Shown here: piece by piece, positions 1-64,000 of the stretch | Layout of the letters: each line of letters opens with the position of its first letter | Position numbering within the stretch: the stretch's first letter is position 1 | Assembly (NCBI GenBank): GCA_038102935.1 | Contig: JAYNYG010000001.1 | Location: forward strand, 35,096 to 99,095 | Source: Alphaproteobacteria bacterium | GTDB lineage: Bacteria; Pseudomonadota; Alphaproteobacteria; Bin95 | Length of the DNA stretch: 64,000 nt | Direction: 5' to 3' | The notes under the pieces: generated by a model | Database searches by the model: none | Told to the model about the DNA's origin: nothing | The model's input: the letters and a program-made list of their open reading frames with translations, nothing else | Made by a program: the position numbers and the translations under genes

Positions 1-3000
1 TCATCAACCGCCAGGAGGAGGTGCTGAAAGGCGTTGAGGGCCTGGACAAGATGGAGAGCCAGTCCAGCACCGGCTCTGGGCGCGTGACGCTGACATTCGC
101 TGTCGGCACGAACATGGATAAATCGCTGCTGCTGGTTTCCAACCGTCTGGACCGCGTGAACGGCTATCCAGAGGAAGTCGATGAGCCGACGCTAAAAACC
201 GCAGGCTCGGACGATAACCCCATCGCCTGGTTCTCGATCCAGCATATGGAAGGCAATGTCACGCCGATCCATACATACCGAGATTTTATCGAAGACACGG
301 TGCAAGACCGGTTTGAGCGGGTCCCCGGGGTTGCACTGACGAACCTATACGGCGGCGGCGCGCGTGAACTGCAGATTCTCGTCGACCCAGCCAAGCTTGC
401 CCAATACCGCCTGACAATTGGCGAGGTCGCGGCGCGCTTGCGGGCGGAACACGCCTCTTTCTCCGCCGGCGAGTTGGATGAGGGCAAGCGGTCCTACGTG
501 GTGCGGTCAGAGGGCGAGTTGGATAGCCCGGAATCGATTGCCGCCGTCGTACTCCGTTCCGAAGTTGATCCCGTCACCGGGCGGGTTTCGCGTGTTTCCG
601 TGGCTGACGTGGGGGAGGTGCGCTACGATTATGGCAAGCCGCGCGCCACCATCCGCCGCAATGGCGCGCCGGGTCTCGCGGTCAACGCCGTGCGCGAAAC
701 CGGCGCCAATGTCATCGAGGTGATGGAGGAGCTGCGGGCTGCAGTTGTGGAGCTGAATGAAGACGTTCTGAACCCGCGCGGGCTCAAGCTGCATCAGGTT
801 TACGACGAGACTGTCTACATCGAATCCGCCATTGATCTGGTGCAGACGAATATCATCGTCGGCGGCATTCTGGCGGCGATTGTGCTGCTGCTGTTCTTAC
901 GATCCTGGCGCCCGACGCTGATTATCGCCATCGCCATTCCCGTTTCCGTCATCGGCTCTTTCGTGGCGATGGCGATGCTTGGGCGGTCGCTGAACGTGAT
1001 CTCGCTTGCCGGTATCGCCTTCGCAGTCGGCATGGTCGTGGACGCAGCGATTGTTGTGCTGGAGAACGTGTATCGCCTGCGCGAGAAAGGCCTGTCGCCG
1101 GGCAAGGCTGCCTATGAGGGCGCCAAGCAGGTATGGGGCGCTATCCTGGTCTCAGCGCTGACGACGGTTCTGGTGTTCGTGCCGGTACTCACGACTGACC
1201 TCGAGGTCGGCCAGTTGTTCCGTGATATTGCTGTGGCGATCTCGGTATCTGTCATTCTATCGCTGCTCGTCGCGATTACGGTGATCCCCGCGCTCAGCAA
1301 GCGCCTGTTTTCTGGCGATATCTCGAAGAGCAAGCGGATTAGTATTCCGCCGCTCGATGCGTTCGGGCGGATGTTTCTTGGGCTTTTTGTCGGTCTGGCG
1401 CGGGCGGCAGTTAAGAACCGAGCGTTTGCGTTGATATGGGTCGGCTCGATCACTGCCGTGGCGGTCGTTGGCACTGTGTTGTTCCTGCCTCGGCTGGATT
1501 ACCTACCGGAGGGCAATAGGAACTTGCTTTTCGGCTTCCTGTTGCCGCCTGCCGGGTACAACCTTGAAACCAATACCGGCATCGCCCGGACATTCGAGGA
1601 TGCGACGCGCCATCGCTGGGTTTCCGAAACGGGGCCAGAACCTGGCGAAGATGGCTTGCCGAAGATGCAAGACTTCTACTTTGTCGCTTTCGGCGAGCGG
1701 GTCATTGTGCTGGCCCGGTCTGCAGAACCGCAACGCCTGAAGGAACTGCAGGGGCCGCTTTTCCGCGAAGTCGCCAAACATCCCGATATCATCGGCTTCT
1801 TCCGCCCGGCTAGCGTGTTTGGGCGTGGCATCGGCGGCGCGCGATCTATCGAGATCGACGTCGTTGGCATTGAACTTGAAGACGCTGTCGTCACGGCTAA
1901 TCAAGTTTTTGGCCGTGTGTCGCAAGTCTTCCCGCGCAGCGAAGGCCATCAAGCGCGCCCGCTGCCAAGCCTGGAGCTTGGGGCGCCGGAGGTCCGTGTT
2001 TATCCAGACCGTATTCGCCTTGCCGACAATGGCGTCACCGCGAGGGAGCTTGGGCTGACGATTGATGCGTCAAACGATGGCCTCCGCATTTTGCAGACAA
2101 CTGTCGGGTCCGAACGGCTTGACCTGAAGCTGAAGGGCAGGGAGGGGTCTGTCCGCTCGACGCAGGATATTGGCGCGCTGCCCGTTGTCGCGCGCAATGG
2201 CGTTATCGTGCCAGTTTCTAGCTTAGCCGATGTTCAGGTGACAACAGGGCCTGTGCAAATCCGGCACAAGGAACGCAACCGCACCATCACGATTGCGCTG
2301 ACGCCAGCAGACTTTATGCCGCTTGAGGAGGCCATCGCCAAAGTCGAAAGCGATGTGCTGGCGTCCATTGAAGCGGAAGGTTTGCCGCCGGGCGTAGTTT
2401 TCCGCGTCTCTGGCACCGCAGATGAGTTGGGCAAAGCCAAGCAGGAACTGTCTTACGACCTTTTGATCGCCTTGGTGATCGTGTTCCTGGTCATGGCGAT
2501 CCAATTTGAGAGCTTCATCTATCCGCTGGTGATTTTGTTCTCCGTACCGCTGGCAACAGCGGGCGCTGTATTGGCGCTCGCTGCGATCAATATCTTCGCT
2601 GGTATGGGCTTTGGCGCGATCCAAAATCTGGACATGCTGACGGTGCTTGGATTCGTCATCCTGATCGGCGTCGTTGTGAACAATGCGATCCTGCTGGTGG
2701 ATCAAACGTTGCAGCATATTCGAGATGATGGGATGAGACCGGGCGACGCGATTACGGAGGCGACACGCAACCGTATCCGGCCCATCTTCATGTCGACGCT
2801 CACCAGTGTGATCGGCATGGCGCCTCTTGTGCTGTTCCCGGGCGCAGGCTCGGAACTCTATCGGGGCTTGGGCGCTGTCGTGATCGGCGGGCTGGCTTTG
2901 TCGTCCGTGCTGACGCTTGCGATCGTGCCGCCGCTTATGGGCATTGTGTTAGCGCCGCTGGAACGTCGCCGGATTGCACGTGAGGCAGCCGACAACGATG

Positions 3001-3038
3001 ATGAGCCGGATCATGACCTCCGGGTCGCCGCAGAATAG
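1..3038 (+). CDS. RND family efflux transporter permease (AcrB/AcrD/AcrF-like), 5'-partial
   Basis: Track ORF 21..3038 with open in-frame sequence back to window edge; 12-TM-type hydrophobic blocks and large periplasmic loops; C-terminal RND motifs (…VILIGVVVNNAILLVD…). N-terminus lies upstream of window. Confidence 0.85.
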   Translation, partial: INRQEEVLKGVEGLDKMESQSSTGSGRVTLTFAVGTNMDKSLLLVSNRLDRVNGYPEEVDEPTLKTAGSDDNPIAWFSIQHMEGNVTPIHTYRDFIEDTVQDRFERVPGVALTNLYGGGARELQILVDPAKLAQYRLTIGEVAARLRAEHASFSAGELDEGKRSYVVRSEGELDSPESIAAVVLRSEVDPVTGRVSRVSVADVGEVRYDYGKPRATIRRNGAPGLAVNAVRETGANVIEVMEELRAAVVELNEDVLNPRGLKLHQVYDETVYIESAIDLVQTNIIVGGILAAIVLLLFLRSWRPTLIIAIAIPVSVIGSFVAMAMLGRSLNVISLAGIAFAVGMVVDAAIVVLENVYRLREKGLSPGKAAYEGAKQVWGAILVSALTTVLVFVPVLTTDLEVGQLFRDIAVAISVSVILSLLVAITVIPALSKRLFSGDISKSKRISIPPLDAFGRMFLGLFVGLARAAVKNRAFALIWVGSITAVAVVGTVLFLPRLDYLPEGNRNLLFGFLLPPAGYNLETNTGIARTFEDATRHRWVSETGPEPGEDGLPKMQDFYFVAFGERVIVLARSAEPQRLKELQGPLFREVAKHPDIIGFFRPASVFGRGIGGARSIEIDVVGIELEDAVVTANQVFGRVSQVFPRSEGHQARPLPSLELGAPEVRVYPDRIRLADNGVTARELGLTIDASNDGLRILQTTVGSERLDLKLKGREGSVRSTQDIGALPVVARNGVIVPVSSLADVQVTTGPVQIRHKERNRTITIALTPADFMPLEEAIAKVESDVLASIEAEGLPPGVVFRVSGTADELGKAKQELSYDLLIALVIVFLVMAIQFESFIYPLVILFSVPLATAGAVLALAAINIFAGMGFGAIQNLDMLTVLGFVILIGVVVNNAILLVDQTLQHIRDDGMRPGDAITEATRNRIRPIFMSTLTSVIGMAPLVLFPGAGSELYRGLGAVVIGGLALSSVLTLAIVPPLMGIVLAPLERRRIAREAADNDDEPDHDLRVAAE

Positions 3039-3047
3039 GACGAAGTT

Positions 3048-4175
3048 TTGCAAGAAGCGGATTTTCTAGTGATTGGCGCTGGCGTTGCTGGCGCCTCCGT
3101 CGCGTATCGGCTGGCTGCGCACGGCTCCGTCATCATGGCGGAGATGGAGAGCCAACCTGGGTATCACACCTCTGGTCGGTCCGCCGCGCTCTATTCTAAG
3201 CGTTACAAGAACCCAGCAATCCGCGGCTTTGCGGCTGCCAGCGGCGCGTTCTTGGAAGAACCGCCAGCGGGTTTTGCCGAAGCGCCGCTGTTGACGCCAC
3301 GTGGGCTGCTGATCATTGGCCGCGAAGACCAGGCGGACGCTGTCGCCGAGCAATTTACGCCGGAGCAGATATGCGACGGCGTCGCCGAAAGCCTTACGGT
3401 GGACGATGCTATCAACCTCGTACCGGCGCTAAAGCGTGACTATCTGGGCGCCGCAATGCTGGTGCCAGCAGCCTCCGATATTGATGTGAATGGCCTGCAT
3501 CGCGGGTTTCTCGCCGCCGGATCGCGGGCGGGCGTCACACTTGTCACCGATGCGCCTATCGCCAAGCTCAGCCACGCCGGCGGCAAATGGACGGCTGAGA
3601 CGCCGAAGGGCCAAATTGCGGCGCGGGTTGTCATAAATGCTGCGGGCGCCTGGGCAGACGAAGTGGCTGCAGCGGCGGGGCTGGATGGCCTTGGCATTCA
3701 GCCGCTCAGGCGCACCTGCATTACGTTTGATCCGCCCGCTGCGATGGACCCTACAGCATGGCCGATGGCGATTGATGCTGAGGAAGAATTTTACTTCAAG
3801 CCGGAAGCGGGCCGTATCCTCGCCAGCCCCTGCGACGAACACCAAAGCCCGCCGACGGACGCGCAGCCGGAAGAGATCGACATCGCGTTTGGCGTTGATA
3901 GGGTGGAGCGCGCAACGAGCCTGAAAGTCTCCCGCATCACCCATAGCTGGGCCGGGTTACGCTGCTTCATGCCGGATAAGCTGCCGGTCGTCGGCGCTGA
4001 CCCAAGGGCGGAAGGCTTCATCTGGCTCGCAGGCCTTGGCGGCTTCGGCATGATGACCTCCGAAGCCCTCGGCCGCGCCGCAACCGCAGCCGCCGTGCAA
4101 GCGTCTATGCCATCCGACATTACAAACGCTGGGGTAGAAGCGGATGCTGTAGGGCCGAACCGCTTGCTGGCTTAG
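3048..4175 (+). CDS. FAD-dependent oxidoreductase (DAO/glycine-oxidase family)
   Basis: N-terminal Rossmann dinucleotide motif DFLVIGAGVAGASVAYRLA; DAO-family length and C-terminal GxGxxG-like region. Confidence 0.8.
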   Translation: MQEADFLVIGAGVAGASVAYRLAAHGSVIMAEMESQPGYHTSGRSAALYSKRYKNPAIRGFAAASGAFLEEPPAGFAEAPLLTPRGLLIIGREDQADAVAEQFTPEQICDGVAESLTVDDAINLVPALKRDYLGAAMLVPAASDIDVNGLHRGFLAAGSRAGVTLVTDAPIAKLSHAGGKWTAETPKGQIAARVVINAAGAWADEVAAAAGLDGLGIQPLRRTCITFDPPAAMDPTAWPMAIDAEEEFYFKPEAGRILASPCDEHQSPPTDAQPEEIDIAFGVDRVERATSLKVSRITHSWAGLRCFMPDKLPVVGADPRAEGFIWLAGLGGFGMMTSEALGRAATAAAVQASMPSDITNAGVEADAVGPNRLLA

Positions 4176-4201
4176 CGCGTGAGATAGAAAGGACCGCCGC
4201 A

Positions 4202-4591
4202 ATGGCAATTGAGATCGATCGCCTGGACCATCTTGTTCTGACTGTGCGCGATATGGATGCGACCTGCGCGTTTTATAGTCGTGTGCTTGGCATGGAGCGG
4301 CGCATGTTCGGGGATAACCGAACCGCGCTCTATTTTGGCCGCCAGAAGCTCAATCTTCATGACGCGGCCAATCCGGTCGATCCAAATGTCCGGCACGCAG
4401 CGCCCGGATCATCGGACCTATGCTTCATCACGGAAACGCCGATGGCTGATGTGATTGCGCATCTTGAGGCGGAAGGCATTTCTATTATCACCGGCCCTGG
4501 CGAGCGTAGCGGCGCCACGGGAACGCTGAATTCAGTATACATCTATGATCCAGATGAGAACCTGATCGAGATTGCGAACCTGCTGCAATGA
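4202..4591 (+). CDS. VOC/glyoxalase-bleomycin resistance family protein
   Basis: 129 aa; LDHLVLTVRD…YIYDPDENLIE pattern typical of the glyoxalase/VOC fold; coupled to the next gene through an ATGA overlap. Confidence 0.7.
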   Translation: MAIEIDRLDHLVLTVRDMDATCAFYSRVLGMERRMFGDNRTALYFGRQKLNLHDAANPVDPNVRHAAPGSSDLCFITETPMADVIAHLEAEGISIITGPGERSGATGTLNSVYIYDPDENLIEIANLLQ

Positions 4592-5046
4592 GCACGGACC
4601 TTTTGTTCATCCAAGTCGGCGGGACCATAGATAAGGATTATCCGGCGGGCGAAACCAACCATGGCTACGAATTCGAAATCGGCGAACCTGCCTTTCGTTC
4701 AGTTCTGAACCGCGTGAAATTCCCCGGGGGGTGGGCCGAACAGGCGCTGATGCAGATGGACAGCCTGGATATGGAGGAGCCGGAACGCGCCACAGTCCGG
4801 GCGGCGGTTGAGGCGGCGGAACACACACGCATCATCATCACCCATGGTACAGACACAATCCGCCAAACGGCGTCGGCGCTTTATGGCATTCCGGGCAAAA
4901 CAATTGTTCTGACTGGCGCTATGCTGCCAGAGAAGTTCCGGGATTCTGACGCCGATTTTAACCTAGGTATGGCGATTGCCGCAGCCAGATTGGCCCCTGA
5001 AGGGGTCTATATCGCACTGGATGGGACAGTGATTCCAGCGCCGTAG
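4588..5046 (+). CDS. asparaginase N-terminal-domain protein (short form)
   Basis: GGTID…THGTDT motif of the L-asparaginase/GatD N-domain; only 152 aa, so a stand-alone N-domain. Confidence 0.55.
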   Translation: MSTDLLFIQVGGTIDKDYPAGETNHGYEFEIGEPAFRSVLNRVKFPGGWAEQALMQMDSLDMEEPERATVRAAVEAAEHTRIIITHGTDTIRQTASALYGIPGKTIVLTGAMLPEKFRDSDADFNLGMAIAAARLAPEGVYIALDGTVIPAP

Positions 5047-5049
5047 CGC

Positions 5050-6702
5050 CTATTTCGCTTTTCCTTCAATCACAACATCAATCAGCGCTGGGCCGTCTTT
5101 CGCGATAGCGCGGGCGAGGGCGGCGGTGAAAGCTTCTGGCTCTGCCACCTGTTCGCCCGGAACGCCCATGCCGGCGGCCATCTGCACGAAGCCGAAATCC
5201 GGGCCGGTCAGGTCCATGTGGGTATATCCGCGATTGCTTTCCGCATCGAAGCGGCCGCGGTAGACGTCGATATTGTGTTTTAGAATGCGGTACTCACGGT
5301 TCGACAAAATAATGAACGTGATGTTCAAATTGTGATGCGCCGCCGTCCAGAGAGACTGGATCGAGTACATCGCTGACCCGTCGCCGGAAACGCATACAAT
5401 CGGCCTATCCGGGTTGGCGACAGCAACGCCAATGGCGCCTGCCAAGCCTTGGCCGATGGCGCCGCCGCGTCCGGCGTAATAATCGCCAGGGCCAGCGAAA
5501 TCCAAGCTGCGGGAGAAATCCGTGCTGGCGGTGATGGCTTCTTCAACCATCACAGCATTGTCTGGCAGCGCTTCGGCCATAGCCGCCATGGCGACGGACA
5601 TAGGCATGGGGCGGCGAGATGCAGCGCGAGCCGTGCGGGCTTTCTGGGCCTCACGGGCGTCTGCAGCGGCGGCGGCCAGTTTGTCGGCGCGGGATTTGGC
5701 GGCGGCGGCATCCGGTTTTGCCAATTCGAAAAGAGCGGCAAGCGCTGCCTTCGGCGCCGAGATGGCGCCGGAAGTTAGCGTGAAGTTTTTGGCAAGCATC
5801 TGCGGCGATTGCTCGATCTGGAAGACTTGGCAACCATCGGGGAAGGGGCTGCCGGGTTCGTACCAGACGGGTTCAAAGAACGGCCCGCCGATCAGCAGCA
5901 CGCAGTCTGCATCGCCAAGCATCGTTTTGATGGGGCCAGCTTCGAATGGCAACCCGCCACACATGAGCGGATGGCGTGTGTCTGCGATGGCCTGGGCGTG
6001 CATGCCTTCGGTCCAAATGCTCGCGCCCAACTTTTCAGCCAATTGCAGCAGTTCCCCATTGGCCGCGGCGCGAGCGACGTCATCGCCAGCGACAATGGCC
6101 GGGGCTTTGGCGGACGATAGGGCGGCGGCGATTTCGCTGAGCGCCGCCACATCGCCAACAGGCGCTTGGTGCAGCGGGCCGGAGGTGACGGCGGCATTCG
6201 CCGTTTCTTGCTCCATCACGTTGATCGGCAGCGCCACAAAAACAGGGCCTTTCGGCGCTTCGTTGGCGACTTTGAAAGCGCGGCGCATCACGTCTGCCAT
6301 CTCATCAGCGTTCTCGACCTGCACGGCCCATTTCACGACGGGCGCAGCAATCGAAACCAGATCATGCCCTAGCACCGGGCCTTGCAGCCGCATCCGCGTA
6401 TCCTGCTGGCCCGCGGTGATGACCACAGGCGCATTCGCCCGCATCGCGCTGTACATCATGCCGACTGCGTTGCCGAGGCCAGGCGCCACATGCAGGTTCG
6501 CCACCGCCGTTTTGCCGCTGGACTGCGCGTAGAAACTGGCGGCGCCGACGGCGACGGCTTCATAAAGCGCCACCACGTATTCGATGTCTGGATAGTCTGC
6601 CAGATGGTCGAGCAGGGGGCTTTCCGTAGTGCCAGGATTGCCAAAAATCCGCTTGGCGTCATGCAGCTGCAAGCTTTCCAAAAATACGTCCCGGCCCCGC
6701 AT
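5050..6702 (-). CDS. thiamine-pyrophosphate-dependent enzyme (acetolactate synthase / benzoylformate decarboxylase-like)
   Basis: 550 aa; three-domain TPP layout with GDGS…N TPP-binding motif (CVSGDGSAMYSIQSLWTAAHHNLNITFIILSNREY). Confidence 0.8.
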   Translation of the reverse strand: MRGRDVFLESLQLHDAKRIFGNPGTTESPLLDHLADYPDIEYVVALYEAVAVGAASFYAQSSGKTAVANLHVAPGLGNAVGMMYSAMRANAPVVITAGQQDTRMRLQGPVLGHDLVSIAAPVVKWAVQVENADEMADVMRRAFKVANEAPKGPVFVALPINVMEQETANAAVTSGPLHQAPVGDVAALSEIAAALSSAKAPAIVAGDDVARAAANGELLQLAEKLGASIWTEGMHAQAIADTRHPLMCGGLPFEAGPIKTMLGDADCVLLIGGPFFEPVWYEPGSPFPDGCQVFQIEQSPQMLAKNFTLTSGAISAPKAALAALFELAKPDAAAAKSRADKLAAAAADAREAQKARTARAASRRPMPMSVAMAAMAEALPDNAVMVEEAITASTDFSRSLDFAGPGDYYAGRGGAIGQGLAGAIGVAVANPDRPIVCVSGDGSAMYSIQSLWTAAHHNLNITFIILSNREYRILKHNIDVYRGRFDAESNRGYTHMDLTGPDFGFVQMAAGMGVPGEQVAEPEAFTAALARAIAKDGPALIDVVIEGKAK

Positions 6703-6785
6703 ATCATACTCCCTTGTCAGGCATCGTTTGAAACTGCGAGCATAGCGGCGCGCGTGAAGCGCTGGAAGCCGTAGGAGAATCCCCC

Positions 6786-7718
6786 ATGTCCAACATTACA
6801 ATTACGCCTTTGACGCTGCATATCGGCGCCGAAGTCAGCGGTGTAGATTTAACGAAACCACTCACGACGGATGACGCCCAGGCGATCTATCAGGCATTTC
6901 TCGATTGGAAGGTGATCTTCATTCGGGGGCAGCAATTGGACCACGCGCAGCATGTGGCCTTCGCCCGCGCGCTTGGGCAGCCGACAATCGGGCATGCGGT
7001 ATTTGGCCATGTGGAGGACTACCCGGAAGTTTATTCGGTGGCGAAACATCGTACGGCGCAAACCCATAGCGCCGCTCGCATGCAGCGCGCCTGGACTGGA
7101 TGGCACACAGACATCACGGCTGCGATCAATCCGCCAAAGGCGTCGATCTTACGCGGCGTCACCATACCGCCATACGGCGGCGATACGTTCTGGACCAACC
7201 TGAACGCAGCCTATGAAGGCCTCTCTGAAACCATGCGCGGCGTGGTGGATGGGCTGCGCGGCATTCATCGCTATATGCCGCCAGCGAATGCAACAAAAGA
7301 CGACAAATATGATGAAAGCATCAAGCGTCGGGAAATGGAGACGGAGCACCCGCTCGTCACTGTGCATCCAGAAACTGGGCAGCGGCAGCTTTATGTCAGC
7401 CCGTCATTCTTGAAATCTATCGCCGGAATGCATCCGCGTGAGAGCCAGCAAGTTCTGGAGATGCTGTGGGAGCATGTTGTCCGGCCAGAATACACCGTAC
7501 GCTTCAAATGGAACGCCGGCGATATTGCGATCTGGGATAACCGCTCGACGTCGCATCTGGCGCCATCTGACATCTTCCAGAGCGACTTCGACCGCCAACT
7601 CTATCGGATCACGCTGGTTGGCGAGACGCCGGTCGGCGTTGATGGGCGCCCATCTGTTTCCCTTAGGGGGCTACCTATTCTGGCAGTTGAAACGGAATTG
7701 ACGGAGGCGGGCGATTGA
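6786..7718 (+). CDS. TauD/TfdA-family Fe(II)/2-oxoglutarate dioxygenase
   Basis: WHTD…D / H motifs (WTGWHTDIT; …NRSTSHLA) and ~300-aa length typical of the TauD family. Confidence 0.8.
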   Translation: MSNITITPLTLHIGAEVSGVDLTKPLTTDDAQAIYQAFLDWKVIFIRGQQLDHAQHVAFARALGQPTIGHAVFGHVEDYPEVYSVAKHRTAQTHSAARMQRAWTGWHTDITAAINPPKASILRGVTIPPYGGDTFWTNLNAAYEGLSETMRGVVDGLRGIHRYMPPANATKDDKYDESIKRREMETEHPLVTVHPETGQRQLYVSPSFLKSIAGMHPRESQQVLEMLWEHVVRPEYTVRFKWNAGDIAIWDNRSTSHLAPSDIFQSDFDRQLYRITLVGETPVGVDGRPSVSLRGLPILAVETELTEAGD

Positions 7719-8113
7719 CCGCCGCACTCTCTGACGATGACAGGAAAGCTGCACGGGCGTCACTCGACGGCTTTATGGCAGCCTTTAACGCGGAGGACGC
7801 TGAGGCCATCCGCACTCGCTGGTATAATTTCCCGCATGTCCGTTTTCACAGCGGCCAAGTCACCGTTATGGAGCGGCCAGAGGATTTTCATGCGTTGGTC
7901 TGGGACAGAACGGGCCAGTCTGAAGATTGGGCGCGGACGGCCTGGGATTATGTGGAATTGATCGACGAAGGCCCGGGCAAGGCGCATTTTCGCGTGCAGT
8001 TCACCCGTTTTCGCGCCGATGGATCGGCAATCGGCAGCTACAAATCGCTTTATATCGTGACGCTGAAGGATGAGCGTTGGGCGATCCAGGGCAGGTCGAG
8101 CTGGGCTGCCTAA
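7715..8113 (+). CDS. NTF2-like (SnoaL/DUF4440-like) small protein
   Basis: 132 aa, ATGA overlap with the upstream TauD gene; alpha+beta NTF2-like composition. Weak family assignment. Confidence 0.45.
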   Translation: MTAALSDDDRKAARASLDGFMAAFNAEDAEAIRTRWYNFPHVRFHSGQVTVMERPEDFHALVWDRTGQSEDWARTAWDYVELIDEGPGKAHFRVQFTRFRADGSAIGSYKSLYIVTLKDERWAIQGRSSWAA

Positions 8114-8697
8114 GCGCCTTTCTTCCAGCAGCCTTCCATATGGTCGTCAACCAAGCCCATGGACTGCATGTAAGCATAGCAGATGGTGGGGCCGACGAAG
8201 CGGAAGCCCGCTTTTTTCAACCGCTTCGAAAGCGCTTCCGCCGCAGGCGTTTTGGCAGGAACGTCCACCATCGACTGCGGATGGTTGACGATTGTCTCGC
8301 CATCCACCGTATCCCAGATGAATTTTGAGAAACCGCCAGGCGCCTCATCCATCATCTTCAGCCAGGCTTGCGCATTGGAGATCGTTGATTCGATTTTCAA
8401 CCGGTTGCGGACAATGCCGGTGTCCGCCATCAGCCGGTCGATATCTGATTGATCGAAGCGCGCGATCTTCTCTGGGTCGAAATTCGCGAAAGCAGCACGG
8501 AAGTTTTCACGTTTCCGCAGGATCGTGAGCCAGGACAAGCCCGCCTGAAAACCCTCCAGGCAAAGCTTCTCGAAGAGCTTCCTGTCATCCCGTTGGACAA
8601 CACCCCATTCTTCATCGTGATAGCGCTGGTATTCAGGATCGTCGCCGCACCAGCGGCAACGGTCCTGACCATCCGATCCTGTAATCAGCCCACTCAT
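8110..8697 (-). CDS. tag: DNA-3-methyladenine glycosylase I
   Basis: 195 aa; Zn-binding CxxxC…H…C pattern and the conserved EGFQAGLSWLTIL…FVGPTICYAYMQ regions of Tag. Confidence 0.85.
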   Translation of the reverse strand: MSGLITGSDGQDRCRWCGDDPEYQRYHDEEWGVVQRDDRKLFEKLCLEGFQAGLSWLTILRKRENFRAAFANFDPEKIARFDQSDIDRLMADTGIVRNRLKIESTISNAQAWLKMMDEAPGGFSKFIWDTVDGETIVNHPQSMVDVPAKTPAAEALSKRLKKAGFRFVGPTICYAYMQSMGLVDDHMEGCWKKGA

Positions 8698-8718
8698 AAT
8701 CTTCTCATGGTCGGCGGG

Positions 8719-9603
8719 TTACATGGACCGGAGTTTTGGATCGAGCGCATCGCGCAGTGCGTCGCCGAACAGGTTGAACGCAAACACGGCAAGCGTGATC
8801 GCAAGACCTGGGAAAATGGCGACCCAAGGCGCGCTTTCAAAGAACTGCTCAGCGCCGCCACGGAGCATCAGCCCCCACGCCGCCGTTGGTTCCTGAACGC
8901 CAAGACCAAGATATGACAGCGAGGCTTCCAGAAGGATCGCCTGTCCGACAAAGCTTGTGACCATGATCAGATACGGCGCCATAACGTTCGGCACCATATG
9001 CACCAGCACGATCCGCGTGTGGCTGAACCCTGAGGCGCGCGCCGCATCCACATAGGGGATGTCTCGCAGCGCCAAAGCGCTGGACCGCACAACGCGGGCG
9101 CATTTCGGGATGAACGGAATGGTGATCGCGATGATCACGTTCCAGGTGCCGGAGCCGAACACGGACACAATGGCCAGCGCCATGATGATTAGCGGGAACG
9201 CCATGAAGACATCCATGATCCGTTGGAAAATCAGATCAAACCAGCCGCCGAGATACGCACTGGTCACGCCAAGCACCAGCCCAAGCGTTGCGCCGACGAA
9301 GGCTGCGATAAACCCGATCTGCAGCGCCGTGCGAGAGCCATAGATGATACGCGAGAAGATATCTCGGCCAAGTTCATCGGTCCCAAGCAGATAGGTCATG
9401 TTGGGGCCGATAAGCTGATCGGCGAAGTTCATATCAAGCGGGTCTTGCGGTGCGACGATGTCTGCGAAAACGGCGACAAACAACATCAGCATGATGAAGA
9501 CAGCAGATCCAGCGCCAAGCGGCTGGCGGCGCGCCATGCGGCGCACCTTCTGTAAGAACGAGCGCTGCTTTGGCGCGTCGGCAGTCGTGGTTGCGGTATT
9601 CAT
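8719..9603 (-). CDS. ABC transporter permease, DppC/OppC family
   Basis: 294 aa, 6 TM segments, binding-protein-dependent EAA-type loop (…AARASGFSHTRIVLVHMVPN…). Confidence 0.85.
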   Translation of the reverse strand: MNTATTTADAPKQRSFLQKVRRMARRQPLGAGSAVFIMLMLFVAVFADIVAPQDPLDMNFADQLIGPNMTYLLGTDELGRDIFSRIIYGSRTALQIGFIAAFVGATLGLVLGVTSAYLGGWFDLIFQRIMDVFMAFPLIIMALAIVSVFGSGTWNVIIAITIPFIPKCARVVRSSALALRDIPYVDAARASGFSHTRIVLVHMVPNVMAPYLIMVTSFVGQAILLEASLSYLGLGVQEPTAAWGLMLRGGAEQFFESAPWVAIFPGLAITLAVFAFNLFGDALRDALDPKLRSM

Positions 9604-9614
9604 GTTCCGGTCCC

Positions 9615-10586
9615 CTAACTATACCGAATGCGTGGATCGAGCCACGCATAGATCAGATCAATGACGATGTTCATACAGACGAAGATGAATGCGACCAGCA
9701 TCACGAGCGCTTGCGTTAGCGCGTAGTCATGGTTGGTCACGCTATCGACGAAGAGCTTGCCGAGGCCGTTCAGGTTAAACACCTGCTCTGTCACGACGAG
9801 GCCGCCCATCAGGAACGCGAACTCAATGCCGATGACGGTTACGACCGGCAGCATAGAGTTTTTGAGGGCGTGGCGGTTGACCACCAGCTTCTCAATCACG
9901 CCTTTAGCGCGCGCGGTGCGGATGTAATCTTCACGCAGCACTTCAAGGAGCGCTGAGCGTGTCATACGCGTCGCGACGGCTGAATAGCGGTAGCCGGTGG
10001 CGAGCGCTGGCCAAATCAACTGTGTGAGGTTGCCGATCGGATCTTCGATTGGCGAAACATATTGGATCGGCGGGATCCAGGCTTGGCCGAACCAATTCTG
10101 CGTCGTCCAAAGTAAGCCCAGCATAATCAGAATGCCCAGCCAGAACGACGGCATCGCGATACCCGCGATGGAAAAGCAGCGGACGACATAGTCGATCCAG
10201 GTGTTCTGGCGGATCGCAGAGATTGTGCCCATTGGAATGGCGATGATAACGCTGACAATTGTCGCCATGACCGCGACTTGCAGCGAGAGTACGGCGCGGA
10301 CGCCAATCTCTTCCGAGATCGCACGGCCTGTCCACATGGACTCGCCGAAATCGCCAATAAAGAACCCGCCGAGCCAAGTGAAGAACTGCACGTAAAGCGG
10401 GCGGTTCAAGCCGAGTTCTTCGCGGCAAATACCAATCAGGTTGGCATCGAACGATCCGCCCGTGCCTGCATACCGGAGAGCACAAATATCGCCCGGAATC
10501 ATGTGCATCAATGTGAACACGAGGATAGCCGCGCCAATAAGCGTCGGCACCATCATCAGCGTTCGTTTAACCAGATACTTATGCAT
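9615..10586 (-). CDS. ABC transporter permease, DppB/OppB family
   Basis: Track ORF extends to 10628, but homology to DppB begins at MHKYLVKRTL…HMIPGD, so the start is placed at 10586; EAA-loop TARAKGV. Confidence 0.85.
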   Translation of the reverse strand: MHKYLVKRTLMMVPTLIGAAILVFTLMHMIPGDICALRYAGTGGSFDANLIGICREELGLNRPLYVQFFTWLGGFFIGDFGESMWTGRAISEEIGVRAVLSLQVAVMATIVSVIIAIPMGTISAIRQNTWIDYVVRCFSIAGIAMPSFWLGILIMLGLLWTTQNWFGQAWIPPIQYVSPIEDPIGNLTQLIWPALATGYRYSAVATRMTRSALLEVLREDYIRTARAKGVIEKLVVNRHALKNSMLPVVTVIGIEFAFLMGGLVVTEQVFNLNGLGKLFVDSVTNHDYALTQALVMLVAFIFVCMNIVIDLIYAWLDPRIRYS

Positions 10587-10714
10587 CGGCGTCTCTGAAA
10601 ATTTGGGGTGCGGGCGATAGGCCTGCACGCAAACAGTGGTCTACAAAATGGCGGAACGCCCGCAGATCAAGAATTGATCCACGGGCGCATCCTAGCCGTC
10701 AGATCTGAAGCGGA

Positions 10715-12340
10715 TTATTTGTCCGCGTCAGGATCAAGCCACACGGTGTCGAGCGCTTGGCCCAAATAGTGGCTCGGGCTGACTTTCCAGCCCTTGAAGT
10801 GGGAGCGGTGCACAGTCGTGCGGCGCCACCAGAGAGTGATCATCTGCGTCACCTGATCGTGGAGAATGTACTTCTCATAGGCGCGCATCTTGACCCGCTG
10901 CTTAGCCGGATCGGATTCAAGCAGCATGTCCTCGTACATCGCGTCCAGCTTCCGGTCGACCACGCGGGAGTAGTTCGCAGGGTTCACATCAGAGGAGAGA
11001 TACTTGGACGTATCAATTGGCGGGTTGACGATGGACTGACAGTTAAAGTCAATCGATACGTCGAAATCGCCAGATTCACGCAGCGTTGCGTAGAACGGAC
11101 CCGTCGGCTGAACCTTCTGTTCAAACTTCAGGCCGATTTGGCGCCACTGGTCGATCAGCCAAACGCCGACGACTTTGTAAGGCTGGTCAACGCCGCGGTT
11201 GTTGAAGACATAGGTCTTCGATAGGTCCATACCGGCTTCTTCCAGGAGCTTACGGGCTTCGGCGCGGGAGGCTTCCAGATCTTCCCGATAGCCGTCCATC
11301 TGCATCAGCTCTTCCTTGGTCGCGGCCAGGCCGTGAACAGGATAGACGATGCCGCCAACCGTTTTCACGATAGCGATCTTGGAGAGGTACTCGGACCCGC
11401 CCCAACGATCGACCGCAAGCGTCAGCGCGCGACGAACGCGAACGTCATCGAACGGCTTACGGGTGTGGTTTGGCGTGGCGAGCAGAACGCAGTTCCAATC
11501 CGTTTCCTGCACAGTGGCTTTATCGCCAAGCGCGCGGACCAGATCGTCACGGGTTTTCGGCGGGAAGCCACGGAACTGCGCGCTGGCGCGGTTGCCGCGA
11601 AGCGCTTGCACCTGAATGGATTCCTTATTGGCGAAGATCGCGGTGATCTTGTCCAGGTAAGGCAGGCCCTTCAGATAATAGTTCGGGTTCTTGTCGCCGG
11701 TCATGAACGCGCCGGGCTGATACTCTTTGAACATGAACGGGCCGGAACCCATAATGTTCTTTTCGTACCAGCGCTGATCAACATCCAGCTTGGCTTTGGA
11801 GTAGATGAAGTTATACGGCGCCGCCAAAGCCGGAATGAAAGACGTGGAGGCATACTTCAGATTGAAGACAACCGTCGTCGCGTCAGGCGCTTCAACGGAT
11901 TCGACCATCTTGTAGAAGCTCTTCCGCGCGCTGGACACGCCTTTGGGCGGGAAGATGATCCGGTCAAAGCTGGCTTTAACGTCAGCAGATGTCAGCGGCG
12001 TGCCGTCATGGAACTTAACGCCAGAATGGATCTTGAAGGTGTACTTCGTGCCATCATTCTCGCCGGCAGGCACATCGCCAACGCAAAGATCGCAAACGAA
12101 ATCTGCAGGATCAGCAGGGTTCTGCGGGTTTACGCGCAGCAGCGTTGAGTAATACGGACGCACCGGATGGATGACCGCATAGGTCGTCTCACGGTGAGCA
12201 TCGAAGCTTGGCGGGCCTTTCGCTGGCACGACATAGGTGAAGTGACCGCCGTATTTCGGCGTGTCGGCGACAGCTGCGCCGGATGTGAGCAATGCGCCCA
12301 CCCCAACAGCAGCAGCCGCAAAAGCGCGGATACGCTGCAT
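10715..12340 (-). CDS. ABC transporter substrate-binding protein, family 5 (DppA/OppA-like)
   Basis: ~540 aa with N-terminal signal peptide (MQRIRAFAAAAVGVGALLTSGAAVA); family-5 SBP length and composition; first gene of SBP-permease-permease operon. Confidence 0.85.
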   Translation of the reverse strand: MQRIRAFAAAAVGVGALLTSGAAVADTPKYGGHFTYVVPAKGPPSFDAHRETTYAVIHPVRPYYSTLLRVNPQNPADPADFVCDLCVGDVPAGENDGTKYTFKIHSGVKFHDGTPLTSADVKASFDRIIFPPKGVSSARKSFYKMVESVEAPDATTVVFNLKYASTSFIPALAAPYNFIYSKAKLDVDQRWYEKNIMGSGPFMFKEYQPGAFMTGDKNPNYYLKGLPYLDKITAIFANKESIQVQALRGNRASAQFRGFPPKTRDDLVRALGDKATVQETDWNCVLLATPNHTRKPFDDVRVRRALTLAVDRWGGSEYLSKIAIVKTVGGIVYPVHGLAATKEELMQMDGYREDLEASRAEARKLLEEAGMDLSKTYVFNNRGVDQPYKVVGVWLIDQWRQIGLKFEQKVQPTGPFYATLRESGDFDVSIDFNCQSIVNPPIDTSKYLSSDVNPANYSRVVDRKLDAMYEDMLLESDPAKQRVKMRAYEKYILHDQVTQMITLWWRRTTVHRSHFKGWKVSPSHYLGQALDTVWLDPDADK

Positions 12341-12494
12341 CCTACAATTCCTCCCTAGGATCAAAAAAAGCCGCCAAACTTCGCTGGCCGGCCAGTAGTG
12401 CGATGCACCGTAGCAAGCCGCGATCTTAAGTCAAACTTAATCGCTTAGGATTGGCTGATAATTGTGCCTTTTACCGTCCGACAGAAAGTTTCCT

Positions 12495-12974
12495 TCAGGA
12501 CGCTTTTGGGTACCAGTAGGCTAGGAATTCCGCATAAGCTGCGGGTTCATCAGCGCCTTCGATCTCTATCAGGTGCGCAGTCGAGCAAAGCTTCTTGCCT
12601 TCGCCTTTGTCCTCGACGCTCTTCAATGTGATTCGGCTGCGTAAGCGCAGGCCATCGCCAATCGTGGCAGGGCGCAAAATACGCACTTTGTCGAGGCCGT
12701 AATTTAGGAAGTAATCGCCATCAGGCGGGTTGAGGCCGCCAATCGTGTTGAGATGCGTCAGCAGGCTGACATAGTGGAAGCCATGCATGATGGTGTCGCC
12801 ATAGGGGCTCTCTTTGCGGGAGCGTTCCTGGTCGCAATGCATCCAGGTCCGCCAGCGCGTGACTTCGCCAAACACGTTGACCTGCATCTGATCAATATCA
12901 AGCCATTCTGTAACACCTAGTTCCTGGCCGACATGGTCTTCAACATTCGCTAACAGAATTTCAGATTGCGCCAT
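12495..12974 (-). CDS. MaoC-like (R)-specific enoyl-CoA hydratase / hotdog-fold dehydratase
   Basis: 159 aa; hotdog-fold MaoC motif region (…GDTIMHGFHYVSLL…). Confidence 0.75.
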   Translation of the reverse strand: MAQSEILLANVEDHVGQELGVTEWLDIDQMQVNVFGEVTRWRTWMHCDQERSRKESPYGDTIMHGFHYVSLLTHLNTIGGLNPPDGDYFLNYGLDKVRILRPATIGDGLRLRSRITLKSVEDKGEGKKLCSTAHLIEIEGADEPAAYAEFLAYWYPKAS

Positions 12975-14176
12975 TACCTTGTCTCCTTTTGTGCATCTTT
13001 CGCCTGCGCAGCTCCGGACGCCAGCAGCGCGGCTGCTTCGTCAGCGGAGAACCCATTCTCCGCCAGAACAGCGTTTGTATCCGCGCCAATAATGGGCGCA
13101 TTGGCGCGGGCTGTGCCTGCCTCAAACGGGGGCAGGCCAGGGATGTTCAAGACTGTCGTCGGCGCATCGTATCCGGGCTGCGGCAGCTTCGCGAACAGGT
13201 TGGTCGCGTTTGGATGCGGATGATCAGCGAATTCGAGATAGTCGTTAATGACCTCGTTCATCAGTCCTTTTTCGGTGAAGAGCGTGTTCCATTCCGCTGT
13301 GGTCTTGCTTTTGAACTCGGGAATGATGCGCTCATTAATCAGGTCGATGTCCGCGACGCGACCCGCATTTTGGCGGTACCTCTCTTCCGCTTTCCAATCG
13401 TCAAAACCGAATACATCACAAAATGTTATCCAGTCACGTTCTTGCAGTATAAGAACTTGAAGGTAGCCGTCTGCACACCGGTACACCCCGCCGGGCGTTG
13501 AGCCGGGAGGCGGTTCTTTGCCTTCCTGCAATGTGCTTGTCATGCGCACGCCTTGCAGATGGGATGCGCCCTGCATCAGCGAGATATCGAGGAACCTTGG
13601 GCTTGGGTCGTCCCGCTTGGCGTAAAGCGATGCCGCAACAGCTTGATGTGCAAACATTGCTGTCGACATATCGACGATAATCGGTTGGGTGCGGAGCGGC
13701 ACGCCGTCCGCGCCGCGGTTGGCATGCATGAAGCCGGTAAACGCCTGTAGCACCGGGTCCATCGCTGGTTGGCGGCTAAGCGGCCCTGTTTGGCCGTATC
13801 CCGAAATCGAGACATAGACCACGCTCGGCGCAACAGCCTTAACGGCGTCATAGCCAAAGCCCAGCCTTTCGATCACGCCTGGCCGGAAGCCTTCTAGGAA
13901 TACGTCGGCGTCCTTCAGCACCCGCCAAAGCGCGGCTTTCGCGTCCTCATGTTTCAGGTCGAGGCAGAGCGAGCGTTTGCCGATGTTGCCGATCAATGAG
14001 AATGCTGTGTGATCGCCATAGCGCGGCCCCAGAATGCGCGCCCAATCCCCCGCTGGCGGTTCGACCTTGATAACATCCGCTCCCCACTGCGCCAGCAGCA
14101 TCGCGCAATAGGGGCCAGCGATGCCTTGCGAGAGATCAACGACTTTCAAGCCTTCATAGGGACGCTCATAGCTCAT
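12974..14176 (-). CDS. CoA-transferase family III (CaiB/BaiF)
   Basis: 400 aa; N-terminal GLKVVDLSQGIAGPYCAMLLAQWGADVIKVEPP signature of family III CoA-transferases. Confidence 0.85.
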   Translation of the reverse strand: MSYERPYEGLKVVDLSQGIAGPYCAMLLAQWGADVIKVEPPAGDWARILGPRYGDHTAFSLIGNIGKRSLCLDLKHEDAKAALWRVLKDADVFLEGFRPGVIERLGFGYDAVKAVAPSVVYVSISGYGQTGPLSRQPAMDPVLQAFTGFMHANRGADGVPLRTQPIIVDMSTAMFAHQAVAASLYAKRDDPSPRFLDISLMQGASHLQGVRMTSTLQEGKEPPPGSTPGGVYRCADGYLQVLILQERDWITFCDVFGFDDWKAEERYRQNAGRVADIDLINERIIPEFKSKTTAEWNTLFTEKGLMNEVINDYLEFADHPHPNATNLFAKLPQPGYDAPTTVLNIPGLPPFEAGTARANAPIIGADTNAVLAENGFSADEAAALLASGAAQAKDAQKETR

Positions 14177-14180
14177 GGGA

Positions 14181-15452
14181 TTATCCCTTTGTCAGGCCGT
14201 AAGTCTCGACTGGAATACGGTCAAATATCTCGCGCTTAAGAATTGCGGCGGCGCTAGGCGCATCGCGCGCTGTGCTGAGTAATACGGCGAATTTGTCGTA
14301 GAGCAGCAGGAAGCGATCCAGAAACAGCGCCGCATCCCGGACGGCGAAACGCTCGCCAGCGGTTTCAGCGACAAGTTTGTTGTCGGCGGCGATGGCGGCG
14401 CGGATCGCTTCATCAAGCTGCGGGGTGGCGGTATCCACCTGCAGCCCCCGCGCGGCGGCGGCGCGCAAGGCAGCGTCCGCCATATTCTGATAGCCCCAAA
14501 CGACGCCGACGACCCCGTCTGCCGTTGCGGTAAGTACGGACCGGCGCTCGCTTGTCGTCAAACTCTGCCAATATGCTGCTGAGCCCATGAAAGCCGCGCC
14601 GCCGCGATAGGCGCCGAACGGCGCTTTCAAGGCATATCGGGCATGGGTCCAAACTTCGGAGTCCGATAATTCCATCGGCGTTGCAATGGCCGCGGTGATG
14701 GCGCCCTTGGCCAAAAGGTCGCCCGGATCGCCATCTTCTTCATAGGCGCGACCGCCGAGGCGTTGGATCAGCCGGTCCCACGCGCTGCCAGGGGTCAAGG
14801 CGGAGAGGCTCTTGAAGGCAACAACGGTGTTTGATTGCGAGCGGGACAGCATCACATAGCGGGCGGCGCCGTAAGCGCCCAAGAACACAACGCGACGGCG
14901 GTGGAAGGATTGCCTACACGCCACACAATCAAGCGCCAGCAATTCGGTTGCGGCGGCGGCAGCGGCCAATTCGTCTTCTCCGCCAGCAAGGCCAAGTTCC
15001 GCCAAGAGTGCGGCATAGGGAAATGCAGTCGGGAAGGCGGAGAGGGCGGCGGCGCCGAATGCGTAGTCATTGCGGCCGAGAGATTCGATGGCGGCTGGGT
15101 CAGACGGCGGCGGGCCGTTCAAAAACAGGCTGAGCTTCGGCGCACCCTTGGTTTTCGCTAACCGCTCCCCAAATGCGCGCCATCCACTTTGAGCCAGCGG
15201 GTGGTCAGGGCCGAAGCCGATATGCGCGCGGGCAGGTTCCGCAGCTTGGGCTGGGACAATGAGCGTGAAGGCTGTGAGGAGGATTGCCAGGATGGGCAGG
15301 AAGTAACGTGACCGCAGGCTTCCCCCCTCACCCTGCCCTCTCCCCTCTGTGGGGTGCGAGGGTTCTAAAGAGGAAGCCTCGCAATTGGGTCCCCTCGCCC
15401 CCCACTGGGGGGAGAGGGATAGGGAGAGGGGGGAAATCTGCATCAGAACCAA
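14181..15452 (-). CDS. hypothetical exported Ala-rich protein (possibly a divergent periplasmic solute-binding protein); start uncertain
   Basis: Hydrophobic signal-like segment (FLPILAILLTAFTLIVPAQA). The first ~40 codons of the track ORF are encoded by a GC-rich inverted repeat, so the true start is probably internal or non-canonical. Confidence 0.4.
   Translation of the reverse strand: MVLMQISPLSLSLSPQWGARGPNCEASSLEPSHPTEGRGQGEGGSLRSRYFLPILAILLTAFTLIVPAQAAEPARAHIGFGPDHPLAQSGWRAFGERLAKTKGAPKLSLFLNGPPPSDPAAIESLGRNDYAFGAAALSAFPTAFPYAALLAELGLAGGEDELAAAAAATELLALDCVACRQSFHRRRVVFLGAYGAARYVMLSRSQSNTVVAFKSLSALTPGSAWDRLIQRLGGRAYEEDGDPGDLLAKGAITAAIATPMELSDSEVWTHARYALKAPFGAYRGGAAFMGSAAYWQSLTTSERRSVLTATADGVVGVVWGYQNMADAALRAAAARGLQVDTATPQLDEAIRAAIAADNKLVAETAGERFAVRDAALFLDRFLLLYDKFAVLLSTARDAPSAAAILKREIFDRIPVETYGLTKG
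15321..15436. repeat. GC-rich imperfect inverted repeat, ~44-bp arms separated by ~28 bp (REP/MITE-like hairpin)
   Basis: Left arm TTCCCCCCTCACCCTGCCCTCTCCCCTCTGTGGGGTGCGAGGG. The reverse complement of the right arm is TTCCCCCCTCTCCCTATCCCTCTCCCCCCAGTGGGGGGCGAGGGG, a near-identical match read directly from the sequence. Confidence 0.7.
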
Positions 15453-15465
15453 CCGTCACGTCGCC

Positions 15466-16386
15466 CTATACCGGATCCCACACGAAATAATCCGCCGAGC
15501 GGTCATTCGCCAGGAAGTGCGGCTTGAATGCATGCATCGCGTGCTCATGGATTTTCTGCGGCGTCCAACCGTCGCTGCGATGAACCGTGCGGACGGGCCG
15601 GTTCTTGCTCATCAGCATGATTTCGTTGGAGCGCACGTAGAAAATCTGCCCCGTAACTTCGCTCGCCAAATCAGATAAGAGATACACCGTCGGCGCCGCG
15701 ATCTTTTGCGGCGTCATAGCCTCCTGGCGTTTCCGGCGGGCTTCGCCTTCCGGCCCTTTGATCGGGATCGTTTCAATCATGCGGGTGAAGGCTGAGGGTG
15801 AAACAATGTTCGAGCGAACGCCGAAACGCTGCATATCCAACGCAATCGATTGCGACAGCCCGACAATGCCGAGCTTCGCCGCCGCATAGTTTGCTTGCCC
15901 CACATTGCCGACAAGGCCGGACGTGGAGGTGAAATGCACCATCGCGCCGGATTCCTGTTTGCGGAAATGCTCAGCCGCCGCCCGCGCTACATTGTAATAG
16001 CCGTTCAAGTGGACGTTTATGACCGAGTCCCAGTCATCCTCAGTCATCTTGTGGAAGATCACGTCCCGCAGGATGCCGGCGACGTTCACAACGCCGTCGA
16101 TCTGGCCGAATGCGTCAACGGCTTGCTGCACCATCTCCTGGGCGTCATCCCAATTGGAGATATCGCCGCCGTTGACGACAGCCTCGCCGCCTTCTGCTTC
16201 AATATCCGCCACGACCTGTTGGGCCGGGCCGATATCGGCGTCGCTTTTGCCGTCTACGGCAGCGCCCAAGTCGTTCACGACGACCTTGGCGCCCTCGCGC
16301 GCCGCCAGCTTGGCGATTTCAGCGCCGATACCGCGGCCTGCACCGTTCACCAACACCACTTTGTCTTGAAGAACCCCGTCTGCCAT
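15466..16386 (-). CDS. SDR-family oxidoreductase with ~60-aa C-terminal extension (paralog A)
   Basis: TGAGRGIG Rossmann motif, catalytic YxxxK (YAAAK), NVAG; ~70% identical to the adjacent gene. Confidence 0.85.
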   Translation of the reverse strand: MADGVLQDKVVLVNGAGRGIGAEIAKLAAREGAKVVVNDLGAAVDGKSDADIGPAQQVVADIEAEGGEAVVNGGDISNWDDAQEMVQQAVDAFGQIDGVVNVAGILRDVIFHKMTEDDWDSVINVHLNGYYNVARAAAEHFRKQESGAMVHFTSTSGLVGNVGQANYAAAKLGIVGLSQSIALDMQRFGVRSNIVSPSAFTRMIETIPIKGPEGEARRKRQEAMTPQKIAAPTVYLLSDLASEVTGQIFYVRSNEIMLMSKNRPVRTVHRSDGWTPQKIHEHAMHAFKPHFLANDRSADYFVWDPV

Positions 16387-16446
16387 GGGTCCGAATCCTC
16401 TTCTTAATATTTGAATTTCTGCACTATCTGATGTGAGGCCTGATCC

Positions 16447-17370
16447 TTAGATCGGATCCCAGCAGAAGATGTCGGCGGAGCGGTCATTTGGAACGAAGCT
16501 CGGCACAAGCGCGGGCATCCCTTCCTCATGGATTGACCGCGGCGTCCAGCCTTCTTCGCGGTGGATGGAGCGGATGGGGCGGTTTTGCCCGAACAACACC
16601 TGCTCATTCATGCGACTGCCAAAGATCTGCGCCGTAACGCCCATCTCATTCGCCGCATCGGACACGAGATACACGCACATCGGCGCGATCTGCGCTGGCG
16701 TCATCTGCTTGATCTTGGCGAGGCGTTCCTGTTGCTCAGGCGTATTTGACGGGATCGTGCCGATCATCCGGCTCCACGCAAACGGCGACATACAGTTCGA
16801 GCGCACGCCAAAGCGCGCCATATCAAGGGCGATGGACTTCGAAAGCCCGATGATGCCCAGCTTCGCCGCCGCATAATTCGCCTGGCCGAAGTTGCCGATC
16901 AGCCCTGATGTGGAGGTGAAATGCACCATGGAGCCTGATTCCTGCGCACGGAAATGATCCGCCGCTGCCCGGCTCACATTAAACGTGCCTTTCAGATGCA
17001 CCTGAATGACTGCGTTCCAGTCTTCCTGGGTCATCTTGTGGAAGATCACATCGCGGAGGATGCCAGCGACATTGACCACGGCGTCAATCTGGCCGAATTC
17101 ATCGACCGCCTGCTGCACCATATTCTTCGCAGCCTGGAAATCCGCCACACTATCGCCGTTGACGACAGCTTCGCCGCCATTGGCTTCAATCTCTGCGACG
17201 ACTTCCTGGGCCGGCGTCGAGTCAGCGCCGCCGCCGTCCACATTGCCGCCCAGATCGTTCACAACGACCTTCGCGCCTTCCGCCGCCGCCAGCTTGGCGA
17301 CTTCCGCGCCAATGCCCCGCCCGGCGCCGGTCACGAGGACGACTTTGCCCTCCAACATCCCATCAGCCAT
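16447..17370 (-). CDS. SDR-family oxidoreductase with C-terminal extension (paralog B, tandem duplicate)
   Basis: Same motifs as 15466..16386; alignable along full length. Confidence 0.85.
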   Translation of the reverse strand: MADGMLEGKVVLVTGAGRGIGAEVAKLAAAEGAKVVVNDLGGNVDGGGADSTPAQEVVAEIEANGGEAVVNGDSVADFQAAKNMVQQAVDEFGQIDAVVNVAGILRDVIFHKMTQEDWNAVIQVHLKGTFNVSRAAADHFRAQESGSMVHFTSTSGLIGNFGQANYAAAKLGIIGLSKSIALDMARFGVRSNCMSPFAWSRMIGTIPSNTPEQQERLAKIKQMTPAQIAPMCVYLVSDAANEMGVTAQIFGSRMNEQVLFGQNRPIRSIHREEGWTPRSIHEEGMPALVPSFVPNDRSADIFCWDPI

Positions 17371-17443
17371 CTAGATTTTTCCTCCATATCGTATGATTCG
17401 ATTTATGTCGGTAAGCGTAAACCGTGGCGGCAAGCGAAGGCAA

Positions 17444-18598
17444 TCAGCCGAGCCCTAACCGTCTGCCTGCGATCTCTGCGCCTTTTGCCATCGACCGCAA
17501 TTTCGCCCACACAACGCTTGGCGCAACGCGCCCCATGCCAGCGGAAGTATCAAAGCCGCAATCAGTGCAGGCGGCGATACGTTCTGGCGCGTCGATGGCG
17601 CGCGCTACGAGTTCTAGCCGGTCGGCGACGACTTCTTCGTGCTCAACGAAGTTTGTCAGCGTATCGATCACGCCTGCGGTGATGGTTTGATCGCCAGCTG
17701 GCGGCGAGTTCTTCAGGACACGCCACTCATGCGCATGCCGCGGATTAGCGAATGGCAGAACGAACCCGCCGACGGGCGCCTGCTTCACAATCGGCCAGAG
17801 CGCAGCGAGCGGTGTATCTTGGTCATGCGGCGCTTCATAGTTGCCCCAGCAAAGGTGCAAGCGGATGCGCTCTTTCGGCAATCCCTCGACGCCTTTGGCG
17901 ATCGCGGCAATGGCGCGTTCGACGAATTTCAAATGCGCTTCAGGTTCGCCTGCGTAAGTGACATGGCCCTCCAGGCCAAGCTCAGGGCAATCCAACTGCA
18001 GCATGTGGCCGTTGTTCAGGATCGTTTTGTACTCAACGCGGAGCGCCGCCGCGAGCGCATCCAGATAGGCTTCTTCGGTATCGTAATGCTCATTTTTGAG
18101 TGCGGCAGCGACAATGCCGGGGGAGGGGGCCGTTAAGAAAGTGCCCGCGAACTGATGGCCGCCTTCATTGAGGGCCGCCGCGAAATCAGCGCATTCTTCC
18201 TCACAGGCTTCAGGATGGTCATGGGCGATCGGGCCGATGGTCTTGGGCGGTTGGAAATTGGATACAGCGGTCTTGTCCTTATTCGCCGCCGCCATGGCCT
18301 CTTGGAAATCTGGGTAGGCTGCGACATCGGCCTGCGGCTTCCGCTGCCAACGCCCGCCGATCCCGGACAAGCGATGGCGGAGGTACAAGAAAAACGCCTC
18401 CCGCTGCTGCTCGCCATTGTTGGCGATATCAACGCGTGCATCCGCCTGCGCTTGCAGGATGCCGTGCAGTGCGGCTTTGCCAGCTGCGGCCAGCTCATCG
18501 GGATCAACATGGCCGCCCTGCGAACTGCGTGCATAGAGGCCGGTCAGCGCCAGTGGTCGCGGCAGGCTGCCGGCGTGGGTTGTGAGAATGCGGGTCAT
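17444..18598 (-). CDS. cobalamin-independent methionine synthase (MetE C-domain)-like Zn-dependent methyltransferase
   Basis: N-terminal LTTHAGSLPRP (MetE-like TT(V/H)xGS(F/L)PRP). Candidate Zn ligands in HLCWGNYE and CTDCGF, as in the MetE/UROD-like family. Confidence 0.7.
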   Translation of the reverse strand: MTRILTTHAGSLPRPLALTGLYARSSQGGHVDPDELAAAGKAALHGILQAQADARVDIANNGEQQREAFFLYLRHRLSGIGGRWQRKPQADVAAYPDFQEAMAAANKDKTAVSNFQPPKTIGPIAHDHPEACEEECADFAAALNEGGHQFAGTFLTAPSPGIVAAALKNEHYDTEEAYLDALAAALRVEYKTILNNGHMLQLDCPELGLEGHVTYAGEPEAHLKFVERAIAAIAKGVEGLPKERIRLHLCWGNYEAPHDQDTPLAALWPIVKQAPVGGFVLPFANPRHAHEWRVLKNSPPAGDQTITAGVIDTLTNFVEHEEVVADRLELVARAIDAPERIAACTDCGFDTSAGMGRVAPSVVWAKLRSMAKGAEIAGRRLGLG

Positions 18599-19572
18599 GC
18601 AGGCCTCCAGGCGTCATCAAGAAAGGTCAGCCAGTTTTCGCCCACGACGCCTCGGATCAGACTCTCGTCCCATCCGCGCGTCTGCATGGCTTGGATGAGG
18701 TTTGGATATTCGGCCATGCCGTCCAATCCTTTCGGGTTGGCCGGGCGTGCGCCTGTCATCGGTCCGGCGACGCCGGCGCCGATGCCCTTGTCGCGCCGGA
18801 GCCATTCAAAGAAATCCGCCCCATAGCCTTGGGTGAAATCTGTGCCAAGCCCGACGCGATCCGGCCCGAGCAAGTTCAGAACGTATTCCAACGTATCCAG
18901 GCAATCATCCAGATCAGAATCGTCACCTTTTGGCAGGAATGGCGCATAAAGCGCGACGCCGACAAACCCGCCCGTGCCGTTGATGCGTTTCAGCATGTCG
19001 TCCGGCTTGTTGCGCGGATGATCCTTCATGCCAGCGGGCGCCACATGGGTGTAGGCGACCGGGCGCTTTGAAACGTCCGCGGCATCCTTCGATGTCTGCG
19101 GGCCGACATGAGAGAGATCGATCAGAATGCCCGCTTCGTTCAGCAGCGCCACAAGCCGCTTGCCAAAGTCAGACAAGCCAGGATCGGTTGATTCCCAACA
19201 CCCCGCGCCTGCAAGGTTCTGCGTGTTGTAGGTCATCTGGATGGTGCGCACGCCAACATCATGGAACAACCACACACGGTCGAGATCGTCTTCAATCGGC
19301 CAGCTATTTTGAAACCCGAGCGCAATGCCGGTCTTGCCTGCAGCTCTGGCGTCACGGATATCCTGGGCGCTTCTGGCTTGGACAATCAGGTCCGCATTGT
19401 CTTTGAACCTGCGCTTCCAGCGGGCGATGTTGCCCATGGTCGCTGCAAACCCTTCCCATACCGCGCAGGTGCAATTCGCCCCCGCGAGCCCGCCCGCCTG
19501 CATCTCCTCAAACACAGGCCGGCCCCAGTTGGAGATGATCAGGCCGTCAAAGATTGTGTAGTCATGCGCCAT
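18595..19572 (-). CDS. membrane dipeptidase (peptidase family M19)
   Basis: Renal-dipeptidase-family pattern (…GFQNSW…HDVGVRTIQMTYN…IDLSHV…GLGTDF…). Track ORF reaches 19623; start chosen at MAHDYTIFDG. Confidence 0.8.
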   Translation of the reverse strand: MAHDYTIFDGLIISNWGRPVFEEMQAGGLAGANCTCAVWEGFAATMGNIARWKRRFKDNADLIVQARSAQDIRDARAAGKTGIALGFQNSWPIEDDLDRVWLFHDVGVRTIQMTYNTQNLAGAGCWESTDPGLSDFGKRLVALLNEAGILIDLSHVGPQTSKDAADVSKRPVAYTHVAPAGMKDHPRNKPDDMLKRINGTGGFVGVALYAPFLPKGDDSDLDDCLDTLEYVLNLLGPDRVGLGTDFTQGYGADFFEWLRRDKGIGAGVAGPMTGARPANPKGLDGMAEYPNLIQAMQTRGWDESLIRGVVGENWLTFLDDAWRPA

Positions 19573-19632
19573 GGTTTGGTCCTGCAAAATAGCTTGTGGG
19601 ACAGTCATCCTGGCACAGAACAAGTGGCTGCG

Positions 19633-20103
19633 TTAATCCTCGGCGTCCACGTAATCCAGCGGCAGGGCGGTCGTGACTTTCATGCGCTCCATCGCGAAGG
19701 CGGAGGAGACGTCGTAGATCTCGACGATGCTGATCAGGCGCTTATAGATGCGGTCATAGCCAGCGATATCGGGCGCTACGATCTTCAGGAGATAGTCGAT
19801 ATCGCCGCTCATCCGGTACACTTCGACAATCTCTGGCAGTCGGCGCACACCTTCAGCAAACGTCTCCAGCCATTCGGGTTCATGCCGGTTCGTGCGGACC
19901 GAAACGAATACTGTAACCGGCAGGCCAAGCGCATCTGCGTCCAGCAACGCGACGCGGTTCTGAATGACGCCCACCCGCTCCAGCTTCTGAATGCGCTTCC
20001 AGCATGGCGTTTGCGATAGTCCGACTTGATCCGCGATGGCGGCCACGGAAAGTGTGGCGTCTTGCTGAATTAATCTCAAGATGCGCTTTTCGATGCTATC
20101 CAT
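19633..20103 (-). CDS. Lrp/AsnC-family transcriptional regulator
   Basis: 156 aa; N-terminal HTH (ILRLIQQDATLSVAAIADQVGLSQTPCWKRIQKLE) plus C-terminal RAM domain; sits at the head of the minus-strand operon. Confidence 0.85.
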   Translation of the reverse strand: MDSIEKRILRLIQQDATLSVAAIADQVGLSQTPCWKRIQKLERVGVIQNRVALLDADALGLPVTVFVSVRTNRHEPEWLETFAEGVRRLPEIVEVYRMSGDIDYLLKIVAPDIAGYDRIYKRLISIVEIYDVSSAFAMERMKVTTALPLDYVDAED

Positions 20104-20225
20104 CGGCTATAATTTTCCTTAATTGGAGAATAATATTCTCTCATATTCGCATTTTAGCAGAATCTTTGAAAGGTTTTTTCATTTGCTTCAGGTAAATTCA
20201 GCCGATCGAAATACCGTTCTGGAGA

Positions 20226-20471
20226 TTGATTGTGGGCAACCCGTTCACCGACCACCCCTCAGATGTTGGCGAGGGCTATTTTGAGCATATGGGCCAGGCG
20301 CTCTCCTTCGCCATCCCAATGTTCTTTGGCGCGTTCGCATGCTTGGTCCACGCCATTTTCCCGTTCCTCTGCCTGAAAACCGGCAGCGGCATCGTGACGA
20401 CGCTTCATGTCCGTATGGTGACGCACCGGGTCAAGCCGGAAAATGCTGACTCGGCGCTTTCCAGGTCCTGA
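20226..20471 (+). CDS. small conserved hydrophobic protein (unknown function)
   Basis: 81 aa, divergent from the Lrp gene; PFTDHP…VGEGYFEH…LVHAIFPFL motif resembles small DUF-type membrane proteins. Weak. Confidence 0.35.
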   Translation: MIVGNPFTDHPSDVGEGYFEHMGQALSFAIPMFFGAFACLVHAIFPFLCLKTGSGIVTTLHVRMVTHRVKPENADSALSRS

Positions 20472-20511
20472 TCCTTCTCACCGAGTTCGCGTTACGAAGT
20501 TCAATACAGTC

Positions 20512-21966
20512 TTAGGTGCGGATCGCCTTCGTGACCGGCATGCTGCCCTTATCGCCGGAAGCGGACCAGCCGGTGATGATGCCGGAGAACATGCCGGCGC
20601 CTCCGCCTGCGCGGACGATCAAGAGGCCGCCGTCTCGGAATTTGGATGCAAATGTTCCGCGCCGTGACTCGGGCAAGCCTTCGGCAATACCGCCTTCGCC
20701 GACGATCAATGAATCCGCCGGGCCGGTCATGAGCCCCATCAATCGGTTCAAAAGGTCCGCTTTGCTCCATCCAGCGGCTTTGAAAGTACGCTCATGCTCC
20801 GGGCATACTACGAGGATCGCGTCTGCCGCTGGCCAGAGCTTCGGATGGTTCATGGCCTTCAAGCATTCGGCCATGGAGCGCGCCAGGCTTTCAGGGTCGC
20901 GGGATTTCTGGTCGACGATGCCCTGCAAGCCGTAGCCAGCGAACACTGTGATAGCGTCCTCGCCCTCATTGAAACCGAAATCTGTGGAAAGCGGGCGCCA
21001 GAAAGACCCGGCCTCATCTTCCGCAAAGCAATAGCTGAGCTTGCCAGGATTGCCGAGCGCCGCCCGATCAATGCCGCCAGGCTTGCCGCCGCCGACATTC
21101 CGCACAATCAACTGCACCGACCGCCCAATCGTCAGGTTCGCGCGGTTGCCCTGGCCGAGCGCATTATGCTTCCCGTTCATGCCGATCCGCTGCGCCATTG
21201 GGCCATTCACAACGAACACCGGCCCCACATACATCGTTGTCGCGAGGACGCCATGCATATTGAATGCAGGGTCCAGCACGGCTTCGAGCGCAGCCAATAC
21301 GACGGGGAAATATTCCGGCTTGCATCCGGCCATGACGGCGTTGATCGCGGCTTTCTCGACAGTGCATGGGTCAAGATTAGGCGGGACAATGCCGACGAGG
21401 TCCTGCGCGTCCCGGCTCGTGCCTTCCAGCATCGCCAATACGCGGGCTTCTGTCGGCGGCACGACCGGCAGGCCATCTGACCAATCCCGCGCAAACGCCG
21501 CCTCAATCTCATCTTCCTCACCGCCGAGTGTGACAGGGCGGGCGGCCAGCCCGGTTTCGCCATGGCGGATTTTCAGCATGCGGAGTGCTGCAGGCTCAAC
21601 GTTAGCCGCGCCGCATCCAGGGCGGATCGCCGGCAGACCTTCGCCGACAGGCTGGCCAGCGACACGGCTCCACTCCGCCTGGTCCCAGCCGTAAGTCCGA
21701 TCAACCTCTAAGCCTGACTGGACGCGGATCAGCGTCGGTACGATTTCGATATCCAGGTTGTATGAAGCCGCTAATTCCCGGTCGTCGATAACTTTGGCGA
21801 CCGCTTCCGGGAATGCGGGGTCATCCTGGCTATAAACATCAAGCCGCCCCTGGCTTTCTAGGGCCGCCAGCACCGGGCCTGCAAGTTCGCAGGTCGGGCA
21901 ATCGCGTTTCACGATGGCGATCAAGCCATCTCCGGTAGCAGCAAGCACTTCAGCGGGATTGGGCAT
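20512..21966 (-). CDS. fusion protein: thioredoxin-like CxxC (CPTC) N-domain + C-domain paralogous to the UGSC-associated proteins at 45459 and 48032
   Basis: N-term …IAIVKRDCPTCELAGPVL… (thioredoxin-like). The C-domain shares the DGLPVVPPT…AINAVMAGC(K/L)PEYFPVV…NRANxTIGR…GNPGK(L/F)SYC…AGWSKAD blocks with ORFs 45459..46505 and 48032..49111. Confidence 0.6.
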   Translation of the reverse strand: MPNPAEVLAATGDGLIAIVKRDCPTCELAGPVLAALESQGRLDVYSQDDPAFPEAVAKVIDDRELAASYNLDIEIVPTLIRVQSGLEVDRTYGWDQAEWSRVAGQPVGEGLPAIRPGCGAANVEPAALRMLKIRHGETGLAARPVTLGGEEDEIEAAFARDWSDGLPVVPPTEARVLAMLEGTSRDAQDLVGIVPPNLDPCTVEKAAINAVMAGCKPEYFPVVLAALEAVLDPAFNMHGVLATTMYVGPVFVVNGPMAQRIGMNGKHNALGQGNRANLTIGRSVQLIVRNVGGGKPGGIDRAALGNPGKLSYCFAEDEAGSFWRPLSTDFGFNEGEDAITVFAGYGLQGIVDQKSRDPESLARSMAECLKAMNHPKLWPAADAILVVCPEHERTFKAAGWSKADLLNRLMGLMTGPADSLIVGEGGIAEGLPESRRGTFASKFRDGGLLIVRAGGGAGMFSGIITGWSASGDKGSMPVTKAIRT

Positions 21967-22034
21967 AATGGTCTCTCTCAGAATCAGAGGCGTTGACCTA
22001 TGATCGCCGAAATTAAGGCCGGAAGGATAGCCCT

Positions 22035-22376
22035 ATGATCAAACGCATTTCGTTTCTCACCCGCAAAGATGGCACGACCCACGAGGATTTTGTGCGGCAT
22101 TGGTTTGAAATTCACGGGCCGTTGGCGCGCGGCATTCCCGGTCTTCGTCGATATGTGCAAAGCCATATCATTGGGGAGGCGAGCCGCGCCGATATCGCTG
22201 GATCAGACGTCGCGATCGATGGCATCGCTGAGCTTTGGTATGACGACGCCAAGGCGATGGAACGCGCCATACAATCCGATCAGGCAAAGCGTCTGTTCGC
22301 TGATGGCGCTGAATTCATTGGCGCGATCAAGACTTACGTGGTCGACGAGAAGGTTATTATCGACGACGTTGAGTGA
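22035..22376 (+). CDS. EthD-family (dimeric alpha/beta-barrel) protein
   Basis: 113 aa; N-terminal KRISFLTRKDGTTHEDFVRHWFEIHGPL typical of the EthD domain. Confidence 0.55.
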   Translation: MIKRISFLTRKDGTTHEDFVRHWFEIHGPLARGIPGLRRYVQSHIIGEASRADIAGSDVAIDGIAELWYDDAKAMERAIQSDQAKRLFADGAEFIGAIKTYVVDEKVIIDDVE

Positions 22377-22393
22377 GAGTGACGCCTTTGTCG

Positions 22394-23074
22394 TTACACC
22401 ACCGGCGCGCCGAAGCCTGAGAGCGCGACTGCGCCTTGGATTTCGCGGATAGCGTTGGTCATGGCTTGGCCGATCAAGTCCATATGACGGATCTGGTCTA
22501 TGCGGGCGCGAACTTGCTCATTGTCATGCTCGCCCAGGATTGCGCCAAACAGGCCACAGGCATCCGCCAAGTTTATGATGACAATGTCGTGCGGGTCCGG
22601 GATCTCGTCACTGAACAGGATCGCCTGGATGCGGGCGCGGACTTCCTGTTCAGCTTCGCCGTCGATCATGGGATACGTGCGGGATTGGAGGCGCCAGAGG
22701 AAGCGGTTTTCCTGTTCCACCAGAATGCCCCGCCCGACAAGCCGTTTCAGCGCCACGAGGGCGAAGTTTTCGCGGCCGCTGGCGACTTGTTCAATCCATG
22801 ACTTGGCGCTCCGGCGCTCGCTGTCATTGGTTTCTGCCAGGAGCGCCAGCGTTGTATCCAATGAGGGGTCGTTGGTTGGCGCTGCATCGATAACGAAGAG
22901 ATGCTCTAAGTCCGTATCGATGCGGTTGCGCTGCGCCAGGTCCATCAGCACTGCGCCAGCGAGGATGCATTTGAGCATCCAGGCGTCGACGGACGCCATT
23001 TCGCCCTCCTCGTCATCCAAGAGGAGGAGCATGATTTCTTCGGCGTAGGTTAGGCGCGCTGCATTCTCGGTCAT
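22394..23074 (-). CDS. GPP34 (GOLPH3/Vps74-like) family protein
   Basis: 226 aa; N-terminal LTYAEEIMLLLLDDEEG pattern typical of bacterial GPP34-family proteins; 4-nt overlap with the BVMO stop. Confidence 0.5.
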   Translation of the reverse strand: MTENAARLTYAEEIMLLLLDDEEGEMASVDAWMLKCILAGAVLMDLAQRNRIDTDLEHLFVIDAAPTNDPSLDTTLALLAETNDSERRSAKSWIEQVASGRENFALVALKRLVGRGILVEQENRFLWRLQSRTYPMIDGEAEQEVRARIQAILFSDEIPDPHDIVIINLADACGLFGAILGEHDNEQVRARIDQIRHMDLIGQAMTNAIREIQGAVALSGFGAPVV

Positions 23075-24699
23075 GGACTAATCTGGAATCCTTCATATCC
23101 GGCTGCGGCAATGGCGTCGCAGCGCTTCTTATAGGCTTCGACTCCGCCCACATAGGGCATGAAAATTCTTGGCTTGCCGGGGATATTGGCGCCCATGTAC
23201 CAGGAATTCGCTAACGGATAGAGCGTTGCGTCCGCGACAGCATTATTATGCGCGACCCAACCGTCTTCTGCCTCAGGTTCCGGCACGATCTTGCTTTGGC
23301 CTGTTTCGCGAAGATGGTCGAGGCAATCGGCGATCCAATCCACATGCTGCTCGCAAGACAGGATCATCTGGCTTTTCACGCCGGGGCTTTGTGGGCCTGT
23401 GATCATGAACAGGTTCGGGAAATCCGCCATCATGATCCCGAGATAGGTTTTCGGGCCATCTTCCCATTTCGCGCCGATTTGGGCGCCTGTGTCCGTCTTG
23501 ATGTCGATCTCTTTCATGGCGCCCGTCATCGCGTCGAACCCGGTGGCGAACACGATCATGTCCAGTTCATATTCGGCCTCTGTGGTTCTGAGGCCCGTTT
23601 CCGTGAGGCCCTGGATCGGCGCGCTTTTAACATCCACCAGATCGACATGATCCAGGTTGTAGGTCTCGTAATAATCAGTATCCAAAATCAGGCGTTTGGT
23701 GCCGATGGGGTGATTGTTGGGGCAGAGCAGTTCTGCCGTCTTTGCATCCTTTACGGTTTCGCGGATTTTGTTGCGGGCGAAGTCAGACGCTGTGTCGTTC
23801 GCTTCCTTGTTCGTCAGCAAATCCGTGAAGGCATAGAGGTAGCTAATGCTGCCGCCTTCCGCCCATTTCGCCTCAAAGGCGGCGTTGCGTTCCTCTTCGC
23901 TGACATCCAGCGCAGATTGGGTCGGTGGCGGGAATCCAGCTATGCCGAAGGGCGTGAAATACGCGGCTTTCCGGCGTTCATCATACTCCGCTTTGTGTTT
24001 TGCTTCTTTTTCTGGCCGCATGGGCTCATTGCGTGCGGGCAGGCTGAAATTGGCTGTGCGCTGAAACACGGTGACATGCTTTGCCTGCTTGGCGATCAGC
24101 GGAATGGACTGAACGCCGCTAGAACCCGTACCAATCACGCCGACGCGGAGGCCCGTGAAATCAACGCCCTCATGCGGCCAGAGGCCGGTATGCTCAACGC
24201 GGCCCTTATAGTCATCGAAGCCTGGCCAATTCGGCTTTCTTGGCGTTGAAAGATTGCCGGTCGCCATGATGCAATAGGGCGCGCTTACGGTCTCGCCTGC
24301 ATCTGTTTTGATTGTCCAAAGATTGTCCGCATTGCTGAATTCAGCCGTTTTGATGCGGGTGTTGAACTGCACGTCTTTGCGGAGATCGAAGCGGTCCGCG
24401 ACGTGGTTCACATAGTCCAGAATAACGGGCTGGCCGCCATAGCGCTCCGGCCATTCCCATTCCTGCTGCAGGTCTTCATCGAAGGAGAACGAGTACTCCA
24501 GGCTTTCGACATCACAGCGGCAGCCAGGATAGCGGTTCCAGTACCAGGTGCCGCCGACCCCATCCGCCGCCTCATAAGCGCGGACCCGGTAGCCGAGCTT
24601 GCGCAGCTTGTAGAGCGCATAGAGTCCGCCAACGCCCGCGCCAATAATAATAACGTCCAGATCGCCTTTTCCATCAGTCGCAGCTTCGGTCGCCGACAC
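23071..24699 (-). CDS. Baeyer-Villiger (flavin-containing) monooxygenase
   Basis: Two Rossmann GxGxxG motifs (IIIGAGVGG; VIGTGSSG) and the BVMO fingerprint FxGxxxHxxxWP (YKGRVEHTGLWPHEG). Confidence 0.85.
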   Translation of the reverse strand: MSATEAATDGKGDLDVIIIGAGVGGLYALYKLRKLGYRVRAYEAADGVGGTWYWNRYPGCRCDVESLEYSFSFDEDLQQEWEWPERYGGQPVILDYVNHVADRFDLRKDVQFNTRIKTAEFSNADNLWTIKTDAGETVSAPYCIMATGNLSTPRKPNWPGFDDYKGRVEHTGLWPHEGVDFTGLRVGVIGTGSSGVQSIPLIAKQAKHVTVFQRTANFSLPARNEPMRPEKEAKHKAEYDERRKAAYFTPFGIAGFPPPTQSALDVSEEERNAAFEAKWAEGGSISYLYAFTDLLTNKEANDTASDFARNKIRETVKDAKTAELLCPNNHPIGTKRLILDTDYYETYNLDHVDLVDVKSAPIQGLTETGLRTTEAEYELDMIVFATGFDAMTGAMKEIDIKTDTGAQIGAKWEDGPKTYLGIMMADFPNLFMITGPQSPGVKSQMILSCEQHVDWIADCLDHLRETGQSKIVPEPEAEDGWVAHNNAVADATLYPLANSWYMGANIPGKPRIFMPYVGGVEAYKKRCDAIAAAGYEGFQISP

Positions 24700-24763
24700 T
24701 CGAGGTCTCCTGAAATCGTGTGAGTTTGGCAGCAGTCTAATTTGCGGGCGGCGCGCCGTCTAT

Positions 24764-26284
24764 TCAGCCGGGAATGAAACGATTGATGCCGCCGTCCTGG
24801 ACGACTGCGCCCTCAGCGCCAATGAAGTCCTGCTTGGTCATTGCCGATAGAAGATCAGCATCATCCGGCGCGTTTGCGAGGAAACGCGGCGCGGCAGGGT
24901 CATCATGCGCTCCCAAGCGTCCAATGATGATCCCGCGCCCGGGTGCGCCATCCCGGCCATAGGTGACGGTATAGGTCTCAATGGTCGCCTCGCCATTGGG
25001 CGCTTCTATGAGCTTTGGGCGGGCCAGAGTTTCGATTCGATGTTGATAGGATGCAGGCGGCTCGCGTCGCCATTCGCCTTCAGTCGGCTGTGTGGAATAG
25101 ATCCCGGCAGAATGCTTGGTCAGATATCCGCCATTGGCCGTCACCATGCCGAACGCGCTGGGGTTGCCGCGCAGCCGCTCCGCCATAGCCGCGATTGCGT
25201 TCATGGAATAGTTGTTGCCCGCCCCGCCATGATACGGCAGCCCGCCGGTCACTGTGAGCGGGCGGGGATCATCCGCCTGAATGCCCAACGCGTCCCGCCC
25301 AATGGCGACGGCGCTTGGGAAACAGGAATAGAGATCAAAGCAGTCAATATCGCTGATATCCAGGCTGGCTTGCGCTAATGCACGTTCGCCCATCAACGTC
25401 ATTGCCGGGGAGGCGGCGTAGTCGCTCCGGTCTGAGACATGCCAGATATCCTGTACCTCGGCGGCCCCATGCAGATAAACCCATCGGTCCTCTGGAACGC
25501 CAGATGCGCGGGCATGCGCCACGTTCGTCAGCAGTAAGCAGGCGGATTGGTTGATCTGGTTCATGGCGCACATGAATTTCGTATAGGGCCAGGCGACAAA
25601 GCGATTGCTCTCGCTTGGAAGGGCGATTTCCTCTGCCGTGCGCTCTATCGGGAACCAAGCATGGTGTGATTGCGCGGCGACGGTGGTCAGTGGCTGCATC
25701 AGCGCGCCCATGGTCTGCTGATGTTCTGCAATCGACCGCCCGGAGCGGCGGCGCAGCGCATTTTCAAATAGCGGATAAACATGTGCGGCGATCCATATGC
25801 CATGGGCCTGCTCATGGACAGGCGCCATAGCCCGTTCCGGATAGAGCCAAGCGGCATCCTGGTCCGCAGGTTCCCTCCAATCTGGGCGCTGGCCGGATTT
25901 GATCAGGCGGCGGCCATTGTCCATCGCTTCTGCACCCGCCAGCACAACGGCTTGAGCCTCGCCGCGCGCAATGGCCTCAGCGTACCGGTTTACGAGATAT
26001 TGCGGGGCTTCGCCGCCATCTGGCGTCAAGTAAGCGCTCGCGTTGGATGCGCCAATCCGGGCGGCCAGGACGGCGGGGGAGTTACGCATCGGCTCGCGGA
26101 AGCTTTTAACGACAACGAGCGTGTCGACAGCCTCCAGCCAGCGGGCGGGCAAATGCGCGTCCTCTGCGGCGGCATGGGCCGCCCGCTCCATCAAATCCAT
26201 CGGCGTGGAAAGCGCATCGAGCGGTTCGTCCCGAACGGTGCATTGGCCGATGCCGACAAGGATAGGCGTATTCGGGTGGGTCAT
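24764..26284 (-). CDS. thiolase-like (SCP-x/acetyl-CoA acetyltransferase superfamily) protein
   Basis: ~507 aa; thiolase-fold blocks with conserved Cys/His regions. Start taken at MTHPNTPILVGIGQ (the track ORF has a 10-codon upstream extension). Confidence 0.6.
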   Translation of the reverse strand: MTHPNTPILVGIGQCTVRDEPLDALSTPMDLMERAAHAAAEDAHLPARWLEAVDTLVVVKSFREPMRNSPAVLAARIGASNASAYLTPDGGEAPQYLVNRYAEAIARGEAQAVVLAGAEAMDNGRRLIKSGQRPDWREPADQDAAWLYPERAMAPVHEQAHGIWIAAHVYPLFENALRRRSGRSIAEHQQTMGALMQPLTTVAAQSHHAWFPIERTAEEIALPSESNRFVAWPYTKFMCAMNQINQSACLLLTNVAHARASGVPEDRWVYLHGAAEVQDIWHVSDRSDYAASPAMTLMGERALAQASLDISDIDCFDLYSCFPSAVAIGRDALGIQADDPRPLTVTGGLPYHGGAGNNYSMNAIAAMAERLRGNPSAFGMVTANGGYLTKHSAGIYSTQPTEGEWRREPPASYQHRIETLARPKLIEAPNGEATIETYTVTYGRDGAPGRGIIIGRLGAHDDPAAPRFLANAPDDADLLSAMTKQDFIGAEGAVVQDGGINRFIPG

Positions 26285-27927
26285 GTCGCCTGGTCCGCGA
26301 TGGCGCGCGCCCATTGGATATCCGTCTTCCCGCTGGCGCCGCGTTGCACTTGATCAACGAATAGAAAAGCCTTGGGCAGCTTGTAGCGGCCGATATGGCG
26401 GGCGGCTTCCGCTAGTAATGCGTCTCGATCCTCTGTGGCGCCATTGCGTAACTGAACCAGCGCCGTCACCTCTTCGCCCCAGCGGTCGTTTGGCCTGCCT
26501 ACAACGGTGACATCCGCCACATCGCGATGGCGCTTCAACGCCTGCTCCACTTCCTCAGCAAAGATTTTCTCACCGCCGGAATTGATGGTGAAGCTTTCAC
26601 GGCCAAGTAGGCTGATTGATCCGGTTTCTGTCCGGTGAATGCGGTCGCCGCCGATCACGTAGCGAACGCTGCCGATGACAGGAAACGTTTCTTCCGTTCG
26701 CGCTTGATCGCCGAGATATCCAAGCGGCACCGCGCCGGCGCCCGCCAGCCAGCCGATGCTTTGATCATTCGTCGCCAGAAGCCGGGTCCGATCTTCAGAA
26801 ACGATTGTCGCGTCCTTGGTGATTAGGAACCGTGTCGGCGCATCCTTGTCTGGGGTGTCTGCAGCCGTCACAGCAATTGCCTGCGGTCCGGTTTCTGATG
26901 ACCCCAGGCCATCGACGATCCGCATATCGGGGTTCAGCGCCAACAGCCCAGCTTTAACGTCTGGAGATAGGATAGCGCCGGTGTTGTAGATGAATCTGAC
27001 GCTGGAAAGATCGTAGTCGCCTGCCTCCGCCGCCTGCAATAGCGGTTTGCCGAATGCGTCGCCGATGACCAGTAGCATGTTCGCTCGTGCGTCCTGCACG
27101 GTTTGCAACAGATCGTTCGGGTCCATGCGTTCAGTATTGGACTGAATGGCGATGGCGTTGCCTGCGATCAGCGCGCCGAAGGAGGCATGGCACCCGGCGC
27201 CGTGCATCATTGGCGGCGCGGGAAGAACAACATTGCCGCCAGACTTTTTAGCGCGTTCGACAAATGCCGTAACGCTACGGATAGGCTTGCCCTTGCGGTC
27301 CCGCCCGCCGAGATTGGCGGCGATGCAATCCTCCTGGCGCCAGAGTACGCCCTTCGGCATGCCCGTCGTGCCGCCGGTATAGGTCATGTAGATATCATCC
27401 GCAGACCAATCTGCATCCGGCAGATTAGGCGATCCTGCTGCGATGACGCCCTCATATTCAAGCGCGCCCGGCAAAAGCGGCGCGCCGGACCCGTCATCGA
27501 CTTGGATCAGCAGGCGAATGCCAGGAAATTCAGGCAGCAAATCCCTTAGGGTTGCAGCAAACTGGCCCTGATAGATCAGCGCCGAGGGCTGGGCGTCGTT
27601 CAGGAGATAGAGCAGCTCTTCGCGTACATAGCGGTAGTTGATTGTGAACGGCGTCGCTCGGGCTTTGAAGCAGCCCAGCATCGCCTCAACGAATTCCGGG
27701 CAATTCAGCATGAAAATGCCGACATGATCTTGCCCAAGTTCCCAATTTTTTAGCTCATCGCGTTCTGTGCGGAGGCGGATATCATGCTTCAGCAGCACAT
27801 TCGCCATGCGCCGCGAACGGTCGTTGACGGACGCATAGGTTTGCCGTCGGCCTTTGTGGATGAACGCCGTATGATTCGGCAGCGCCGCCGCAATGGCCTC
27901 GGTAATGGCGGGAATGTTCAGCGGCAT
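26281..27927 (-). CDS. AMP-dependent acyl-CoA synthetase/ligase
   Basis: AMP-binding signature (YTGGTTGMPKGV), downstream hinge and …GEKI… motifs; overlaps the thiolase-like gene by 4 nt. Confidence 0.85.
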   Translation of the reverse strand: MPLNIPAITEAIAAALPNHTAFIHKGRRQTYASVNDRSRRMANVLLKHDIRLRTERDELKNWELGQDHVGIFMLNCPEFVEAMLGCFKARATPFTINYRYVREELLYLLNDAQPSALIYQGQFAATLRDLLPEFPGIRLLIQVDDGSGAPLLPGALEYEGVIAAGSPNLPDADWSADDIYMTYTGGTTGMPKGVLWRQEDCIAANLGGRDRKGKPIRSVTAFVERAKKSGGNVVLPAPPMMHGAGCHASFGALIAGNAIAIQSNTERMDPNDLLQTVQDARANMLLVIGDAFGKPLLQAAEAGDYDLSSVRFIYNTGAILSPDVKAGLLALNPDMRIVDGLGSSETGPQAIAVTAADTPDKDAPTRFLITKDATIVSEDRTRLLATNDQSIGWLAGAGAVPLGYLGDQARTEETFPVIGSVRYVIGGDRIHRTETGSISLLGRESFTINSGGEKIFAEEVEQALKRHRDVADVTVVGRPNDRWGEEVTALVQLRNGATEDRDALLAEAARHIGRYKLPKAFLFVDQVQRGASGKTDIQWARAIADQAT

Positions 27928-27939
27928 TGTCGGAATGCC

Positions 27940-29115
27940 TCAATCCTCGTCCACGAAACTACGTAGCCTGTCGGTCGCTTTCAGGTATTCCTCCATGAAC
28001 TGGCGGACGACATCGCGCGTGCTCGTCGTCTCGTTCATTAACCCAACGCCTTGGCCGACAAAATATGAGGCGAGCCGGGTAGCGCCGTCATGGCCGCCTT
28101 CCGCCAGCTTGTTGATCCGCTGCATGGTCGGCTCAACGATGATTGACTGGAACGGCATGGGGAGTGGGGCAGGGGCGTCCGGCCCCTCCCATGCGTCCGT
28201 CCAGGCGGAGCGCAGTTGGCGGGAGAATTTGCCCGTGCGGGCCTTTGATCGCACTGTATCGCGCGAGGACGCTTGCAGCATTTTCTCTTTCACGGCGGGC
28301 GAAGTCTCGGCCTCTGTCGTTGTCAGCCAGACAGAGCCGGTCCAGGCGCCGTCTGCGCCCATGGCCATGCAGGCCGCCATCTGTTCGCCGGTGACAATGC
28401 CGCCTGCCGCCAGGATCACTGCATCGCTAATTGGGCGGACAGCGCGCACCACTTCCGGGACCAGCACCAGCGTTGAGACATCGCCGCAATGTCCGCCAGC
28501 CTCGCCGCCGGAAACGATGATAATATCCACGCCCGCCTCAACCTGCCGGATCGCATGTTCCCGCGCGCCGACGAGGGCCGCGACAGGTACACCATGCGCA
28601 CGCGCGCGCTCGATCATATAGGCAGGCGGCGGGCCAAGCGCATTGGCGATCAGGCTGATGGGATGGCTGAAAGCGACATCCAGCAGCGCCTGAGCACCCT
28701 CATGCTGAATGCTTTGGCTCATCCGCGCGCCGCGGGAAATGAGGTTGTCCTCAATCTGCTCTGACGGAATGTCGTGGTCCTCAAGCAGGTCGCGCACGAA
28801 GTTTCGGTGTTCCTGGGGCACACGGGACACAGCATCATCGCGGGACATGCTCGTCGCTTGCCCGCTGGCTTTCGCCTCATGACGCGCGGGTACAATCAGG
28901 TCAACGCCGTAAGGCTTGCCGTCGATATTCGCATCAATCCAGTCGAGCTCGCCCTGCAACGTCTCTGGCCGCATCGCGACGGCGCCCAACACGCCCATGC
29001 CGCCAGCCTTCGATACCTCCGCCACCACGTCGCGGCAGTGCGAGAAGGCGATCAACGGGAAGTCGATGCCAAGCATGTCGCAGATTTTTGATCGCATGTG
29101 GAGAGCCTCCATCAA
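27940..29115 (-). CDS. nitronate monooxygenase (NMO, FMN-dependent 2-nitropropane dioxygenase family)
   Basis: NMO pattern LGIDFPLI…GGMGVLG…; TIM-barrel FMN-binding Gly-rich C-region (GGIVTGEQMAA). Confidence 0.8.
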   Translation of the reverse strand: MMEALHMRSKICDMLGIDFPLIAFSHCRDVVAEVSKAGGMGVLGAVAMRPETLQGELDWIDANIDGKPYGVDLIVPARHEAKASGQATSMSRDDAVSRVPQEHRNFVRDLLEDHDIPSEQIEDNLISRGARMSQSIQHEGAQALLDVAFSHPISLIANALGPPPAYMIERARAHGVPVAALVGAREHAIRQVEAGVDIIIVSGGEAGGHCGDVSTLVLVPEVVRAVRPISDAVILAAGGIVTGEQMAACMAMGADGAWTGSVWLTTTEAETSPAVKEKMLQASSRDTVRSKARTGKFSRQLRSAWTDAWEGPDAPAPLPMPFQSIIVEPTMQRINKLAEGGHDGATRLASYFVGQGVGLMNETTSTRDVVRQFMEEYLKATDRLRSFVDED

Positions 29116-29193
29116 ATCGCCGGGTTTTCAGCAGTTTGACGCGACAAGGTCGATCTGTCCAAGCGGTTGGACTCTGGACAGCTTAGTTTATTA

Positions 29194-30108
29194 CTAGGAC
29201 GCTTCGTAGGACTGAAGGATAAGTGGCTTGGCCGCTTCAAAATCTTCTGAAGATTTGATGGTGACCTCTAAATCTCCGGTTCCGAAGTGCCCAATCGTCC
29301 TAACATCGCGGGTGAAGCCATCAATCTTCTGGTTTTCAGCTAAGTTCTGATAGTTCAATTTCAGAAATAATTTCAATATTCCGATTTGGGGTTTTATTTC
29401 GACGCAGGCGAAATTCTTGATGCGCTTGAAAGCAAAGTAAAAGCGAAGTGTCTTGGAGGTGACGTCATCGCCGAGGCTAAGCAAATATATCTCAATCTCT
29501 GAATAAAGTGCTTGAAGCGCTTCATTTGCATCCGCCAGGCTCTCGGAATTGGTTTTGTAATGCGCAGAGCGGGTAGGCGCATTCTTGTTGGCTGTCGCCC
29601 GCGTCTCCGTGGATACCGCCGTTAAGAGGTCGAGCATCAGCAAGTCTTCGCCAAAGCGGCGGTAGCGGATGAGTTCAATATTCCGGCTCATTTGCTTGAC
29701 AGCATGCTCGTCATATCGTGTGAAATCTGCTGCAATACAGATGAGGCGCGGCGCGCTCCATTCGATGCCTTCCGCCGCCTTTGCGCCAAATGCGTTCAGC
29801 ACCAATAGTTCGAAATCGCCCCGGTGGTCCATCAACCAATCAAGGTAGAACAAGCCTTGATTTATAATGTTTTCGCTCCGATCTCGCTTGTATTCGATGA
29901 TAACGGGATAGCCGTTCTCATCTATGCCTAAGGTATCCATGCGCCCGCCATTGGACGTTGAATACTCTGAGGCTAGAAACCGGACGCCAAGAAGGGCGTC
30001 CAGATTCTGCTCGAACACAGTTTGCAGTGATCTCTCAAGCGGAGCGGCTGAGCTTGCTAATTCAAGCACATCGCCGCCGGCTTGCCGGAACAATTTGATG
30101 TCGCTCAT
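29194..30108 (-). CDS. PD-(D/E)xK (NucS/DUF91-like) nuclease-fold N-domain + DUF5655-like C-domain protein, lower-GC insert
   Basis: 304 aa; putative PD-(D/E)xK core MDTLGIDENGYPVIIEYKRD. Local GC is visibly lower (about 48-50%) than flanking genes. Confidence 0.5.
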   Translation of the reverse strand: MSDIKLFRQAGGDVLELASSAAPLERSLQTVFEQNLDALLGVRFLASEYSTSNGGRMDTLGIDENGYPVIIEYKRDRSENIINQGLFYLDWLMDHRGDFELLVLNAFGAKAAEGIEWSAPRLICIAADFTRYDEHAVKQMSRNIELIRYRRFGEDLLMLDLLTAVSTETRATANKNAPTRSAHYKTNSESLADANEALQALYSEIEIYLLSLGDDVTSKTLRFYFAFKRIKNFACVEIKPQIGILKLFLKLNYQNLAENQKIDGFTRDVRTIGHFGTGDLEVTIKSSEDFEAAKPLILQSYEAS

Positions 30109-30144
30109 ACGGGCGCCGTCACACTGCTATCTCTGAACAGAACC

Positions 30145-32082
30145 CTATCGATTTTGCCTATTCTCCACCAAGTCGTCGACCACAGCCGGTTCCGCCAGCG
30201 TTGACGTATCGCCGAGATTGCCAAAGTCGTTTTCAGCGATTTTTCGGAGGATGCGGCGCATGATTTTGCCGGAGCGGGTTTTAGGGAGGCCGGGCGCCCA
30301 TTGCAGCCAGTCGGGGCTGGCGATGGGGCCGATTTCCTTGCGGACCCATTGGACGAGCTCCTTCTTCAACGCATCAGAAGGCTCTTCGCCTGCATTCAGC
30401 GTTACATAGGCATAAATGCCCTGGCCTTTGAGGTCATGCGGCGCGCCGACGACGGCGCTTTCTGCAACCTTGCTATGGGCGACAAGGGCGCTTTCGACCT
30501 CTGCCGTGCCCATGCGGTGGCCGGAAACGTTGATGACGTCGTCTACGCGGCCAGTGATCCAATAGTAGCCGTCCTCGTCGCGCCGCGCGCCGTCGCCGGT
30601 GAAATAGCGGCCGGGATAAGTGGTGAAGTAGGTTTCGATGAAGCGCTGGTGGTCGCCATAGATGGTGCGCATTTGCCCTGGCCAGCTATCGGAAATGCAG
30701 AGGTTGCCTTCGCATGCGCCTTCCAGCGGATTGCCTTCAGCATCCACCATCAGCGGCTGCACGCCGAAGAACGGGTTGGTTGCGGAACCGGGTTTCAGCG
30801 CCGTGGCGCCCGGCAGCGGTGTAATGAGAATGCCGCCGGTTTCCGTCTGCCACCACGTATCGACAATCGGGCAACGCTCATCGCCGACCACCTTGTGATA
30901 CCAGAGCCAGGCTTCCGGATTGATCGGCTCACCGACGGAGCCAAGCAGGCGGAGGCTCTTGCGGCTGGTGGATTTAACCGGCTCTTCACCTTCCCGCATC
31001 AGCGCTCGAATCGCGGTTGGCGCTGTGTAGAAAATCGCCACGTCATGCTTGTCGCAGACTTGCCAGAAGCGGCTTGAATCGGGGTAGTTCGGAACGCCCT
31101 CGAACATCAGCGTCGTCGCGCCGTTCGCCAGCGGGCCATAGACGATATAGCTGTGGCCCGTCACCCAGCCGACATCTGCCGTGCACCAATACACTTCGCC
31201 CGGCTTGTAATCGAAGACATATTCGTGGGTCATCGACGCGTAGACGATATAGCCGCCAGTCGTGTGCAGCACGCCCTTCGGTTTGCCGGTGGAGCCAGAG
31301 GTGTAGAGGATGAACAGCGGGTCCTCCGCGTTCATTTCCTCCGGTTCACAGGTGGAGGCTTGCGCGCCACAGATTTCGTGATGCCAAACATCGAGGCCGT
31401 CATTCATTGTGATATCGCCGCCGGTGCGCTTCACGACGATCACCGTGTCAACGCTGTCGCAGGACTTGAGCGCGGCATCGACATTGGCCTTCAGCGGCAC
31501 TTTCTTCCCGCCGCGCAGGCCTTCATCTGCTGTGATCACCAACCGGCACTTACTGTCGTCAATGCGCTGGGCGAGGCTGTCCGGCGAGAAGCCGCCAAAA
31601 ACGATGGAATGGATCGCGCCGATCCGCGCGCAGGCCAACATGGCGTATGCGGCCTCGGGGATCATCGGCATGTAGATGCACACCCGGTCGCCCTTTGTTA
31701 CGCCGCGCGCTTTCATGGCGTTGGCGAGGCGGCACGTCTCGTCGTGCAGTTCCTGATAGGTGATGTTCTTTGAATCTGCCGGGTCGTCGCCTTCCCAAAT
31801 GATCGCTGTCTGGTCCGCTTTGTCCGCCAGATGCCGGTCGATACAGTTGGCAGAGGCGTTCAGCGTGCCGTCTTCGAACCATTTGATGGAAAGGTCCTTA
31901 GCGTCAAAGGAGGTGTTCTTGACCTTCGTGAACGGCTTAATCCAATCCACCCGCTTCCCGTGTTCGCCCCAGAATGCATCTGGATCATTGACGGATTGCG
32001 CATACATGTCTGCATATTTTCCAGCGTCGACATGGGCGGATTTTGCAAGCGCGTCTGAAGGCGAGAACAGCGTATCGGACAT
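30145..32082 (-). CDS. acs: acetyl-CoA synthetase
   Basis: Strong Acs homology from MSDTLFS… through …[25 protein letters not shown]…[11 protein letters not shown]. Start chosen at MSDT (the track ORF is 25 codons longer). Confidence 0.9.
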
Positions 32083-32216
32083 AGATTTCATCCCTGTTTT
32101 GCAGACTTTTTGATTCTGTCGCCAACCTAGTCCCGCTGCTCCGCAGGTTTCAAGCACTTCCGGCAGGCGGAAGGCGCGCTATGCTGGCGCAGATGTAGCT
32201 TGCTTGGAACGAATCA

Positions 32217-33281
32217 ATGGCTGAAATCGAATACGGCTGGTATCTGCCGACCCATGGCGACGCGACGCGGCTGAATGATCCTGCCGCCGCCATTCCGCCA
32301 ACGCCGGAGCTGATGCACCGGGTTGTGCGCGCGGCGGAGGATGCGGGCTTTAGCTACTTGCTCATTCCCGTTGGTTCGACTTGCTGGGAAGCCTATATGG
32401 CCGGCGCCTTCGTCACAGAACGGTCCCGCACGATCCGCCCGCTCATCGCAGCCCGGCCTGGATTTGTGAATCCCGTGATGGCCGCGAAGATGATCGCCAC
32501 CTTCGATGTGATGAGCGGTGGGCGGATTTCCATCAATCTGATTGCGGGCCAGGCGGATAAAGAAGTCCACGGCGAGGGCGTTACCTATACAAAGGAACAG
32601 CGCTACGACCTGATGCGCGAAGAAACCGCCATCATGAAGCTGCTTTGGACGCAGCAAGGGGGGGTGGATTATCAGGGCGAATTCCACACACTCAGCGGCG
32701 CGCGCGCCGTGCCGAAACCGGTGCAGAAACCGTATCCGAAGTTCTATCTGGGCGGCGGGTCAGAGCAGGCGGCGGAGATGTCTGCCGAGCATTCAGATGT
32801 GCATCTGTTCTGGGGCGATTTGCCGGAGAACATCGCCAAAAGCGTTGTTGATCTAAATGGTCGGGCAGCGCGCTATGACCGGCGGGGGCCGCTGGCGTTT
32901 GGCATGCGCTTGCAGGTCATCTGCCGGGAGGATGAAAAGGACGCCTGGGCCTGGGCGGATCACCTGATTTCCGGCACCAGCGAGGCGGACCGGGACCGAC
33001 TGAAGGCCCGCGTCTCAACCTCGGAAGCCAATCGCCGGGTGCAGGAATTGGCCGCCAAACATGGCGACCGGGCGGGCGACCATCTGTGGACTGGGATGAC
33101 CCGCGTGCGGCCTGGCGCTGGCGTCGCCGTTGTCGGCAATCCGGAACAGGTCGCCCACCAATTCCAGCAATTCATTGATGCTGGCTGCACCAGCTTCTGC
33201 CTCTCAGGATATCTGCATGATGAGGAGGCGGAGCGCTTTGGCCGACTTGTCAGGCCGTTGCTAGATGCGCGCAATGGTTGA
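32217..33281 (+). CDS. LLM-class flavin-dependent oxidoreductase (luciferase-like monooxygenase)
   Basis: 354 aa; bacterial luciferase-like TIM-barrel pattern (…ISINLIAGQ…FYLGGGSEQAAE…). Confidence 0.75.
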   Translation: MAEIEYGWYLPTHGDATRLNDPAAAIPPTPELMHRVVRAAEDAGFSYLLIPVGSTCWEAYMAGAFVTERSRTIRPLIAARPGFVNPVMAAKMIATFDVMSGGRISINLIAGQADKEVHGEGVTYTKEQRYDLMREETAIMKLLWTQQGGVDYQGEFHTLSGARAVPKPVQKPYPKFYLGGGSEQAAEMSAEHSDVHLFWGDLPENIAKSVVDLNGRAARYDRRGPLAFGMRLQVICREDEKDAWAWADHLISGTSEADRDRLKARVSTSEANRRVQELAAKHGDRAGDHLWTGMTRVRPGAGVAVVGNPEQVAHQFQQFIDAGCTSFCLSGYLHDEEAERFGRLVRPLLDARNG

Positions 33282-33792
33282 CATTTCTGTAGAGCTTGTA
33301 CGTGAGGAAGAGCAGGCGGCGCATGTCCGCCAAATGGCTTGGGAGTTCATTGATTGGCTGCGTGCGCGTTATCCCGAAATGCAAGACGGGATCGACGAAT
33401 ACCTGAAAAACCAAGATTTCGCTGGCATGCTAGAGCAACTTTTGGAGCATTTCACGCCGCCTGAGGGCGAGTGCCTGCTGGCGCGGTCTAACGGCTCGCC
33501 CGTTGGCATCTTGATGCTCAAGCCACATGCTGAGCCAGGCGCATGTGAAATGAATAGGATGTATGTGCGGGAGAGCGCCAGAGGGCAGGGCGTCGCTCGT
33601 GCGCTCACGGCAAAACTCATCGAGCGAGCGCGTGATCTCGGTTATAAAACGATGGTGCTGAGTGCGCTTGATAAGCATACCGAAGCCATCGGGTTATACC
33701 GCTCAATCGGTTTCACGGACGACGAGCGGACACCGGATACAGTGTCCGCAGCCGATAGAGAAGTGCTTATGCGGCTTAGCCTGACGGCCTGA
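33265..33792 (+). CDS. GNAT-family N-acetyltransferase
   Basis: 175 aa; acetyl-CoA binding motif A (RGQGVARAL) in a GNAT fold. Confidence 0.75.
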   Translation: MRAMVDISVELVREEEQAAHVRQMAWEFIDWLRARYPEMQDGIDEYLKNQDFAGMLEQLLEHFTPPEGECLLARSNGSPVGILMLKPHAEPGACEMNRMYVRESARGQGVARALTAKLIERARDLGYKTMVLSALDKHTEAIGLYRSIGFTDDERTPDTVSAADREVLMRLSLTA

Positions 33793-33800
33793 GCTGAAGC

Positions 33801-34604
33801 CTACTTTCGCACCGCTAACTCGGCTTCCGCCATAACGGCTTTGGCTGCTTCTTCGCCCAAAGTTTCAGACATGGCGTCGATTGTTTCAGCGGCCTTCTCT
33901 ACGCCGTTCTTGTAAGCGCGGTAGGCCCAATACAGCGCGCGTTCCTGGGATGGCGCCGTGCCGTCGCCCTCTGCATAGCGACGGGCGAGCGCTTCCTGAG
34001 CGCGGGCATGGCCGCCTTCTGCAGCGCGGCGATAGAGTTCGAACGCTACCTCTGCGTCAGGCTCAACGCCAATGCCGTCCCGGGTCATTTTTGCGATGTT
34101 GTAGAGTGCAGCTGGAACGCCTGCTTCGCCCGCTCTGCCGATCCACTTATAAGCGGCTTCGTAGTTTCTGGGCGCGCCAAGGCCATATAAATACATTTTG
34201 CCAAGCGTATACATGGACCTGGGCGCGCCATTTTCTGCTGCGCGCACCAGCCAGTGCAGGGCTTCCTGATAGTTTTGGCCGTCCGCATCACCGGCGATCA
34301 GCGTTAGCGCCAGATTGTGCTGGGCGTCCACATTCTCGGCTTCCGCAGCCTTTCGCCAGAACTCCAGCGCCAGGACTGGATCGCGTAGGACGCCCTTACC
34401 CTCAAAATATAGCGCGCCAATGTTGTAGGCAGCCTTAGCGTCGCCTGCATCTGCGAGCGGGCGCCAGATGTTCAGCGCTTCAACAAAGTTCTGCTCTTCA
34501 TAGGCGATCATGCCGTCTGTGAAGGATTTGTCCTGGGCGAGGGCGGGCGCGCTCGCGGAGACCAGCGCCAGCAGGCTGGCGGCGATGAGGGAGCGGGAGG
34601 TCAT
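33801..34604 (-). CDS. Sel1-repeat (TPR-like) exported protein
   Basis: Signal peptide followed by ≥5 Sel1 repeats (…AAYNIGALYFEGKGV…, …YTLGKMYLYGLGAPRN…, …LYNIAKMTRDGIGV…). Confidence 0.8.
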   Translation of the reverse strand: MTSRSLIAASLLALVSASAPALAQDKSFTDGMIAYEEQNFVEALNIWRPLADAGDAKAAYNIGALYFEGKGVLRDPVLALEFWRKAAEAENVDAQHNLALTLIAGDADGQNYQEALHWLVRAAENGAPRSMYTLGKMYLYGLGAPRNYEAAYKWIGRAGEAGVPAALYNIAKMTRDGIGVEPDAEVAFELYRRAAEGGHARAQEALARRYAEGDGTAPSQERALYWAYRAYKNGVEKAAETIDAMSETLGEEAAKAVMAEAELAVRK

Positions 34605-35203
34605 TGGCGCACTCCTTGGCGGCCTGCGCGGGCGCGCAATACGTTGATCAAACCATCGAACCCATCACGACGGATGACAGATGAGAAATCTTGGCGTTGG
34701 GTGACCGCCATGCTGACGCCTTCGACCAGAACGTCAATAACCTTTGGACCGCCTGGATCACCGGTGCGAACGCGCCATTCAGCGTCAATCGCTGGGCCGC
34801 CGCTGCTGTTGGCGATTTTTGTCTGCACCAGCACGTCTTTTGGCCCGGCGGGCTTCTCCGCCACAATCTTCAAGTCCTCACCCGCATAGCCGCCGAGGCG
34901 CCGGGCGTAGGTCGCCAGTACATAGTCAGAGAAAGCTTGCGTGTATTCTTTGCGCTGATCCTGCGTTGCGCGCTTCCAGTAGCGACCGGCGACGAAGCGG
35001 GCGATCCGGTCCATATCGAAGCCTTGCTGCAAGACGGGACGGAGCGCCTTTTCGCGGGCGGCGAGCGTCGCGCCGTCCTTTTGTAAGGCAGCGATCGCTT
35101 GGCCTGACATGGCGGCGATGTGATCGCCCGCCGGGCCAGCGGCGGCCGGACTGAGCGGCGCTAGGAGGGCGAGCGCCAAAGCGACATTGCGAAGAATTTT
35201 CAT
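34601..35203 (-). CDS. MlaC/Ttg2D-family phospholipid-binding periplasmic protein
   Basis: Signal peptide (MKILRNVALALALLAPLSPAAA) plus MlaC-like body (…RFVAGRYW…). Start placed at MKIL (the track ORF carries a 53-codon 5' extension). Confidence 0.65.
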   Translation of the reverse strand: MKILRNVALALALLAPLSPAAAGPAGDHIAAMSGQAIAALQKDGATLAAREKALRPVLQQGFDMDRIARFVAGRYWKRATQDQRKEYTQAFSDYVLATYARRLGGYAGEDLKIVAEKPAGPKDVLVQTKIANSSGGPAIDAEWRVRTGDPGGPKVIDVLVEGVSMAVTQRQDFSSVIRRDGFDGLINVLRARAGRQGVRQ

Positions 35204-35210
35204 CTGATCT

Positions 35211-36035
35211 TCAGCCCTTTTGTACCGGCAGGCCGGGAACATAGCTGTTGATTGAGCTTGAATACCCGCCGTCAGCGCAGAGATTTTGCCCTGTGACGTA
35301 GCGCGCTTCATTGGAGAGCAGCCAAGCGCATACGTCGCCAATGTCATCTGGTACGCCAACACGACCGAGCGGCACTATTTCGTTGCGGCGTTGGGCGATG
35401 GCGTTGTCGCGGTAGACATTCTCGGAGAACGGCGTACGGATCATGCCGGGGGAAACGGAATTCGCGCGAACGCCATCCTGTGCCCATTCCTGCGCCATTA
35501 GCCGAACCATCATAATGCACGCAGCTTTGCTGATGCTGTATGCGCCCATCCATGGATGTGGATTCATGCCGGACATAGACGCGACGGCGACATATGCGCC
35601 TTTGCTATCTTTCAAGTGCGGATAAGCGGCTTTGCCCATCAACCACATGGCGCGTGTGTTGATGTTCATTAGGAAGTCCCAGTCATCCAGCGAGAGTTCT
35701 GCGATGGGACTGGGCGCTGTGGCGCCTGCGTTTGACAGAACCGATGTCAGGCCGCCGAAAGCTTCCACCGTCTCCGCGACTAACCGCGCTGGCGTTTCCG
35801 GGTCGGTCAGATCGCCGTTTGGCGTGATCACGCTGGCGCCCAGGCCTTCAAGCTCGTTCGCTAAGGCATCGCGCTCAGGCGTGTCGCGGATTTCATGGAG
35901 GGCGATTTCGAGTTTAACGCCGTCGCGCTTGGCGTCCTTCGCCAGCTTGCGGGCCGTTGCGCCGCCGATGCCGGGGCTTGCGCCTGTGATGAGAGCTTTC
36001 ATATCTAAATCTTCCTTCAGGCGGCTGGGCGCCAT
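35211..36035 (-). CDS. SDR-family oxidoreductase
   Basis: ALITGASPGIG Rossmann motif, catalytic YSISKAA; an alternative start at MKAL (36002) would remove the overlap with the upstream gene. Confidence 0.8.
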   Translation of the reverse strand: MAPSRLKEDLDMKALITGASPGIGGATARKLAKDAKRDGVKLEIALHEIRDTPERDALANELEGLGASVITPNGDLTDPETPARLVAETVEAFGGLTSVLSNAGATAPSPIAELSLDDWDFLMNINTRAMWLMGKAAYPHLKDSKGAYVAVASMSGMNPHPWMGAYSISKAACIMMVRLMAQEWAQDGVRANSVSPGMIRTPFSENVYRDNAIAQRRNEIVPLGRVGVPDDIGDVCAWLLSNEARYVTGQNLCADGGYSSSINSYVPGLPVQKG

Positions 36036-36847
36036 TTCGGCGCGCGTTTTTCAACGAAAGAGCCAAGGCCCTCAGTCGCTTCATCTGTTAGGCGTTTGGC
36101 GGCATGGGGCGTTGCAAGTTCCAGCGCCCGCGCATCATCCACGACCAGATTTGCGCATTCCAGGATGGCGGCCTTCGTTCCAGCAAGGGCGTCTGGCGGG
36201 CAATCGAGCAGGAAGTCCAGAATTGGCGCTGCGGCTTCGTCCAGTCCGCCGGTTGGGCATACTTCGTCTGCAAGGCCGATTTCCTTCGCCCGATGTGCGC
36301 CAAACCGTTCGCAGGTTAGGGAAAACCGACGGGTGTTCGCGACGCCAAGCCGCGCGATCAATTGCGGATAAATTGGATTGGCGATCAGGCCCCATTTGGC
36401 TTCCGTGATCGCAAAGAATGCATCCTCAGCCGCAATAACGATATCGCAACTGGACGCCACGCCAACGCCGCCGCCAAAGCAACCGCCATGGACGAGCGCT
36501 ACCGTTGGCTTCGGGAATTCGTTCAGGCCGCGCACGGCATCCGTCGTCGCTTGGGAGACTTCAAGGTTCTCCTCCCAGGATTTCTCCTTGAGCGACATGA
36601 TCCATTTTAGGTCTGCGCCCGCTTGGAAGTGCCTGCCATTGCCGCGCAACACCACGACACGCGCCTGAGAATCAGCCGCGATCTCGCCGAATGCAGCCAG
36701 CATCGCCTGGATCATGTCGCTATTATAAGCGTTGTTTACGTCAGGCCGGTTGATGGTGACTGTGGCGACGCCACGGTGGTCAACGTCTGTCAGAATAATG
36801 TCGGAGGACACGGGGCATTTTCTCCATTGGATCGATTCACTTGCCAT
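36017..36847 (-). CDS. enoyl-CoA hydratase/isomerase (crotonase) family
   Basis: Crotonase fold (…VVLRGNGRHFQAGADL…ALVHGGCFGGGVGVASSCDIVIAAEDAFF…). Start chosen at MASESIQW (the track extension upstream looks spurious). Confidence 0.8.
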   Translation of the reverse strand: MASESIQWRKCPVSSDIILTDVDHRGVATVTINRPDVNNAYNSDMIQAMLAAFGEIAADSQARVVVLRGNGRHFQAGADLKWIMSLKEKSWEENLEVSQATTDAVRGLNEFPKPTVALVHGGCFGGGVGVASSCDIVIAAEDAFFAITEAKWGLIANPIYPQLIARLGVANTRRFSLTCERFGAHRAKEIGLADEVCPTGGLDEAAAPILDFLLDCPPDALAGTKAAILECANLVVDDARALELATPHAAKRLTDEATEGLGSFVEKRAPKWRPAA

Positions 36848-36907
36848 ATTAACGCTCTCCTGCCTCCTGCGATATGCTGCGGCGCTAGATTGATTGAAGG
36901 ACGAAAC

Positions 36908-37966
36908 ATGAGTGACCGGATGACCGCTTTGATGGACGCGGCGAAAGCAATTGCTGACCAAGCAAGTGCAGATTTTCCGGCACTGCATGAAGCCGAGAGC
37001 ATTCCGCCAGAAATTTGGTCCAAGCTTGCCGCTGCAGACCTGCTTGGCTTGCGCGTACCAGCAAAATTTGGGGGTGCAGCAATAGATTTGGAAGATGTAG
37101 GCCAAATCGCTCGGGCATTCGCAAAGGCGTCCGGCGTTCAAGGGCTTGTTACGACATGGCTCGGGCATAATCTCTTGGCGGATTGGGTGCTTGGGCATTT
37201 TGGCAATGCGGATCAGCAGGCGGAGCTATTCCCAAAAATCGTGACTGGCGCCGCGACAATCGCCTTTGCGGTCTCCGAACCGGGAGCAGGCGCGCATCCA
37301 AAGAAGCTCTCTGCAACAGCCACACAGGATGGCGATACATGGCGTTTGAATGGCGAGAAGGCCTATGTCACGAACGGTCCCATCGCGACGCATCTGGCGA
37401 TTGTCGCCATCACGAATTCAGGCGCTCGGGGCCGTAAATCCTTCGGCGCGTTTCTTGTGCCGGTGGAGACGCCGGGCCTTGTGATGCGCCCGAGCGAGCA
37501 CGTTGATTTTCTAAAGCCGAATGGCCATGCATCGCTCGACCTGACGGACGTTGTTGTGCCCAATAGCGCGCGCCTTGGTGGGGAGGAAGACATCTATCCG
37601 CTAATGGTCAAACCGCTGCGTGATCATGAGGACCGGGTCGGCGCTTGGTCCAAATTGGGCGCGTTTGAGCATCTGGCGCAGGCGATCGCTAAGCTGCCGG
37701 ATCGCGCGCCGCTCGGCGGCGGCATTGCGGCCAGGCTGCGCGCCGTTGCGACAATGTTGGAGCAGGATAAGTCTGACGAAGACCTGCTGGCGGTGCGCGC
37801 AATCTTTGAAGATGTCCGCGCCCAAGTTGCGAAAGCTGATTTGGCGGCGCTGGATGGGAAAGCCCAAGCGCTCGCCCGCGACCTGGATAAGCTTGGCAGC
37901 GTCGCCCGCTACGCGGTTGAGGCGAAGTTCCTGATCTATGGGCGCCGCATCGCCAATTGCGCTTAA
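36908..37966 (+). CDS. acyl-CoA dehydrogenase family protein
   Basis: ACAD-like middle and C-terminal domains (…AFAVSEPGAGAHP…GEKAYVTNGPIA…). Start at MSDRMTAL (the track ORF starts at 36623, which overlaps the divergent gene). Confidence 0.75.
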   Translation: MSDRMTALMDAAKAIADQASADFPALHEAESIPPEIWSKLAAADLLGLRVPAKFGGAAIDLEDVGQIARAFAKASGVQGLVTTWLGHNLLADWVLGHFGNADQQAELFPKIVTGAATIAFAVSEPGAGAHPKKLSATATQDGDTWRLNGEKAYVTNGPIATHLAIVAITNSGARGRKSFGAFLVPVETPGLVMRPSEHVDFLKPNGHASLDLTDVVVPNSARLGGEEDIYPLMVKPLRDHEDRVGAWSKLGAFEHLAQAIAKLPDRAPLGGGIAARLRAVATMLEQDKSDEDLLAVRAIFEDVRAQVAKADLAALDGKAQALARDLDKLGSVARYAVEAKFLIYGRRIANCA

Positions 37967-38011
37967 CTGGCTGTATCGTTAGGTTTCTCAGATGATTTTG
38001 TTACTAAGAGA

Positions 38012-39925
38012 ATGCGTATGAGCGCCGATATAGAAATGCCCTTGGCGTCCGGTTATGCCGAAGCGGATTATGACGCTTGGCGAGGCCTCGTCGATAAGGC
38101 GCTGAAGGGCGCGGATTTTGACCGCGCGCTAACCACCGAAACGGACGACGGCTTCCGCCTGCAGCCGCTTTATACCAATGCAGACCGGCCAAAAGCGCCG
38201 ATGTCGCCCACATCTGGTCGCGGTGCAAATGCTGGCGCATGGGATATCCGGCAAGCGGTCACTGGCCCGCTCGCCGCTGACGCTAACGCCCAGATGCTCG
38301 AAGATTTGGCGGAAGGCGGCGCCTCCGTGCTGTTGCGGTTCGATGGCTGTATGCGGATGGGCGCCACGCCAGATAGCCGACCGGACCTGGTCGCGGATCG
38401 TGGCGTCGCGATTCACACTGCGGAAGGTTTGGCGGCAGCGCTGGATGGCGTTGATCTAGCGAAAACGGCTGTCACCTTGGAAGCGGGCGCAGGCGGTCTT
38501 GCCGTTGCGAGGGCGTTCCTGGCGCTGGCAGGCTCTCTTGCAAGCGGCAGTAACCTTGGCCTTGACCCAATCAGCGCTATGGCGACAGCGCGGCTTGCGC
38601 CGGAGAGCGCTGACGCGTGGTATGATTTTTCCGCTGGCTATGACGGCCATGCTTTGAATGCATCATCGGTCGCAGCATTTGACGCTGGCGCCAGCGAGGC
38701 GGAAGAGCTTGGCTATCTGTTGAGCAGCGCCTTGGCATATCTGCGTGCGTTAGAGGTCAGAGGGCTAAGCGTTGAGGAAGCGGCGCGCCGCATCGGCTTC
38801 ACACTCGCAATCAGCCAAGACCAGTTCATGACCATCGCCAAGTCCCGCGCGGCTCGAGCGCTCTGGACTAGCGTGCTGAAACATGCAGGCGCGGAAGACG
38901 CCGCCTCCTCCATGCGCGTCCACGGCGTCACGGCAGAGCGGATGTTCACGACCCGTGATATCCACGTAAACATTCTCCGCGCAACTATCGCAGGGTTTGC
39001 AGGCGCTGTCGGCGGATTGGACGGCTTGACGATTTATCCCTTCGATATGCGTCTCGGCAGGCGGGACCCGCTAGCCCGGCGCGTTGCGCGCAACCTCCAG
39101 ATCATGCTGGCCGAGGAAAGCAATCTTGGCCGCGTCGCAGACCCGGCGGGCGGTGCATATTTCGTTGAGCGGCTGACAAATGATCTTGCCCGCCAAGCAT
39201 GGGGTGAATTTCAAGCGATTGAGGCGGCAGGCGGCGCGGCGGCAGCAATTGCAAGCGGCATGCTGCCAAAACGCATCGCTGAATCGGCGGCAGACCGGGC
39301 GTCGAAAGCTGCAAAGCGAAAAGCCCCAATCCTCGGCGTTTCAGAATTCGCGAACGTTGCTGAAACGCCCCATCCGCCAGCTAATTTGTCCGATGCAGCG
39401 TCTGCTTTGACACCGGGAACGCCATTTTTGGTCGCGCCTACTGCGCCAGGCGATGGGCCGATGAGCGTTCAACCCGTCGGCAAGGCGTTTGAAGCGCTGC
39501 GTGATGCCGCAGACGCCTACACGAAATCAACAGGCACAGCGCCGGGCGTATTCCTGGCGAATATCGGAGCGTTGGCGCAATTCACAGCCCGCGCGTCCTT
39601 TGCCGCCAACGCCTTCGCTGCAGGCGGGATAGCGCCTGCTGGCGAGCAAGGCATTGGCTTTGCGGACGGCGACGCGGTCGCTGCGGCCTTTAAGGCGAGC
39701 GGCGCTGCTATCGCCTGCATTTGCGGCACGGATACGGCGTATGGCGCGCACGCGGCAGATTTCGCGGCCGCATTGAAAGCGGCGGGCGCAAAGCAGGTCT
39801 GGCTTGCCGGGCGCGGCGGAGAGGCTGAAGCGGCATTGCGGGGTGCTGGCGTCGATGGATTTATTGCGATGGGATCGGATGTGCTTGCGGCCATGCAGTC
39901 CGCCCATCAAGCGATTGGAGTATAG
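38012..39925 (+). CDS. mutA: methylmalonyl-CoA mutase small (beta) subunit
   Basis: 637 aa; mutase-type TIM-barrel homology without cobalamin ligands; positioned directly upstream of the large subunit. Confidence 0.75.
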
Positions 39926-39929
39926 GCAG

Positions 39930-42077
39930 ATGAGCGCTATTCCAGATTTCTCAAACCTCGCCTTGGACGCTTCCGGCATCGGCGCGCCGCCGCCGAATGA
40001 CGCCGAGCCTTGGTTGACGCCAGAAGGCATTCCAGTCGCGCCGAAATATAGCGCAGACGACGTCGCAGGACTGGATTTCATGGGCGGCATGCCGGGCGTT
40101 GCGCCCTACCTTCGCGGTCCATATCCCACCATGTATGTGCAGCGCCCCTGGACTGTCCGCCAATACGCCGGATTCTCGACGGCGGAGGAATCCAACGCAT
40201 TCTACCGGCGCAATCTGGCGGCTGGACAAAAAGGCCTCTCCATCGCCTTCGATCTGGCGACGCACAGGGGCTACGACTCAGACCATCCGCGCGTCGCAGG
40301 CGATGTCGGCATGGCAGGCGTCGCCATCGATTCCATTGCCGATATGGAAATTCTATTTGACGGCATTCCGCTCGACGAAATGACGGTTTCTATGACTATG
40401 AACGGCGCGGTGTTGCCGATCCTGGCTCTATATATCGTCGCCGGGGAAGAGCAGGGCGTTCCGGTCGAGAAGCTCGCCGGGACCATTCAGAATGACATTC
40501 TGAAAGAGTTCATGGTCCGCAACACCTATATCTATCCGCCGACCCAATCGATGCGGATCATCTCGGACATCTTCGCTTATACCAGCCAGAAGATGCCGCG
40601 ATTCAACTCCATCTCAATCTCCGGCTATCACATGCAGGAAGCGGGCGCGACGGCGGATTTGGAGCTTGGCTACACATTGGCCGACGGCATTGAATATGTC
40701 CGCGCCGGTAAGGCTGCCGGCATGGACGTGGACGCCTTCGCGCCGCGCTTGTCGTTCTTCTGGGCGATTGGCATGAATTTCTTCATGGAAGTCGCGAAAA
40801 TGCGTGCCGCCCGCTTGCTTTGGGCGAAAATGATGCAGGCGGAGGGCGCGGAGAACCCGAAAAGCCTGGCGCTCCGCACCCATTGCCAGACGAGTGGGTG
40901 GAGCCTCGCGGCCCAGGATGTCTACAACAACGTAGTTCGCACCTGCGTTGAAGCCATGGCGGCGACCCAGGGCCATACCCAATCCCTGCACACCAACGCG
41001 TTGGACGAGGCGCTGGCGCTGCCAACGGATTTCTCCGCCCGCATCGCCCGCAATACGCAGCTTGTGCTGCAACAAGAAAGCGGCACGACACGCGTGATCG
41101 ACCCTTGGGGCGGCAGCTATTATGTCGAGCGGTTGACGGCGGAAGTCGCCAAAAAAGCCTGGGCCCATATCCAGGAAATTGAAGGCATGGGCGGCATGGC
41201 GAAAGCTATCGAAGCCGGGCTGCCGAAACTGCGTATTGAAGAGGCCGCCGCTCGCACCCAGGCGCGGATCGACGCCGGGCGGCAAACCATCGTCGGCGTC
41301 AATAAATACAAGCCGAGCCATGAAGAACAGATCGACGTTCTGAAAATCGACAATGCGAAAGTTCGGGCGGCCCAAATTGCGCGGCTAGAGCATGTCCGCA
41401 ACAACCGTGACGGCGACGCTGTCCAAGCCGCTATGGATGCGCTGACCGAAGCAGCAGAAACGGGCGCTGGCAACCTCTTGGCATTGGCTGTAGACGCCGC
41501 CCGCAAACGCGCCACAGTCGGCGAAATCTCCTATGCGTTGGAGAAAGTGTATGGGCGCCATGTGGCGGAGGTGAAGGCCGTGTCAGGCGTATATGCAAGC
41601 GAAGTTGGGGATGATTCCGCGTATATAAATGACGTCCGCGCCAAGGCGGATGCTTTCGCCGAAGCCGATGGCCGCCGCCCGCGTATCCTCATCTGCAAGA
41701 TGGGGCAGGATGGCCATGATCGCGGCCAGAAAGTCACCGCAACAGCCTTTGCGGATCTGGGCTTCGATGTTGATATTGGCCCGCTTTTCCAAACGCCGGA
41801 AGAGGCTGCGCGCCAGGCTGTCGAGAATGACGTGCATATCATCGGCGCGTCTTCCCTGGCCGCAGGGCATTTGACGCTGGCGCCCGCACTCGTCGCCGCA
41901 CTGAAAGACCATGGCCGTGAGGATATCCTGACCATCATTGGCGGGGTTATTCCGCCGCAAGATTTCGATACGCTGTTGGATGCGGGCGTGGCCGCAATTT
42001 TCCCGCCGGGCACCGTCATCGCTGAGGCGGCGATGAGTTTGCTTGATCGTTTGAGCAAAGACCTGGGTTACAGCTAG
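39930..42077 (+). CDS. scpA: methylmalonyl-CoA mutase large (alpha) subunit
   Basis: Strong MCM signature (…[50 protein letters not shown]…) and C-terminal B12-binding domain (DGHDRGQKV…). Start at MSAIPDF. Confidence 0.9.
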
Positions 42078-42089
42078 GAGCGCCGCCTA

Positions 42090-43199
42090 ATGGCCATTCG
42101 GACCGCACTCTGTGATCTACTGGGCATCGAACACCCGATCCTGCTTGCTGGCATGGGGGTCTGGGGCATGGCGACGCCGCCGGGGCTGGTCGCAGCTGTT
42201 TCCGAGGCTGGCGGCCTAGGTGTATTGGGGTGCTCGGGGTTGAGCCCGGAAGAAATACGCCAACGCGTCAAAGCCGTCCGAGCGTTGACGGATAAGCCCT
42301 TCGGCGTGGACCTGCTGCTGCCCGCAACGCTGGCCCCAGCCGCCACGACGCGCAGCGGCGTCAGGGCTGAGCTTGATCAGAAATTCCCGGAACACGTCGC
42401 CTTTTATCGCGGCTTGCTGGACCGGTTTGCACTTGCCGAGACGCCAGTCCAAGACGATATCGTCATCTCGTCCGAATTCATTGAGGCCCAAATCGCTGTC
42501 ACGCTGGAAGAGAAAGTACCGGTATTCGCCGCTGGCCTGGGCGATCCAGGTCGTGTGACGGGCCGGGCGAAAGCGCAGGGCATGGTGACGCTTGGCCTCG
42601 CTGGCTCCCCCAGAAACGCGGCCCGGCAGGTTGAAGCAGGAGTAGACGCCGTTGTGGCGCAAGGAACGGAAGCGGGCGGGCACACGGGCCGCGTCGCCAA
42701 TTTCGCACTTTTGCCGCAAGTGGTGGATGCCGTCGGCGCAACGCCGGTGATCGCGGCGGGCGGTATTTCAGATGGGCGCGGGATCGCGGCGGCGCTGGCT
42801 TTCGGCGCATCCGGCGCATGGCTCGGCTCATTGTTCCTGACGGCGGACGAAAGCGACATGCCAGACGCCTGCAAGGATGAGCTTATCCAGGCCCGCTCCA
42901 CTGACATGGACGTCACTCGCGCCTGGACCGGCAAAACACTCCGCGCCCGCAAGAACGAAGTATCCGAAGCCTGGGCGACCAGTGGCCTCGACCCTCTGCC
43001 GACCCCGCATCAACGCGTACTAATGGAAGATTTCCTGGAGGCGGTTAAGTCCGCCAAACGCTGGGACCTCTTCATGAACGCCGCCGGCCAAGGCATCGGC
43101 ATGGTCTCCAAACGCAAACCAGCGGCAGAGATCATGGCGGACCTGATTGCGGGTACGGAACAGGCGATCGCCCAGCTGATGGCGCGGACGGGGAGGTAG
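42090..43199 (+). CDS. nitronate monooxygenase (NMO) family, second paralog
   Basis: LGIEHPILLAGMG…GGLGVLG… NMO pattern; 369 aa. Confidence 0.8.
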   Translation: MAIRTALCDLLGIEHPILLAGMGVWGMATPPGLVAAVSEAGGLGVLGCSGLSPEEIRQRVKAVRALTDKPFGVDLLLPATLAPAATTRSGVRAELDQKFPEHVAFYRGLLDRFALAETPVQDDIVISSEFIEAQIAVTLEEKVPVFAAGLGDPGRVTGRAKAQGMVTLGLAGSPRNAARQVEAGVDAVVAQGTEAGGHTGRVANFALLPQVVDAVGATPVIAAGGISDGRGIAAALAFGASGAWLGSLFLTADESDMPDACKDELIQARSTDMDVTRAWTGKTLRARKNEVSEAWATSGLDPLPTPHQRVLMEDFLEAVKSAKRWDLFMNAAGQGIGMVSKRKPAAEIMADLIAGTEQAIAQLMARTGR

Positions 43200-43224
43200 A
43201 GGTCTTGATCGCCCGCGATCCCGG

Positions 43225-43578
43225 TTAGTGCATGGCGAAGGCGCTGGCGGGGATGACGCCTTTGAAGGCGCGGCCTTCCGGGCGGACGGGCAGGCCGGTA
43301 TCGACGCGGATGCGGCCCTGGCGGTATTCGGCGTATTGCTCCGCCGCAAGGCGCGGGTCATAGGGGATGGCGGCGTGTTTCCATTCGAAGGCGAAGGCCG
43401 GGGCCGCAGCGTCCTCTGGCGCCTCATCCGCCAGGCGGAAGCCTTGGCCTTCGCGGTCCAGCCAAAGGCCGGCTTCCGCCATACGGGAGAGGATCGTGAC
43501 CGGCTGGCCATTGCTTTCGCCGATGACCGTGCCCGGCCGCATCAACACGCTGAAGGGCGCGCCTTCTTCCGGCGTCAC
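43225..43578 (-). CDS. hypothetical protein (possibly truncated at the island border)
   Basis: 117-aa ORF with high-GC codon usage, abutting the AT-rich island; no recognisable motif. Confidence 0.3.
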   Translation of the reverse strand: MTPEEGAPFSVLMRPGTVIGESNGQPVTILSRMAEAGLWLDREGQGFRLADEAPEDAAAPAFAFEWKHAAIPYDPRLAAEQYAEYRQGRIRVDTGLPVRPEGRAFKGVIPASAFAMH

Positions 43579-43621
43579 TGCCTTCCGGGCAGCTCAACCG
43601 CGCCCGCCATCCTTCTGGGGT

Positions 43622-44020
43622 TAATCCAATAGTACTAATAGCTTTTTTTTATCTTTATTCATTATCTCGGTAAAATCCGGCACTTCTTCGGCGCTAATTA
43701 TTCCTTCGATTACACTTATTGCGCTTCTATCGGATAGCTTTTGTTGCCCTGATTGGGTGCTGTCCTGGCCATTAAGGCCGTCCCACTCGAGGCCATATCT
43801 CGCGACGGTACGAATAAGATTGAATGTTGCATCCGACTCGGTGCCACCGTTAATCGAGATGGCCCCTTCAAACCAAGCTTTAGTGTTCTGATCTAGTCGT
43901 GGTTAAAACCTATTTGCCTTCAAAATATACTCATAAGCTTCGTGATACCCCGCTTCTCCACGGTTAGCTTGTTCAAACAACTGCTTCAGTCGACAAATTT
44001 GGTAATTTGTTAACTTCATT
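43622..44020 (-). pseudogene. degenerate ORF with in-frame TAA (MKLTNYQICRL…ANRF*PRLDQNTKAWFEG…)
   Basis: Own translation of the minus strand: ~130 codons in one frame interrupted by a single TAA; AT-rich; no Met after the stop. Confidence 0.3.
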
Positions 44021-44110
44021 TGGACCGGCATCAGTTTTCACTCTTCATGTTTCGAACGTCCAACCATGAAATAATAGTATTGTTAGCAAACTTGAATGAG
44101 TTATCCACAC

Positions 44111-44644
44111 CTATACTTGGGATAAAGGAAAATAATTATGGCCAGCAAGGTGAAATTTGCTCAAATAAAAATACCCATGGCATCGCGATCCTAAATACAA
44201 AGAGTGCTTGTGCGTGTCACATACTGCAAAATAAGCAATACCCGATTTAGACAAATCATTCACTGCTATCTCAGATAGCTCCACAGTTGCTGGCTTAAAT
44301 ATCTTTGTGCTCGTTCCACTTGCACGTGATTCATAAGGTGATCCTTTTGATACGATTCTATCGACTCGGCTCAATATCTCTGACGAATTCTTGAAATCCA
44401 TTGCATTCCATATGTCGCCGCGTTCATCCATAAACGCAACATACACAATGGAGGAAAATTTGCCCCCTTCAAGATCGGGGCATATTAATGATCGATCAGA
44501 TTCTCTAAACATACCGGCAAGAGGTTGAATGTCAGGCATCCGGAATACCGCTGCAGCCTTAGAATCACCGTATCTAAGGCCACCGGCATTAATGGGAATA
44601 TGTGGCGGAATCATATTTACGTATTTCGTTCGAAGAGGATTCAA
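44111..44644 (-). CDS. hypothetical protein within the AT-rich island
   Basis: 177-aa ORF, AT-rich codon usage unlike the host genome; no recognised domain. Confidence 0.3.
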   Translation of the reverse strand: MNPLRTKYVNMIPPHIPINAGGLRYGDSKAAAVFRMPDIQPLAGMFRESDRSLICPDLEGGKFSSIVYVAFMDERGDIWNAMDFKNSSEILSRVDRIVSKGSPYESRASGTSTKIFKPATVELSEIAVNDLSKSGIAYFAVCDTHKHSLYLGSRCHGYFYLSKFHLAGHNYFPLSQV

Positions 44645-44885
44645 ATATATAATCGGTATTGTTGCTGAGGTTTAGTCAGATAACTTCACCGTTTGCAGTA
44701 ATCCGCGATACCAAGATAGTGCAATCTGATGTTTGTTTAATTCTGAGCGCTCTATGGTTGAACAAGAATTTTCATAATCTGCATAGGCGATTGCCGACCT
44801 GCTTCCGCAGATACATAGGCATGAAAAGACCAAGCATAGGAATATATTCGTCGCGGCCCGAGCTTGCAGACAAATGCTATTCATC

Positions 44886-45240
44886 TCACCGCTCCCTCAA
44901 ACTTTCATCCGCATACCGAAGCAGCGGACTCAGGAAAAACGTTATCGTGCGACTTGCCCCCGTTTTCACTTCCGCAGCCACAGCCATACCAGGCGTCAGT
45001 GGTACCCGACGGCTATCCACCGGTATACTAGTTTCAGCCATGGAGATGCGGGCCTCATACACAAGGCCGCGTTGTTCGTCCTGGATGGCGTCCGCGGAAA
45101 CGCGGAGGACTTTGCCTTTGATGAGGCCGTAGCGGGTGAAGGGGAAGCTTTCCACCTTGATCTCTACCTCCTGACCGGCGCGGACGAACCCTGCGTCCTT
45201 GTTTTGGACGAAAGCTTCAATCTCCAGGCCGCCTTCGGCG
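44886..45240 (-). pseudogene. HlyD-family type I secretion membrane-fusion protein, C-terminal fragment only
   Basis: Translation …GGLEIEAFVQNKDAGFVRAGQEVEIKVESFPFTRYGLIKGKVLRVSADAIQDEQRGLVYEARISMAE…LSPLLRYADESLRER closely parallels the E. coli HlyD C-terminus (…VEAFPYTRYGYLVGKVKNINLDAIEDQRLGLVFNVIISIEE…LSPLEESVTESLRER). An in-frame TAG lies upstream and the N-terminal ~350 aa are absent. Confidence 0.7.
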
Positions 45241-45458
45241 GGCCAATGCTATCGTTTCCCTGGCAGCAACACCGGGTCCGCCGGGTTGACCACTGCGCCC
45301 AATGAAGAGACCTAAAGGTGTAGAACGATACCGTTGCTGAATCCCAAGTGCAACGATAGAGACTTCAAGCTCTTTTGCGTGTGCGCCTACGTCTTCCAGA
45401 CATTCAACAGTTATAATAATCTTTGTCCTAACTTTGTACGCTAACGGAGACTCACCTC

Positions 45459-46505
45459 ATGACCCTCGCCGCACAGACCTATGACATCGCTGATATGGCG
45501 ACGGCGCAGGAGTATTATCATAGTCGTGGGTGGACGGATGGGCTGCCTATCGTGCCGCCGACGGCGGAGGCCGTGCAGGCCTGTCTTGAATGGGCGATGA
45601 TGACGCCGGATCAGCTTGTGGGCGTAGAGCCCGTGCGGGAACGGGCGATTACGGCGGAGAAATTGGCGATCAATGCTGTCATGGCTGGGTGCCTGCCGAT
45701 GCACTTTCCCGTGGTCGTCGCGGCGTTCACGGCGATGCTGCAGGAGCCGTTTTTGATGCATGGGGCGACGGCCAGCACGGGCGGGTGTGCAGTGCTGATC
45801 GTCATCAACGGGCCTGTCCGCAAGGAACTCGGCATGAGTGGGCAGTTCAACGCCATCGGCTCCAGCGACCGGGCGACGTCTGTTATCGGGCGGGCGATCC
45901 GGCTGACGATGATCAACCTGATGGATGTGCGCCCCGGCCATATTGACCGATCTACGCTCGGCCATCCGGGCAAGTTCAGTTATTGCATCGCGGAGGATGA
46001 GGAAAACTCAGCGTGGCTGCCGCTCGCCGAAGAGCGGGATTGCCCGCCGGGCGCATCCTCCGTCACCGTGATGGCCGCGATGGCGCCGCGTCAGCTTATG
46101 AATGAGTGGACGACCGAGCCAGAGCAAATTCTGGATACGTTTGCTGCTGAAATCAAAGCGAATATGCGGCATTACTCGATCTGGCCTGGCAACTACGCCA
46201 TCGTCATAGCACCCCAACTTCGCACGCATTTCGAGAAGGCTGGATGGTCCAAGGCGGATGTCAGGCGCTATGTGTTTGAGAAAGCGCGTATCCTCAGGAA
46301 AGAATGGGCGGATGTCGGTAAAGCCTCCGTTGTCAAGCGGCGCGGCGATCAGGAATATGCGGCATTGCCGGATGAAGATCACCTGTTGGTCATCGCTGCT
46401 GGCGGCCCCGCCGGCGGGTTCGGCGCTGTTATCCCGCCCTGGCTTGGTCATAAAAGCCGGGCCGTCACAATCCCCATCGGCGTATGCGTCGATTGTGAAA
46501 TTTAG
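45459..46505 (+). CDS. conserved protein of unknown function, UGSC-selenoprotein-associated (paralog 1)
   Basis: 348 aa; shares GWTDGLP(I/V)VPPT, AINAVMAGCLP(M/E)(H/Y)FPVV, HG(A/S)TASTGG, GMxxxxNxxGxxNRAxxxIGRAxRL, GHPGK(F/Y)SYCIAE, AGWSKAD and C-terminal CVDCEI/CIDCD blocks with 48032..49111 and 20512..21966. Confidence 0.6.
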   Translation: MTLAAQTYDIADMATAQEYYHSRGWTDGLPIVPPTAEAVQACLEWAMMTPDQLVGVEPVRERAITAEKLAINAVMAGCLPMHFPVVVAAFTAMLQEPFLMHGATASTGGCAVLIVINGPVRKELGMSGQFNAIGSSDRATSVIGRAIRLTMINLMDVRPGHIDRSTLGHPGKFSYCIAEDEENSAWLPLAEERDCPPGASSVTVMAAMAPRQLMNEWTTEPEQILDTFAAEIKANMRHYSIWPGNYAIVIAPQLRTHFEKAGWSKADVRRYVFEKARILRKEWADVGKASVVKRRGDQEYAALPDEDHLLVIAAGGPAGGFGAVIPPWLGHKSRAVTIPIGVCVDCEI

Positions 46506-46525
46506 AGAATGGAGAGCTAGAGACA

Positions 46526-47047
46526 TTGCAAGTTCTTGATCCAACCCATGAAGCCGATGTGGTGGGGCTCGTGCCGCCGCCGAGGCTGGACACGCTGGCG
46601 GGCAAAACCGTCGGCGTGATCTCAAACGGCAAGGAGGGCACCAAGCGCTTCTTCGCTGCGATTGAGGCTGAGCTGCGCGAGACCCACGGTGTCGCCGATG
46701 TCGTATGGCGCACCAAAGGCAATTATTCCGCGCCGGCGCCAGAAGCCATCATGGCGGAGGCGGCAGGCTGGGACGCCATCATCTCCGGGGTTGGGGATTG
46801 AGGCAGCTGCTCGTCGTGCAGTTTGCATGACGCAGTGGCTGGCGAACGGATGGGCGTGCCCTCTGCGGGCGTTATGACCGTGCCGTTTTCAGATGCGGCA
46901 GACCTGATGGCCCGCGTGCTCGGCGCGGAAGACTTCCCGTTTGTGGTAATCGACCACCCGATCAGCAGCGCCTCTGAAGAGGCGTTGCGGGAGCAAGCGA
47001 AAACCGCTGTGGCGCAGAGCGTCGCGATCCTGACGAAAGCGGCCTAG
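46526..47047 (+). CDS. UGSC-family selenoprotein (in-frame TGA at 46799..46801 read as Sec; 173 aa)
   Basis: Track ORFs 46526..46801 and 46823..47047 are in the same frame separated only by TGA. The context is …ISGVGD-U-GSCSSCSLHD… (a U-G-S-C UxxC motif). A paralog at 49127..49648 has identical architecture, and a hairpin lies directly 3' of the UGA. TTG start. Confidence 0.6.
46802..46832 (+). promoter_or_regulatory. putative bacterial SECIS hairpin immediately 3' of UGA
   Basis: GGCAGCUGC[UCGUCGU]GCAGUUUGC is an 8-bp stem (one bulge) with a 7-nt G/U-containing loop. The paralog has GGCAGUUGC[UCAACGU]GCAGUUUGC, where the C→U change keeps pairing (U·G). Confidence 0.45.
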
Positions 47048-47071
47048 AGCATCCGGGGCGACCGGCGGGGG

Positions 47072-47914
47072 CTAGCTCCGCCGGTGGCCTTTGTTGTCTG
47101 CGCCCGCGAACAGTACGGATTCTCGGCGTTCAACATCCCTAGCGACGGCTGCCAAGTCTTCGTCCAGAAGTGTTCCCTTGGGCGGATCCGTCAGCGTGAA
47201 ATGGCCGTACCGGTCTTCACCTGCAACGAGCGTCACTTCCGTTTCAGGGCCAGACTGCGCCTTCATGCTCGGCTTGATGTAGCGGATGGCGGCGCCGAGT
47301 CTCCGATCATCTGTAGTGTTTGGGCCCGAGGCGTGGAACAAATGGCCATGATGCATCGAGGCTTGGCCGGTCTTGAGCGCAGCATCGACGGCGTCTTCTT
47401 CCCGCACGTCCACCTGCAGTTCCTGGCCGCGCGTCAATAGATTTTCCGCGTTGAAGCTATCTGCATGGGGCTGGATACGCTCGCGATGGCTGCCGGGCAC
47501 GAAGCGCATGCATCCGGCCTCGACGCTGGCAGGCGATAGCGCCACCCAGATCGTCACTTCGTCAGGCTCATCCAGGCCCCAATATGTGAGATCTTGGTGC
47601 CAGCTCACATAATTTGGCGTGTTCGCTTCCTTGATGAACATGCTGGAATTCCAGACCAGCAGGTCCGGCCCAAGCACCGCAGAGGCTGCGGCGATCATGT
47701 TGGGGTGGCGGATCAAGGCGTCGAAGGAGGGCATCAAACGCGCTGGAAAACCGCGGGCCATGGCCCGCTTCTTTGGATCATCCGCGTATTTCGCTTCTGC
47801 GGCTTCCAGGTCATTTCGTAGGGTTTGCGCTTCATCAGCCGACAGAATGTCCAGCGGGAATACGAAGCCGTCACGTGCGTAATCCGCCGCGACTTGAGAG
47901 GAGATGCTGTTCAT
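47072..47914 (-). CDS. phytanoyl-CoA dioxygenase (PhyH)-family Fe(II)/2OG oxygenase
   Basis: 280 aa; PhyH-type WHQDLTYW motif and double-stranded beta-helix His/Asp…His ligands (H…D at WHQD, later HHGHLFH). Confidence 0.8.
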   Translation of the reverse strand: MNSISSQVAADYARDGFVFPLDILSADEAQTLRNDLEAAEAKYADDPKKRAMARGFPARLMPSFDALIRHPNMIAAASAVLGPDLLVWNSSMFIKEANTPNYVSWHQDLTYWGLDEPDEVTIWVALSPASVEAGCMRFVPGSHRERIQPHADSFNAENLLTRGQELQVDVREEDAVDAALKTGQASMHHGHLFHASGPNTTDDRRLGAAIRYIKPSMKAQSGPETEVTLVAGEDRYGHFTLTDPPKGTLLDEDLAAVARDVERRESVLFAGADNKGHRRS

Positions 47915-48031
47915 AGCGATATCCTAAACTTGGCCGCCGGAGAGGGGAAGATGGCAGGCCGCATCAATTTTCTTCAACGTTTGCGCTGCTCTGGGCTACA
48001 CTCAGCCCGAAACGGGTGAGGGGATAGGGCG

Positions 48032-49111
48032 ATGCCACGGGATTCGGCGCGCATCCATGACGTGCCAGACGATCTGCTAGCTGCGATGGATTACTGCTAT
48101 GAGCAGGGCTGGACGGACGGTTTACCCGTCGTCCCGCCGGTGACGGATCGCGTTGAAGCGATGATGATGTATGAGGGCCGCCCGCCTGAAACCGTCATCG
48201 CATTGCATCCTGCGACCGGCCTGGAATGTACAATCCATGCGGCGGCTGTTAACGCCGTTATGGCTGGCTGCCTGCCGGAATACTTCCCTGTTATCGTCGC
48301 GGCGTTCGAAGCGATGCACGAGCCAGATTTCAATTTCCACGGCTCGACAGCAAGCACGGGCGGATCAGCGCCATTGCTGATTGTCAGCGGCGGCGTGGCG
48401 GACGAAATCGGTATGAATTCTGACGTGAACCTGTTCGGCCCCGGCAACCGCGCCAACGCGACGATTGGGCGTGCGACGCGGCTTATTCTGCGGAACGTAT
48501 TTCAGATGATCCCTGGAATTTCCGATAAATCCACCCAGGGTAATCCGAACAAATACAGCTTCTGCATCGCGGAGCGGGCGCGGGATAACCCATGGCCGCT
48601 TTTGGTCGAGACGTTGGATTACCCGGAGGGTGTCAGCAGCGTGACGGCCTATGCTGGCGGCGGGTTTTTCAATGTCGAGAACCATGGTGGCGCGACGCCG
48701 GAAGCTGTTTTAAGCTCATTCGCGGATACGATGGCGGGCCTCGGCGTATTGACCCTTGGCCAATCTGTCATTGTGTTGTCGCCAGAGCATATGCGCATCC
48801 TAGGCAATGCCGGGTGGACGCGCGAGAATGCGCAGGATTATCTGTTCGAGAACGCTAGGCGGAGCCGTGCAGATATGGAAACTGCCGGGAAATTCCGGGA
48901 GCGCGACTACGCCCGGCAGCGCGACCCAGCAGTCAAGAGCTCGCTCTTGCATGACGGTTATATGCATCGCGGCATCAGCCCCGCAGACATCCTGATCATC
49001 ATGGGCGGCGGCGATGCGGGCGGCCATTCCAGCTTCATTCCATCATGGAGCCGGGCGCGGAGTTCGCTGATGCAGTCGAAACCCATCGGCGTTTGTATTG
49101 ATTGCGATTGA
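48032..49111 (+). CDS. conserved protein of unknown function, UGSC-selenoprotein-associated (paralog 2)
   Basis: 359 aa; same conserved blocks as 45459..46505. Confidence 0.6.
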   Translation: MPRDSARIHDVPDDLLAAMDYCYEQGWTDGLPVVPPVTDRVEAMMMYEGRPPETVIALHPATGLECTIHAAAVNAVMAGCLPEYFPVIVAAFEAMHEPDFNFHGSTASTGGSAPLLIVSGGVADEIGMNSDVNLFGPGNRANATIGRATRLILRNVFQMIPGISDKSTQGNPNKYSFCIAERARDNPWPLLVETLDYPEGVSSVTAYAGGGFFNVENHGGATPEAVLSSFADTMAGLGVLTLGQSVIVLSPEHMRILGNAGWTRENAQDYLFENARRSRADMETAGKFRERDYARQRDPAVKSSLLHDGYMHRGISPADILIIMGGGDAGGHSSFIPSWSRARSSLMQSKPIGVCIDCD

Positions 49112-49126
49112 TTGGAGACGTCAGAC

Positions 49127-49648
49127 ATGCAGCTTTATGATCCCACTGTAACGGGGCCAGACCGGCAGAGCCGCCGCGCGCCGCCGCTCGCCTCGCTTGA
49201 GGGGCTGACTGTCGGTTATCTTGAAAACGGCAAGCTGAACGCAACCAACATGTTGCGGGAAACGGCGGAAGTATTCGTCGCCCGTCATGGCTGCCAAATA
49301 GGCCCTGTCTATTCGAAGTTTAACGCCAGCGCGCCAGCGCCAGAAGCCACATTGCGCTTGGCTGCGGACGAAGTCGATTTTCTGATAACCGGGCTCGGTG
49401 ATTGAGGCAGTTGCTCAACGTGCAGTTTGCATGATGGCGTCAGCTTCGAACAACTCGGCAAACGGGCGATTGTGGTTTGTACAGAGCCTTTTGAGGTGAC
49501 GGCGAAGAACATCGCCCGCATGCTCGGCCTGCCGGATTATCCGTTTGTGATGGTTGAGCATCCGTTAGGCAGCCGCTCATTGAATGAAGTTAAGGTGCTT
49601 GCCGAACACGCCTATCAACAATCCCTGCCAATACTCCTGGAGGCATAG
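49127..49648 (+). CDS. UGSC-family selenoprotein, second copy (in-frame TGA at 49403..49405; 173 aa)
   Basis: Track ORFs 49112..49405 and 49427..49648 are in frame across a single TGA; context …ITGLGD-U-GSCSTCSLHD…. Start taken at ATG (MQLYDPT), homologous to MQVLDPT of copy 1; identical length to copy 1. Confidence 0.6.
49406..49436 (+). promoter_or_regulatory. putative SECIS hairpin 3' of UGA (copy 2)
   Basis: GGCAGUUGCUCAACGUGCAGUUUGC folds like the copy-1 element; nucleotide conservation exceeds that of the rest of the two genes. Confidence 0.45.
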
Positions 49649-49656
49649 ACGACGCC

Positions 49657-50793
49657 GTGGGTGAGATTATTACAGATATCAGATTGATCGGCGTCCGCGT
49701 GTCGCCGAAGACAGCATGGCTTTTTGTTGAATTGACAGGCGGTAGCGGCCTCCAAGGCTTTGGCGAGGGCACGCTGAACGGCAAGGAAGAGGCGGTCGCC
49801 AAGGCGGCGGAAGGTTTTGGCCGCAACGTCCTTGGCCAAGATGCCGGGGATGCTGCGGGCCTTTCTCGGTTGCTGCCGTTCGGTGCTTTGCATGAGGCCG
49901 CGTTCTCGTCCGCAGTCTTGCAGGCGGCAGCGGATTTGGATGCGCGTTCCCGTGGCATTTGCTTAGCGGAGGCGCTTGGCGGATCAACCCGGTCAGAGAT
50001 CGGTCTCTACGCCAATATTAATCGGCGGACTGAAGACCGGTCGCATGAAGGCTTCGCAGCCAGCGCCAAGGCCGCCAGGGACGCAGGCTATAGCGCCTTC
50101 AAGATCGCGCCCTTTGATACCGCTGCGCCGGATATGCCGCCGGGACAGTGGCGCCCGCTTGTCGAGGCTGGGCTGCGGCGCATCGGCGCCGTCCGTGAAG
50201 TTATCGGACCAGATGCGCGTTTGATGGTCGATTGCCATTGGCGCTTCTCTGAACCAACGGCCTCATGGGTTCTAGATGCTGTCGAGCCGTTTGATCTCTA
50301 TTGGTTCGAATGCCCGATCCCGCGCGAAAACATAGCGCTTGGCGCGTTGATGCGGTTGCGGTCACAAGCCAATGCGCTGGGCGTGCGGTTAGCTGGCGCT
50401 GAAACGGGCATCAAGCTGGCCGGGTTCGAGCCGATGCTCAAAGCCGGCGCCTATGACGTGATGATGCCGGATGTGAAATATGCTGGCGGGCCTGCCGAAA
50501 TGATGCGGATCGCCGAAGCCTTCTCCGCCCATGACGTGACGTTCTCGCCCCATAATCCGAGCGGACCCATCTGCCATGCGGCGTCAATGCAAATTTGCGC
50601 CGCAGCTGAGAATTCTGATCTGCTGGAAGTGCAATATGACGAGACGCCAGTCTTCCAAGCGCTAGTCGATAATTCGATGCCTGCAATCACAGGCGGGACT
50701 GCGCCATTGCCCGGTGGTGTAGGTATCGGCGTTAGTTTGAATGTCGATCTTTTGGCGAGCTTGGAGCCTGCAACAGCTTGGCAAGCCAGATAG
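49657..50793 (+). CDS. enolase-superfamily enzyme (mandelate racemase/muconate lactonizing enzyme family)
   Basis: 378 aa; MR/MLE N-terminal capping domain and TIM-barrel with metal-ligand D/E/D region (…MVDCHWRF…, …DLYWFECP…, …MMPDVKYAGG…); GTG start. Confidence 0.8.
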   Translation: MGEIITDIRLIGVRVSPKTAWLFVELTGGSGLQGFGEGTLNGKEEAVAKAAEGFGRNVLGQDAGDAAGLSRLLPFGALHEAAFSSAVLQAAADLDARSRGICLAEALGGSTRSEIGLYANINRRTEDRSHEGFAASAKAARDAGYSAFKIAPFDTAAPDMPPGQWRPLVEAGLRRIGAVREVIGPDARLMVDCHWRFSEPTASWVLDAVEPFDLYWFECPIPRENIALGALMRLRSQANALGVRLAGAETGIKLAGFEPMLKAGAYDVMMPDVKYAGGPAEMMRIAEAFSAHDVTFSPHNPSGPICHAASMQICAAAENSDLLEVQYDETPVFQALVDNSMPAITGGTAPLPGGVGIGVSLNVDLLASLEPATAWQAR

Positions 50794-50860
50794 GACCGGA
50801 TAATCTTTGCAATAACAGGCGTTCGCCTCAAATGAGACGCCAAATCTGCCCGGGAGCTCG

Positions 50861-51823
50861 TTGATGGATCAACCGATCAAACAGTTCGATGGAATGACAG
50901 TGTCGCCGCTTGGCGCCGCGCCATTTGGAAAAGAAATTTCGGGCCTGAAGCCCCGCGTGATGACCGAAGCGCAACGCGCCGCGATCCTGGAAGCATACCG
51001 GGACGGCCACGGCCTTCTGTGCTTCCAGTTCGAGGCGATGCTCGAAGAAGATGAACTGCACGCGATGACATCCGTATTCGGCGAAAATGAATTCGCGCCC
51101 GGCTTGATCAATGGCATTGGCAAGAAAGCCTTGCCCGGCGAAGAGCATCTGACTGTCGAAGATCAGGTTGCTGCGCATCAGGCAAACGGGCGCGACCCTT
51201 ACCTGGCCTATATCGGCAATGTCGATCCCAAGTCGCTTGCGGTCGAGAAGACGCCAGATAAGTTCTTTGGCGAATGGGAATGGCATACGGATATGTCATA
51301 CATTCCGACCCCGCCGACCTTCAGTTTGCTGCACGCTCGAATTATTCCCGAAGAGGGCGGTGATACAGGGTTCTGTAGCCAGGTAATGGCGGCGCAAGCC
51401 TTACCGGCGGACCTCCGGCGTAAAATCCTGCCATTGCAGATCAAACATGACTCCACCTACGCCAGCAACGGCTTGTTGCGGCCAGGCATGTCTGTCCCGG
51501 ACTCGCCGATTGAGGCGATTGGGCATCCACATCCGATCATTCGCAAAGTGCCCTCAACCGGCGATGAGGCGCTTTTCCTTGGCCGCCGCACAAACGCGTA
51601 TGTGGTGGGGCTGCCGCTGGACGAAAGCGAGGCGCTCTTGGATGAGTTGTGGGCGCACGCCACTAAGCCAGAGTTCCAATATCATCACAATTGGACCGTC
51701 GGTCAGGTTGTCGCCTGGGACAATCGGATGATGTTGCACATGCGTAGCCCCGTCGATACGTCCAAGGCCCGGTTCATGTGGCGGACACAGACGAAGGGTG
51801 AAGGCGTCGTATCGGCGGCGTAA
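50861..51823 (+). CDS. TauD/TfdA-family Fe(II)/2-oxoglutarate dioxygenase
   Basis: WHTDMSY…D and C-terminal H (…AWDNRMMLH…R) motifs. Confidence 0.8.
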   Translation: MMDQPIKQFDGMTVSPLGAAPFGKEISGLKPRVMTEAQRAAILEAYRDGHGLLCFQFEAMLEEDELHAMTSVFGENEFAPGLINGIGKKALPGEEHLTVEDQVAAHQANGRDPYLAYIGNVDPKSLAVEKTPDKFFGEWEWHTDMSYIPTPPTFSLLHARIIPEEGGDTGFCSQVMAAQALPADLRRKILPLQIKHDSTYASNGLLRPGMSVPDSPIEAIGHPHPIIRKVPSTGDEALFLGRRTNAYVVGLPLDESEALLDELWAHATKPEFQYHHNWTVGQVVAWDNRMMLHMRSPVDTSKARFMWRTQTKGEGVVSAA

Positions 51824-51918
51824 GCCTGCCAGAGAATACAAGACGTTTTTCGAGGCTCTGTCCTGAGCAATAGCGGAGTCTACCTACGCTCAAGGATAGG
51901 GCGTTAAGAGGACTTCGC

Positions 51919-53481
<1,563 letters not shown>

Positions 53482-54803
53482 TGACGGGCCTTGACCGTGC
53501 GGGACCGCTGCCAGGCTACTATCCATCGCCCTGGCCGGTTGAGTGCGGCGGCAATCGGCGCCAGAAAGCTGCCGCTGGAGGGTTGAACGCCCAGGGCGCA
53601 GAAGCCCGCGTTACCTGCCGCAACGATGATCGCTGGCATGTCATGACGATCCGTCGCGCCCCCGGCGAAATATATGTTGGCGGCACGATGCCTGCCTGGC
53701 ATGGTCCAGAACCTTACGGCTGGCTTCAGAAGCTTGATCCCGCAACGCTTGAGCCAACCGCACAATCGCCGGAGCTGCCTGCGGGCGGGCATGTTTGGTG
53801 CGGCGCGATTGCAGCGCATGCCAATGGCGATCTCTATAAGGTCAATGGTTGCTACATGCACCGCCTCGATCCGGAGTGCCATGTGGTGGCGGAACGCCGC
53901 TTGCCCGTCGATCAAGCCCATAACGGCATGCTGATTTTGAGCGATGGCAGCATCGTCACGAAAGATTTGCGGCTGGCCGGGCAGGGGCCGTCCACAGTGA
54001 CGCGACTTTCCGCTGATGGCCTCCAGGTGATGGGCGAGCCGCTTCGGTTGCCCGAAGGCTCTATGGGCCGCATCGCCAGTGATCTGACTGCGGATGGCGA
54101 AGTTATCTATATCCCTGGCATTGAGCATGTTTGGCGCATCCGTGTTGATGGCGATGCGCTTGCGGTCGATGGCGCGTGGTCACCGCGTTATCGTGATGAG
54201 CCGGGGGAACAGGGGCTATCCTGGGACGGATGCGTTTCTGATAACGCGCTCTGGCTCATGGATAATGGCGATATCGATAGCCTCCGGGCGATCTATGGAA
54301 CGCACCCCAACGGCCGTTTCGATGGCCCCGAACATCGCCTGAGTTGGCGCCGCCCGGCGCTTTGGTCAGGCCCGCAACGCTTGCTGAAGGTTTCGCTCGC
54401 GGATGGCGGTATCCAGTCCACCGCGCCATTTGGCACGCCCGGCGGTGGCATCATCGCGCCGCCGGTTTATGTGCCAGAGCATAAGATGTGCATTGCTTGG
54501 GACAGCATTAATGGCGGATTGGCGGGCGTGTCGGACGAGAGCGGCGAATTGAAAGTCGCTTGGACTGTAGATGCGCGGGCATCAATGCAACCGGTTGTGT
54601 TCCCGGATACGGGTGAGCTTGTGATCAACGACTTCACACCCGGCGACGACCGCTTGATCGTTGTCGATATCCAAACCGGCGAAGTCATCGATAGCGTCAG
54701 CACAGGCTCGCACGTTGCGAACGGCATGTTCTTAACGCCAGGCGGCGACCGGGACATCTACTATTGCTCGACCTACGCCGTCGCGCGGGTGCAGTGGGGG
54801 TAA
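53482..54803 (+). CDS. hypothetical protein (possibly beta-propeller-like)
   Basis: Start chosen at the ATG overlapping the upstream stop (TAATG); the track ORF 53364.. is an out-of-context 5' extension. No recognised motif. Confidence 0.45.
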
Positions 54804-54892
54804 TTGGACGCTATAGCGCCGTCACAGAGATTGAAGCCGTCTTTCAAATCTAGATGCAGAGCTCTGATTGGCGCAATTTCCACCAGCGCACA

Positions 54893-54931
54893 CAAAAGCC
54901 GGCTGAGCGTTCCCCGCTCAACCGGCTTTGG
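54893..54931. terminator. bidirectional rho-independent terminator between convergent genes
   Basis: AAAA-GCCGGCTGAGCG-TTCCCC-GCTCAACCGGC-TTTGG is a 12-bp GC-rich stem (1 mismatch) flanked by an A-tract and a T-tract. Confidence 0.6.
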
Positions 54932-54952
54932 CGCTTTGCCTAAAAGCAGAAA

Positions 54953-55612
54953 TCAGGCGAGCGAGGCTACGTCTGCGACCGTCTTGGACGGTTCGGGACG
55001 GCTTGTATAGTCGGCGTCGATATCGGTCATGCGGACGATGCCGGATGTGTCGACAACGATCCGAGCCGGGATCGGAAGGGTCCAAGTGTCGTCGCCATTG
55101 AACTTCGGCAGATTGAGGCCAAAGCCGTTGTAGATTTCCTTCACGGCGTCTGGCACTTCAAAGCGCAGGCCAAGTTCCGCCGCGTAGGCGTTGCCCGGAT
55201 CGCTCAGCAAGTGGAAATTCAACGTATTCTTTACCGCCATTTCCTGATTGTGTTCAGGCATTTGCGGCGTGAGCGCTACGATAGTTGCGCCATATTGGGC
55301 GAGGTCGTCAGCCACTGCTTGCAAAGCATACAGCTCTGCGTTGCAGTAGGGTCACCAAACGCCGCGAAATACAGATACAACGAGCGGGCCTTGGCTCAGC
55401 AAGTCTGCCGAATGGACCTGGACGCCATTGGCATTGTCCAGGCTGAAATCGGGCAGCGAGTCGCCGACTTTGATTGTGTGATCGAGGACGCCGGAATTCC
55501 GTTGATCTTCCGTCGCCTGTTTCATAATGGCGCGTTTGTAGGGCGGAATGCGTTTGGACGAGGCCTCGCGCATTTCCGCCAATTGGGCTTCAAGTGTCAT
55601 GGTAGCTCCCAC
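54953..55612 (-). CDS. AhpC/TSA (peroxiredoxin-like redoxin) family selenoprotein candidate, in-frame TGA at 55352..55354 (complement); 219 aa
   Basis: Track ORFs 55352..55612 and 54953..55324 are co-directional and in frame (660 nt total). My translation across the junction gives …VVSVFRGVW-U-PYCNAEL…, so the TGA occupies the first Cys of the redoxin W-C-P-Y-C motif. Confidence 0.5.
55300..55351 (-). promoter_or_regulatory. possible SECIS-like hairpin 3' of the UGA in the Prx-like gene
   Basis: mRNA UGA-CCCUACUGCAACGCAGAGCUGUAUGCUUUGCAAGCAGUGGC contains CUGC…GCAG and UGCUU[UGC]AAGCA pairings; the fold is less clear than for the UGSC genes. Confidence 0.25.
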
Positions 55613-55749
55613 AGAAAAAATGAGGGGGTGAATGCAGGCTGCCGCGAGAATGCGAGGCCTGCCGGTAAAGTCATCGCCCGCGCGCGTTATAGAGGCAAGA
55701 CATATCTTTGTGAGCAGAAACGGCGATACTTTTGCGAAGGGCGCAAAGA

Positions 55750-56493
55750 TCAGACGACCAACTGCATCCTATCAGCCGCAAAGCGCGCAATCCCGAATTC
55801 TGTCGGCGAGCCATCGTTATCGACGTTAACGCCTTCTGTAATCAGCACTGGGCGTCCACGTGGCAGCGCCAACCTGCGTGCTTCCTCGGCTGTTGGCGGG
55901 CGGGCATAGATGCGTGTCTCCTGGCGCTCATAGTCCGCCAAGCCGCAGGATTTTAGCGCTTCAGTGATGGAGTGTGTTTTGGCGAAAGCCTTATCGATCT
56001 TCGGAAAGCGCGCGGCGCTGAAATAGTGGGTGGCCAGCGAAAACGGTTCGCTATCGACCAAGCCCAGCCGTTCGACGCGCCAGACATGGGCATTGCCGGA
56101 AAGCTTGAGCGCCGACCGCGCGTCCTGGTGGGCGCGCTCCTTTACGCAATCTAGGATGCGTCCTGCCGGTATACGTTGCTGAGCTGAAAGATTGGCGCTG
56201 AACCGAACGCGCTTACCGAGCGGATATTCAACGACTTCCCGGTTCACGAATACGCCGCGGCCTTGCTCCGTCCGCACCAGTCCGCTTTCGGCCAACGTTG
56301 CGAGGGCGCGGCGGACTGTGTGGCGGTTAACGCCGAACCGCGCTGTCAGTTCCCGTTCCGTCGGCAACCGGCCATCTTGCTCGGCAAACTTATTCGCCTT
56401 GATATCGCCTTCGATGGCAGACGCAATTTGTCGCCAAAGCGTTCTGCCATCGCCGCGTAGTAGCGGGCTAGCCTGATCAAATTCATCCGTCAT
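55750..56493 (-). CDS. phnF: GntR/HutC-family phosphonate-metabolism transcriptional regulator
   Basis: N-terminal GntR wHTH (LPTERELTARFGVNRHTVRRALATLAESGLV) plus UTRA effector domain; divergent from phnG. Confidence 0.8.
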   Translation of the reverse strand: MTDEFDQASPLLRGDGRTLWRQIASAIEGDIKANKFAEQDGRLPTERELTARFGVNRHTVRRALATLAESGLVRTEQGRGVFVNREVVEYPLGKRVRFSANLSAQQRIPAGRILDCVKERAHQDARSALKLSGNAHVWRVERLGLVDSEPFSLATHYFSAARFPKIDKAFAKTHSITEALKSCGLADYERQETRIYARPPTAEEARRLALPRGRPVLITEGVNVDNDGSPTEFGIARFAADRMQLVV

Positions 56494-56583
56494 GAAAATT
56501 TCATTACATCCCGCTTTACATGCGCTCGGGCTAAGGATATCTTGCAGAGATATAGATGTCTAGACAAATATGGAAACTGTCTG

Positions 56584-57057
56584 ATGCCAAACCAAGCCGC
56601 AACTGAACGTCTCCCTGGCGGTGAACGCGCTCTATGGATGGGCTTGCTCGGTCGCGCGCCAGCGGCATCGCTTGCAGAGAAAATGGGCGTGCTTGGCGAT
56701 GCGCCGGCGTTCACCTGGCTTCGCCAGCCGGAGATCGGCGCGATCATAGTGCGGGGCCGGGCAGGCGGCACCGGTGCGGCGTTCAACATGGGCGAAATGA
56801 CAGTCACCCGCTGCGCCTTGCGGCTCGCATCTGATCAAGGCCCAGTCGGCCATGGTTATGTGCAGGGGCGGGATGCGCGGCATGCCGAACATGCCGCACT
56901 CGCCGATGCGCTGCTGCAATCTCCCCGGCGCCAGGACGTATTGGACGCAGTGATTGAGCCATTGGAAGCCGAAGAGCAGGCAAAGCGCATGGCGGCGCGG
57001 CGGAAGGCGGGCGCAACGAAGGTCGATTTCTTCACCATGGTCCGGGCGGAGGGGTAG
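56584..57057 (+). CDS. phnG: C-P lyase system protein PhnG
   Basis: Homology to PhnG through …FFTMVRAEG (E. coli …VDFFTMVRGD); start chosen at MPNQAAT (the track ORF starts at 56542). Confidence 0.85.
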   Translation: MPNQAATERLPGGERALWMGLLGRAPAASLAEKMGVLGDAPAFTWLRQPEIGAIIVRGRAGGTGAAFNMGEMTVTRCALRLASDQGPVGHGYVQGRDARHAEHAALADALLQSPRRQDVLDAVIEPLEAEEQAKRMAARRKAGATKVDFFTMVRAEG

Positions 57058-57062
57058 GCGTC

Positions 57063-57677
57063 GTGCAACACACTGAAATAGATATGGCGGCGCTGAAATC
57101 CGGCTTTCAATCTCCTGTATTGGACTCGCAATCCAGTTTTCGTGCGATCCTGAATGCGCTTTCGTTTCCGGGGCGTGTGTTTGAGGTTCCGGCGCCTCCG
57201 GAAGCGCCTGAGGGCTGGCCGCCCGCATTGGCTGCTGCCGCGTTGGCTCTACTGGACGCTGATACGACGGTCTTTTTGGATGCCGGCGCCCGGTCAGCTT
57301 CAGCGGAAGCCTTCATCCGCTTCCATGCAGGCGCGCCTATTGTCGATGCGCCGGGCGATGCGCAGTTCGCCGTGCTGCTTGATGTGGAGAATGCGGGTTT
57401 TGACGCTTTCCAGATCGGCGAAGATCAATATCCAGACCGGTCCGCAACCCTGCTGTGCGCTGTCCAAGACTTTACCGGCGGGCCGCCGATGCGGTTGACG
57501 GGACCAGGCGTCAAAACCCAACAAGATATAGCGACTTCAGGCCTCGGGAGTGCGTTCTGGGCTGCTTGGACGCGCAACCAGATGCTCTATCCGCTTGGTT
57601 ATGACGTTCTGTTAGCGGCGGGCGCCTCCGTCGCCGGGCTGCCGCGCAGCATCGCTGCTGAACCGGCACAGGAGTAG
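57063..57677 (+). CDS. phnH: C-P lyase system protein PhnH
   Basis: PhnH N-terminal motif GFQSPVLDSQSSFRAILNALSFPGRV. Confidence 0.85.
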   Translation: MQHTEIDMAALKSGFQSPVLDSQSSFRAILNALSFPGRVFEVPAPPEAPEGWPPALAAAALALLDADTTVFLDAGARSASAEAFIRFHAGAPIVDAPGDAQFAVLLDVENAGFDAFQIGEDQYPDRSATLLCAVQDFTGGPPMRLTGPGVKTQQDIATSGLGSAFWAAWTRNQMLYPLGYDVLLAAGASVAGLPRSIAAEPAQE

Positions 57678-57682
57678 GGCCA

Positions 57683-58774
57683 ATGTATGTTGCGACCAAA
57701 GGCGGTGAAGCGGCGATTGAAAACAGCCACGCGCTGATCGCTGAGGAACGCCGCGGCGACCCGGATGTACCGGAGCTTGAAGTCAACCAGGTGCGCGAGC
57801 AGCTTGGCGGCGCCGTTGATCGGGTGATGACAGAAGGCTCGCTCTATGATCCAGACTTGGCGGCGCTGGCGATCAAGCAGGCGCAGGGCGATCTGGTCGA
57901 GGCGATTTTCCTGCTGCGCGCCTTCCGCACGACCTTGCCGCGATTCGGCGCCAGCGCGCCCATCGATACCTCGGCCATGACCATCCGTCGCCGCATCTCT
58001 GCCGCCTTCAAAGACCTGCCAGGCGGCCAGGTGCTTGGCCCCACATATGACTATACCCACCGCCTGCTCGATTTCACGCTCGCCGCAAGGGGCGAGGCAG
58101 CGCCCGAAGCGCCAGAAGAAGAGCCGACGGACGCCGCCATGCCGCGCGTCGCAGATATCCTTGGCCATGAAGGCTTGATCGAAAATGAAGCGCCGCCGCC
58201 CGGCCCTGAACAACCCTATGACCTAACCCGAGAGCCGATGCAGTTTCCGGCAGGCCGCGATCAGCGGCTGCAGAACCTGTTCCGTGGGGACGAGGGCTTT
58301 CTGCTGGCGCTCGGATATTCAACGCAGCGGGGATATGGCCGCAACCATCCCTTCGCTGGCGAAATCCGCATGGGCGCTGTGGAGGTTGAGTTCACGCCAG
58401 AAGAACTGGGATTCCCGATTGCGCTTGGCGAGATCGAGGTGACGGAATGTCAGATGATCAATCAATTCCAGGGCGCCAAAGGCATCGCGCCGCAATTCAC
58501 GCGGGGCTACGGCTTGGCGTTCGGTCAGGCAGAGCGAAAGACAATGGGCATGGCTCTTGTTGATAGAGCCTTACGTGCAGGCGAACTCGCCGAAGACCGC
58601 TTGCACCCGCCGCAGGATGAAGAGTTCGTGTTGTCTCATAGCGACAACGTCGAGGCGTCAGGCTTCGTCTCGCATCTAAAGCTGCCGCATTACGTCGATT
58701 TCCAGTCAGAGCTTGTGATGCTCCGCGGCATGCGCGCATCTGCGGAGCTGGCGCAGAAGGAGGCGGCGGAATGA
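57683..58774 (+). CDS. phnI: alpha-D-ribose 1-methylphosphonate 5-triphosphate synthase subunit PhnI
   Basis: 363 aa; MYVATKGGEAAIENSH… PhnI N-terminus; phnGHI order. Confidence 0.9.
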   Translation: MYVATKGGEAAIENSHALIAEERRGDPDVPELEVNQVREQLGGAVDRVMTEGSLYDPDLAALAIKQAQGDLVEAIFLLRAFRTTLPRFGASAPIDTSAMTIRRRISAAFKDLPGGQVLGPTYDYTHRLLDFTLAARGEAAPEAPEEEPTDAAMPRVADILGHEGLIENEAPPPGPEQPYDLTREPMQFPAGRDQRLQNLFRGDEGFLLALGYSTQRGYGRNHPFAGEIRMGAVEVEFTPEELGFPIALGEIEVTECQMINQFQGAKGIAPQFTRGYGLAFGQAERKTMGMALVDRALRAGELAEDRLHPPQDEEFVLSHSDNVEASGFVSHLKLPHYVDFQSELVMLRGMRASAELAQKEAAE

Positions 58775-59715
58775 GCGCCGCCCCAGAAGAAAAAGAAGCA
58801 GCGGGCTCTGGCGCGCAGTTTCATTCCATCGATGGCGTCTACAATTTTGCTTATCTGGATGAGCAGACAAAACGAATGATCCGCCGCGCGCTGCTAAAAG
58901 CCGTTGCGATCCCAGGGTATCAAGTGCCGTTTGGCGGGCGGGAGATGCCCGTGGCCTATGGCTGGGGCACAGGCGGCATGCAGGTCACGGCGTCCATCCT
59001 TGGCGTTGACGATGTGCTGAAGGTCATCGACCAGGGCGCGGATGATACGACCAATGCCGTCTCCATCCGCCGCTTCTTTAACCGCACGGCCGGCGTTCCA
59101 GTGACGGAGGCGACAGATGAAGCGACTGTCATTCAAACACGCCACCGCATCCCTGAAAAAGCGCTCCGCGAAGATCAGGTGATCGTCTATCAGGTGCCGA
59201 TGCCGGAACCTCTGCGCAAGCTTGAGCCGCGTGAGACCGAAACACGCAAGATGCATGCTTTCGCGGAATACGGCCTGATGCAGGTCAAGCTCTACGAAGA
59301 CATCTCCCGTCATGGCGAGATCACGACGACCTATGATTATCCGGTTGAGGTGAACGCCCGATACATGATGGCGCCGTCGCCGATCCCAAAGTTCGATAAC
59401 CCGAAAATGCATGCGATGCCGGCGCTGCAGTTGTTCGGCGCCGGGCGCGAGAAGCGTATCTACGCCATTCCGCCTTACACCAAGGTCCGTAGCCTGGACT
59501 TCGATGATTACCCCTTCGCGCCGCAGGAATTTGATGAACCCTGCGCGCTGTGTGACGCAAAGGGCGTGTTCCTGGATGAAGTCATCCTGGATGACAAAGG
59601 CGATCATATGTTCGTTTGCTCAGATTCCGATCATTGCCGGGACAGGCGCGCGGAGGGCCATGTCGGCGACCGTGCTGGCGAGGCGGCTGACAAGGGTTAC
59701 GGAGCAGAGATATGA
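58771..59715 (+). CDS. phnJ: alpha-D-ribose 1-methylphosphonate 5-phosphate C-P lyase PhnJ
   Basis: PhnJ homology with the C-terminal 4-Cys cluster (CALCDAKG…CSDSDHC) binding the radical-SAM-like [4Fe-4S]. Confidence 0.9.
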   Translation: MSAAPEEKEAAGSGAQFHSIDGVYNFAYLDEQTKRMIRRALLKAVAIPGYQVPFGGREMPVAYGWGTGGMQVTASILGVDDVLKVIDQGADDTTNAVSIRRFFNRTAGVPVTEATDEATVIQTRHRIPEKALREDQVIVYQVPMPEPLRKLEPRETETRKMHAFAEYGLMQVKLYEDISRHGEITTTYDYPVEVNARYMMAPSPIPKFDNPKMHAMPALQLFGAGREKRIYAIPPYTKVRSLDFDDYPFAPQEFDEPCALCDAKGVFLDEVILDDKGDHMFVCSDSDHCRDRRAEGHVGDRAGEAADKGYGAEI

Positions 59716-60491
59716 GCGATCAACCGCTGCTCGAGGCCGAGGGCGTCAGCCACACATATCCGGGCGGACAATTGGGCTGCGCTGATGTCGGCTTCACGCT
59801 GTATCCAGGCGAGGTGCTCGGCATCGTCGGCGAGTCAGGGTCTGGCAAATCAACACTGCTGTCCTGTCTATCCGGCGCGTTGCCGCCAAGCCGGGGTTCG
59901 GTGCGCTTCGATGTGCGCGGGCAGGGGATGCGGGATGTGTTCGCGCTATCGGAACCGGAACGTAGGCTCTTGATGCGGACAGACTGGGGCATCGTCCACC
60001 AGAACCCGCGCGATGGGCTGCGTATGTCCGTTAGCGCCGGCGGCAATGTCGGCGAGCGGTTGATGGCTGTCGGCGCCCGCCATTACGGCGATATTCGGGA
60101 GCAAGCGCTGGATTGGTTGGACCGCGTTGAAATCGACGCGGACCGTGTTGATCACCAGCCGCGCACATTCTCTGGCGGCATGCAGCAACGCACACAAATC
60201 GCGCGCATTCTGGTGTCACAGCCGCGCCTCGTCTTTATGGATGAACCCACGGGTGGGCTGGACGTATCCGTGCAGGCGCGTCTGCTCGATTTGCTGCGCG
60301 GCTTGGTGCGTGATTTGGGCGTTGCGGCGGTTGTCGTCACCCATGATCTAGCCGTTGTCCGGCTTTTATCTGACCGCCTGATGGTCATGCGGCAGGGGCG
60401 TGTCGTCGAAGCTGGGCTGACAGACCAAGTGCTCGATGATCCGCAGCATCCGTATTCCCAGCTCCTCGTATCATCGGTGTTGCAGGCATGA
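59712..60491 (+). CDS. phnK: phosphonate C-P lyase system ATP-binding protein PhnK
   Basis: ABC ATPase Walker A GESGSGKST, signature SGGMQQR, Walker B LVFMDEPTGGLD; position after phnJ. Confidence 0.9.
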   Translation: MSDQPLLEAEGVSHTYPGGQLGCADVGFTLYPGEVLGIVGESGSGKSTLLSCLSGALPPSRGSVRFDVRGQGMRDVFALSEPERRLLMRTDWGIVHQNPRDGLRMSVSAGGNVGERLMAVGARHYGDIREQALDWLDRVEIDADRVDHQPRTFSGGMQQRTQIARILVSQPRLVFMDEPTGGLDVSVQARLLDLLRGLVRDLGVAAVVVTHDLAVVRLLSDRLMVMRQGRVVEAGLTDQVLDDPQHPYSQLLVSSVLQA

Positions 60492-61192
60492 GCCAGAATA
60501 CGATGCTTGAGGTCCAGGACCTCTCCAAGACCTTTGTGCTGCATACGCAAGGCGGCGCCGCTTTGCCGGTGTTTGATGGCGTCAATCTTGCTGTCGAGGC
60601 AGGGCAGTGTGTTGCGCTTACAGGGGCGTCTGGCGCTGGCAAGTCGACATTGCTGCGAAGCCTCTATGCCAATTACCGGCCCTCTAGCGGACATGTGTTG
60701 GTGCGCCATCGGGGCGATTTGGTTGATATAACGGGCGCTGAGCCCCGGTTGCAGCTGGAAATTCGGCGGGAAACGATTGGTTATGTTAGCCAATTCCTAC
60801 GGGTCATCCCGCGTATTTCAGCCGAAGCGATCGTCGCTGAAGCAGCAGTTGCTGGCGGGATGGCGGACGATGCGGCGCTCGCAGCAGCTCGGGCGCTCCT
60901 GCAGCGGCTGAATCTGCCAGAGCGATTATGGTCCGTTCCGCCAGCTACATTCTCTGGCGGTGAACAGCAGCGCGTGAACATTGCGCGCGGCATGATCCGC
61001 TCATTTCCAATGCTGCTGTTGGATGAACCAACGGCCTCCCTCGACGCCGCCAACCGTGATGTCGCCGTGGCGCTCATCCTGGAAGCGAAGGATCGGGGCG
61101 CAGCTATCGTCGCCATCTGCCATGACGAAGGTGTGCGCGCCCAGATTGCCGACGCCATCCTAGACGTATCTGAATTCCAAGCTGCCGCCTGA
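60488..61192 (+). CDS. phnL: phosphonate C-P lyase system ATP-binding protein PhnL
   Basis: ABC ATPase Walker A GASGAGKST, signature SGGEQQR, Walker B LLLDEPTASLD. Confidence 0.9.
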   Translation: MSQNTMLEVQDLSKTFVLHTQGGAALPVFDGVNLAVEAGQCVALTGASGAGKSTLLRSLYANYRPSSGHVLVRHRGDLVDITGAEPRLQLEIRRETIGYVSQFLRVIPRISAEAIVAEAAVAGGMADDAALAAARALLQRLNLPERLWSVPPATFSGGEQQRVNIARGMIRSFPMLLLDEPTASLDAANRDVAVALILEAKDRGAAIVAICHDEGVRAQIADAILDVSEFQAAA

Positions 61193-61204
61193 GGTCTGAA
61201 CCTG

Positions 61205-62338
61205 ATGCCTGAAACTATTCTCGCCAATGCTGAAATCGTGCTGCCCGATGGGGTTCTGCGCGGCGCCGTCACCATTTTGAACGGTAATATCGCCAGTATT
61301 GAAGAAGGGGGCGCCATTCCACCCGGCGCCGTGGACTTGGAAGGCGATACACTGATCCCGGGACTGGTCGAGCTGCATACGGACAATGTTGAGAAGCATA
61401 TGGTCCCGCGTCCCGGCGTTGTCTGGCCAGCGCCTGTCGCGGCGATCCTCGGCCATGATGCGCAGATGGCGGCGGCTGGCGTCACGACTGTCTATGACGC
61501 GATTGCTGTCGGCGAATATCTCGACCGGAACTACCGCCGTGCGCTTCTGGAAACCGTTATGGGCGCGATCAAGGACGCAGCTGCGAGCGGGCTATTCAAG
61601 GCCGATCACCGTGTGCATCTGCGCTGCGAAATCGCGGATGATATCGTGGCGGAATTGTTTGAGCCTTATGCTGATGATCCGATTGTCGGGCTGATTTCCG
61701 TGATGGATCACACGCCCGGGCAACGCCAATGGCGGGATCTCAAGTCCTTTAAAACGTTTAAGAACGCCAATATGAGCGACGCTGATTTCGAAGCCTATGT
61801 GGCGGAGCGTATCGCCAGTTCCAGCGAACAAACAGAGCAGAACCGCCGCGCCATTCTTGATAGATGGGCAGGGCGCGGCCCCGTCGCCAGCCATGACGAC
61901 ACAACGCCTGAGCATGTCGATGAGGCTGTCGCCGACAACATCCTGATTTCCGAGTTTCCAACTACGATGGAAGCGGCGGCGGCGGCGCGCGCCAAGGGTA
62001 TGCGCACCGTTATGGGCGCGCCGAATGTTGTGCGCGGCGGGTCGCATTCCGGCAATGTCTCCGCCCTAGATTTGGCGGAGGCTGGATTGTTGGATGCGCT
62101 TTCGTCCGACTACGCGCCGATCAGCCTCGTCCATGCCGCCTTTGCGCTGCACGAGCGGGTTGGCCTCACTCTGCCGGATGCAGTCGCCACCATTACATCC
62201 AATCCTGCGGATATGTTGGGGCATAGCGACAGAGGCCACATTGCGCCTGGTCTGCGCGGCGATCTCGTCCGCGTCGCCCGGATTGGCGATGCCGCCATTT
62301 TGCGCGGAACCTGGGCGCTCGGCGAGCGGGTCGCATAG
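61205..62338 (+). CDS. phnM: alpha-D-ribose 1-methylphosphonate 5-triphosphate diphosphatase PhnM (amidohydrolase superfamily)
   Basis: PhnM homology including the metal-binding HxH/HTD region (LVELHTDNVEKH) and position after phnL. Confidence 0.9.
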   Translation: MPETILANAEIVLPDGVLRGAVTILNGNIASIEEGGAIPPGAVDLEGDTLIPGLVELHTDNVEKHMVPRPGVVWPAPVAAILGHDAQMAAAGVTTVYDAIAVGEYLDRNYRRALLETVMGAIKDAAASGLFKADHRVHLRCEIADDIVAELFEPYADDPIVGLISVMDHTPGQRQWRDLKSFKTFKNANMSDADFEAYVAERIASSSEQTEQNRRAILDRWAGRGPVASHDDTTPEHVDEAVADNILISEFPTTMEAAAAARAKGMRTVMGAPNVVRGGSHSGNVSALDLAEAGLLDALSSDYAPISLVHAAFALHERVGLTLPDAVATITSNPADMLGHSDRGHIAPGLRGDLVRVARIGDAAILRGTWALGERVA

Positions 62339-63051
62339 TGGTTGCGCGGTACGCCATATATTTCGCGCCCGCACCCGATTGCGCGTTCTGGCGGTTCGGT
62401 TCTGCTTGGATCGGCAGGGATGCGGCGGAGAATAAGGCTCTGGGCCGCCCGACCTTGAGTGGTGAAGCCTCAGCTGATTGGGACGCTGCTGCGCTGGAGA
62501 CGCTTACAGCGTCTCCTCAGTTATACGGCTTCCACGCCACGCTGAAGCCGCCGTTCCGACTGGCTGAGAGACAATCTATTGAAGGATTGATGGATGCCGC
62601 CGAAGCCTTCGCTCGAACCTATAGGCCATTTATTTGCCCGCAGGTTGGCGTGGCGGCGCTCGGGCGGTTCATTGCGTTCCGGCTGATTGAGCCCTGCAAA
62701 GATATGTCTAATCTGGCGTCGGCTTGCGTCCAAACATTCGAGCCATTCCGCGCGCCGCTCAACCAGGTGGAGCTCGCCAAACGCCACGCGGCTGATTTAA
62801 CGCCGCGCCAAACGGAATTGGTCGCCGCGTGGGGCTATCCATATGTGTTTGAAGAATTCCGGTTTCATATGACGCTCACAGGCGCCATTACTGATACTGC
62901 AGTTCGGACACGGCTCGCCGCAGCGCTTCAGGTGATGGCGAAGGCTAGTGGCGCTGATGGTCAAATGCCTGCTGACGCCATCGCCGTATATGAACAACCG
63001 GAGCCAGGTGCGGCGTTCAGGTTACTCCGACGCTTCCCATTCCAGGCTTGA
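62338..63051 (+). CDS. DUF1045 phosphonate-metabolism-associated protein (2H phosphoesterase-like)
   Basis: 237 aa, ATGA-coupled to phnM; YAIYFAP…FHATLK… and HMTL motifs (two H-x-T/S motifs typical of the 2H fold). This family recurs in alphaproteobacterial phn clusters. Confidence 0.65.
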   Translation: MVARYAIYFAPAPDCAFWRFGSAWIGRDAAENKALGRPTLSGEASADWDAAALETLTASPQLYGFHATLKPPFRLAERQSIEGLMDAAEAFARTYRPFICPQVGVAALGRFIAFRLIEPCKDMSNLASACVQTFEPFRAPLNQVELAKRHAADLTPRQTELVAAWGYPYVFEEFRFHMTLTGAITDTAVRTRLAAALQVMAKASGADGQMPADAIAVYEQPEPGAAFRLLRRFPFQA

Positions 63052-63603
63052 GGCTGCTTCAAGCGCATCCGTCATTGCAGCGATGGCGACATCGCGTTCG
63101 CTGTCATTCGATATGGTGATCACGTCACCGCCAGATACGTCATGAGCCGAAGCTCTGGCGATCCTGCCTTCGATATCGGCTGCGTCTTCCCGCCCGCGCG
63201 CCATAAGGCGCTTGCGGAGAGTATCAGCGCTGGCCGTGACAGATATGATACGGACAGGCTGCAAGCGGTTCCGGGCGCAGTCCAATACGCTTCTAGACAC
63301 ATTGACGACGACCGCTTGGCCATGATGGCGGGCGGCAGTGGCAGTATCGCTATCGACGCCATAGCAGAGCCCATGAGCGCGCCAAGACAGCAGAAACCCA
63401 TCATTGCGCTCCTGCTCCAGGAAATCTTGCTCGCTCGCAGCGATATGTGATTCCCCACCTGCATCCGTCGGTCGTGTGATCACGCGGGCTGGAAAGAAAA
63501 ACCGCTTTGATGGCGAAAGCGCCTGCTTTGCGCCGTCCAGCAATGTGTCTTTGCCAACACCGCTTGGCCCGACCACTAAGATCAAAGCCCCTAATCCTGA
63601 CAT
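63022..63603 (-). CDS. phnN: ribose 1,5-bisphosphate phosphokinase PhnN
   Basis: P-loop GPSGVGKDTL and guanylate-kinase-like body; start chosen at MSGLGALILVVGPSGVGK (the track ORF extends 37 codons upstream). Convergent with the DUF1045 gene, 3' ends overlapping. Confidence 0.8.
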   Translation of the reverse strand: MSGLGALILVVGPSGVGKDTLLDGAKQALSPSKRFFFPARVITRPTDAGGESHIAASEQDFLEQERNDGFLLSWRAHGLCYGVDSDTATAARHHGQAVVVNVSRSVLDCARNRLQPVRIISVTASADTLRKRLMARGREDAADIEGRIARASAHDVSGGDVITISNDSERDVAIAAMTDALEAASSLEWEASE

Positions 63604-63755
63604 ACTGTTCCGTTGCCTATCATTCTGTTCGTCATGAACCGGAAATAGTTCGTTTTGACGTAATGTACATGACAGTTTTGCGGCGGTTTTGTGACAGTCG
63701 GCTGTCTGGGCCATACTACGATCTCAGCCCATGCCCAAAGCCGGAGCCGCCGCCC

Positions 63756-64000
63756 ATGCGCATCGTCGATCTCTCTCGTGAACTCTACCACCGCACGCCC
63801 GCCCATCCCAGCCATCCGCCCGTGGTGATCACCGTTTGGAATGATCATGATGAGAAGAAAGAGGCGGACGGCGTCCAGTTCTCGTCCAAAGCTATGTCGA
63901 TTGCGATGTCGGACCACGCAGGCACGCATATCGATGCGCCCTGCCATTTCAACGATGCGCCGGATGCCGCGTCTATCGACGAGATACCGTTGGAGAATTT
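63756..64000 (+). CDS. putative cyclase-family (kynurenine formamidase-like) protein, 3'-partial
   Basis: Own translation MRIVDLSRELYHRTPAHPSHPPVVITVWNDHDE…DHAGTHIDAPCHF contains the HxGTHxDxPxH motif of the cyclase family; runs off the window. Confidence 0.5.
   Translation, partial: MRIVDLSRELYHRTPAHPSHPPVVITVWNDHDEKKEADGVQFSSKAMSIAMSDHAGTHIDAPCHFNDAPDAASIDEIPLEN

Follow-up and report, generated by a model that had tools for sequence, protein, structure and literature searches.

A thioredoxin-linked fusion gene and two related gene pairs

The stretch of DNA analyzed here (64,000 nucleotides, hereafter the window) carries on its (-) strand a gene (20512..21966) that runs from an ATG start to a TAA stop at 20512-20514 and encodes a fusion protein of 484 aa. 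The protein is composed of three parts, all encoded on the (-) strand: an N-terminal module with a predicted thioredoxin (Trx) fold (residues 1-105; 21652..21966), a linker (residues 106-150; 21517..21651) and a C-terminal domain of ~335 aa (residues ~151-484; 20515..21516), referred to here as the partner domain. The N-terminal module has the element order beta-alpha-beta-alpha-beta-beta-alpha, and its translation contains a CPTC redox motif (residues 23-26, with C23 and C26; 21889..21900) at the start of helix 1. The linker comprises an RPGCG motif with C118 (21613-21615), and the partner domain contains C215 (21322-21324) and C313 (21028-21030). All of the 120 best-matching homologs are likewise ~480 aa long, at 65-90% identity.

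A divergent EthD gene lies upstream of the fusion gene. Downstream (408 bases), a convergent DUF6356 gene is found, followed by genes for an Lrp/AsnC regulator and an M19 peptidase. A tblastn search with 76 probes of the UGSC selenoprotein family (NF041046/PF24696) detected no UGSC-like sequence at 19-23 kb, where all matches were noise with E>1, and no degraded UGSC remnant beside the gene.

Two further copies of the partner domain are encoded on the (+) strand, each as a stand-alone protein that is followed by a UGSC gene. Paralog 1 (45459..46505; 348 aa) is 42% identical to the window fusion and has a CVDC tail (GVCVDCEI); it precedes UGSC selenoprotein 1 (46526..47047, (+)), with its selenocysteine (Sec) TGA at 46799-46801. 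Paralog 2 (48032..49111; 359 aa) is 36% identical to the window fusion and has a CIDC tail (GVCIDCD); it precedes UGSC selenoprotein 2 (49112..49648, (+)), with its Sec TGA at 49403-49405. In both UGSC ORFs the TGA lies in frame before GSC and the frame remains open for ~80 codons beyond it. Both match PF24696 far above the cut-off of 25 bits (UGSC 1: E 1e-48, 165.7 bits; UGSC 2: E 3e-44, 151.8 bits), and against NF041046 UGSC 1 scores 126.9, over the cut-off of 125, with UGSC 2 just under it at 112.2. The TGA of UGSC 1 is followed by a SECIS-like hairpin (dG -29.8 kcal/mol, z -2.8); the hairpin of UGSC 2 is no different from shuffled sequences (z -0.73). The initial annotation had described a window fusion without an adjacent UGSC gene and two other paralogs each accompanied by one, and this arrangement is confirmed.

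When searched within the window by tblastn, paralogs 1 and 2 match residues ~140-470 of the fusion protein at E 1e-60 and 7e-57, respectively, and they are 37% identical to each other. The three partner genes represent old subfamilies and not recent duplicates, because their mutual identity is only 36-42% versus 75-94% for the orthologs of the window fusion and of paralog 1 in other assemblies. The lineage-specific expansion that was initially suggested from the presence of three copies is not supported by these values.

The thioredoxin-like nature of the N-terminal CPTC segment, proposed from the sequence at the outset, is borne out by an AlphaFold2 model of the fusion protein (70-sequence alignment; mean pLDDT 89.8, pTM 0.87). 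In this model the module adopts a thioredoxin fold that is superposable on thioredoxins. CPTC (23-26) stands at the start of the helix of residues 24-39, and the invariant pair V76-P77 sits at the position of the cis-Pro loop, before strand 3. C23, C26 and P77 are conserved in 193/193 fused-family sequences. The linker is modeled with a pLDDT of ~93, and its C118 (RPGCG) is conserved in 192 of these 193 sequences. Sequence searches with the N-terminal module returned marginal thioredoxin-like matches only: it misses the cut-off for thioredoxin proper (TIGR01068, 13 bits vs 96.8), and its sole Pfam match is TraF, at 17.7 bits vs a cut-off of 23. The module resembles thioredoxin and the TlpA/ResA/DsbE-like proteins in its predicted fold, in a CxxC that opens helix 1 and in the proline at the cis-Pro position. 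It differs from thioredoxins in its marginal sequence similarity below curated cut-offs, in having CPTC rather than CGPC, and in being covalently joined to its presumed client.

The partner domain family and its association with UGSC

The partner domain belongs to a large family. Among 1.84 billion cluster representatives, searched exhaustively, 5,638 match it at E<=1e-3, and for 1,283 the match reaches E<=1e-30. No Pfam or NCBIfam model was found for the domain, either with the single query or with 61 members at E<=10. A partner-domain profile detected no relative among PDB sequences, and structure comparison with Foldseek gave sub-threshold matches and no solved relative, despite confident models. 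PF06684 (AA_synth/DUF1185) was rejected as a relative: 11 of the 61 members match it, yet only over 19 residues that lie within a variable insert. The sub-threshold Foldseek matches to DUF1185, barbiturase and chorismatase folds, with TM-scores of ~0.2, were rejected as noise. No known enzyme, GrdE and PrdA included, shows similarity to the domain in sequence or in fold.

The Trx-fused and stand-alone branches share a set of invariant residues, among them D164, N209, C215 (in AINAVMAGC), H238, R275, R282, K309, C313 (in SYCFAEDE) and E316. C215 and C313 are present in 192-193 of the 193 fused-family sequences. Judging from the sequence, it is conceivable that the invariant Gly214-Cys215 is an autoprocessing site for a pyruvoyl group. 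The initial annotation had also pointed to two cysteine-containing stretches of the partner domain. The cysteine in AINAVMAGC is indeed invariant in all subfamilies, and the C-terminal CxDC exists in both stand-alone paralogs; the window fusion, which ends in ...TKAIRT, lacks it.

The best 150 partner representatives were sorted into architecture classes with local probes. The majority (94) consist of the partner domain only, fragments included, and 38 have the Trx-partner architecture. Tandem partner-partner proteins of ~710 aa occur six times. UGSC-to-partner fusions account for ten representatives, many of which start just past the UGA; two are full-length, one of them with CGSC. Partner-to-UGSC fusions number at least two; their predicted proteins break off at '...GD', the UGA having been called as a stop. 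As partner and UGSC are fused naturally in both orders, the true Rosetta-stone fusion of this family is that of the partner with UGSC.

The genomic surroundings were examined in a locus scan with one genome per species, which covered the Trx-fused branch and yielded 598 loci or more. Of these, the 80 best were taken, all Trx-fused and 51-79% identical; their hosts are Alpha-, Beta-, Gamma- and Deltaproteobacteria, Actinomycetota, Chloroflexota, Myxococcota and others. After removal of three loci at contig ends, 75 of the 77 informative Trx-fused loci have a same-strand UGSC gene 9-231 nt downstream. In each of the 75 UGSC genes the codon for U is TGA; the motif is UGSC in 74 of them and UGAC in one. 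Within the two exceptions, an IS-type transposase occupies the UGSC site in one (L007), and the other (L013) is the closest relative of the window gene among the best 80 loci.

These counts bear directly on the model of the initial annotation, in which the partner, a reductase, would depend on a single dedicated redox carrier, either UGSC or a fused thioredoxin, the two being interchangeable. Within the window this model fits, since the Trx-fused copy has no UGSC and the two Trx-less copies do, and both modules have (C/U)xxC motifs. Across genomes, however, a fused CxxC here does not stand against a separate UxxC elsewhere, as the Rosetta-stone logic had it: Sec-UGSC lies directly downstream in 75/77 informative Trx-fused loci, so the fused thioredoxin adds to UGSC and is no substitute for it. 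The transposase at the UGSC site of one of the two exceptions and the resemblance of UGSC to GrdB/PrdB rather than to thioredoxin (see below) also speak against interchangeable carriers, and we regard this model as highly improbable. The broader claim that the partner family is tied to UGSC is sustained by the fusions in both orders, the Trx-fused loci, the tail-less stand-alone partners and the subfamily with the CxDC tail.

Among the five sampled tail-less stand-alone partners, four adjoin UGSC: two have it upstream and one downstream, and around one (L089) UGSC and partner genes alternate along an array. The fifth (L090) has neither UGSC nor Trx. A wide occurrence of the partner with neither module had been named at the outset as evidence against the proposed redox partnership; such cases occur occasionally, as L090 shows, but are not general. 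In the CxDC-tail branch, to which paralog 1 belongs, UGSC is found downstream in TARA and other assemblies, and these pairs are part of a conserved cluster with genes for TauD- and PhyH-type dioxygenases, a CoA-transferase or ligase, and NMO. Eleven of the 80 Trx-fused loci have selA and/or selB next to them. Besides UGSC, no neighbor is common to more than ~15 of these 80 loci, and no conserved neighbor points to a substrate.

The two potential dithiol modules are distributed differently. The closest 120 Trx-fused proteins have CPTC in 118/120 and a C-terminal CxxC in 0/120, and of the 120 proteins closest to paralog 1, 119 have the CxDC tail. Trx and the CxDC tail exclude each other in these two subfamilies, the ones that were examined. 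Neither is present in 45 of 46 full-length representatives of the other stand-alone branches. The CxDC tail is located in a low-confidence C-terminus of the model, which is presumably flexible. From this distribution only, Trx and the CxDC tail may be seen as alternative built-in entry points for electrons, with free thioredoxin as the default.

The window gene itself departs from the common arrangement. A 90%-identical relative has the same UGSC-less context (EthD, the fusion gene, DUF6356, Lrp, M19). A 77% relative has another gene context, likewise without UGSC, and a 69% relative has UGSC downstream. The normal and ancestral unit is a Trx-partner gene followed by a Sec-UGSC gene, and the window gene belongs to a small clade (relatives of 77-90% identity; represented, for example, in assembly GCA_040263875.1) that lost its UGSC neighbor. 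The dN/dS of the window gene is 0.045 against the 90% relative and 0.11 against the 77% relative, ratios that are approximate as dS is near saturation, and the gene keeps all invariant residues. Hence, a pseudogene or decaying copy is rejected, and the window copy is under strong purifying selection despite its absent UGSC neighbor.

The persistence of such orphan copies would be explained if the partner were a self-sufficient thiol enzyme that uses C215 and C313, with Trx or the CxDC tail recycling its own disulfide and UGSC as an optional accessory, e.g., a more efficient resolving or electron-transfer subunit. The selection on the orphan clade, the stand-alone orphan L090 and the invariance of C215 and C313 in all subfamilies are consistent with such an enzyme. 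The near-universal adjacency to, or fusion with, UGSC in several subfamilies is not what an optional accessory predicts, and the two UGSC proteins encoded in the window genome could act on the orphan in trans. On balance, we consider a self-sufficient partner unlikely.

Remote resemblance of UGSC to protein B selenoproteins

UGSC proteins share the invariant motif D-U-G-S-C-x-x-C-x-x-H-D and a few other invariant positions. When 18 of them were compared with curated families, weak matches recurred to the selenoproteins of glycine and proline reductases, namely to TIGR01917 GrdB (16/18), GrdF (14/18), TIGR01918 (8/18) and GrdH (7/18); no family besides this GrdB/GrdF/GrdH/PrdB type recurred among the 18. 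The register of the alignments is constant: UGSC residue 77 falls on profile position 333, the U on ~347 of 431, within the region that bears the Sec, and residue 165 on 418, with a best E of 1.4e-4, and some alignments reach the C-termini of both proteins. The scores (12-21 bits overall) lie far below the curated cut-offs, with best values of 20.9 vs 602 for TIGR01917 and 15.4 vs 65.45 for TIGR01918. Pfam GRDB (PF07355) gave no match to UGSC, and a UGSC profile detected nothing among PDB sequences. Five short GOS 'GrdB' fragments (PMC2398784, Dataset S1) scored at best 3.7 bits (E~5) against the UGSC HMM, within background; they align U to U with UGSC, at noise-level score only. A remote homology of UGSC to the Sec-bearing C-terminal part of protein B selenoproteins is likely but unproven. 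It weakly disfavors the initial view of UGSC as a mere redox carrier, since UGSC looks more like the catalytic, Sec-bearing part of GrdB/PrdB-type reductases.

The spacing of the UGSC motif, which is CxxCxxC-like and accompanied by an invariant His and Asp, could also be read differently. The motif and the partner cysteines might bind a metal or Fe-S-type cluster, or traffic selenium or sulfur, instead of carrying out covalent Sec catalysis, with Trx keeping the ligands reduced. A weak ferredoxin match of one UGSC protein, sub-threshold fold similarities that include Fe-S hydro-lyases and selenophosphate synthetase, and the adjacency of selA and/or selB in 11/80 loci are in line with this. All of these similarities, however, are below significance, the linkage to selA/selB is explained equally well if UGSC is the main Sec client of its hosts, and the consistent matches of UGSC are to GrdB-type proteins and not to metalloproteins. 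A role in metal binding or trafficking is therefore improbable in our estimation.

Zhang & Gladyshev 2008 (PMC2398784) guess at a thioredoxin-like fold for UGSC and describe a 'UGSC/Unknown_1 fusion' from ocean metagenomes, in which Unknown_1 is an unknown conserved domain. In the literature searched, no function of UGSC, description of the partner family, Trx-fused form, CxDC-tail variant or link to GrdB was found. New relative to that literature are the almost obligate association of the partner with UGSC, the absence of any solved structure related to the partner, its Trx-fused and CxDC-tail variants and the GrdB-like character of UGSC. Among cultivable bacteria, Hyphomonas neptunium is reported to encode UGSC (PMC1976440).

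Proposed mechanism and comparison with known reductases

We give about an even chance to the interpretation that partner and UGSC form a selenoenzyme of two subunits that is built like protein B of glycine/proline reductase, has a novel large subunit and is recycled by a fused Trx or a CxDC tail. The thioredoxin system returns oxidized components of glycine reductase to the reduced state. In D-proline reductase, the substrate is held by the large subunit PrdA and attacked there by the Sec of PrdB, after which the enzyme is re-reduced (PMC11229817). By analogy with this PrdB/PrdA scheme (PMC11229817), the roles of substrate-binding subunit, selenol and reductant are proposed for the partner, UGSC and Trx/CxDC, respectively.

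In the proposed two-component reductase, the partner domain would be the large, substrate-binding subunit and UGSC the small, Sec-bearing subunit, and we infer that both form a physical complex. The selenol in the U-G-S-C-x-x-C-x-x-H-D motif of UGSC would attack the bound substrate, and a neighboring cysteine of UGSC would then resolve the adduct, resulting in a selenenylsulfide. Its re-reduction would depend on the subfamily. In Trx-fused proteins it may be carried out by the fused CPTC, perhaps via C118, in the stand-alone paralogs of the window by the flexible CxDC tail, and for tail-less partners presumably by free cellular thioredoxin. The window fusion would most likely use a UGSC protein encoded elsewhere, perhaps one of the Trx-associated type outside these 64 kb of the genome, or act on thiols alone.

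More tentatively, and with rather less confidence than in the subunit plan, partner and UGSC may be regarded as an unrecognized class of Sec-dependent reductases, widespread among aerobic aquatic and soil bacteria and built from a GrdB/PrdB-like mini-selenoprotein and a large subunit of new fold, with electrons entering through Trx or CxDC. Such a reductase might cleave C-N (or other C-X) bonds of small nitrogenous compounds, e.g., betaines. If true, a new reductase class would assign a role to an orphan selenoprotein family that ranks among the most abundant of the ocean. For the orphan UGSC, the results provide a hypothesis of a two-component enzyme that can be tested at defined residues, and its near-obligate partner has thousands of representatives and no curated family model. 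There is also a lesson for annotation: at the UGA, gene-finding programs break UGSC in two or cut its fusions short, and these broken gene calls hide the association between partner and UGSC. The Trx-fused proteins are annotated merely as 'thioredoxin family protein' or 'hypothetical protein'.

Besides the thioredoxin-fold proteins, the system can be compared with three known ones. The first is the UGSC family itself (NF041046/PF24696), of which the neighbors of the stand-alone paralogs in the window are members; the window fusion gene, unlike these, has neither a UGSC domain nor a UGSC neighbor.

The second is class Ia ribonucleotide reductase, in which a C-terminal CxxxxC tail of R1 shuttles electrons into the active site. 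The stand-alone paralogs similarly have a conserved CxDC at their extreme C-terminus, which is absent where Trx is fused; the likeness is one of analogy only.

The third, and the nearest in kind, comprises the glycine and proline reductases. Like GrdB/GrdF/GrdH with GrdE, and PrdB with PrdA, the proposed enzyme pairs a small or medium-sized Sec subunit containing UxxC with a separately encoded large subunit. UGSC aligns, weakly and always in one register, to the C-terminal ~45-95 residues of GrdB/GrdF/GrdH/PrdB, which bear the Sec. As in these reductases, a thiol system would regenerate the enzyme in the scheme proposed here. The differences are equally clear. UGSC is only ~170 aa long and scores far under the family cut-offs of GrdB-type proteins. 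In contrast to GrdE/PrdA, to which it has no detectable similarity, the partner domain shows no sign of a pyruvoyl group or other cofactor; on PrdA, such electrophilic groups were probed with hydrazine or fluorescein-thiosemicarbazide (PMC11229817, PMC9908766). The bacteria that carry the partner domain are for the most part aerobic Proteobacteria, Actinomycetota and Chloroflexota rather than Stickland fermenters. Finally, and again unlike Grd and Prd, the presumed reductant module is built into the protein, either fused as Trx or appended as a CxDC tail.

Context of the fusion gene and possible disruption at a related locus

The thioredoxin-partner fusion gene (20512-21966, (-) strand), which lacks an adjacent UGSC gene, has a convergent DUF6356 gene (20226-20471, (+) strand) as its neighbour, with 40 nt separating that gene from the stop codon of the fusion gene. 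This convergent layout is repeated in the 90% relative (locus L081), and the orphan context is thus stable in the lineage of this gene. Among the best 80 of at least 598 loci, all 80 of which encode such fusions, L007 is one of two real exceptions to UGSC adjacency. A transposase-like gene (5847-6779, (-) strand), which we take to be of the IS1595/ISXO2 type based on its N-terminal sequence, occupies the place where UGSC is expected, suggesting that UGSC was disrupted by insertion at this locus.

Selenocysteine insertion and annotation of UGSC

The Sec-insertion machinery genes selA and/or selB directly adjoin the Trx-partner/UGSC cassette, either upstream or downstream, in 11 of these best 80 loci (L017 (6052-9341), L025, L029, L034, L041, L058, L061, L064, L069, L076 and L079). 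This adjacency suggests that UGSC may be a principal selenocysteine client in the genomes concerned. Within the 64-kb window, no selA, selB or tRNA-Sec was detected. At the UGA codon, gene callers either break UGSC up into a pair of ORFs or cut partner-UGSC fusions short, so that both the selenoprotein and the fusion are hidden in databases. Examples of split or truncated calls include 5449-5967 in L086 (a Trx-associated UGSC pair), 4077-4607 in L092 (from the branch with a CxDC tail) and, among others, the proteins P0285, P0368 and P0301. The second UGSC protein of the window (49112-49648) has an NCBIfam score of 112.2, below the curated cut-off of 125; its Pfam family membership is clear, and the hairpin following its UGA is weak.

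Surroundings of the CxDC-tail pairs and multi-copy arrays

In both the window (42090-53481) and loci L092-L095 (TARA and other assemblies, 75% identical), the CxDC-tail partner/UGSC pairs are located among the same accessory families, namely NMO, PhyH dioxygenase and TauD dioxygenase. Further members of the neighbourhood are, in the window, AMP-binding ligase and MR/MLE enzyme genes and, in the other assemblies, CoA-transferase III and GGACT protein genes. This neighbourhood may represent a conserved catabolic cluster and give a hint at the substrate. Downstream of the cluster, two ORFs (53364-54803, (+) strand, 479 aa, and 55211-55909, (+) strand, 232 aa) matched no Pfam family at E ≤ 1e-3.

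Just upstream of the first stand-alone partner gene (45459-46505, (+) strand), the GC content drops to 0.51 versus approximately 0.59 (44000-45300). This stretch contains an 89-aa fragment (44886-45155, (-) strand), apparently the C-terminal end of a membrane-fusion protein of the HlyD type, and a 177-aa ORF without family (44111-44644, (-) strand), and may be the scar of an insertion or rearrangement.

The multi-copy layout of the window is not unique, as L089, a locus from the tail-less stand-alone branch, carries an alternating array (1-6368) in the order UGSC, partner, isochorismatase, UGSC, partner, partner, UGSC, partner.

Follow-up and report, generated by a model that had tools for sequence, protein, structure and literature searches.

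The gene described here is, as judged from its sequence and surroundings, an intact and horizontally acquired copy of the candidate phage-defence family PDC-S18, standing alone between acs and an NMO-family gene. We think it probable that the protein is a DNA endonuclease that acts as an effector against mobile elements.

Location and composition of the gene

The initial annotation had described a gene of 304 aa on the minus strand of the window (the whole 64-kb stretch of DNA that was analysed), and the open reading frame was found as described, containing MDTLGIDENGYPVIIEYKRDR. Its features are listed in Table 1. The upstream neighbour is acs, which encodes an acetate--CoA ligase (1109 bits to NCBIfam NF001208, whose cutoff is 657), and the downstream neighbour encodes a flavin oxidoreductase of the NMO family (PF03060). 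The three genes share the minus strand, and the NMO gene leads an operon of NMO, acyl-CoA synthetase and thiolase-like genes.

The GC content of the gene is 0.496, compared to a mean of 0.590 for the window (standard deviation 0.032 in 900-nt windows, z = -3.0), and its GC3 is 0.58, compared to 0.61-0.74 in six neighbouring genes. It forms one of only two low-GC islands in the 64 kb: only 1.9% of the 900-nt windows have a GC content as low as this, and those away from the gene are all in an island at approximately 43.3-45.5 kb. Composition and neighbour profiles therefore bear out the description of a lower-GC gene located between a nitronate monooxygenase and acs.

The length given in Table 1 for the gap to the NMO gene assumes that NMO starts at the ATG at 29097, as in NMO homologues of 385 aa. 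The mechanically called open reading frame begins at a TTG at 29115 (391 aa), and a GGAGG sequence precedes the ATG at 29097. The ATG is probably the true start, because the homologues have 385 aa and homology to sister contigs begins at 29097.

A promoter scan upstream of the PDC-S18 gene revealed no promoter-like site. The terminator scan gave a single terminator-like site, which was inside the gene, on the wrong strand, and below the expectation from shuffling. Expression here is probably by read-through from acs. An identical protein, in the same gene order, occurs on two Logan contigs, which come from the independent sequencing runs SRR26337552 and SRR26337553.

Table 1. Features of the PDC-S18 gene and its flanks, and positions of two genes found beside it in related loci
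Feature	Position	Strand	Remarks
PDC-S18-family gene, complete	29194..30108	-	ATG start, 304 codons and TAG stop at 29194..29196; open reading frame and PADLOC match
Spacer from acs stop to gene ATG, 36 bp	30109..30144	-	Neither a promoter-like site nor homology to other loci
Spacer from gene stop to NMO start, 96 bp	29098..29193	-	Unique sequence; homology between the window and sister contigs ends at 29097
PD-(D/E)xK nuclease domain (predicted), NucS-C-like, residues ~23-162	29623..30042	-	
Putative catalytic core D58 ... E72-Y73-K74 (MDTLGIDENGYPVIIEYK)	29887..29937	-	Aligns to NucS stretch IVDVMGVDKDGNIVVLELK
Q84...Y88 helix motif (NQGLFY)	29845..29859	-	Aligns with NucS stretch SQMKRY
Interdomain linker, residues 163-184, poorly conserved, predicted disordered	29557..29622	-	pLDDT <50 at residues 164-182; consensus mostly 'x'
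DUF5655 domain, residues 185-304, YdhG/YjbR/frataxin-like alpha-beta fold (predicted)	29197..29556	-	
Most conserved C-domain motif, R267-D-V-x3-G-H-F-G-T-G-D-L-E281	29266..29310	-	Columns invariant in alignment A1
Serine resolvase in nearest relatives	L095 11516-12082; L097 5155-5721; L098 11412-11972		
Co-embedded TIR gene in related operons	L095 8921-9886; L098 8915-9877; also L004, L006, L008, L018		

Membership of the PDC-S18 family

The assignment to PDC-S18 comes from the PADLOC HMM PDLC04946, which aligns residues 1-303 of the protein with profile positions 18-322 of 365 (E = 5.5e-138). There is a further match to PDLC04945 (E = 4.3e-59), along with weaker ones to PDC-S11 and, marginally, one to Shedu SduA. 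The gene resembles the PADLOC entry in its full-length HMM match, in being a single-gene candidate, and in having relatives that are embedded in type I restriction-modification (R-M) systems. The PDC systems are 145 phage defence candidates, not yet tested, which were defined by 'guilt-by-embedding' in immune systems (Payne et al., 'New antiviral defences are genetically embedded within prokaryotic immune systems', bioRxiv 10.1101/2024.01.29.577857). The family is thus uncharacterised yet not unrecognised, because it has already been catalogued. Membership proves nothing about function, since PDC-S18 is itself a candidate family. No functional study turned up in the literature under either PDC-S18 or DUF5655, and no paper was found that mentions PDC-S18.

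There are at least 8000 close matches to the protein. The homologues form 2910 clusters at 50% identity (E<=1e-3), and nearly all are about 300 aa long and share the same two-domain architecture. Homologues with 57-72% identity are found in Alpha- and Gammaproteobacteria, Desulfobacterota, Planctomycetota, Bacteroidota and Balneolaceae, Verrucomicrobiota, and Chloroflexota. The family occurs on 40 of 72,556 plasmids, including one of Staphylococcus at 52% identity. Only 6 relatives were found in 2.9 million viral contigs, and at least one of these is on a contig shared with a bacterial genome locus; a PHROGs search gave no phage family for the protein. In one representative, P0242 (644 aa), an N-terminal HIRAN domain (PF08797, E = 5.6e-9) is fused to a unit consisting of NucS_C and DUF5655, an arrangement that fits a DNA substrate. 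Another protein, P0253, apparently has two DUF5655 stretches.

The N-terminal domain is a predicted nuclease

The structure model and the sequence place the N-terminal domain in the PD-(D/E)xK superfamily: it has a predicted restriction-endonuclease-like alpha-beta core, and it carries the conserved D...(D/E)xK motif. In a HMMER alignment to P. abyssi NucS, residues D58, E72, K74, Q84 and Y88 are opposite the D, ExK and Q...Y positions of NucS. These five residues are invariant in an alignment of 55 sequences (A1) and 98-100% conserved in 80 sequences. A restriction-endonuclease-fold core with D…EYK had been proposed for the N-terminal third, in agreement with the alignment to NucS and the near-invariance of these positions. 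The Pfam family NucS_C (PF01939) matches residues 41-97 with 23.1 bits, which is 0.9 bit under its gathering score of 24, and many close homologues have a precomputed PF01939 match. A Foldseek search with the model found EndoMS (E = 5e-5), SduA (probability 0.99), and also YdhG/DUF1801. Searches of PDB sequences, made both with the single sequence and with a family profile, gave nothing significant, with NucS at E = 0.7-0.8. The domain is most likely a metal-dependent nuclease acting on DNA.

The initial annotation had likened the domain to NucS/DUF91. This is correct as regards the shared catalytic domain, which is that of NucS/EndoMS (PDB 2vld, 5gke; PF01939 NucS_C), but the protein is not a NucS/DUF91 orthologue. 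The equivalogs NF003270 and NF002876, with cutoffs of 216 and 252, give 24.2 and 13.3 bits respectively, and only about 50-70 residues match. Because they match only the catalytic segment, at around a tenth of their cutoffs, we conclude that the protein has a domain in common with NucS without being a NucS itself. The N-terminal domain of NucS is absent, the nuclease core being preceded by about 22 low-confidence residues with no Pfam match. The window protein also differs from NucS in having a C-terminal DUF5655 domain, and in a context that is mobile or defence-related, and not a conserved repair locus.

The similarity to Shedu SduA (DUF4263; PDB 8ps4/8ps5, 8ti9) is at the level of the fold only, with a PADLOC SduA match of 13.4 bits over 56 residues (E = 0.01). 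The accessory domain of SduA is N-terminal and has a different fold, and the domain order in the window protein is reversed.

The linker and the C-terminal domain

The AlphaFold model, which was built on 55 homologues, consists of two confident domains with a disordered linker between them at residues 164-182. The second of these was already described as DUF5655-like, and Pfam DUF5655 (PF18899) indeed matches residues 191-302 with 32.5 bits, above its gathering score of 24 (E = 9.4e-8, profile positions 5-107 of 109). Its predicted fold resembles YdhG, YjbR and frataxin-like "double-wing" domains. The fold is like that of MmcQ/YjbR (PF04237/DUF419), YdhG (DUF1801) and the C-terminal 'double-wing' domain of T4 MotA, although no relationship to these was detected at the sequence level. 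DUF5655 differs from them in being mildly acidic and in having its own invariant motif, R-D-V...G-H-x-G-T-G-D-L-E, within which R267, H274, T277 and E281 are the same in all of 80 sequences. A look-alike of DEAD-box motif VI in the GHFGTG region, seen in the PDB search with E about 0.4, was judged to be due to chance.

YjbR/MmcQ domains have the MotA 'double-wing' DNA-binding fold, and in defence contexts fusions of them with nucleases and with EVE domains occur; McrB-N, a domain that reads 5mC, is distantly related to YjbR in structure (PMC7641849, PMC3424535). The net charge of the C-terminal domain is slightly negative (-3 in the window protein, with a family mean of -3.6). We have therefore stopped short of assigning it a DNA-binding role, because a net acidic domain is unusual for a dedicated DNA-binding module. 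The domain may serve as a DNA reader, as a sensor, or for interaction with other proteins. A Pfam search of the protein matched no known modified-base reader family (SRA, EVE/PUA, YTH, McrB-N, etc.). Compared with type IV restriction, a nuclease domain is present, and the C-terminal domain is YdhG/YjbR-like, with a fold only distantly related to McrB-N.

Many relatives are in or beside type I R-M operons

Genes were called in 80 genome loci and their neighbours were clustered, giving 76 other genomes with an identifiable copy. In 42 of these 76 the gene is in or beside a type I R-M operon. The neighbours include HsdS and HsdM in 34 loci each and HsdR in 35, the last belonging to two families (23 EcoEI-type and 12 HSDR_N-type); rarer neighbours are YgjP-like, RhuM, TIR, WYL, AAA_15/21 and serine recombinase genes. 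The recurrent architectures, all on one strand, are hsdR-hsdS-X-hsdM, hsdR-hsdM-hsdS-X and hsdM-hsdS-hsdR-ygjP-X, where X is the PDC-S18 gene. The coupling is close: in 15 of the 35 embedded copies there is an overlap of exactly 4 nt with the stop of the upstream hsd or YgjP gene, and in 24 of the 35 the gap is no more than 30 nt. On a RefSeq Cupriavidus plasmid the order is hsdM-hsdS-X-hsdR, again with a 4-nt overlap, and the Staphylococcus plasmid has a lone copy.

The three nearest relatives (73–75% identity) all have the arrangement hsdR-hsdS-X-(ThsB-like TIR)-hsdM, with codons that overlap or abut, which agrees with the earlier suggestion that the window gene is a fragment of a defence island. 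Our neighbour analysis independently reproduces the 'guilt-by-embedding' basis of the PDC systems. The definition of PDC-S18, namely that it is embedded in or adjacent to a defence system, applies to the family (42/76 loci and 3/3 nearest relatives) but not to the copy in the window. PrrC-type effectors embedded in hsd operons are comparable, in that PDC-S18 is likewise, in its typical setting, an additional gene lying among hsd genes of the same orientation. The likeness is one of arrangement: PrrC is an anticodon nuclease of ABC-ATPase type that acts on tRNA, whereas PDC-S18 has a predicted PD-(D/E)xK fold.

Several of these operons have other genes of note. Directly downstream of hsdR-hsdS-X-hsdM in all three nearest relatives, on the opposite strand, is a small serine resolvase/invertase (Resolvase + HTH_7, ~188 aa; Table 1), which suggests that the whole module is a mobile unit. 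In several operons a ThsB-like TIR gene (PADLOC ThsB E = 3e-123; Pfam TIR_2 + Y4lF) is located between hsdS and hsdM together with the PDC-S18 gene, and there are therefore two guest genes in one operon. The junction between the PDC-S18 stop and hsdM (L003-L028) has 74-80% DNA identity between Alpha- and Gammaproteobacteria, with 77.5% for Tateyamaria and Guyparkeria; as read from sequence, such similarity suggests that the R-M module as a whole was recently transferred between the classes. Four loci (L038, L043, L058 and L066) contain a WYL gene, hsdR, hsdM, hsdS, PDC-S18, one or two unknown genes, and an AAA_15/AAA_21 (OLD/AbiEii-like) ATPase.

The loci that have no type I system often hold type III or IIG R-M, HKD+Snf2, ABC ATPases, PDC-S05, PDC-S23, ZacB, RhuM or Fic. 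Some of them have integrases, and in rare cases the neighbours are plain housekeeping genes. In L044, L059 and L079 the genes upstream encode an HKD+Snf2 protein of ~1107 aa (PADLOC C3a139 E = 4e-126, DrmD-like), a type IIG RE-MTase of ~1375 aa (E = 7e-109), and an ABC-type ATPase. With a homologue following HKD+Snf2, IIG and ATPase genes, the family is therefore embedded in systems other than type I as well, and the count of 'solitary' copies is an upper bound.

The window copy is solitary, foreign in composition and intact

No hsd gene, methylase or other neighbour-family gene was detectable in the 64-kb window, and tblastn searches of it with HsdS, HsdM and two representatives of HsdR gave no match. 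The locus thus differs from a type I R-M system in having no hsdR, hsdM or hsdS, and the claim that the gene has no partner methylase or defence gene holds across the whole window. The position is also unusual: the gene is beside an NMO in none of 80 other genomes, and has acs within 4 kb in only one of the 80.

Its GC content is 0.113 below that of its flanks. This is among the larger deficits, and 84% of homologues are also below their own flanks. Sister contigs, in which NMO has 85-92% protein identity and 73-78% DNA identity, keep the operon of NMO, acyl-CoA synthetase and thiolase-like genes, but have different upstream genes and no PDC gene. The DNA homology of the sister contigs to the window ends at 29097 (L083/L084) or 29067 (L085), no more than 30 bp from the NMO start. 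The gene is consequently at a synteny breakpoint, since homology stops at or near the NMO start and the upstream genes differ; because the nearest sister contigs have a wholly different upstream neighbourhood, the comparison establishes the breakpoint at 29097 and nothing finer. A recent acquisition had been proposed, and a comparison with sister genomes suggested as a check. The GC deficit, the absence from sister contigs, and a position that is not conserved in 80 genomes all support it.

Flanking direct repeats had also been suggested as marks of an insertion, and this expectation failed: the only direct or inverted matches are imperfect ones of 9-18 nt, at chance level, with no target-site duplication or terminal repeat. 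Searches of the 36-bp and 96-bp flanks with blastn-short and blastx found no hsdS or hsdM remnants, and no boundary shared with the 80 other loci. There is no tRNA in the window, no integrase or transposase in the neighbourhood, and no RNA family in an Rfam scan of the window. The ends of the insertion differ from those of a mobile cassette, IS, MITE or integron cassette in that neither terminal repeats nor a target-site duplication nor a recombination site was found there.

The copy shows no sign of decay in its sequence. It departs from the consensus at 3 of 114 strongly conserved columns, and the family median is 2-2.5. Copies at loci lacking a type I system, which number 26 of 77 with the window counted (an upper bound on the truly solitary ones), are conserved as well as the embedded ones, and a neighbour-joining tree has at least 17 switches between the embedded and solitary states.

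Proposed function and alternative explanations

The reading that we favour is as follows. The N-terminal domain would be a NucS-C-like PD-(D/E)xK nuclease, with D58, E72 and K74 as putative catalytic residues assisted by Q84 and Y88, and a flexible linker would connect it to a DUF5655 domain with a YdhG/YjbR-like alpha-beta fold. The usual home of the family is inside type I R-M operons, where it is presumably co-translated with hsdS, hsdM or hsdR, and it also occurs in other defence islands. The protein would act as a restriction-like effector, a metal-dependent DNA endonuclease directed against invading DNA. The C-terminal domain may direct the nuclease to DNA, or may gate it as a sensor. 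The gene in the window would have been separated from any R-M partner, and is now between acs and the NMO/acyl-CoA operon. Several points count against this reading. The tight translational coupling to hsd genes could mean that the R-M complex is needed, in which case a lone copy might be inert; and few defence effectors would be expected to keep 57-75% identity between phyla. The net acidic charge of the C-terminal domain, the lack of a promoter-like site upstream and the NucS_C score just under its gathering score also count against it.

In the main rival explanation, the protein is a non-autonomous accessory subunit or regulator of type I R-M, for instance a PrrC-like backup effector that acts when Hsd is inhibited, or a tuner of restriction. 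For its function the window copy would then need a type I system encoded outside the window, or else it would be a functionless stranded remnant. We consider this unlikely, although several observations favour it: the exact 4-nt overlaps (15/35) and short gaps (24/35), an hsdM junction with 74-80% DNA identity across distant taxa, the embedding of all three nearest relatives, and the precedent of PrrC in EcoprrI (bioRxiv 10.1101/2024.01.29.577857). A dependent subunit is difficult to reconcile with the presence of two HsdR families and at least three operon positions, or with copies beside type III/IIG R-M and HKD+Snf2 and on plasmids with no R-M nearby. The switches between embedded and solitary states (at least 17), the conservation of the non-type-I copies (26/77), which matches that of the embedded ones, and the intactness of the window copy also argue against it. 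As the analysis covers 64 kb of this genome, a partner that acts in trans may nevertheless be encoded elsewhere. A more elaborate proposal, which we regard as doubtful, is that PDC-S18 is a fourth component of many type I R-M systems, whose C-terminal domain senses the state of Hsd or a phage anti-restriction protein and whose nuclease provides PrrC-like backup cleavage of DNA. Solitary copies would on that proposal be repeated escapes, and if it is true, their conservation would show that the module has repeatedly become an autonomous single-gene immunity nuclease.

Other functions are much less probable. There is a small chance that the gene is a selfish mobile gene (homing-endonuclease-like, an addiction or toxin nuclease, or a cassette) that targets R-M operons and occasionally other sites. 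The frequent context switches, the insertion here of a single low-GC gene with very short flanks, and the resolvases or integrases often found nearby in other loci would suit such an element. It is contradicted by flanking repeats no more than expected by chance, by the lack of any boundary common to the 80 other loci, by a neighbourhood with no tRNA, integrase, transposase or adjacent antitoxin-like open reading frame, and by the rarity of relatives in viral contigs (6 of 2.9 million) and in PHROGs, where it has no family. We give a slightly smaller chance to a housekeeping DNA-repair endonuclease, a NucS/EndoMS-like nuclease for mismatches or branched DNA. NucS/EndoMS provides the best structure and sequence matches to the N-terminal domain, and its catalytic residues are kept; HIRAN, which is fused to the unit in one relative, is a DNA-damage- and fork-associated domain. 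Against this, the NCBIfam NucS equivalogs reach only 24 and 13 bits of 216 and 252, in the catalytic segment only, and the DNA-binding/dimerisation domain at the N-terminus of NucS is missing, with DUF5655 in place of its C-terminal tail. The patchy cross-phylum distribution, the foreign GC content, the absence of the gene from sister contigs, and contexts comprising R-M, defence islands and plasmids are also not those of a repair gene. Finally, a spurious open reading frame or a decaying, functionless pseudogene might be suspected from the housekeeping context without partners and from the lack of a promoter-like site. This is very improbable, given the full-length alignment with thousands of homologues, the retention of all invariant residues with only 3/114 deviations, and the identical protein in two independent sequencing runs.

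Significance and other features of the window

The family is very large, shows unusually strong conservation between phyla, and is closely integrated into type I R-M operons. The gene described here brings no new principle beyond the PADLOC candidate list and Pfam, and its value is as a data point, together with the structural reading of the two domains. Solitary copies in a housekeeping context are a minority of those sampled, and an intact one is a handy minimal construct for asking if the protein works alone.

The second low-GC island in the window, at 43300-45500, is deeper, with GC falling to 0.40 in 900-nt windows compared to the mean of 0.59. It comes directly after a second NMO-family paralogue (42090..43199, PF03060 E = 4.5e-64). 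Its only sizeable open reading frame, at 44111..44644 on the minus strand, encodes 177 aa with no Pfam or NCBIfam match. The island may be another foreign insertion.

Follow-up and report, generated by a model that had tools for sequence, protein, structure and literature searches.

A broken hlyD 3' end and its AT-rich cargo in an alphaproteobacterial genome: a probable orphaned cassette in decay

The segment 43621-~45338 of the 64,000-nucleotide stretch of DNA analysed here (the window) is probably an orphaned and decaying cassette composed of the 3' end of an hlyD gene, here called the anchor, and of AT-rich cargo genes. A subset of the RTX-type type I secretion system (T1SS) loci would possess, directly downstream of the hlyD stop codon, a hypervariable stretch of AT-rich cargo, which may encode small membrane-anchored or exported proteins and then, where contigs extend far enough, a large RTX protein. 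Strains would swap this cargo by recombination with the conserved hlyD 3' end as upstream homology arm, and each insertion could leave a displaced copy of the hlyD 3' end, giving rise to anchor-cargo-anchor-cargo arrays. The window would hold one such unit without secretion machinery, namely an anchor with a broken 5' part, cargo gene A and cargo ORF B. Gene A would ancestrally have encoded a protein of ~284 aa with a signal peptide and is here split by a nonsense mutation; ORF B likewise carries a nonsense codon. The unit occupies a strain-variable slot between an NMO gene and a 348-aa gene, where related species have copper-resistance genes.

The hlyD fragment and its AT-rich neighbours in the window

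The features of the region are the following:

43225..43578, minus strand: GC-rich 117-aa ORF (GC3 0.82) flanked by the island and the convergent NMO gene, within the 2.26-kb filling of the slot
43621..44031, minus strand: cargo ORF B (psi135), consisting of 42 codons, TAA at 43903-43905 and 93 codons without a start codon, with the final stop at 43621-43623
44111..44644, minus strand: C-terminal part of cargo gene A (orf177), 186 stop-free codons, 167 aa in public gene calls
44672..44884, minus strand: N-terminal part of cargo gene A (orf70), 70 aa, from the ORF list and hydropathy, starting 1 nt after the hlyD stop
44886..45155, minus strand: 89-codon ORF that ends the hlyD fragment, from a GTG start to a TGA stop (44886-44888), GC 0.58, matching TIGR01843 and HlyD_3
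45156..45338, minus strand: degenerate 5' portion of the anchor, from translation, tblastn and alignment with family copies
45339..45458, no strand: AT-rich spacer (GC 0.44), delimited by composition, separating the hlyD remnant from the divergent 348-aa gene

The presence of a genuine C-terminal fragment of an HlyD-type membrane-fusion protein, proposed in the initial annotation, is borne out by a match of 44886-~45338 (minus strand) to positions 304-422 of 422 of TIGR01843 type_I_hlyD (E 1.7e-42, 145.9 bits) and by a match to the Pfam family HlyD_3 (9e-09). The score does not reach the full-length cut-off of TIGR01843 (208.65 bits), since the fragment comprises no more than the C-terminal third. 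The homology covers ~150 codons to ~45338, and not just the last ~115 as had been annotated; tblastn with an intact HlyD C-terminus as query ends at 45335-45338, and an HlyD-like translation is faintly traceable to ~45360. Only the last 120 codons are open. The piece is interrupted by in-frame TAG codons at 45249-45251 and 45312-45314 and by a 14-nt insertion (45247-45260), as expected of the pseudogene fragment that it had been taken for. Its last ~120-150 codons align throughout with the C-terminal beta-barrel region of HlyD-family membrane-fusion proteins (TIGR01843; E. coli HlyD, CyaD, AprE), including the ...FLSPL...ESLRER end. Unlike these proteins, the window has no ORF combining the N-terminal TM, lipoyl and coiled-coil hairpin domains, nothing HlyD-like upstream of the fragment, and neither a partner ABC transporter nor a substrate. 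What is present of hlyD is a gene fragment, unable to work as a membrane-fusion protein.

When the 64 kb were searched by tblastn with HlyB, the N-terminal part of HlyD and an RTX protein, neither hlyB nor the hlyD 5' part nor an RTX gene was found, the sole match to T1SS queries besides the fragment being an unrelated ABC ATPase at 59.7-61.1 kb. GGxGxD repeats were absent from all six frames of the window, and a second hlyD copy or an RTX gene elsewhere in it was rejected on the basis of these homology and repeat searches.

The low-GC DNA begins at the base right after the stop codon of the HlyD fragment and ends where psi135 ends. This segment, 43621-44885, has a GC content of 0.417, the lowest in the 64 kb and ~6 SD below the mean of same-size windows (0.590 +/- 0.028). 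A sharp low-GC patch is thus present as initially described; the span 43600-45440 then given for it has a GC content of 0.46 rather than 0.40, and the background is 0.59 rather than ~62%. The hlyD fragment, which had been counted as part of the patch, lies outside the AT-rich DNA, its GC content being 0.58-0.59 across 44886-45338. After removal of base composition the dinucleotide signature of the island is not distinctive (delta* 0.086, with 11 of 96 control windows as high). Direct or inverted att-like repeats at the island borders are no longer than expected by chance, the window contains no tRNA or tmRNA genes, and there is no recombinase ORF in 43200-45460 (ORF list, Pfam). There was also no match to Rfam families, no match of the island DNA to plasmids and phages, and none of the cargo and anchor proteins to viral contigs; a promoter and terminator scan gave no excess over shuffles. 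Of the features of integrase-type genomic islands, low GC and absence from the closest species (L003-L006) are present, and the border features (integrase, tRNA, att repeats) are absent.

The AT-rich DNA contains three minus-strand ORFs (70 aa, 177 aa and 42+93 codons), not two, and strain comparison revealed the first two, orf70 and orf177, to be halves of one gene cut by TAA at 44672-44674. The codon is TAA in the window and in L001 and TAC (Tyr) in L002, L182 and L183, and in L183 cargo gene A is an uninterrupted gene of 284 aa with a signal peptide (P0125). In orf70 the Sec-type signal peptide or hydrophobic segment comprises residues 8-34 (...SRSAIA/YA). An independent nonsense TAA at 44244 is found in L182 only, and a 1-nt indel polymorphism at 44133 changes the C-terminus of gene A. 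This indel is the sole frameshift seen in the ORFs, which had been described as frameshifted. In strains sharing 99.6-100% identity the main cargo gene has at least three disruptive alleles of independent origin, which upholds the earlier view that the AT-rich genes are eroding. Intact small genes in related genomes, which would have spoken for a functional low-GC locus, exist to the extent that L183 has the intact 284-aa gene; the other strains carry differing knock-outs. The unit in this genome now appears to be non-functional.

Cargo ORF B is a probable pseudogene. Its TAA at 43903-43905 is present in all strain contigs covering the site, and its first codon position is purine- and G-rich and thus coding-like, its length alone being within chance. 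Only orf177 is longer than expected by chance (186 stop-free codons, P ~0.001 against shuffles); open stretches of 91, 86 and 78 codons are marginal (P 0.02-0.08). For orf177, neither a word-indexed search against 5.8e9 proteins nor an exhaustive phmmer search against 1.84e9 representatives returned anything but the ORF itself, and no homologue was found for psi135 (~135 codons). None of the island ORFs, nor the 117-aa ORF, has a match in Pfam, PHROGs, NCBIfam, PADLOC or PDB sequences, and the toxin or bacteriocin content that had been supposed finds no support, the cargo ORFs being without any family match. The cargo features seen are signal peptides and TM segments only. Single-sequence AlphaFold2 models were unusable (pLDDT 32 for the 167-aa ORF, 44 for the 117-aa ORF).

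The slot flanked by the NMO gene and the 348-aa gene has a strain-specific filling of 2.26 kb. The AT-rich island is absent from the four closest species (L003-L006); related species have a copper-resistance cluster in the same slot, of which L006 keeps a deletion remnant. The AT-rich genes, missing from these species, are also foreign in composition, in agreement with the earlier view. The syntenic loci L003, L004 and L006 lack the 117-aa ORF, which is probably not a hydantoinase-B remnant, the sole support for this being a 30-residue match with E 0.2-0.8. Also unique to the window lineage is the spacer 45339..45458, which is not homologous to its counterpart in L003-L006, where blastn alignments begin at 45459; it presumably now carries the promoter of the divergent 348-aa gene. 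An ancestral intact element at the site in relatives was ruled out, since copper-resistance genes are found there instead. With these genes in the slot in relatives, and with neither hlyB nor the hlyD 5' part nor RTX repeats in the window, there is no evidence for the initial proposal that a whole export locus was once here and was later deleted. The NMO gene, the 348-aa gene and the downstream genes are collinear, with ~80% nt identity, in related species without the island. The selenoprotein locus therefore did not arrive with the island, contrary to what had been suggested, and the decaying accessory cassette in its variable slot is, for this genome, uninformative on the origin of the neighbouring selenoprotein genes.

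Anchors and cargo at other loci

In related marine metagenome contigs (L083-L094, L178-L181, L184), hlyD 3' fragments that are 77-90% identical in nucleotide sequence to the window anchor adjoin chrB, one of these copies being from the same sample as the window locus. The window 89-codon ORF is 82-91% identical in amino acid sequence to ORFs of 89-98 aa at other loci. The 5' ends of the anchor copies nearly coincide, and in every copy the homology ends exactly at the stop codon; after the stop codons follow unrelated AT-rich ORFs, and some anchors stand in tandem. For example, the L089 array consists of an anchor, a 100-aa ORF with 2 TM segments, a second anchor and a 134-aa ORF with a signal peptide, and the GC content falls from 0.60 to 0.32-0.45 after each anchor. 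The first two units of L184 are as in L089 and are followed by a different cargo of 85 aa with 2 TM segments, the break being at the anchor stop codon. In L179 an IS5-type ORF follows the anchor and in L083 the anchor is alone. In contigs L180 and L181 anchors c1 and c2 are fused into a hybrid and the cassette between them is missing, which shows that anchor copies recombine with each other. Cargo gene A is collinear with the 134-aa cargo of L089 from the signal peptide on and across the TAA junction (pairwise BLASTP E 4e-06), with 23% identity as compared to 85-90% identity between the anchors of the two loci.

The same layout is found at unrelated loci with intact RTX-type secretion operons, where AT-rich variable cargo begins directly after the hlyD stop codon; the general anchor-cargo pattern is drawn from about a dozen metagenome loci. 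In L123, L128, L129 and L130 the T1SS genes are 96-99% identical and are followed, from the hlyD stop codon onward, by four different cargo sets. Among the cargo proteins are two of 64 aa and 170 aa in L128 and one of 223 aa in L123. L128 equals L129 plus a 1134-bp cargo insertion, which is flanked by direct repeats of the hlyD 3' end of 208 nt (98% identity). A repeat of the hlyD 3' end of 310 nt is present in L098, and the lengths of such repeats vary (113, 208, 310, ~450 nt). Arrays downstream of an intact hlyD are found in L098, L128 and L130. Of the 12 loci that have AT-rich DNA after hlyD, 10 have a hydrophobic segment in the first ORF downstream of hlyD. In loci with intact systems the cargo is followed by large RTX proteins with strain-variable N-termini. 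Cargo ORFs of these other loci gave no match in Pfam. At the window site a single configuration is found in all five strain-level assemblies, cassette replacement having been seen at other loci only.

The closest intact relatives of the anchor are HlyD proteins with 50-64% identity, encoded in RTX-hlyB(C39-like)-hlyD operons. No intact hlyD more than 64% identical to the anchor was found among 5.8e9 proteins or metagenome contigs, nor an intact hlyD upstream of the array in the window or at the chrB site; the anchor lineage would nevertheless have had a parent T1SS, no intact one of which was found. It should be noted that the many proteins of 141-151 aa that comprise the HlyD C-terminus only do not appear to form a special family: the one checked in context, P0003 from Methylocaldum, is a frameshift-split hlyD in an otherwise complete operon.

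We infer from these loci that cargo is exchanged by homologous recombination at the anchor. The simplest competing explanation, which we regard as unlikely, is a one-off remnant: a T1SS or bacteriocin export operon would have been acquired horizontally and mostly deleted, leaving the last 150 hlyD codons and two downstream genes to decay. The stop codons and the insertion in the anchor, the nonsense and frameshift alleles in the cargo genes, and the behaviour of the slot as a hotspot of gain and loss in related species, exemplified by the copper-cluster remnant of L006, are all in agreement with such a history. Against it, fragments with nearly the same 5' end occur in related genomes at a different locus and in tandem, which would not be the outcome of independent random deletions, and hlyB, the hlyD 5' part and an RTX gene have left no trace in the window. 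Moreover, the terminal ORF is preserved far beyond neutral expectation (dN/dS 0.03-0.24).

Selection and exchange at the anchor

Within the anchor the 5' part (45156..45338) differs from other copies at 25-30% of the sites, as compared to 17-19% in the terminal ORF. For the 89-codon ORF of the window and its copies at other loci dN/dS is 0.03-0.06 at a dS of ~1; between anchor copies that share the truncation, omega over the last 89 codons is 0.11-0.24 (P 1e-3 to 1e-8). Among sister strains the terminal 89-codon ORF shows a single SNP, which is synonymous. Purifying selection on the last 89 codons counts against a dead remnant, unless recombination with functional hlyD genes repeatedly refreshes the anchors. 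Such exchange is indeed indicated by the comparison of L083 with L089, in which dS of the fragment (0.46) is far below dS of chrB (1.38).

A somewhat less likely alternative still is that the HlyD C-terminal ORF of 89-91 aa is a functional stand-alone gene, or an upstream ORF driving coupled cargo, e.g., an immunity gene kept after loss of the exporter. The differences between anchors cluster at third codon positions (e.g., 7/5/25), and the orthologues L089c1 and L178, which share the truncation, give an omega of 0.23 and an anchor dS (0.237) equal to that of the flanking chrB (0.226). The spacer between chrB and the anchor has diverged by only 0.048, as against 0.23 at synonymous sites. An AGGAGG motif lies 5 nt ahead of the ATG of the anchor ORF in L083 and 11 nt ahead of the GTG of the 89-codon ORF in the window (45167-45172), cargo ORFs begin 1 nt past the anchor stop or overlap it, and one sister strain has an intact 284-aa cargo gene. 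This explanation has to account, however, for an 89-aa piece of a periplasmic beta-barrel without signal peptide or TM segment, for which neither folding nor transport to the periplasm is easily envisaged, and for the conservation of its amino acid sequence, which translational coupling does not need. In addition, the cargo gene has been knocked out independently in several strains, some anchors have in-frame deletions (P0018), and recombination with functional hlyD, to which the L083/L089 values point, could mimic selection.

It is quite improbable that the units are small mobile elements that integrate site-specifically at the hlyD 3' end and carry a replacement 3' end, with the recombinase encoded elsewhere. 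The direct repeats flanking the L128 cargo would be explained in this way, as would the finding that anchors differ mostly at synonymous sites, which is expected if each must complete a functional hlyD, and the occurrence of the anchor-cargo unit at two unrelated chromosomal sites. Yet no integrase or recombinase gene was found within or beside the cassettes, and mobile-element genes were limited to IS3- and IS5-type ORFs; the repeat lengths differ widely; the cassette junctions have no short common core or inverted repeat; and the phage, plasmid and viral collections gave no matches. The duplicate anchors could have arisen by illegitimate joining, by Campbell-type insertion or through a site-specific recombinase that acts in trans. 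A chimeric join of low-GC DNA into a high-GC contig by assembly or binning, conceivable for uncultured metagenome-derived genomes with an abrupt change in GC, is extremely improbable, since both island junctions recur in five assemblies made independently in different projects (the window, L001, L002, L182, L183) that are 99.6-100% identical and have their own SNPs.

The orphaned anchor-cargo cassette may point to something more general, which we propose only tentatively. Part of the RTX-type T1SS could contain an undescribed cassette system in which the hlyD 3' end is the landing pad for horizontally exchanged AT-rich cargo encoding small exported or membrane proteins, putative partners or immunity factors of RTX proteins with variable N-terminal domains, and in which detached anchors persist under purifying selection as stand-alone pads or translated leader ORFs. 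Genomes without a secretion system could then keep collecting cargo. In the literature searched no description of hlyD 3' repeats or of T1SS orphan cassettes was found. If hlyD 3' ends were general recombination anchors for variable cargo located between exporter genes and RTX substrates, partner or immunity proteins of T1SS substrates that have escaped annotation could be located by a simple genomic rule. They would also provide a route to RTX proteins with swappable N-terminal domains and would carry the orphan module principle, known from contact-dependent inhibition and Rhs systems, over to type I secretion. The anchor is, in addition, a small and tractable case of a gene fragment evolving as coding sequence after the loss of two thirds of its gene.

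Comparison with known systems

In polymorphic toxin loci, orphan toxin/immunity modules (orphan cdiA-CT/cdiI, Rhs orphan tips) have a stub of a conserved gene before unrelated foreign ORFs and are organized in tandem arrays. The likeness is considerable: a stub is followed by foreign ORFs in the window and forms arrays in L089, L184, L128, L130 and L098, the differences between strains comprise whole cassettes and break at the junction of conserved and variable sequence (L089/L184/L181; L123/L128/L129/L130), and recombination between stubs deletes cassettes. The stub, however, is the 3' end of the secretion-machinery gene hlyD rather than of a toxin gene, the cargo has no recognizable toxin domain or immunity family, and the window and the chrB arrays are detached from an intact system. 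A second parallel is the integration of e14 or phage 21 in E. coli, by which the 3' end of the target gene icd is duplicated around the inserted DNA. In both cases the insert is bracketed by two target 3' ends that differ mainly at synonymous sites, whereas the cassettes described here are only 0.4-1.3 kb in size, and no integrase, phage genes or defined attachment core were found.

A third parallel is the FrpD-FrpC pair of Neisseria meningitidis, in which a lipoprotein whose gene directly precedes that of an RTX protein binds to the N-terminal part of the latter (PMC5472700). The loci with intact systems encode exported or membrane-anchored proteins directly upstream of a large RTX gene with a strain-variable N-terminal region, and cargo gene A of the window encodes a signal-peptide protein of ~284 aa. 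The cargo does not resemble FrpD in sequence, and an RTX gene is lacking in the window. The cargo would once have served a T1SS substrate as an immunity-like or FrpD-like partner protein.

Class II microcin and bacteriocin clusters, which consist of a C39 ABC exporter, a membrane-fusion protein and small immunity proteins, resemble the window in that the gene of the membrane-fusion protein adjoins small hydrophobic proteins in low-GC DNA. They differ in that the window has no exporter and that no double-glycine (GG/GA) leader was seen when the ORFs of the island were inspected by eye. The anchor itself scores as the RTX-type HlyD subfamily, with an E value of 1.7e-42 with TIGR01843 as compared to 0.006 with the bacteriocin-type TIGR03794.

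The hlyD fragment and its AT-rich cargo

The minus-strand translation from 45338 to 44886 gives the final, C-terminal third of a membrane-fusion protein of type I secretion (T1SS), which matches positions 304–422 of 422 of TIGR01843 (E 1.7e-42) and also Pfam HlyD_3. The initial annotation had recognized the last ~115 codons of a HlyD-family membrane-fusion protein here; the fragment is genuine, but its homology is longer (to 45338) and its last 120 codons are open. HlyD-like sequence was not found in the window past ~45360, and hlyB, the 5' part of hlyD and RTX repeats are all absent across the 64 kb. As to the AT-rich island that had been placed at 43600–45440, the low-GC patch is real: the GC content over 43621–44885 is 0.417 versus a window mean of 0.59, which is the minimum of the 64 kb and ~6 standard deviations under windows of the same size. 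The span was, however, mis-delimited and mixes four components that differ in composition.

Components of the island and landmarks in the hlyD fragment
43225-43578: GC-rich ORF in a segment (43200-43620) of GC 0.69, with its edge inside the left side of the span first annotated
43621-44885: low-GC cargo DNA, GC 0.417
44886-45338, minus: hlyD fragment, ordinary composition, GC 0.58-0.59
44886-45155, minus: terminal hlyD ORF, 89 codons, GTG start
45247-45260: 14-nt insertion in the hlyD fragment relative to related copies
45249-45251 and 45312-45314, minus: in-frame TAG codons in the 5' part of the fragment
45339-45458: AT-rich spacer, 120 nt

After removal of base composition the dinucleotide signature of the island is ordinary. 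After the island, GC is lowest in the window at 29194–30108 (minus strand, GC 0.44–0.55), where a 304-aa ORF lies between nitronate-monooxygenase-like and acetyl-CoA-synthetase-like genes; the N-terminal part of this ORF contains, by eye only, a PD-(D/E)xK/DUF91-type nuclease-like motif (…DTLGID…IIEYKRD…).

The hlyD fragment, here called the anchor, lies on one strand with the ORFs after its stop codon, here called the cargo. An ATG 1 nt past the stop codon begins an ORF of 70 codons, the N-terminus of which has a hydrophobic segment resembling a signal peptide. This ORF is followed by a 177-codon ORF, a 42-codon ORF, a TAA at 43903–43905 and 93 open codons, the end of which coincides exactly with the low-GC boundary. 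The 177-codon ORF alone exceeds the length expected from shuffled sequence (P ~0.001). The island ORFs have no homologue among 5.8 billion proteins or 1.84 billion representatives (the latter searched exhaustively with phmmer) and no family match in Pfam, PHROGs, NCBIfam, PADLOC or PDB, and single-sequence structure predictions yielded nothing usable.

The locus recurs with 99.6–100% identity in four further assemblies, those of sister strains (L001, L002, L182 and L183). The codon at 44672–44674 is TAA in the window and in L001, and TAC in the other three; the 70- and 177-codon ORFs are a single gene. Of the two AT-rich ORFs first annotated, one with a TAA, the interruption stands, and the 70- and 177-codon ORFs are the halves of one gene. 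In L183 the cargo protein (P0125, 284 aa) is uninterrupted and bears a Sec-type signal peptide. A nonsense mutation private to L182 lies at 44244, two C-terminal versions of the gene are set apart by an indel of 1 nt at 44133, and the TAA at 43903–43905 is common to all contigs covering that site. Across the window and sister contigs about a dozen sites are polymorphic in 2.35 kb, and at three of them the main cargo gene is disrupted independently. This gene was functional until recently and is now being lost; the erosion proposed initially is borne out by these nonsense alleles and the indel. The 89-codon hlyD ORF differs among the sister strains by one SNP, which is synonymous.

Anchors with variable cargo at other loci

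Neither protein searches nor a metagenome contig scan revealed an intact HlyD more than 64% identical to the fragment. The protein search retrieved short ORFs of 89–98 aa (82–91% identity) from related marine contigs, where they adjoin chrB, a chromate-resistance gene; one of these contigs shares its sample with the window locus. These copies have 77–83% DNA identity to the window copy; across all copies the start of the homology varies by no more than a few tens of bases, and its end falls exactly at the stop codon.

Arrangements following the anchor at the chrB site
L083: no cargo; a convergent acyl-CoA dehydrogenase gene comes next
L089: 100-aa ORF with two TM segments, second anchor, 134-aa signal-peptide ORF
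L184: first two units as in L089, then a different small two-TM ORF
L179: IS5-type ORF

The cargo stretches at this site are all AT-rich (GC 0.32–0.45 versus 0.60). L180 and L181 are hybrids of both L089 anchors without the cassette between them, which shows that anchors recombine with each other. The 284-aa cargo of the window locus and the 134-aa cargo of L089 align collinearly from just past the signal peptide (23% identity, pairwise E 4e-06). The anchors are therefore conserved, and the cargo of one family is hypervariable. The non-coding spacer of ~146 nt that separates the anchor from the start of chrB (L083 7676–7840; L089 1376–1540; L178 1561–1725) is itself conserved: its divergence between L089 and L178 is 4.8% versus a dS of 0.23, far below the synonymous sites of both flanking ORFs. 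This points to a divergent promoter or regulatory region under constraint.

The same layout is found beside intact T1SS operons. In about 12 of the metagenome loci with intact hlyD (50–60% identity) the GC content falls by 0.07–0.20 immediately past the hlyD stop codon, and in 10 of the 12 with a GC drop a hydrophobic segment is present in the nearest downstream ORF on the same strand. L123, L128, L129 and L130 have T1SS genes 96–99% identical among themselves and four distinct cargo sets, each from the hlyD stop codon on. L128 differs from L129 by an insertion of 1134 bp that codes for two small membrane proteins and has a direct repeat of the hlyD 3' end, 208 nt long, on either side; in L098 a 310-nt hlyD 3'-end repeat lies 2.2 kb downstream. 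The cargo proteins at loci with intact systems have no Pfam matches. Behind the cargo in these four loci sit large RTX proteins, of which the N-terminal few hundred residues vary from strain to strain.

Large RTX proteins past the cargo (HemolysinCabind and HCBP_related repeats)
L128: 12063-15722
L123: 11623-18135
L130: 10501-13275

The N-termini of these three are wholly unlike each other and without family match, and are candidates for swappable N-terminal domains on C-terminal-signal substrates. A published parallel is the envelope protein FrpD of Neisseria meningitidis: its gene, like the cargo here, lies immediately upstream of an RTX gene, and FrpD binds the N-terminal part of the RTX protein FrpC (PMC5472700).

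Three further observations concern such loci. N-terminally anchored post-hlyD ORFs of 219–234 aa in otherwise different loci (L111 9043–9702; L123 10937–11608; L132 1922–2626) are similar by eye alone (…W(I/V)…(D/E)MW…NYFN…ERIN…SL…); they match nothing in Pfam and may represent a cargo family that recurs and is as yet unnamed. The cargo DNA of L128 (10250–12100) combines low GC with a GC skew of +0.3 to +0.5 and an AT skew down to −0.39, a strand asymmetry absent from the window island. In the deposited complete genome of Methylocaldum marinum (AP017928.1; L175 6903–10456) an RTX-hlyB-hlyD operon has hlyB (353 + 357 aa) and hlyD (319 + 151 aa) each split into two ORFs, either frameshift pseudogenes or sequencing errors.

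Proposed origin as an orphaned cassette

The best-supported reading of the window element is an orphaned cassette of an hlyD 3' anchor plus cargo. Such units would be part of a cargo region that follows some RTX-type T1SS operons and is hypervariable; there the conserved hlyD end would serve as a recombination arm and displaced copies of it would pile up. In this genome the unit stands apart from any secretion system, and its cargo is decaying. We infer this mechanism of cargo exchange, the reason why the terminal ORF of the anchor is intact, and a role of the cargo that is immunity-like or that of an FrpD-like partner of the RTX N-terminal domain. The decayed HlyD export locus of the initial annotation was a real observation with wrong boundaries and an interpretation right in part. 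Within this genome the element is an accessory remnant of an ordinary, decaying kind. The pattern, found at a small number of loci and known here from sequence alone, is a variant of the orphan-cassette architecture of other toxin systems that is undescribed as far as our literature searches show.

A one-off deletion remnant is a rival explanation, to be weighed against the recurrence of the layout at the chrB site and beside intact operons. Another is a functional mini-module. Over the last 89 codons dN/dS is 0.03–0.06 when the window copy is compared with other copies (dS ~1) and 0.11–0.24 among the chrB-site copies (synonymous excess P 1e-3 to 1e-8), which have the 5' truncation and a compensating +1/+2 indel pair in common. 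Since between the first L089 anchor and that of L178 the fragment has the same dS (0.237) as chrB next to it (0.226), the anchor looks as if it had been constrained after truncation. It should be noted, however, that between L083 and L089 the fragment dS (0.46) is far under that of chrB (1.38) and that the anchor of L181 and the P0131 anchor in L184 are recombinant, so that the low dN/dS could also come from recurrent exchange between anchors and functional hlyD genes. As to intact genes in relatives, L183 keeps the 284-aa ORF, while other strains carry disruptions. As regards an integrase-driven cassette, at the island there were no matches to tRNA genes or Rfam families, and flanking repeats at its borders, att-like direct repeats included, did not exceed chance. 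An assembly artefact is excluded, since five independent assemblies carry the locus.

The variable slot and the neighbouring UGSC genes

The NMO gene, which ends at 43199, the 348-aa gene (45459–46505) and the genes downstream are collinear between the window and the four closest species (94% amino acid and ~80% nucleotide identity), and the DNA that separates the first two of these genes varies among them.

Contents of the slot in related species
L003 1368-7007 and L004 6351-10001: copper-resistance cluster (small membrane protein, cupredoxin-like, multicopper oxidase, CopB-like)
L006 9534-10029: 0.5-kb deletion remnant of the copper cluster

Because the contents differ between the window, L003/L004 and L006, the slot is a hotspot at which DNA is gained and lost. 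The suggestion that the selenoprotein locus arrived with the island is unsupported; the UGSC genes are part of the backbone conserved in related species.

Directly after the 348-aa gene a 174-codon frame (46526–47047, plus strand) contains an in-frame TGA (46799–46801) that precedes GSC (…SGVGD-U-GSCSSCS…); no bacterial SECIS element from Rfam was found at this frame at the gathering threshold. In L182 public gene calls give four small ORFs here, two TGA-split pairs, as PF24696:UGSC. The 348-aa gene (plus strand), the first of the UGSC cluster, is kept in hundreds of genomes; its product, which ends in …GVCVDCEI, is without a match in Pfam, NCBIfam and PHROGs, yet at least 350 genome contigs encode it with 70–94% identity, from Alpha-, Beta- and Gammaproteobacteria, Acidimicrobiales and Acidobacteriota.

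What the first reader, a model, noticed from the sequence alone, without database searches (positions are those of the whole stretch)
45459..49648. Two paralogous gene pairs each ending in a UGSC-type selenoprotein with an in-frame TGA and a conserved post-UGA hairpin
In both pairs a ~350-aa protein of unknown family is followed by a small gene whose reading frame is interrupted only by TGA.
- Positions: the TGA is at D-U-G-S-C-S-(S/T)-C (46799..46801 and 49403..49405).
- Frame: the downstream 70+ codons are in frame and conserved between the two copies.
- Length and start: both full-length products are 173 aa and begin MQ(V/L)(L/Y)DPT.
- Hairpin: the 25 nt after each TGA are more conserved at nucleotide level than the rest of the genes and fold into an 8-bp stem with a 7-nt loop; a C→U change still pairs (U·G).
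U-G-S-C is a UxxC redox motif, so this looks like Sec-dependent redox chemistry attached to an uncharacterised enzyme family. The UGSC (seleno)protein family is named in databases, but its function and its obligate partner are undescribed.
Basis: partly seen in the sequence, partly recalled or inferred. Interest (0 to 1): 0.8.

Follow-up and report, generated by a model that had tools for sequence, protein, structure and literature searches.

The report
Two UGSC selenoprotein–partner gene pairs
The window holds two copies of a widespread two-gene unit, a protein from a large family with no database entry followed by a known "UGSC" selenocysteine protein of unknown function; the selenoprotein is already known, but its near-constant pairing with this partner gives a way to test what it does.

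Summary
Both small genes are UGSC-family selenoprotein genes (Pfam PF24696). Each has an in-frame TGA at the stated position, and translation continues for 81 conserved codons.

In 86 of 86 UGSC genes next to partner homologs, from many phyla, the TGA sits at the same codon. Cys-containing homologs also exist. tRNA-Sec, selA and selB lie beside the module in several relatives. The window itself has no sel genes, but it does contain a third selenoprotein gene.

The conserved SECIS is an fdhF-like stem-loop, nt 17-22 paired with 26-31 counted from the U of UGA, with G23 and U24 in the loop. Compensatory changes support it, and the Ser codon AGU in the loop is invariant.

The roughly 350-aa partner belongs to a very large family (about 6,000 clusters at 50% identity) with no Pfam, NCBIfam or PDB match. 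A UGSC gene lies within 3 kb in 74 of 76 loci that can be judged. The partner is often fused to UGSC, and sometimes to peroxiredoxin-like or ferredoxin-thioredoxin-reductase domains.

The UGSC model is flavodoxin-like, not thioredoxin-like. Most likely the pair is a two-subunit selenol/thiol-dependent reductase with an unknown substrate. The selenoprotein family is known; the partner module is effectively undescribed.

The parts
45459..46505 (+). Partner 1: 348-aa protein of a large family with no database entry. Conserved residues: C78, H101, S106, R138, R145, C176, E179 and a C-terminal C343-x-D-C346.
   Evidence: ORF. No Pfam, NCBIfam or PDB-sequence hit. More than 7,000 homologs and 5,990 clusters at 50% identity. 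Conserved residues.
46526..47047 (+). UGSC selenoprotein gene 1: TTG start, 173 aa including Sec92. It begins 20 nt after the partner 1 stop codon.
   Evidence: Translation. PF24696 at E 1.4e-48; NF041046 at 126.9 bits against a cut-off of 125.
46799..46801 (+). In-frame TGA, the Sec codon of UGSC1.
   Evidence: The same codon is TGA in 86/86 homologous genes and Cys in Cys-type homologs.
46812..46832 (+). Bacterial SECIS hairpin of UGSC1: nt 14-34 from the U of UGA. The core stem 17-22/26-31 lies at 46815-46829, with apical loop G23 U24 U25.
   Evidence: RNAfold. Pair counts on 78 homologs: the core is essentially always paired, with compensatory changes at 18-30, 19-29 and 21-27. The AGU codon is invariant, 81/81.
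47061..47085 (+). Terminator-like GC-rich hairpin with a T-run, just after the UGSC1 stop at 47047.
   Evidence: It fits a gene that ends at 47047 rather than at the TGA at 46801.
47072..47914 (-). PhyH-family dioxygenase gene between the two pairs, convergent with pair 1. Context only.
   Evidence: ORF. The orthologous gene in L001-L004 is annotated PF05721 PhyH.
48032..49111 (+). Partner 2: 359-aa paralog, 37% identical to partner 1.
49127..49648 (+). UGSC selenoprotein gene 2: ATG start, 173 aa including Sec93. It begins 15 nt after the partner 2 stop codon.
   Evidence: Translation. PF24696 at E 2.4e-44; NF041046 at 112.4 bits, below the equivalog cut-off of 125.
49403..49405 (+). In-frame TGA, the Sec codon of UGSC2.
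49416..49436 (+). Bacterial SECIS hairpin of UGSC2. The core stem lies at 49419-49433, with loop G23 U24 U25.
49657..53481 (+). Downstream context genes: an enolase-superfamily gene (MR_MLE), a TauD-family dioxygenase gene and an AMP-binding ligase gene.
   Evidence: ORFs; Pfam labels from the orthologous genes in L001-L004. Low-identity (26-33%) PhyH, TauD and MR_MLE matches recur near type-2 pairs in L075 and L076.

Best explanation
Each pair is one copy of a conserved two-gene module that most likely encodes a heteromeric selenol/thiol-dependent reductase.

Shown:
- The small gene is a UGSC-family selenoprotein. Its UGA is decoded as selenocysteine through an fdhF-like SECIS hairpin placed so that G23 and U24, counted from the U of UGA, sit in the apical loop.
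- The protein model is a flavodoxin/Rossmann-like (beta-alpha)5 domain. The Sec/Cys lies at the end of strand 3, with the resolving Cys three residues later at the start of helix 3 (G-D-U-G-S-C-S).
- The ~350-aa partner is a family with no database entry. It has two nearly invariant cysteines (C78, C176) plus R138, R145 and E179.
- A UGSC gene is encoded within 3 kb of it almost everywhere, the two have co-diverged, and they are often fused.

Inferred:
- UGSC cycles between a selenol/thiol form and a selenenylsulfide form (U92-C95). It delivers reducing equivalents to, or completes the active site of, the partner. The partner binds an unknown, probably anionic, small substrate.
- UGSC is re-reduced by a thioredoxin-reductase-like flavoprotein, a thioredoxin-fold protein or a ferredoxin-thioredoxin-reductase-like module.
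- The two diverged pairs in this window are substrate-specific paralogs sitting in a catabolic gene island.
For: Sec decoding:
- PF24696 and NF041046 hits.
- TGA at the same codon in 86/86 genes from Alpha-, Beta- and Gammaproteobacteria, Acidimicrobiia, Chloroflexota, Acidobacteriota, Dormibacterota and Myxococcota, each followed by at least 79 in-frame codons.
- Cys homologs align at the U position.
- SECIS core pairs 17-31 to 22-26 are paired in 467 of 468 cells, with GC/GU/AU, UA/GU/AU and CG/GC exchanges.
- The Ser codon in the loop is AGU in 81/81 genes, against 6.9% AGU among other Ser codons in the same genes. The Cys codon in the stem is only ever UGC, although TGT is used elsewhere in the same genes.
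- A terminator-like hairpin follows the full-length stop codon.
- tRNA-Sec lies about 0.2-1 kb from UGSC in L057, L067 and L083.
- L057 reads partner, UGSC, TrxR-like gene, tRNA-Sec, selA, selB. selA or selB also lie nearby in L036, L052, L054 and L055.
- A third Sec gene lies in this window.

Module:
- UGSC lies within 3 kb of the partner in 74 of 76 loci that can be judged, usually 10-170 nt downstream on the same strand.
- Cys-type UGSC genes sit directly upstream of partner homologs that are 36% identical to partner 1.
- Of 53 long family representatives, 28 carry a UGSC domain, 5 an AhpC/Redoxin domain and 2 an FTR-beta domain. One carries UGSC, partner and FTR-beta together.
- Partner and UGSC identity matrices correlate at r=0.93, against a permutation maximum of 0.16.
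- No other neighbour is conserved.

Fold and donor:
- A TrxR-like gene lies next to the module in L057, L055 and L051.
Against: - No substrate, activity or physical interaction has been shown.
- Whether C78 and C176 are close in space could not be checked.
- The C-terminal CxxC of the partner is present in only 55 of 79 pairs. C78 or C176 is replaced in a few lineages.
- Two loci, L016 and L065, have a partner gene with no UGSC within 6 kb.
- The mirror-tree correlation is inflated by shared species phylogeny.
- The window's own genome could not be checked for selA, selB, selC or selD.
Confidence: 0.6

Rival explanations
1. Glycine/proline-reductase-like chemistry. The UGSC selenol is itself the catalytic nucleophile. 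It attacks a substrate held by the partner and cleaves a C-N, C-S or C-O bond reductively, as GrdB and PrdB do with GrdE and PrdA. UGSC would then be more than an electron carrier.
For: - The window copies read U-x-x-C-x-x-C, the motif reported for GrdB/F/H.
- PrdB with U changed to C is inactive, which shows how such enzymes depend on Sec.
- Sec forms greatly outnumbered Cys forms of UGSC in ocean metagenomes, 255 to 21 (PMC2398784).
- UGSC has many invariant polar residues besides U and C: N34, K36, K64, D91, D102, E107, H144.
- The fold is not thioredoxin-like.
- Several co-diverged paralogous pairs per genome resemble the substrate-specific GrdB/E, GrdF/G and GrdH/I sets.
- In P0263 an FTR-like domain sits alongside UGSC rather than replacing it.
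Against: - No match to PF07355 (GRDB), even at E<=10, in 26 UGSC sequences.
- The partner matches no Pfam family at all, so it shows no Pfam-detectable similarity to any described reductase subunit.
- The partner's HGxTASTGG motif, a candidate self-cleavage site, is not conserved across the family.
- The third Cys is explained by the SECIS stem: its UGC codon pairs with GCA. It is Ser in Cys-type homologs, which lack a SECIS. The UxxCxxC resemblance is therefore probably driven by the RNA.
Confidence: 0.22
2. The module acts in selenium or sulfur handling itself, for example reducing or trafficking selenite, selenide or persulfide for SelD, rather than in catabolism. That would explain why it sits next to sel genes.
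For: - tRNA-Sec, selA and selB adjoin the module in several genomes.
- A NifS-like cysteine desulfurase (or selenocysteine-lyase-like) gene lies beside tRNA-Sec in L067 and L083.
Against: - Selenoprotein genes often lie next to sel genes simply because the trait is transferred together (general knowledge).
- Most loci have no sel gene within 6 kb.
- Cys-type modules lie among alcohol dehydrogenase, SDR, amidohydrolase and ABC-transporter genes.
- The structural hits are at noise level on a low-confidence model.
Confidence: 0.08
3. The TGAs are genuine stop codons or disabling mutations. Each 'gene' would then be two unrelated short ORFs or a pseudogene.
For: Gene callers split the genes at the TGA in every public record examined. 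The window contains no Sec machinery.
Against: - TGA is at the same codon in 86/86 genes across phyla, with the downstream frame and peptide conserved.
- The Pfam model spans both halves.
- Full-length Cys homologs exist.
- The SECIS is conserved, with compensatory changes and a fixed rare codon.
- sel genes are adjacent in relatives.
Confidence: 0.02

Closest known systems
UGSC-containing selenoprotein family (Pfam PF24696; NCBIfam NF041046). Listed in 2007 as occurring in Hyphomonas neptunium, and described as a major selenoprotein family in ocean metagenomes.
   Same: Both small genes match the family models. They carry Sec in G-D-U-G-S-C at the family position and have the family length.
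   Different: Nothing essential differs; these are ordinary members. The published guess of a thioredoxin-like fold (PMC2398784) is not borne out by the model, which is flavodoxin-like. Copy 2 scores below the NCBIfam equivalog cut-off.
E. coli fdhF-type bacterial SECIS
   Same: A hairpin immediately 3' of the UGA inside the coding region, with G23 and U24 (numbered from the U of UGA) in a small apical loop closed by a ...UGCA/UGCA... stem. The comparison with the fdhF sequence and numbering rests on my own knowledge; the structure and its conservation are.
   Different: The loop is 3 nt (G-U-N), not 4. No bulged U equivalent to fdhF U17 was identified. The lower stem is only partly conserved (65-91% paired). 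No Rfam family matches.
Glycine/sarcosine/betaine reductase protein B (GrdB/F/H with GrdE/G/I) and D-proline reductase (PrdB with PrdA)
   Same: A Sec-containing subunit is encoded next to, and works with, a second substrate-binding subunit. The motif is UxxCxxC. A thioredoxin-type system is the likely reductant. Several substrate-specific paralogous pairs can occur per genome.
   Different: - No detectable sequence homology of UGSC to PF07355.
- The partner matches no Pfam family and has no conserved self-cleavage motif.
- The third Cys is attributable to the SECIS RNA.
- The hosts are mostly marine, freshwater and soil lineages rather than the amino-acid-fermenting clostridia in which Grd and Prd are known (lifestyle from general knowledge).
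Thioredoxin-fold UxxC/CxxC oxidoreductases with their client enzymes (for example Trx with methionine sulfoxide reductase or peroxiredoxin)
   Same: A UxxC dyad sits at the N-terminus of a helix. The client (partner) is found fused to alternative disulfide-reducing modules (Redoxin/AhpC, FTR-beta), as is typical of thiol-relay systems.
   Different: The UGSC fold is a parallel (beta-alpha)5 sandwich, not a thioredoxin fold. UGSC is dedicated to a single partner family rather than acting as a general reductant.

Membership tests
UGSC family (PF24696 / NF041046) | Match to the family profile above its curated threshold | tested here: met
   Pfam: 165.7 and 151.9 bits against a cut-off of 25. NCBIfam: copy 1 scores 126.9 against 125; copy 2 scores 112.4, below the equivalog cut-off.
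UGSC family (PF24696 / NF041046) | Sec (or Cys) in the G-D-(U/C)-G-S-C motif at the conserved position of a ~170-185-aa protein | tested here: met
   G90, D91, U/C92, G93, S94, C95 and S96 are invariant in the alignments.
Bacterial selenoprotein gene (SelB/SECIS-dependent UGA recoding) | In-frame UGA aligned with Cys in homologs, with the downstream peptide conserved in frame | tested here: met
   86/86 genes. Cys homologs include P0122, P0151 and P0359-P0474.
Bacterial selenoprotein gene (SelB/SECIS-dependent UGA recoding) | Stem-loop directly 3' of the UGA with a conserved G (and U) in a small apical loop at the right distance | tested here: met
Stem 17-22/26-31 with loop G23 U24 N25. Four pairs show changes on both sides; AGU is invariant.
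Bacterial selenoprotein gene (SelB/SECIS-dependent UGA recoding) | selA, selB, selC (tRNA-Sec) and selD present in the same genome | not testable with these tools
   None are in the 64-kb window, and the source genome could not be identified. Indirect support: tRNA-Sec, selA and selB lie next to the module in L036, L052, L054, L055, L057, L067 and L083, and a third Sec gene lies in the window.
Bacterial selenoprotein gene (SelB/SECIS-dependent UGA recoding) | Selenium demonstrably incorporated into the protein | not testable with these tools
   Needs 75Se labelling or mass spectrometry.
GrdB/PrdB selenoprotein B family (PF07355) | Sequence homology to the GRDB profile | tested here: not met
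   No PF07355 hit at E<=10 in any of 26 UGSC sequences.
GrdB/PrdB selenoprotein B family (PF07355) | UxxCxxC motif | tested here: inconclusive
   The motif is present in both window copies. However, the third Cys codon forms part of the SECIS stem, and that residue is Ser in Cys-type homologs.
GrdB/PrdB selenoprotein B family (PF07355) | Partner subunit is a self-cleaving pyruvoyl proenzyme (GrdE/PrdA type) | tested here: not met
   The partner has no Pfam hit. The candidate HGxTASTGG site is not conserved family-wide.
Thioredoxin-fold oxidoreductases | Thioredoxin fold | tested here: not met

The most novel reading that the evidence does not exclude
UGSC and its ~350-aa partner form a previously unrecognised class of two-subunit, selenium-dependent reductase. 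It would be widespread across marine, freshwater and soil bacterial lineages. The partner would be the substrate-binding subunit, with a fold that has no solved relative. Co-diverged paralogous pairs, such as the two here, would each be specific for a different small organic substrate. The system would be analogous to, but evolutionarily independent of, the clostridial glycine and proline reductases.
Probability: 0.3. Interest if true: 0.8.

Novelty: new member of a known kind. Interest (0 to 1): 0.5.

Why it matters
[quoted passage not shown] A 2026 review still groups it with selenoproteins whose biological functions remain largely uncharacterised.

This work shows that UGSC almost always comes with one specific partner from a huge family that has no database entry. 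It also shows that the fold is not thioredoxin-like, and that a thioredoxin-reductase-like gene and the sel genes can sit beside the module. Together these turn an orphan selenoprotein into a defined two-protein system that can be co-expressed, modelled as a complex and screened for substrates.

The SECIS analysis also carries a general warning. Part of the apparent active-site motif (C98, H101) is conserved because of the RNA structure, not because of protein chemistry.

Tried and rejected
1. Rejected because three of its pairs fail in 27-30 of 78 homologs and it shows no excess covariation.
3. Homology of UGSC to GrdB/PrdB. No PF07355 hit, and the PDB profile search returned only weak, unrelated hits. 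The AFDB libraries that could have held PrdB or GrdB models were not available.
4. The partner as a pyruvoyl proenzyme. The HGxTASTGG motif is not conserved family-wide.
5. The partner as an Fe-S protein. Only two Cys are conserved across the family, and the CxxC tail is missing in about a third of pairs.
7. A conserved third gene or pathway around the module. There is none: the next-best neighbour clusters occur in only 12-15 of 80 loci, and the genes inserted between partner and UGSC in L038 and L045 are unrelated.
8. A link between loss of UGSC C98 and loss of partner C176. Seen in 3 of 4 cases, but with too few independent events, and Cys-type pairs contradict it.
9. Rfam. No SECIS or other family matched.
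10. Exact-sequence look-up of partner 1 to identify the source genome. Not on record.
11. Handing my UGSC alignment of locus translations to the structure predictor. A Cys homolog, P0122, was modelled instead.


Full report
**Observation**

- Partner 1 (45459..46505, 348 aa) is followed after 20 nt by an ORF starting at TTG 46526. Apart from one TGA at 46799-46801, it runs in frame to the stop at 47047.
- Partner 2 (48032..49111, 359 aa) is followed after 15 nt by an ORF starting at ATG 49127, with one TGA at 49403-49405 and a stop at 49648.
- Both products are 173 aa counting the TGA as a residue. They begin MQVLDPT and MQLYDPT and carry ...G-D-U-G-S-C-S-(S/T)-C-S-L-H-D....
- The partners are 37% identical to each other.
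- The 33 nt starting at the TGA are 29/33 identical between the copies, against about 50% for the rest of the genes. This is the best-conserved window of that length.

**What the small genes are**

Both match the Pfam "UGSC family" model PF24696 across the whole length, on both sides of the TGA (E 1.4e-48 and 2.4e-44). They also match NCBIfam NF041046, "UGSC family (seleno)protein". Copy 1 is just above that model's equivalog cut-off and copy 2 is below it.

The family is known from the literature. [quoted passage not shown] A 2008 ocean-metagenome study found it among the most abundant selenoprotein families, with 255 Sec forms and 21 Cys forms, guessed a thioredoxin-like fold, and noted a fusion to an unnamed domain, "Unknown_1". 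A 2026 review still groups it with selenoproteins whose biological functions remain largely uncharacterised.

**Is the TGA really Sec?**

I scanned one genome per species for relatives of the partner and obtained 80 loci. They come from Alpha-, Beta- and Gammaproteobacteria, Acidimicrobiia, Chloroflexota, Acidobacteriota, Dormibacterota and Myxococcota.
- In these loci, the four close relatives and the window, all 86 UGSC genes have TGA at exactly this codon. Each is followed by G-S-C-... and at least 79 further sense codons in frame.
- Full-length homologs with Cys at this position exist in number.
- A terminator-like hairpin sits just after the full-length stop of copy 1.
- ARAGORN found five tRNA genes in about 1.07 Mb of fetched DNA. 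Three are tRNA-Sec, and each lies about 0.2-1 kb from a UGSC gene (L057, L067, L083).
- In L057 the gene order is partner, UGSC, thioredoxin-reductase-like flavoprotein, tRNA-Sec, selA, selB. The selA and selB matches are well above their curated cut-offs.
- selA or selB are also near the module in L036, L052, L054 and L055.

The window itself has no tRNA and no sel gene, and I could not identify its genome. Against that, the window holds a third gene with an in-frame TGA. It is a peroxiredoxin-like protein reading ...FRGVW-U-PYC... at 54953..55612 on the minus strand, with a strong hairpin after the UGA.

**The SECIS**

Instead it gives a stem whose conserved core is C17-G18-U19-G20-C21-A22 paired with U26-G27-C28-A29-U30-G31. 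The loop is G23-U24-N25, numbered from the U of UGA.

On an ungapped alignment of 78 distinct sequences:
- The six core pairs are formed in 467 of 468 cells.
- Exchanges occur at 18-30 (GC, GU, AU), 19-29 (UA, GU, AU), 20-28 (GC, GU) and 21-27 (CG, GC).
- Sliding the 3' partners by one to three columns drops pairing from 91% to 8-47%.

Codon usage gives independent evidence of selection on the RNA.
- The Ser codon that supplies A22-G23-U24 is AGU in 81 of 81 genes. Only 6.9% of other Ser codons in the same genes are AGU.
- The Cys codon in the stem is only ever UGC, and the next codon is NUG in 79 of 81.

From my own knowledge, the E. coli fdhF SECIS also has G23 and U24 in the apical loop, closed by a UGCA/UGCA stem. 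This element is therefore of the classical type.

One consequence follows. The third Cys (C98) and H101 are encoded by the two arms of the stem. Where C98 changes to Gly, Ser or Trp, residue 100 or 101 changes so that the pairs are kept. In Cys-type homologs, which need no SECIS, this segment reads C-G-S-C-S-A-S-A-V-A-D, with neither residue present. The protein-level motif is therefore G-D-(U/C)-G-S-C-S, and the "UxxCxxC" appearance is largely imposed by the RNA.

**The partner**

It has no hit in Pfam or NCBIfam, even at permissive thresholds and over 67 diverse members. It has no sequence relative in the PDB. Yet the family is very large: more than 7,000 hits in one search, and 5,990 clusters at 50% identity (1,585 of them below E 1e-30) in an exhaustive one.

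Across the family, C78 (in A-G-C-x-P), C176 (in C-I-A-E), R138, R145, N153, E179 and W186 are at least 90% conserved. The C-terminal C-x-D-C is present in only 55 of 79 pairs.

The structure model came from an 8-sequence alignment and is mediocre (pLDDT 65, pTM 0.73). It found no convincing solved relative.
- Foldseek's best hit was the "Toblerone-fold" cyclic amide hydrolases (E 0.011, TM 0.25).

I treat the partner's fold as unassigned.

**Partner and UGSC belong together**

- Of the 80 loci, four end at the partner gene. Of the other 76, 74 have a UGSC gene within 3 kb, usually 10-170 nt downstream on the same strand. Two loci, L016 and L065, have none within 6 kb.
- No other gene is conserved around the pair.
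- Cys-type UGSC genes from other lineages sit immediately upstream of partner homologs that are 36% identical to partner 1. The pairing therefore survives a change of gene order and of Sec to Cys.
- Among 53 long representatives of the partner family, 28 carry a UGSC domain at either end, and several are cut at the TGA by gene callers. Five carry an AhpC/Redoxin domain and two a ferredoxin-thioredoxin-reductase catalytic domain. One carries UGSC, partner and the FTR domain together.
- Single-ORF Sec-UGSC-partner fusions occur in L074 and L077.
- Pairwise identities of partners and of their UGSC proteins correlate at r=0.93. Shared phylogeny contributes, but the two window pairs each group with their own type.

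**UGSC fold**

I modelled a Cys homolog 55% identical to copy 1, using 121 sequences. The model has pLDDT 92.4 and is a (beta-alpha)5 three-layer sandwich. The Sec/Cys lies at the end of strand 3 and the second Cys in the first turn of helix 3.

Invariant polar residues are N34, K36, K64, D91, D102, E107 and H144. From the topology, I infer that they line the C-terminal edge of the sheet around the Sec.

**How it most likely works**

The alternative fusions to disulfide-reducing modules, the UxxC dyad, the two conserved partner cysteines and the neighbouring TrxR-like genes all point to thiol/selenol redox chemistry.

I commit to a heteromeric reductase, with these inferred steps:
1. Electrons flow from NAD(P)H or ferredoxin through a TrxR-like, Trx-fold or FTR-like donor.
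2. They pass to the U92-C95 selenenylsulfide of UGSC.
3. From there they reach the partner's C78/C176 site, where an unknown, probably anionic, substrate binds (R138, R145, E179).

The main rival is that the selenol attacks the substrate directly, as in the glycine and proline reductases. That rival is weakened by the lack of any profile match to GrdB, by the partner matching no Pfam family, and by the RNA origin of the third Cys. It is not excluded. Sec forms predominate, UGSC has a rich set of invariant residues, and co-diverged paralogous pairs per genome recall the GrdB/E, GrdF/G and GrdH/I sets.

A role in selenium handling itself, suggested by the adjacent sel genes, is less likely. Reading the TGAs as true stop codons is contradicted by the data.

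**Context of the two copies**

In the closest relatives (94% identity, L001-L004) the same arrangement recurs: pair 1, a convergent PhyH dioxygenase gene, pair 2, then genes for an enolase-superfamily protein, a TauD dioxygenase and an AMP-binding ligase. Low-identity PhyH, TauD and MR_MLE genes also lie near type-2 pairs in two gammaproteobacterial MAGs. This fits substrate-specific paralogs in a catabolic island, but it does not identify a substrate.

**Verdict**

The selenoprotein reading is correct, but it concerns a known family. The hairpin needed correcting. The partner family and the two-gene module are effectively undescribed, apart from a 2008 note of a fusion, and they are the part worth pursuing.

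Noticed in passing
window 54953..55612 (minus strand); TGA at 55352-55354: A third selenoprotein gene: a peroxiredoxin-like (AhpC/TSA) protein with an in-frame TGA in ...VVSVFRGVW-U-PYCNAEL.... A stable hairpin follows the UGA (-20.3 kcal/mol, z = -2.8, apical loop UGUAU). Gene callers split it into 82-86-aa and 120-123-aa pieces in relatives L001-L003.
   Followed up: partly
window about 43500..45300: A low-GC island (40-50% GC against 60-66% around it) directly upstream of partner 1, with no convincing long ORF. It includes an 89-aa ORF (44886..45155, minus strand) that I read by eye as a C-terminal fragment of a HlyD-type secretion adaptor; I did not test this. In the close relatives L001-L004 this position is instead occupied by copper-resistance genes (cupredoxin, multicopper oxidase, CopB).
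   Followed up: partly
L057 7605..12053; also L036, L051, L052, L054, L055, L067, L083: Sec-decoding genes lie next to the partner-UGSC module. L057 has a TrxR-like flavoprotein gene, tRNA-Sec (8536-8631), selA and selB directly downstream of UGSC. tRNA-Sec with a NifS-like desulfurase gene lies beside UGSC in the Dehalococcoidia MAGs L067 and L083. The TrxR-like gene recurs in L055 (Sheuella amnicola NBD-18, a cultured isolate) and L051.
   Followed up: partly
alignment A3 (54 nt from the UGA, 78 homologs); window 46814-46831 and 49418-49435: The SECIS stem forces coupled amino-acid changes. Cys98 to Gly or Ser goes with His101 to Leu (pair 19-29 changes from U-A to G-U or A-U). Cys98 to Trp goes with Leu100 to Ile (pair 21-27 changes from C-G to G-C). 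Cys-type homologs, which have no SECIS, have Ser and Ala at these positions. The 'SSCSLH' conservation is therefore RNA-driven rather than catalytic.
   Followed up: yes
L074 923.. and L077 1304.. (Dormibacterota and Acidobacteriota MAGs): Single-ORF fusions of Sec-UGSC and partner, about 535 aa with the TGA read through. The UGSC part reads A-D-U-G-S-C-T-S-W. The partner part has Ala in place of C78 and lacks the C-terminal CxxC. Each of these loci also carries a second, unfused pair.
   Followed up: partly
proteins P0121 and P0193: P0121 has Arg (G-V-G-D-R-G-S-C-S-S-C) where other family members have Sec or Cys; I suspect a TGA-to-CGA change or a sequencing error. P0193 is a frameshifted read-through of a UGSC gene. 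Both look like artefacts or decayed copies.
   Followed up: no
L085-L089 (Cys-type UGSC loci): Around the Cys-type pairs the context is partly conserved. A Zn-dependent alcohol dehydrogenase gene lies directly upstream in four of the five loci, and an SBP_bac_5 ABC transporter gene lies nearby in all five. Amidohydrolase_2 and SDR genes occur in most. A small 78-86-aa ORF directly after the partner was called in L085 and L089 only, and it was not examined.
   Followed up: no
L016 6001..7059 and L065: Two partner genes have no UGSC gene within 6 kb. In L016 a response-regulator-like ORF follows the partner (my reading by eye; I did not test this). Either UGSC is encoded elsewhere in these MAGs or the partner can work without it.
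   Followed up: partly
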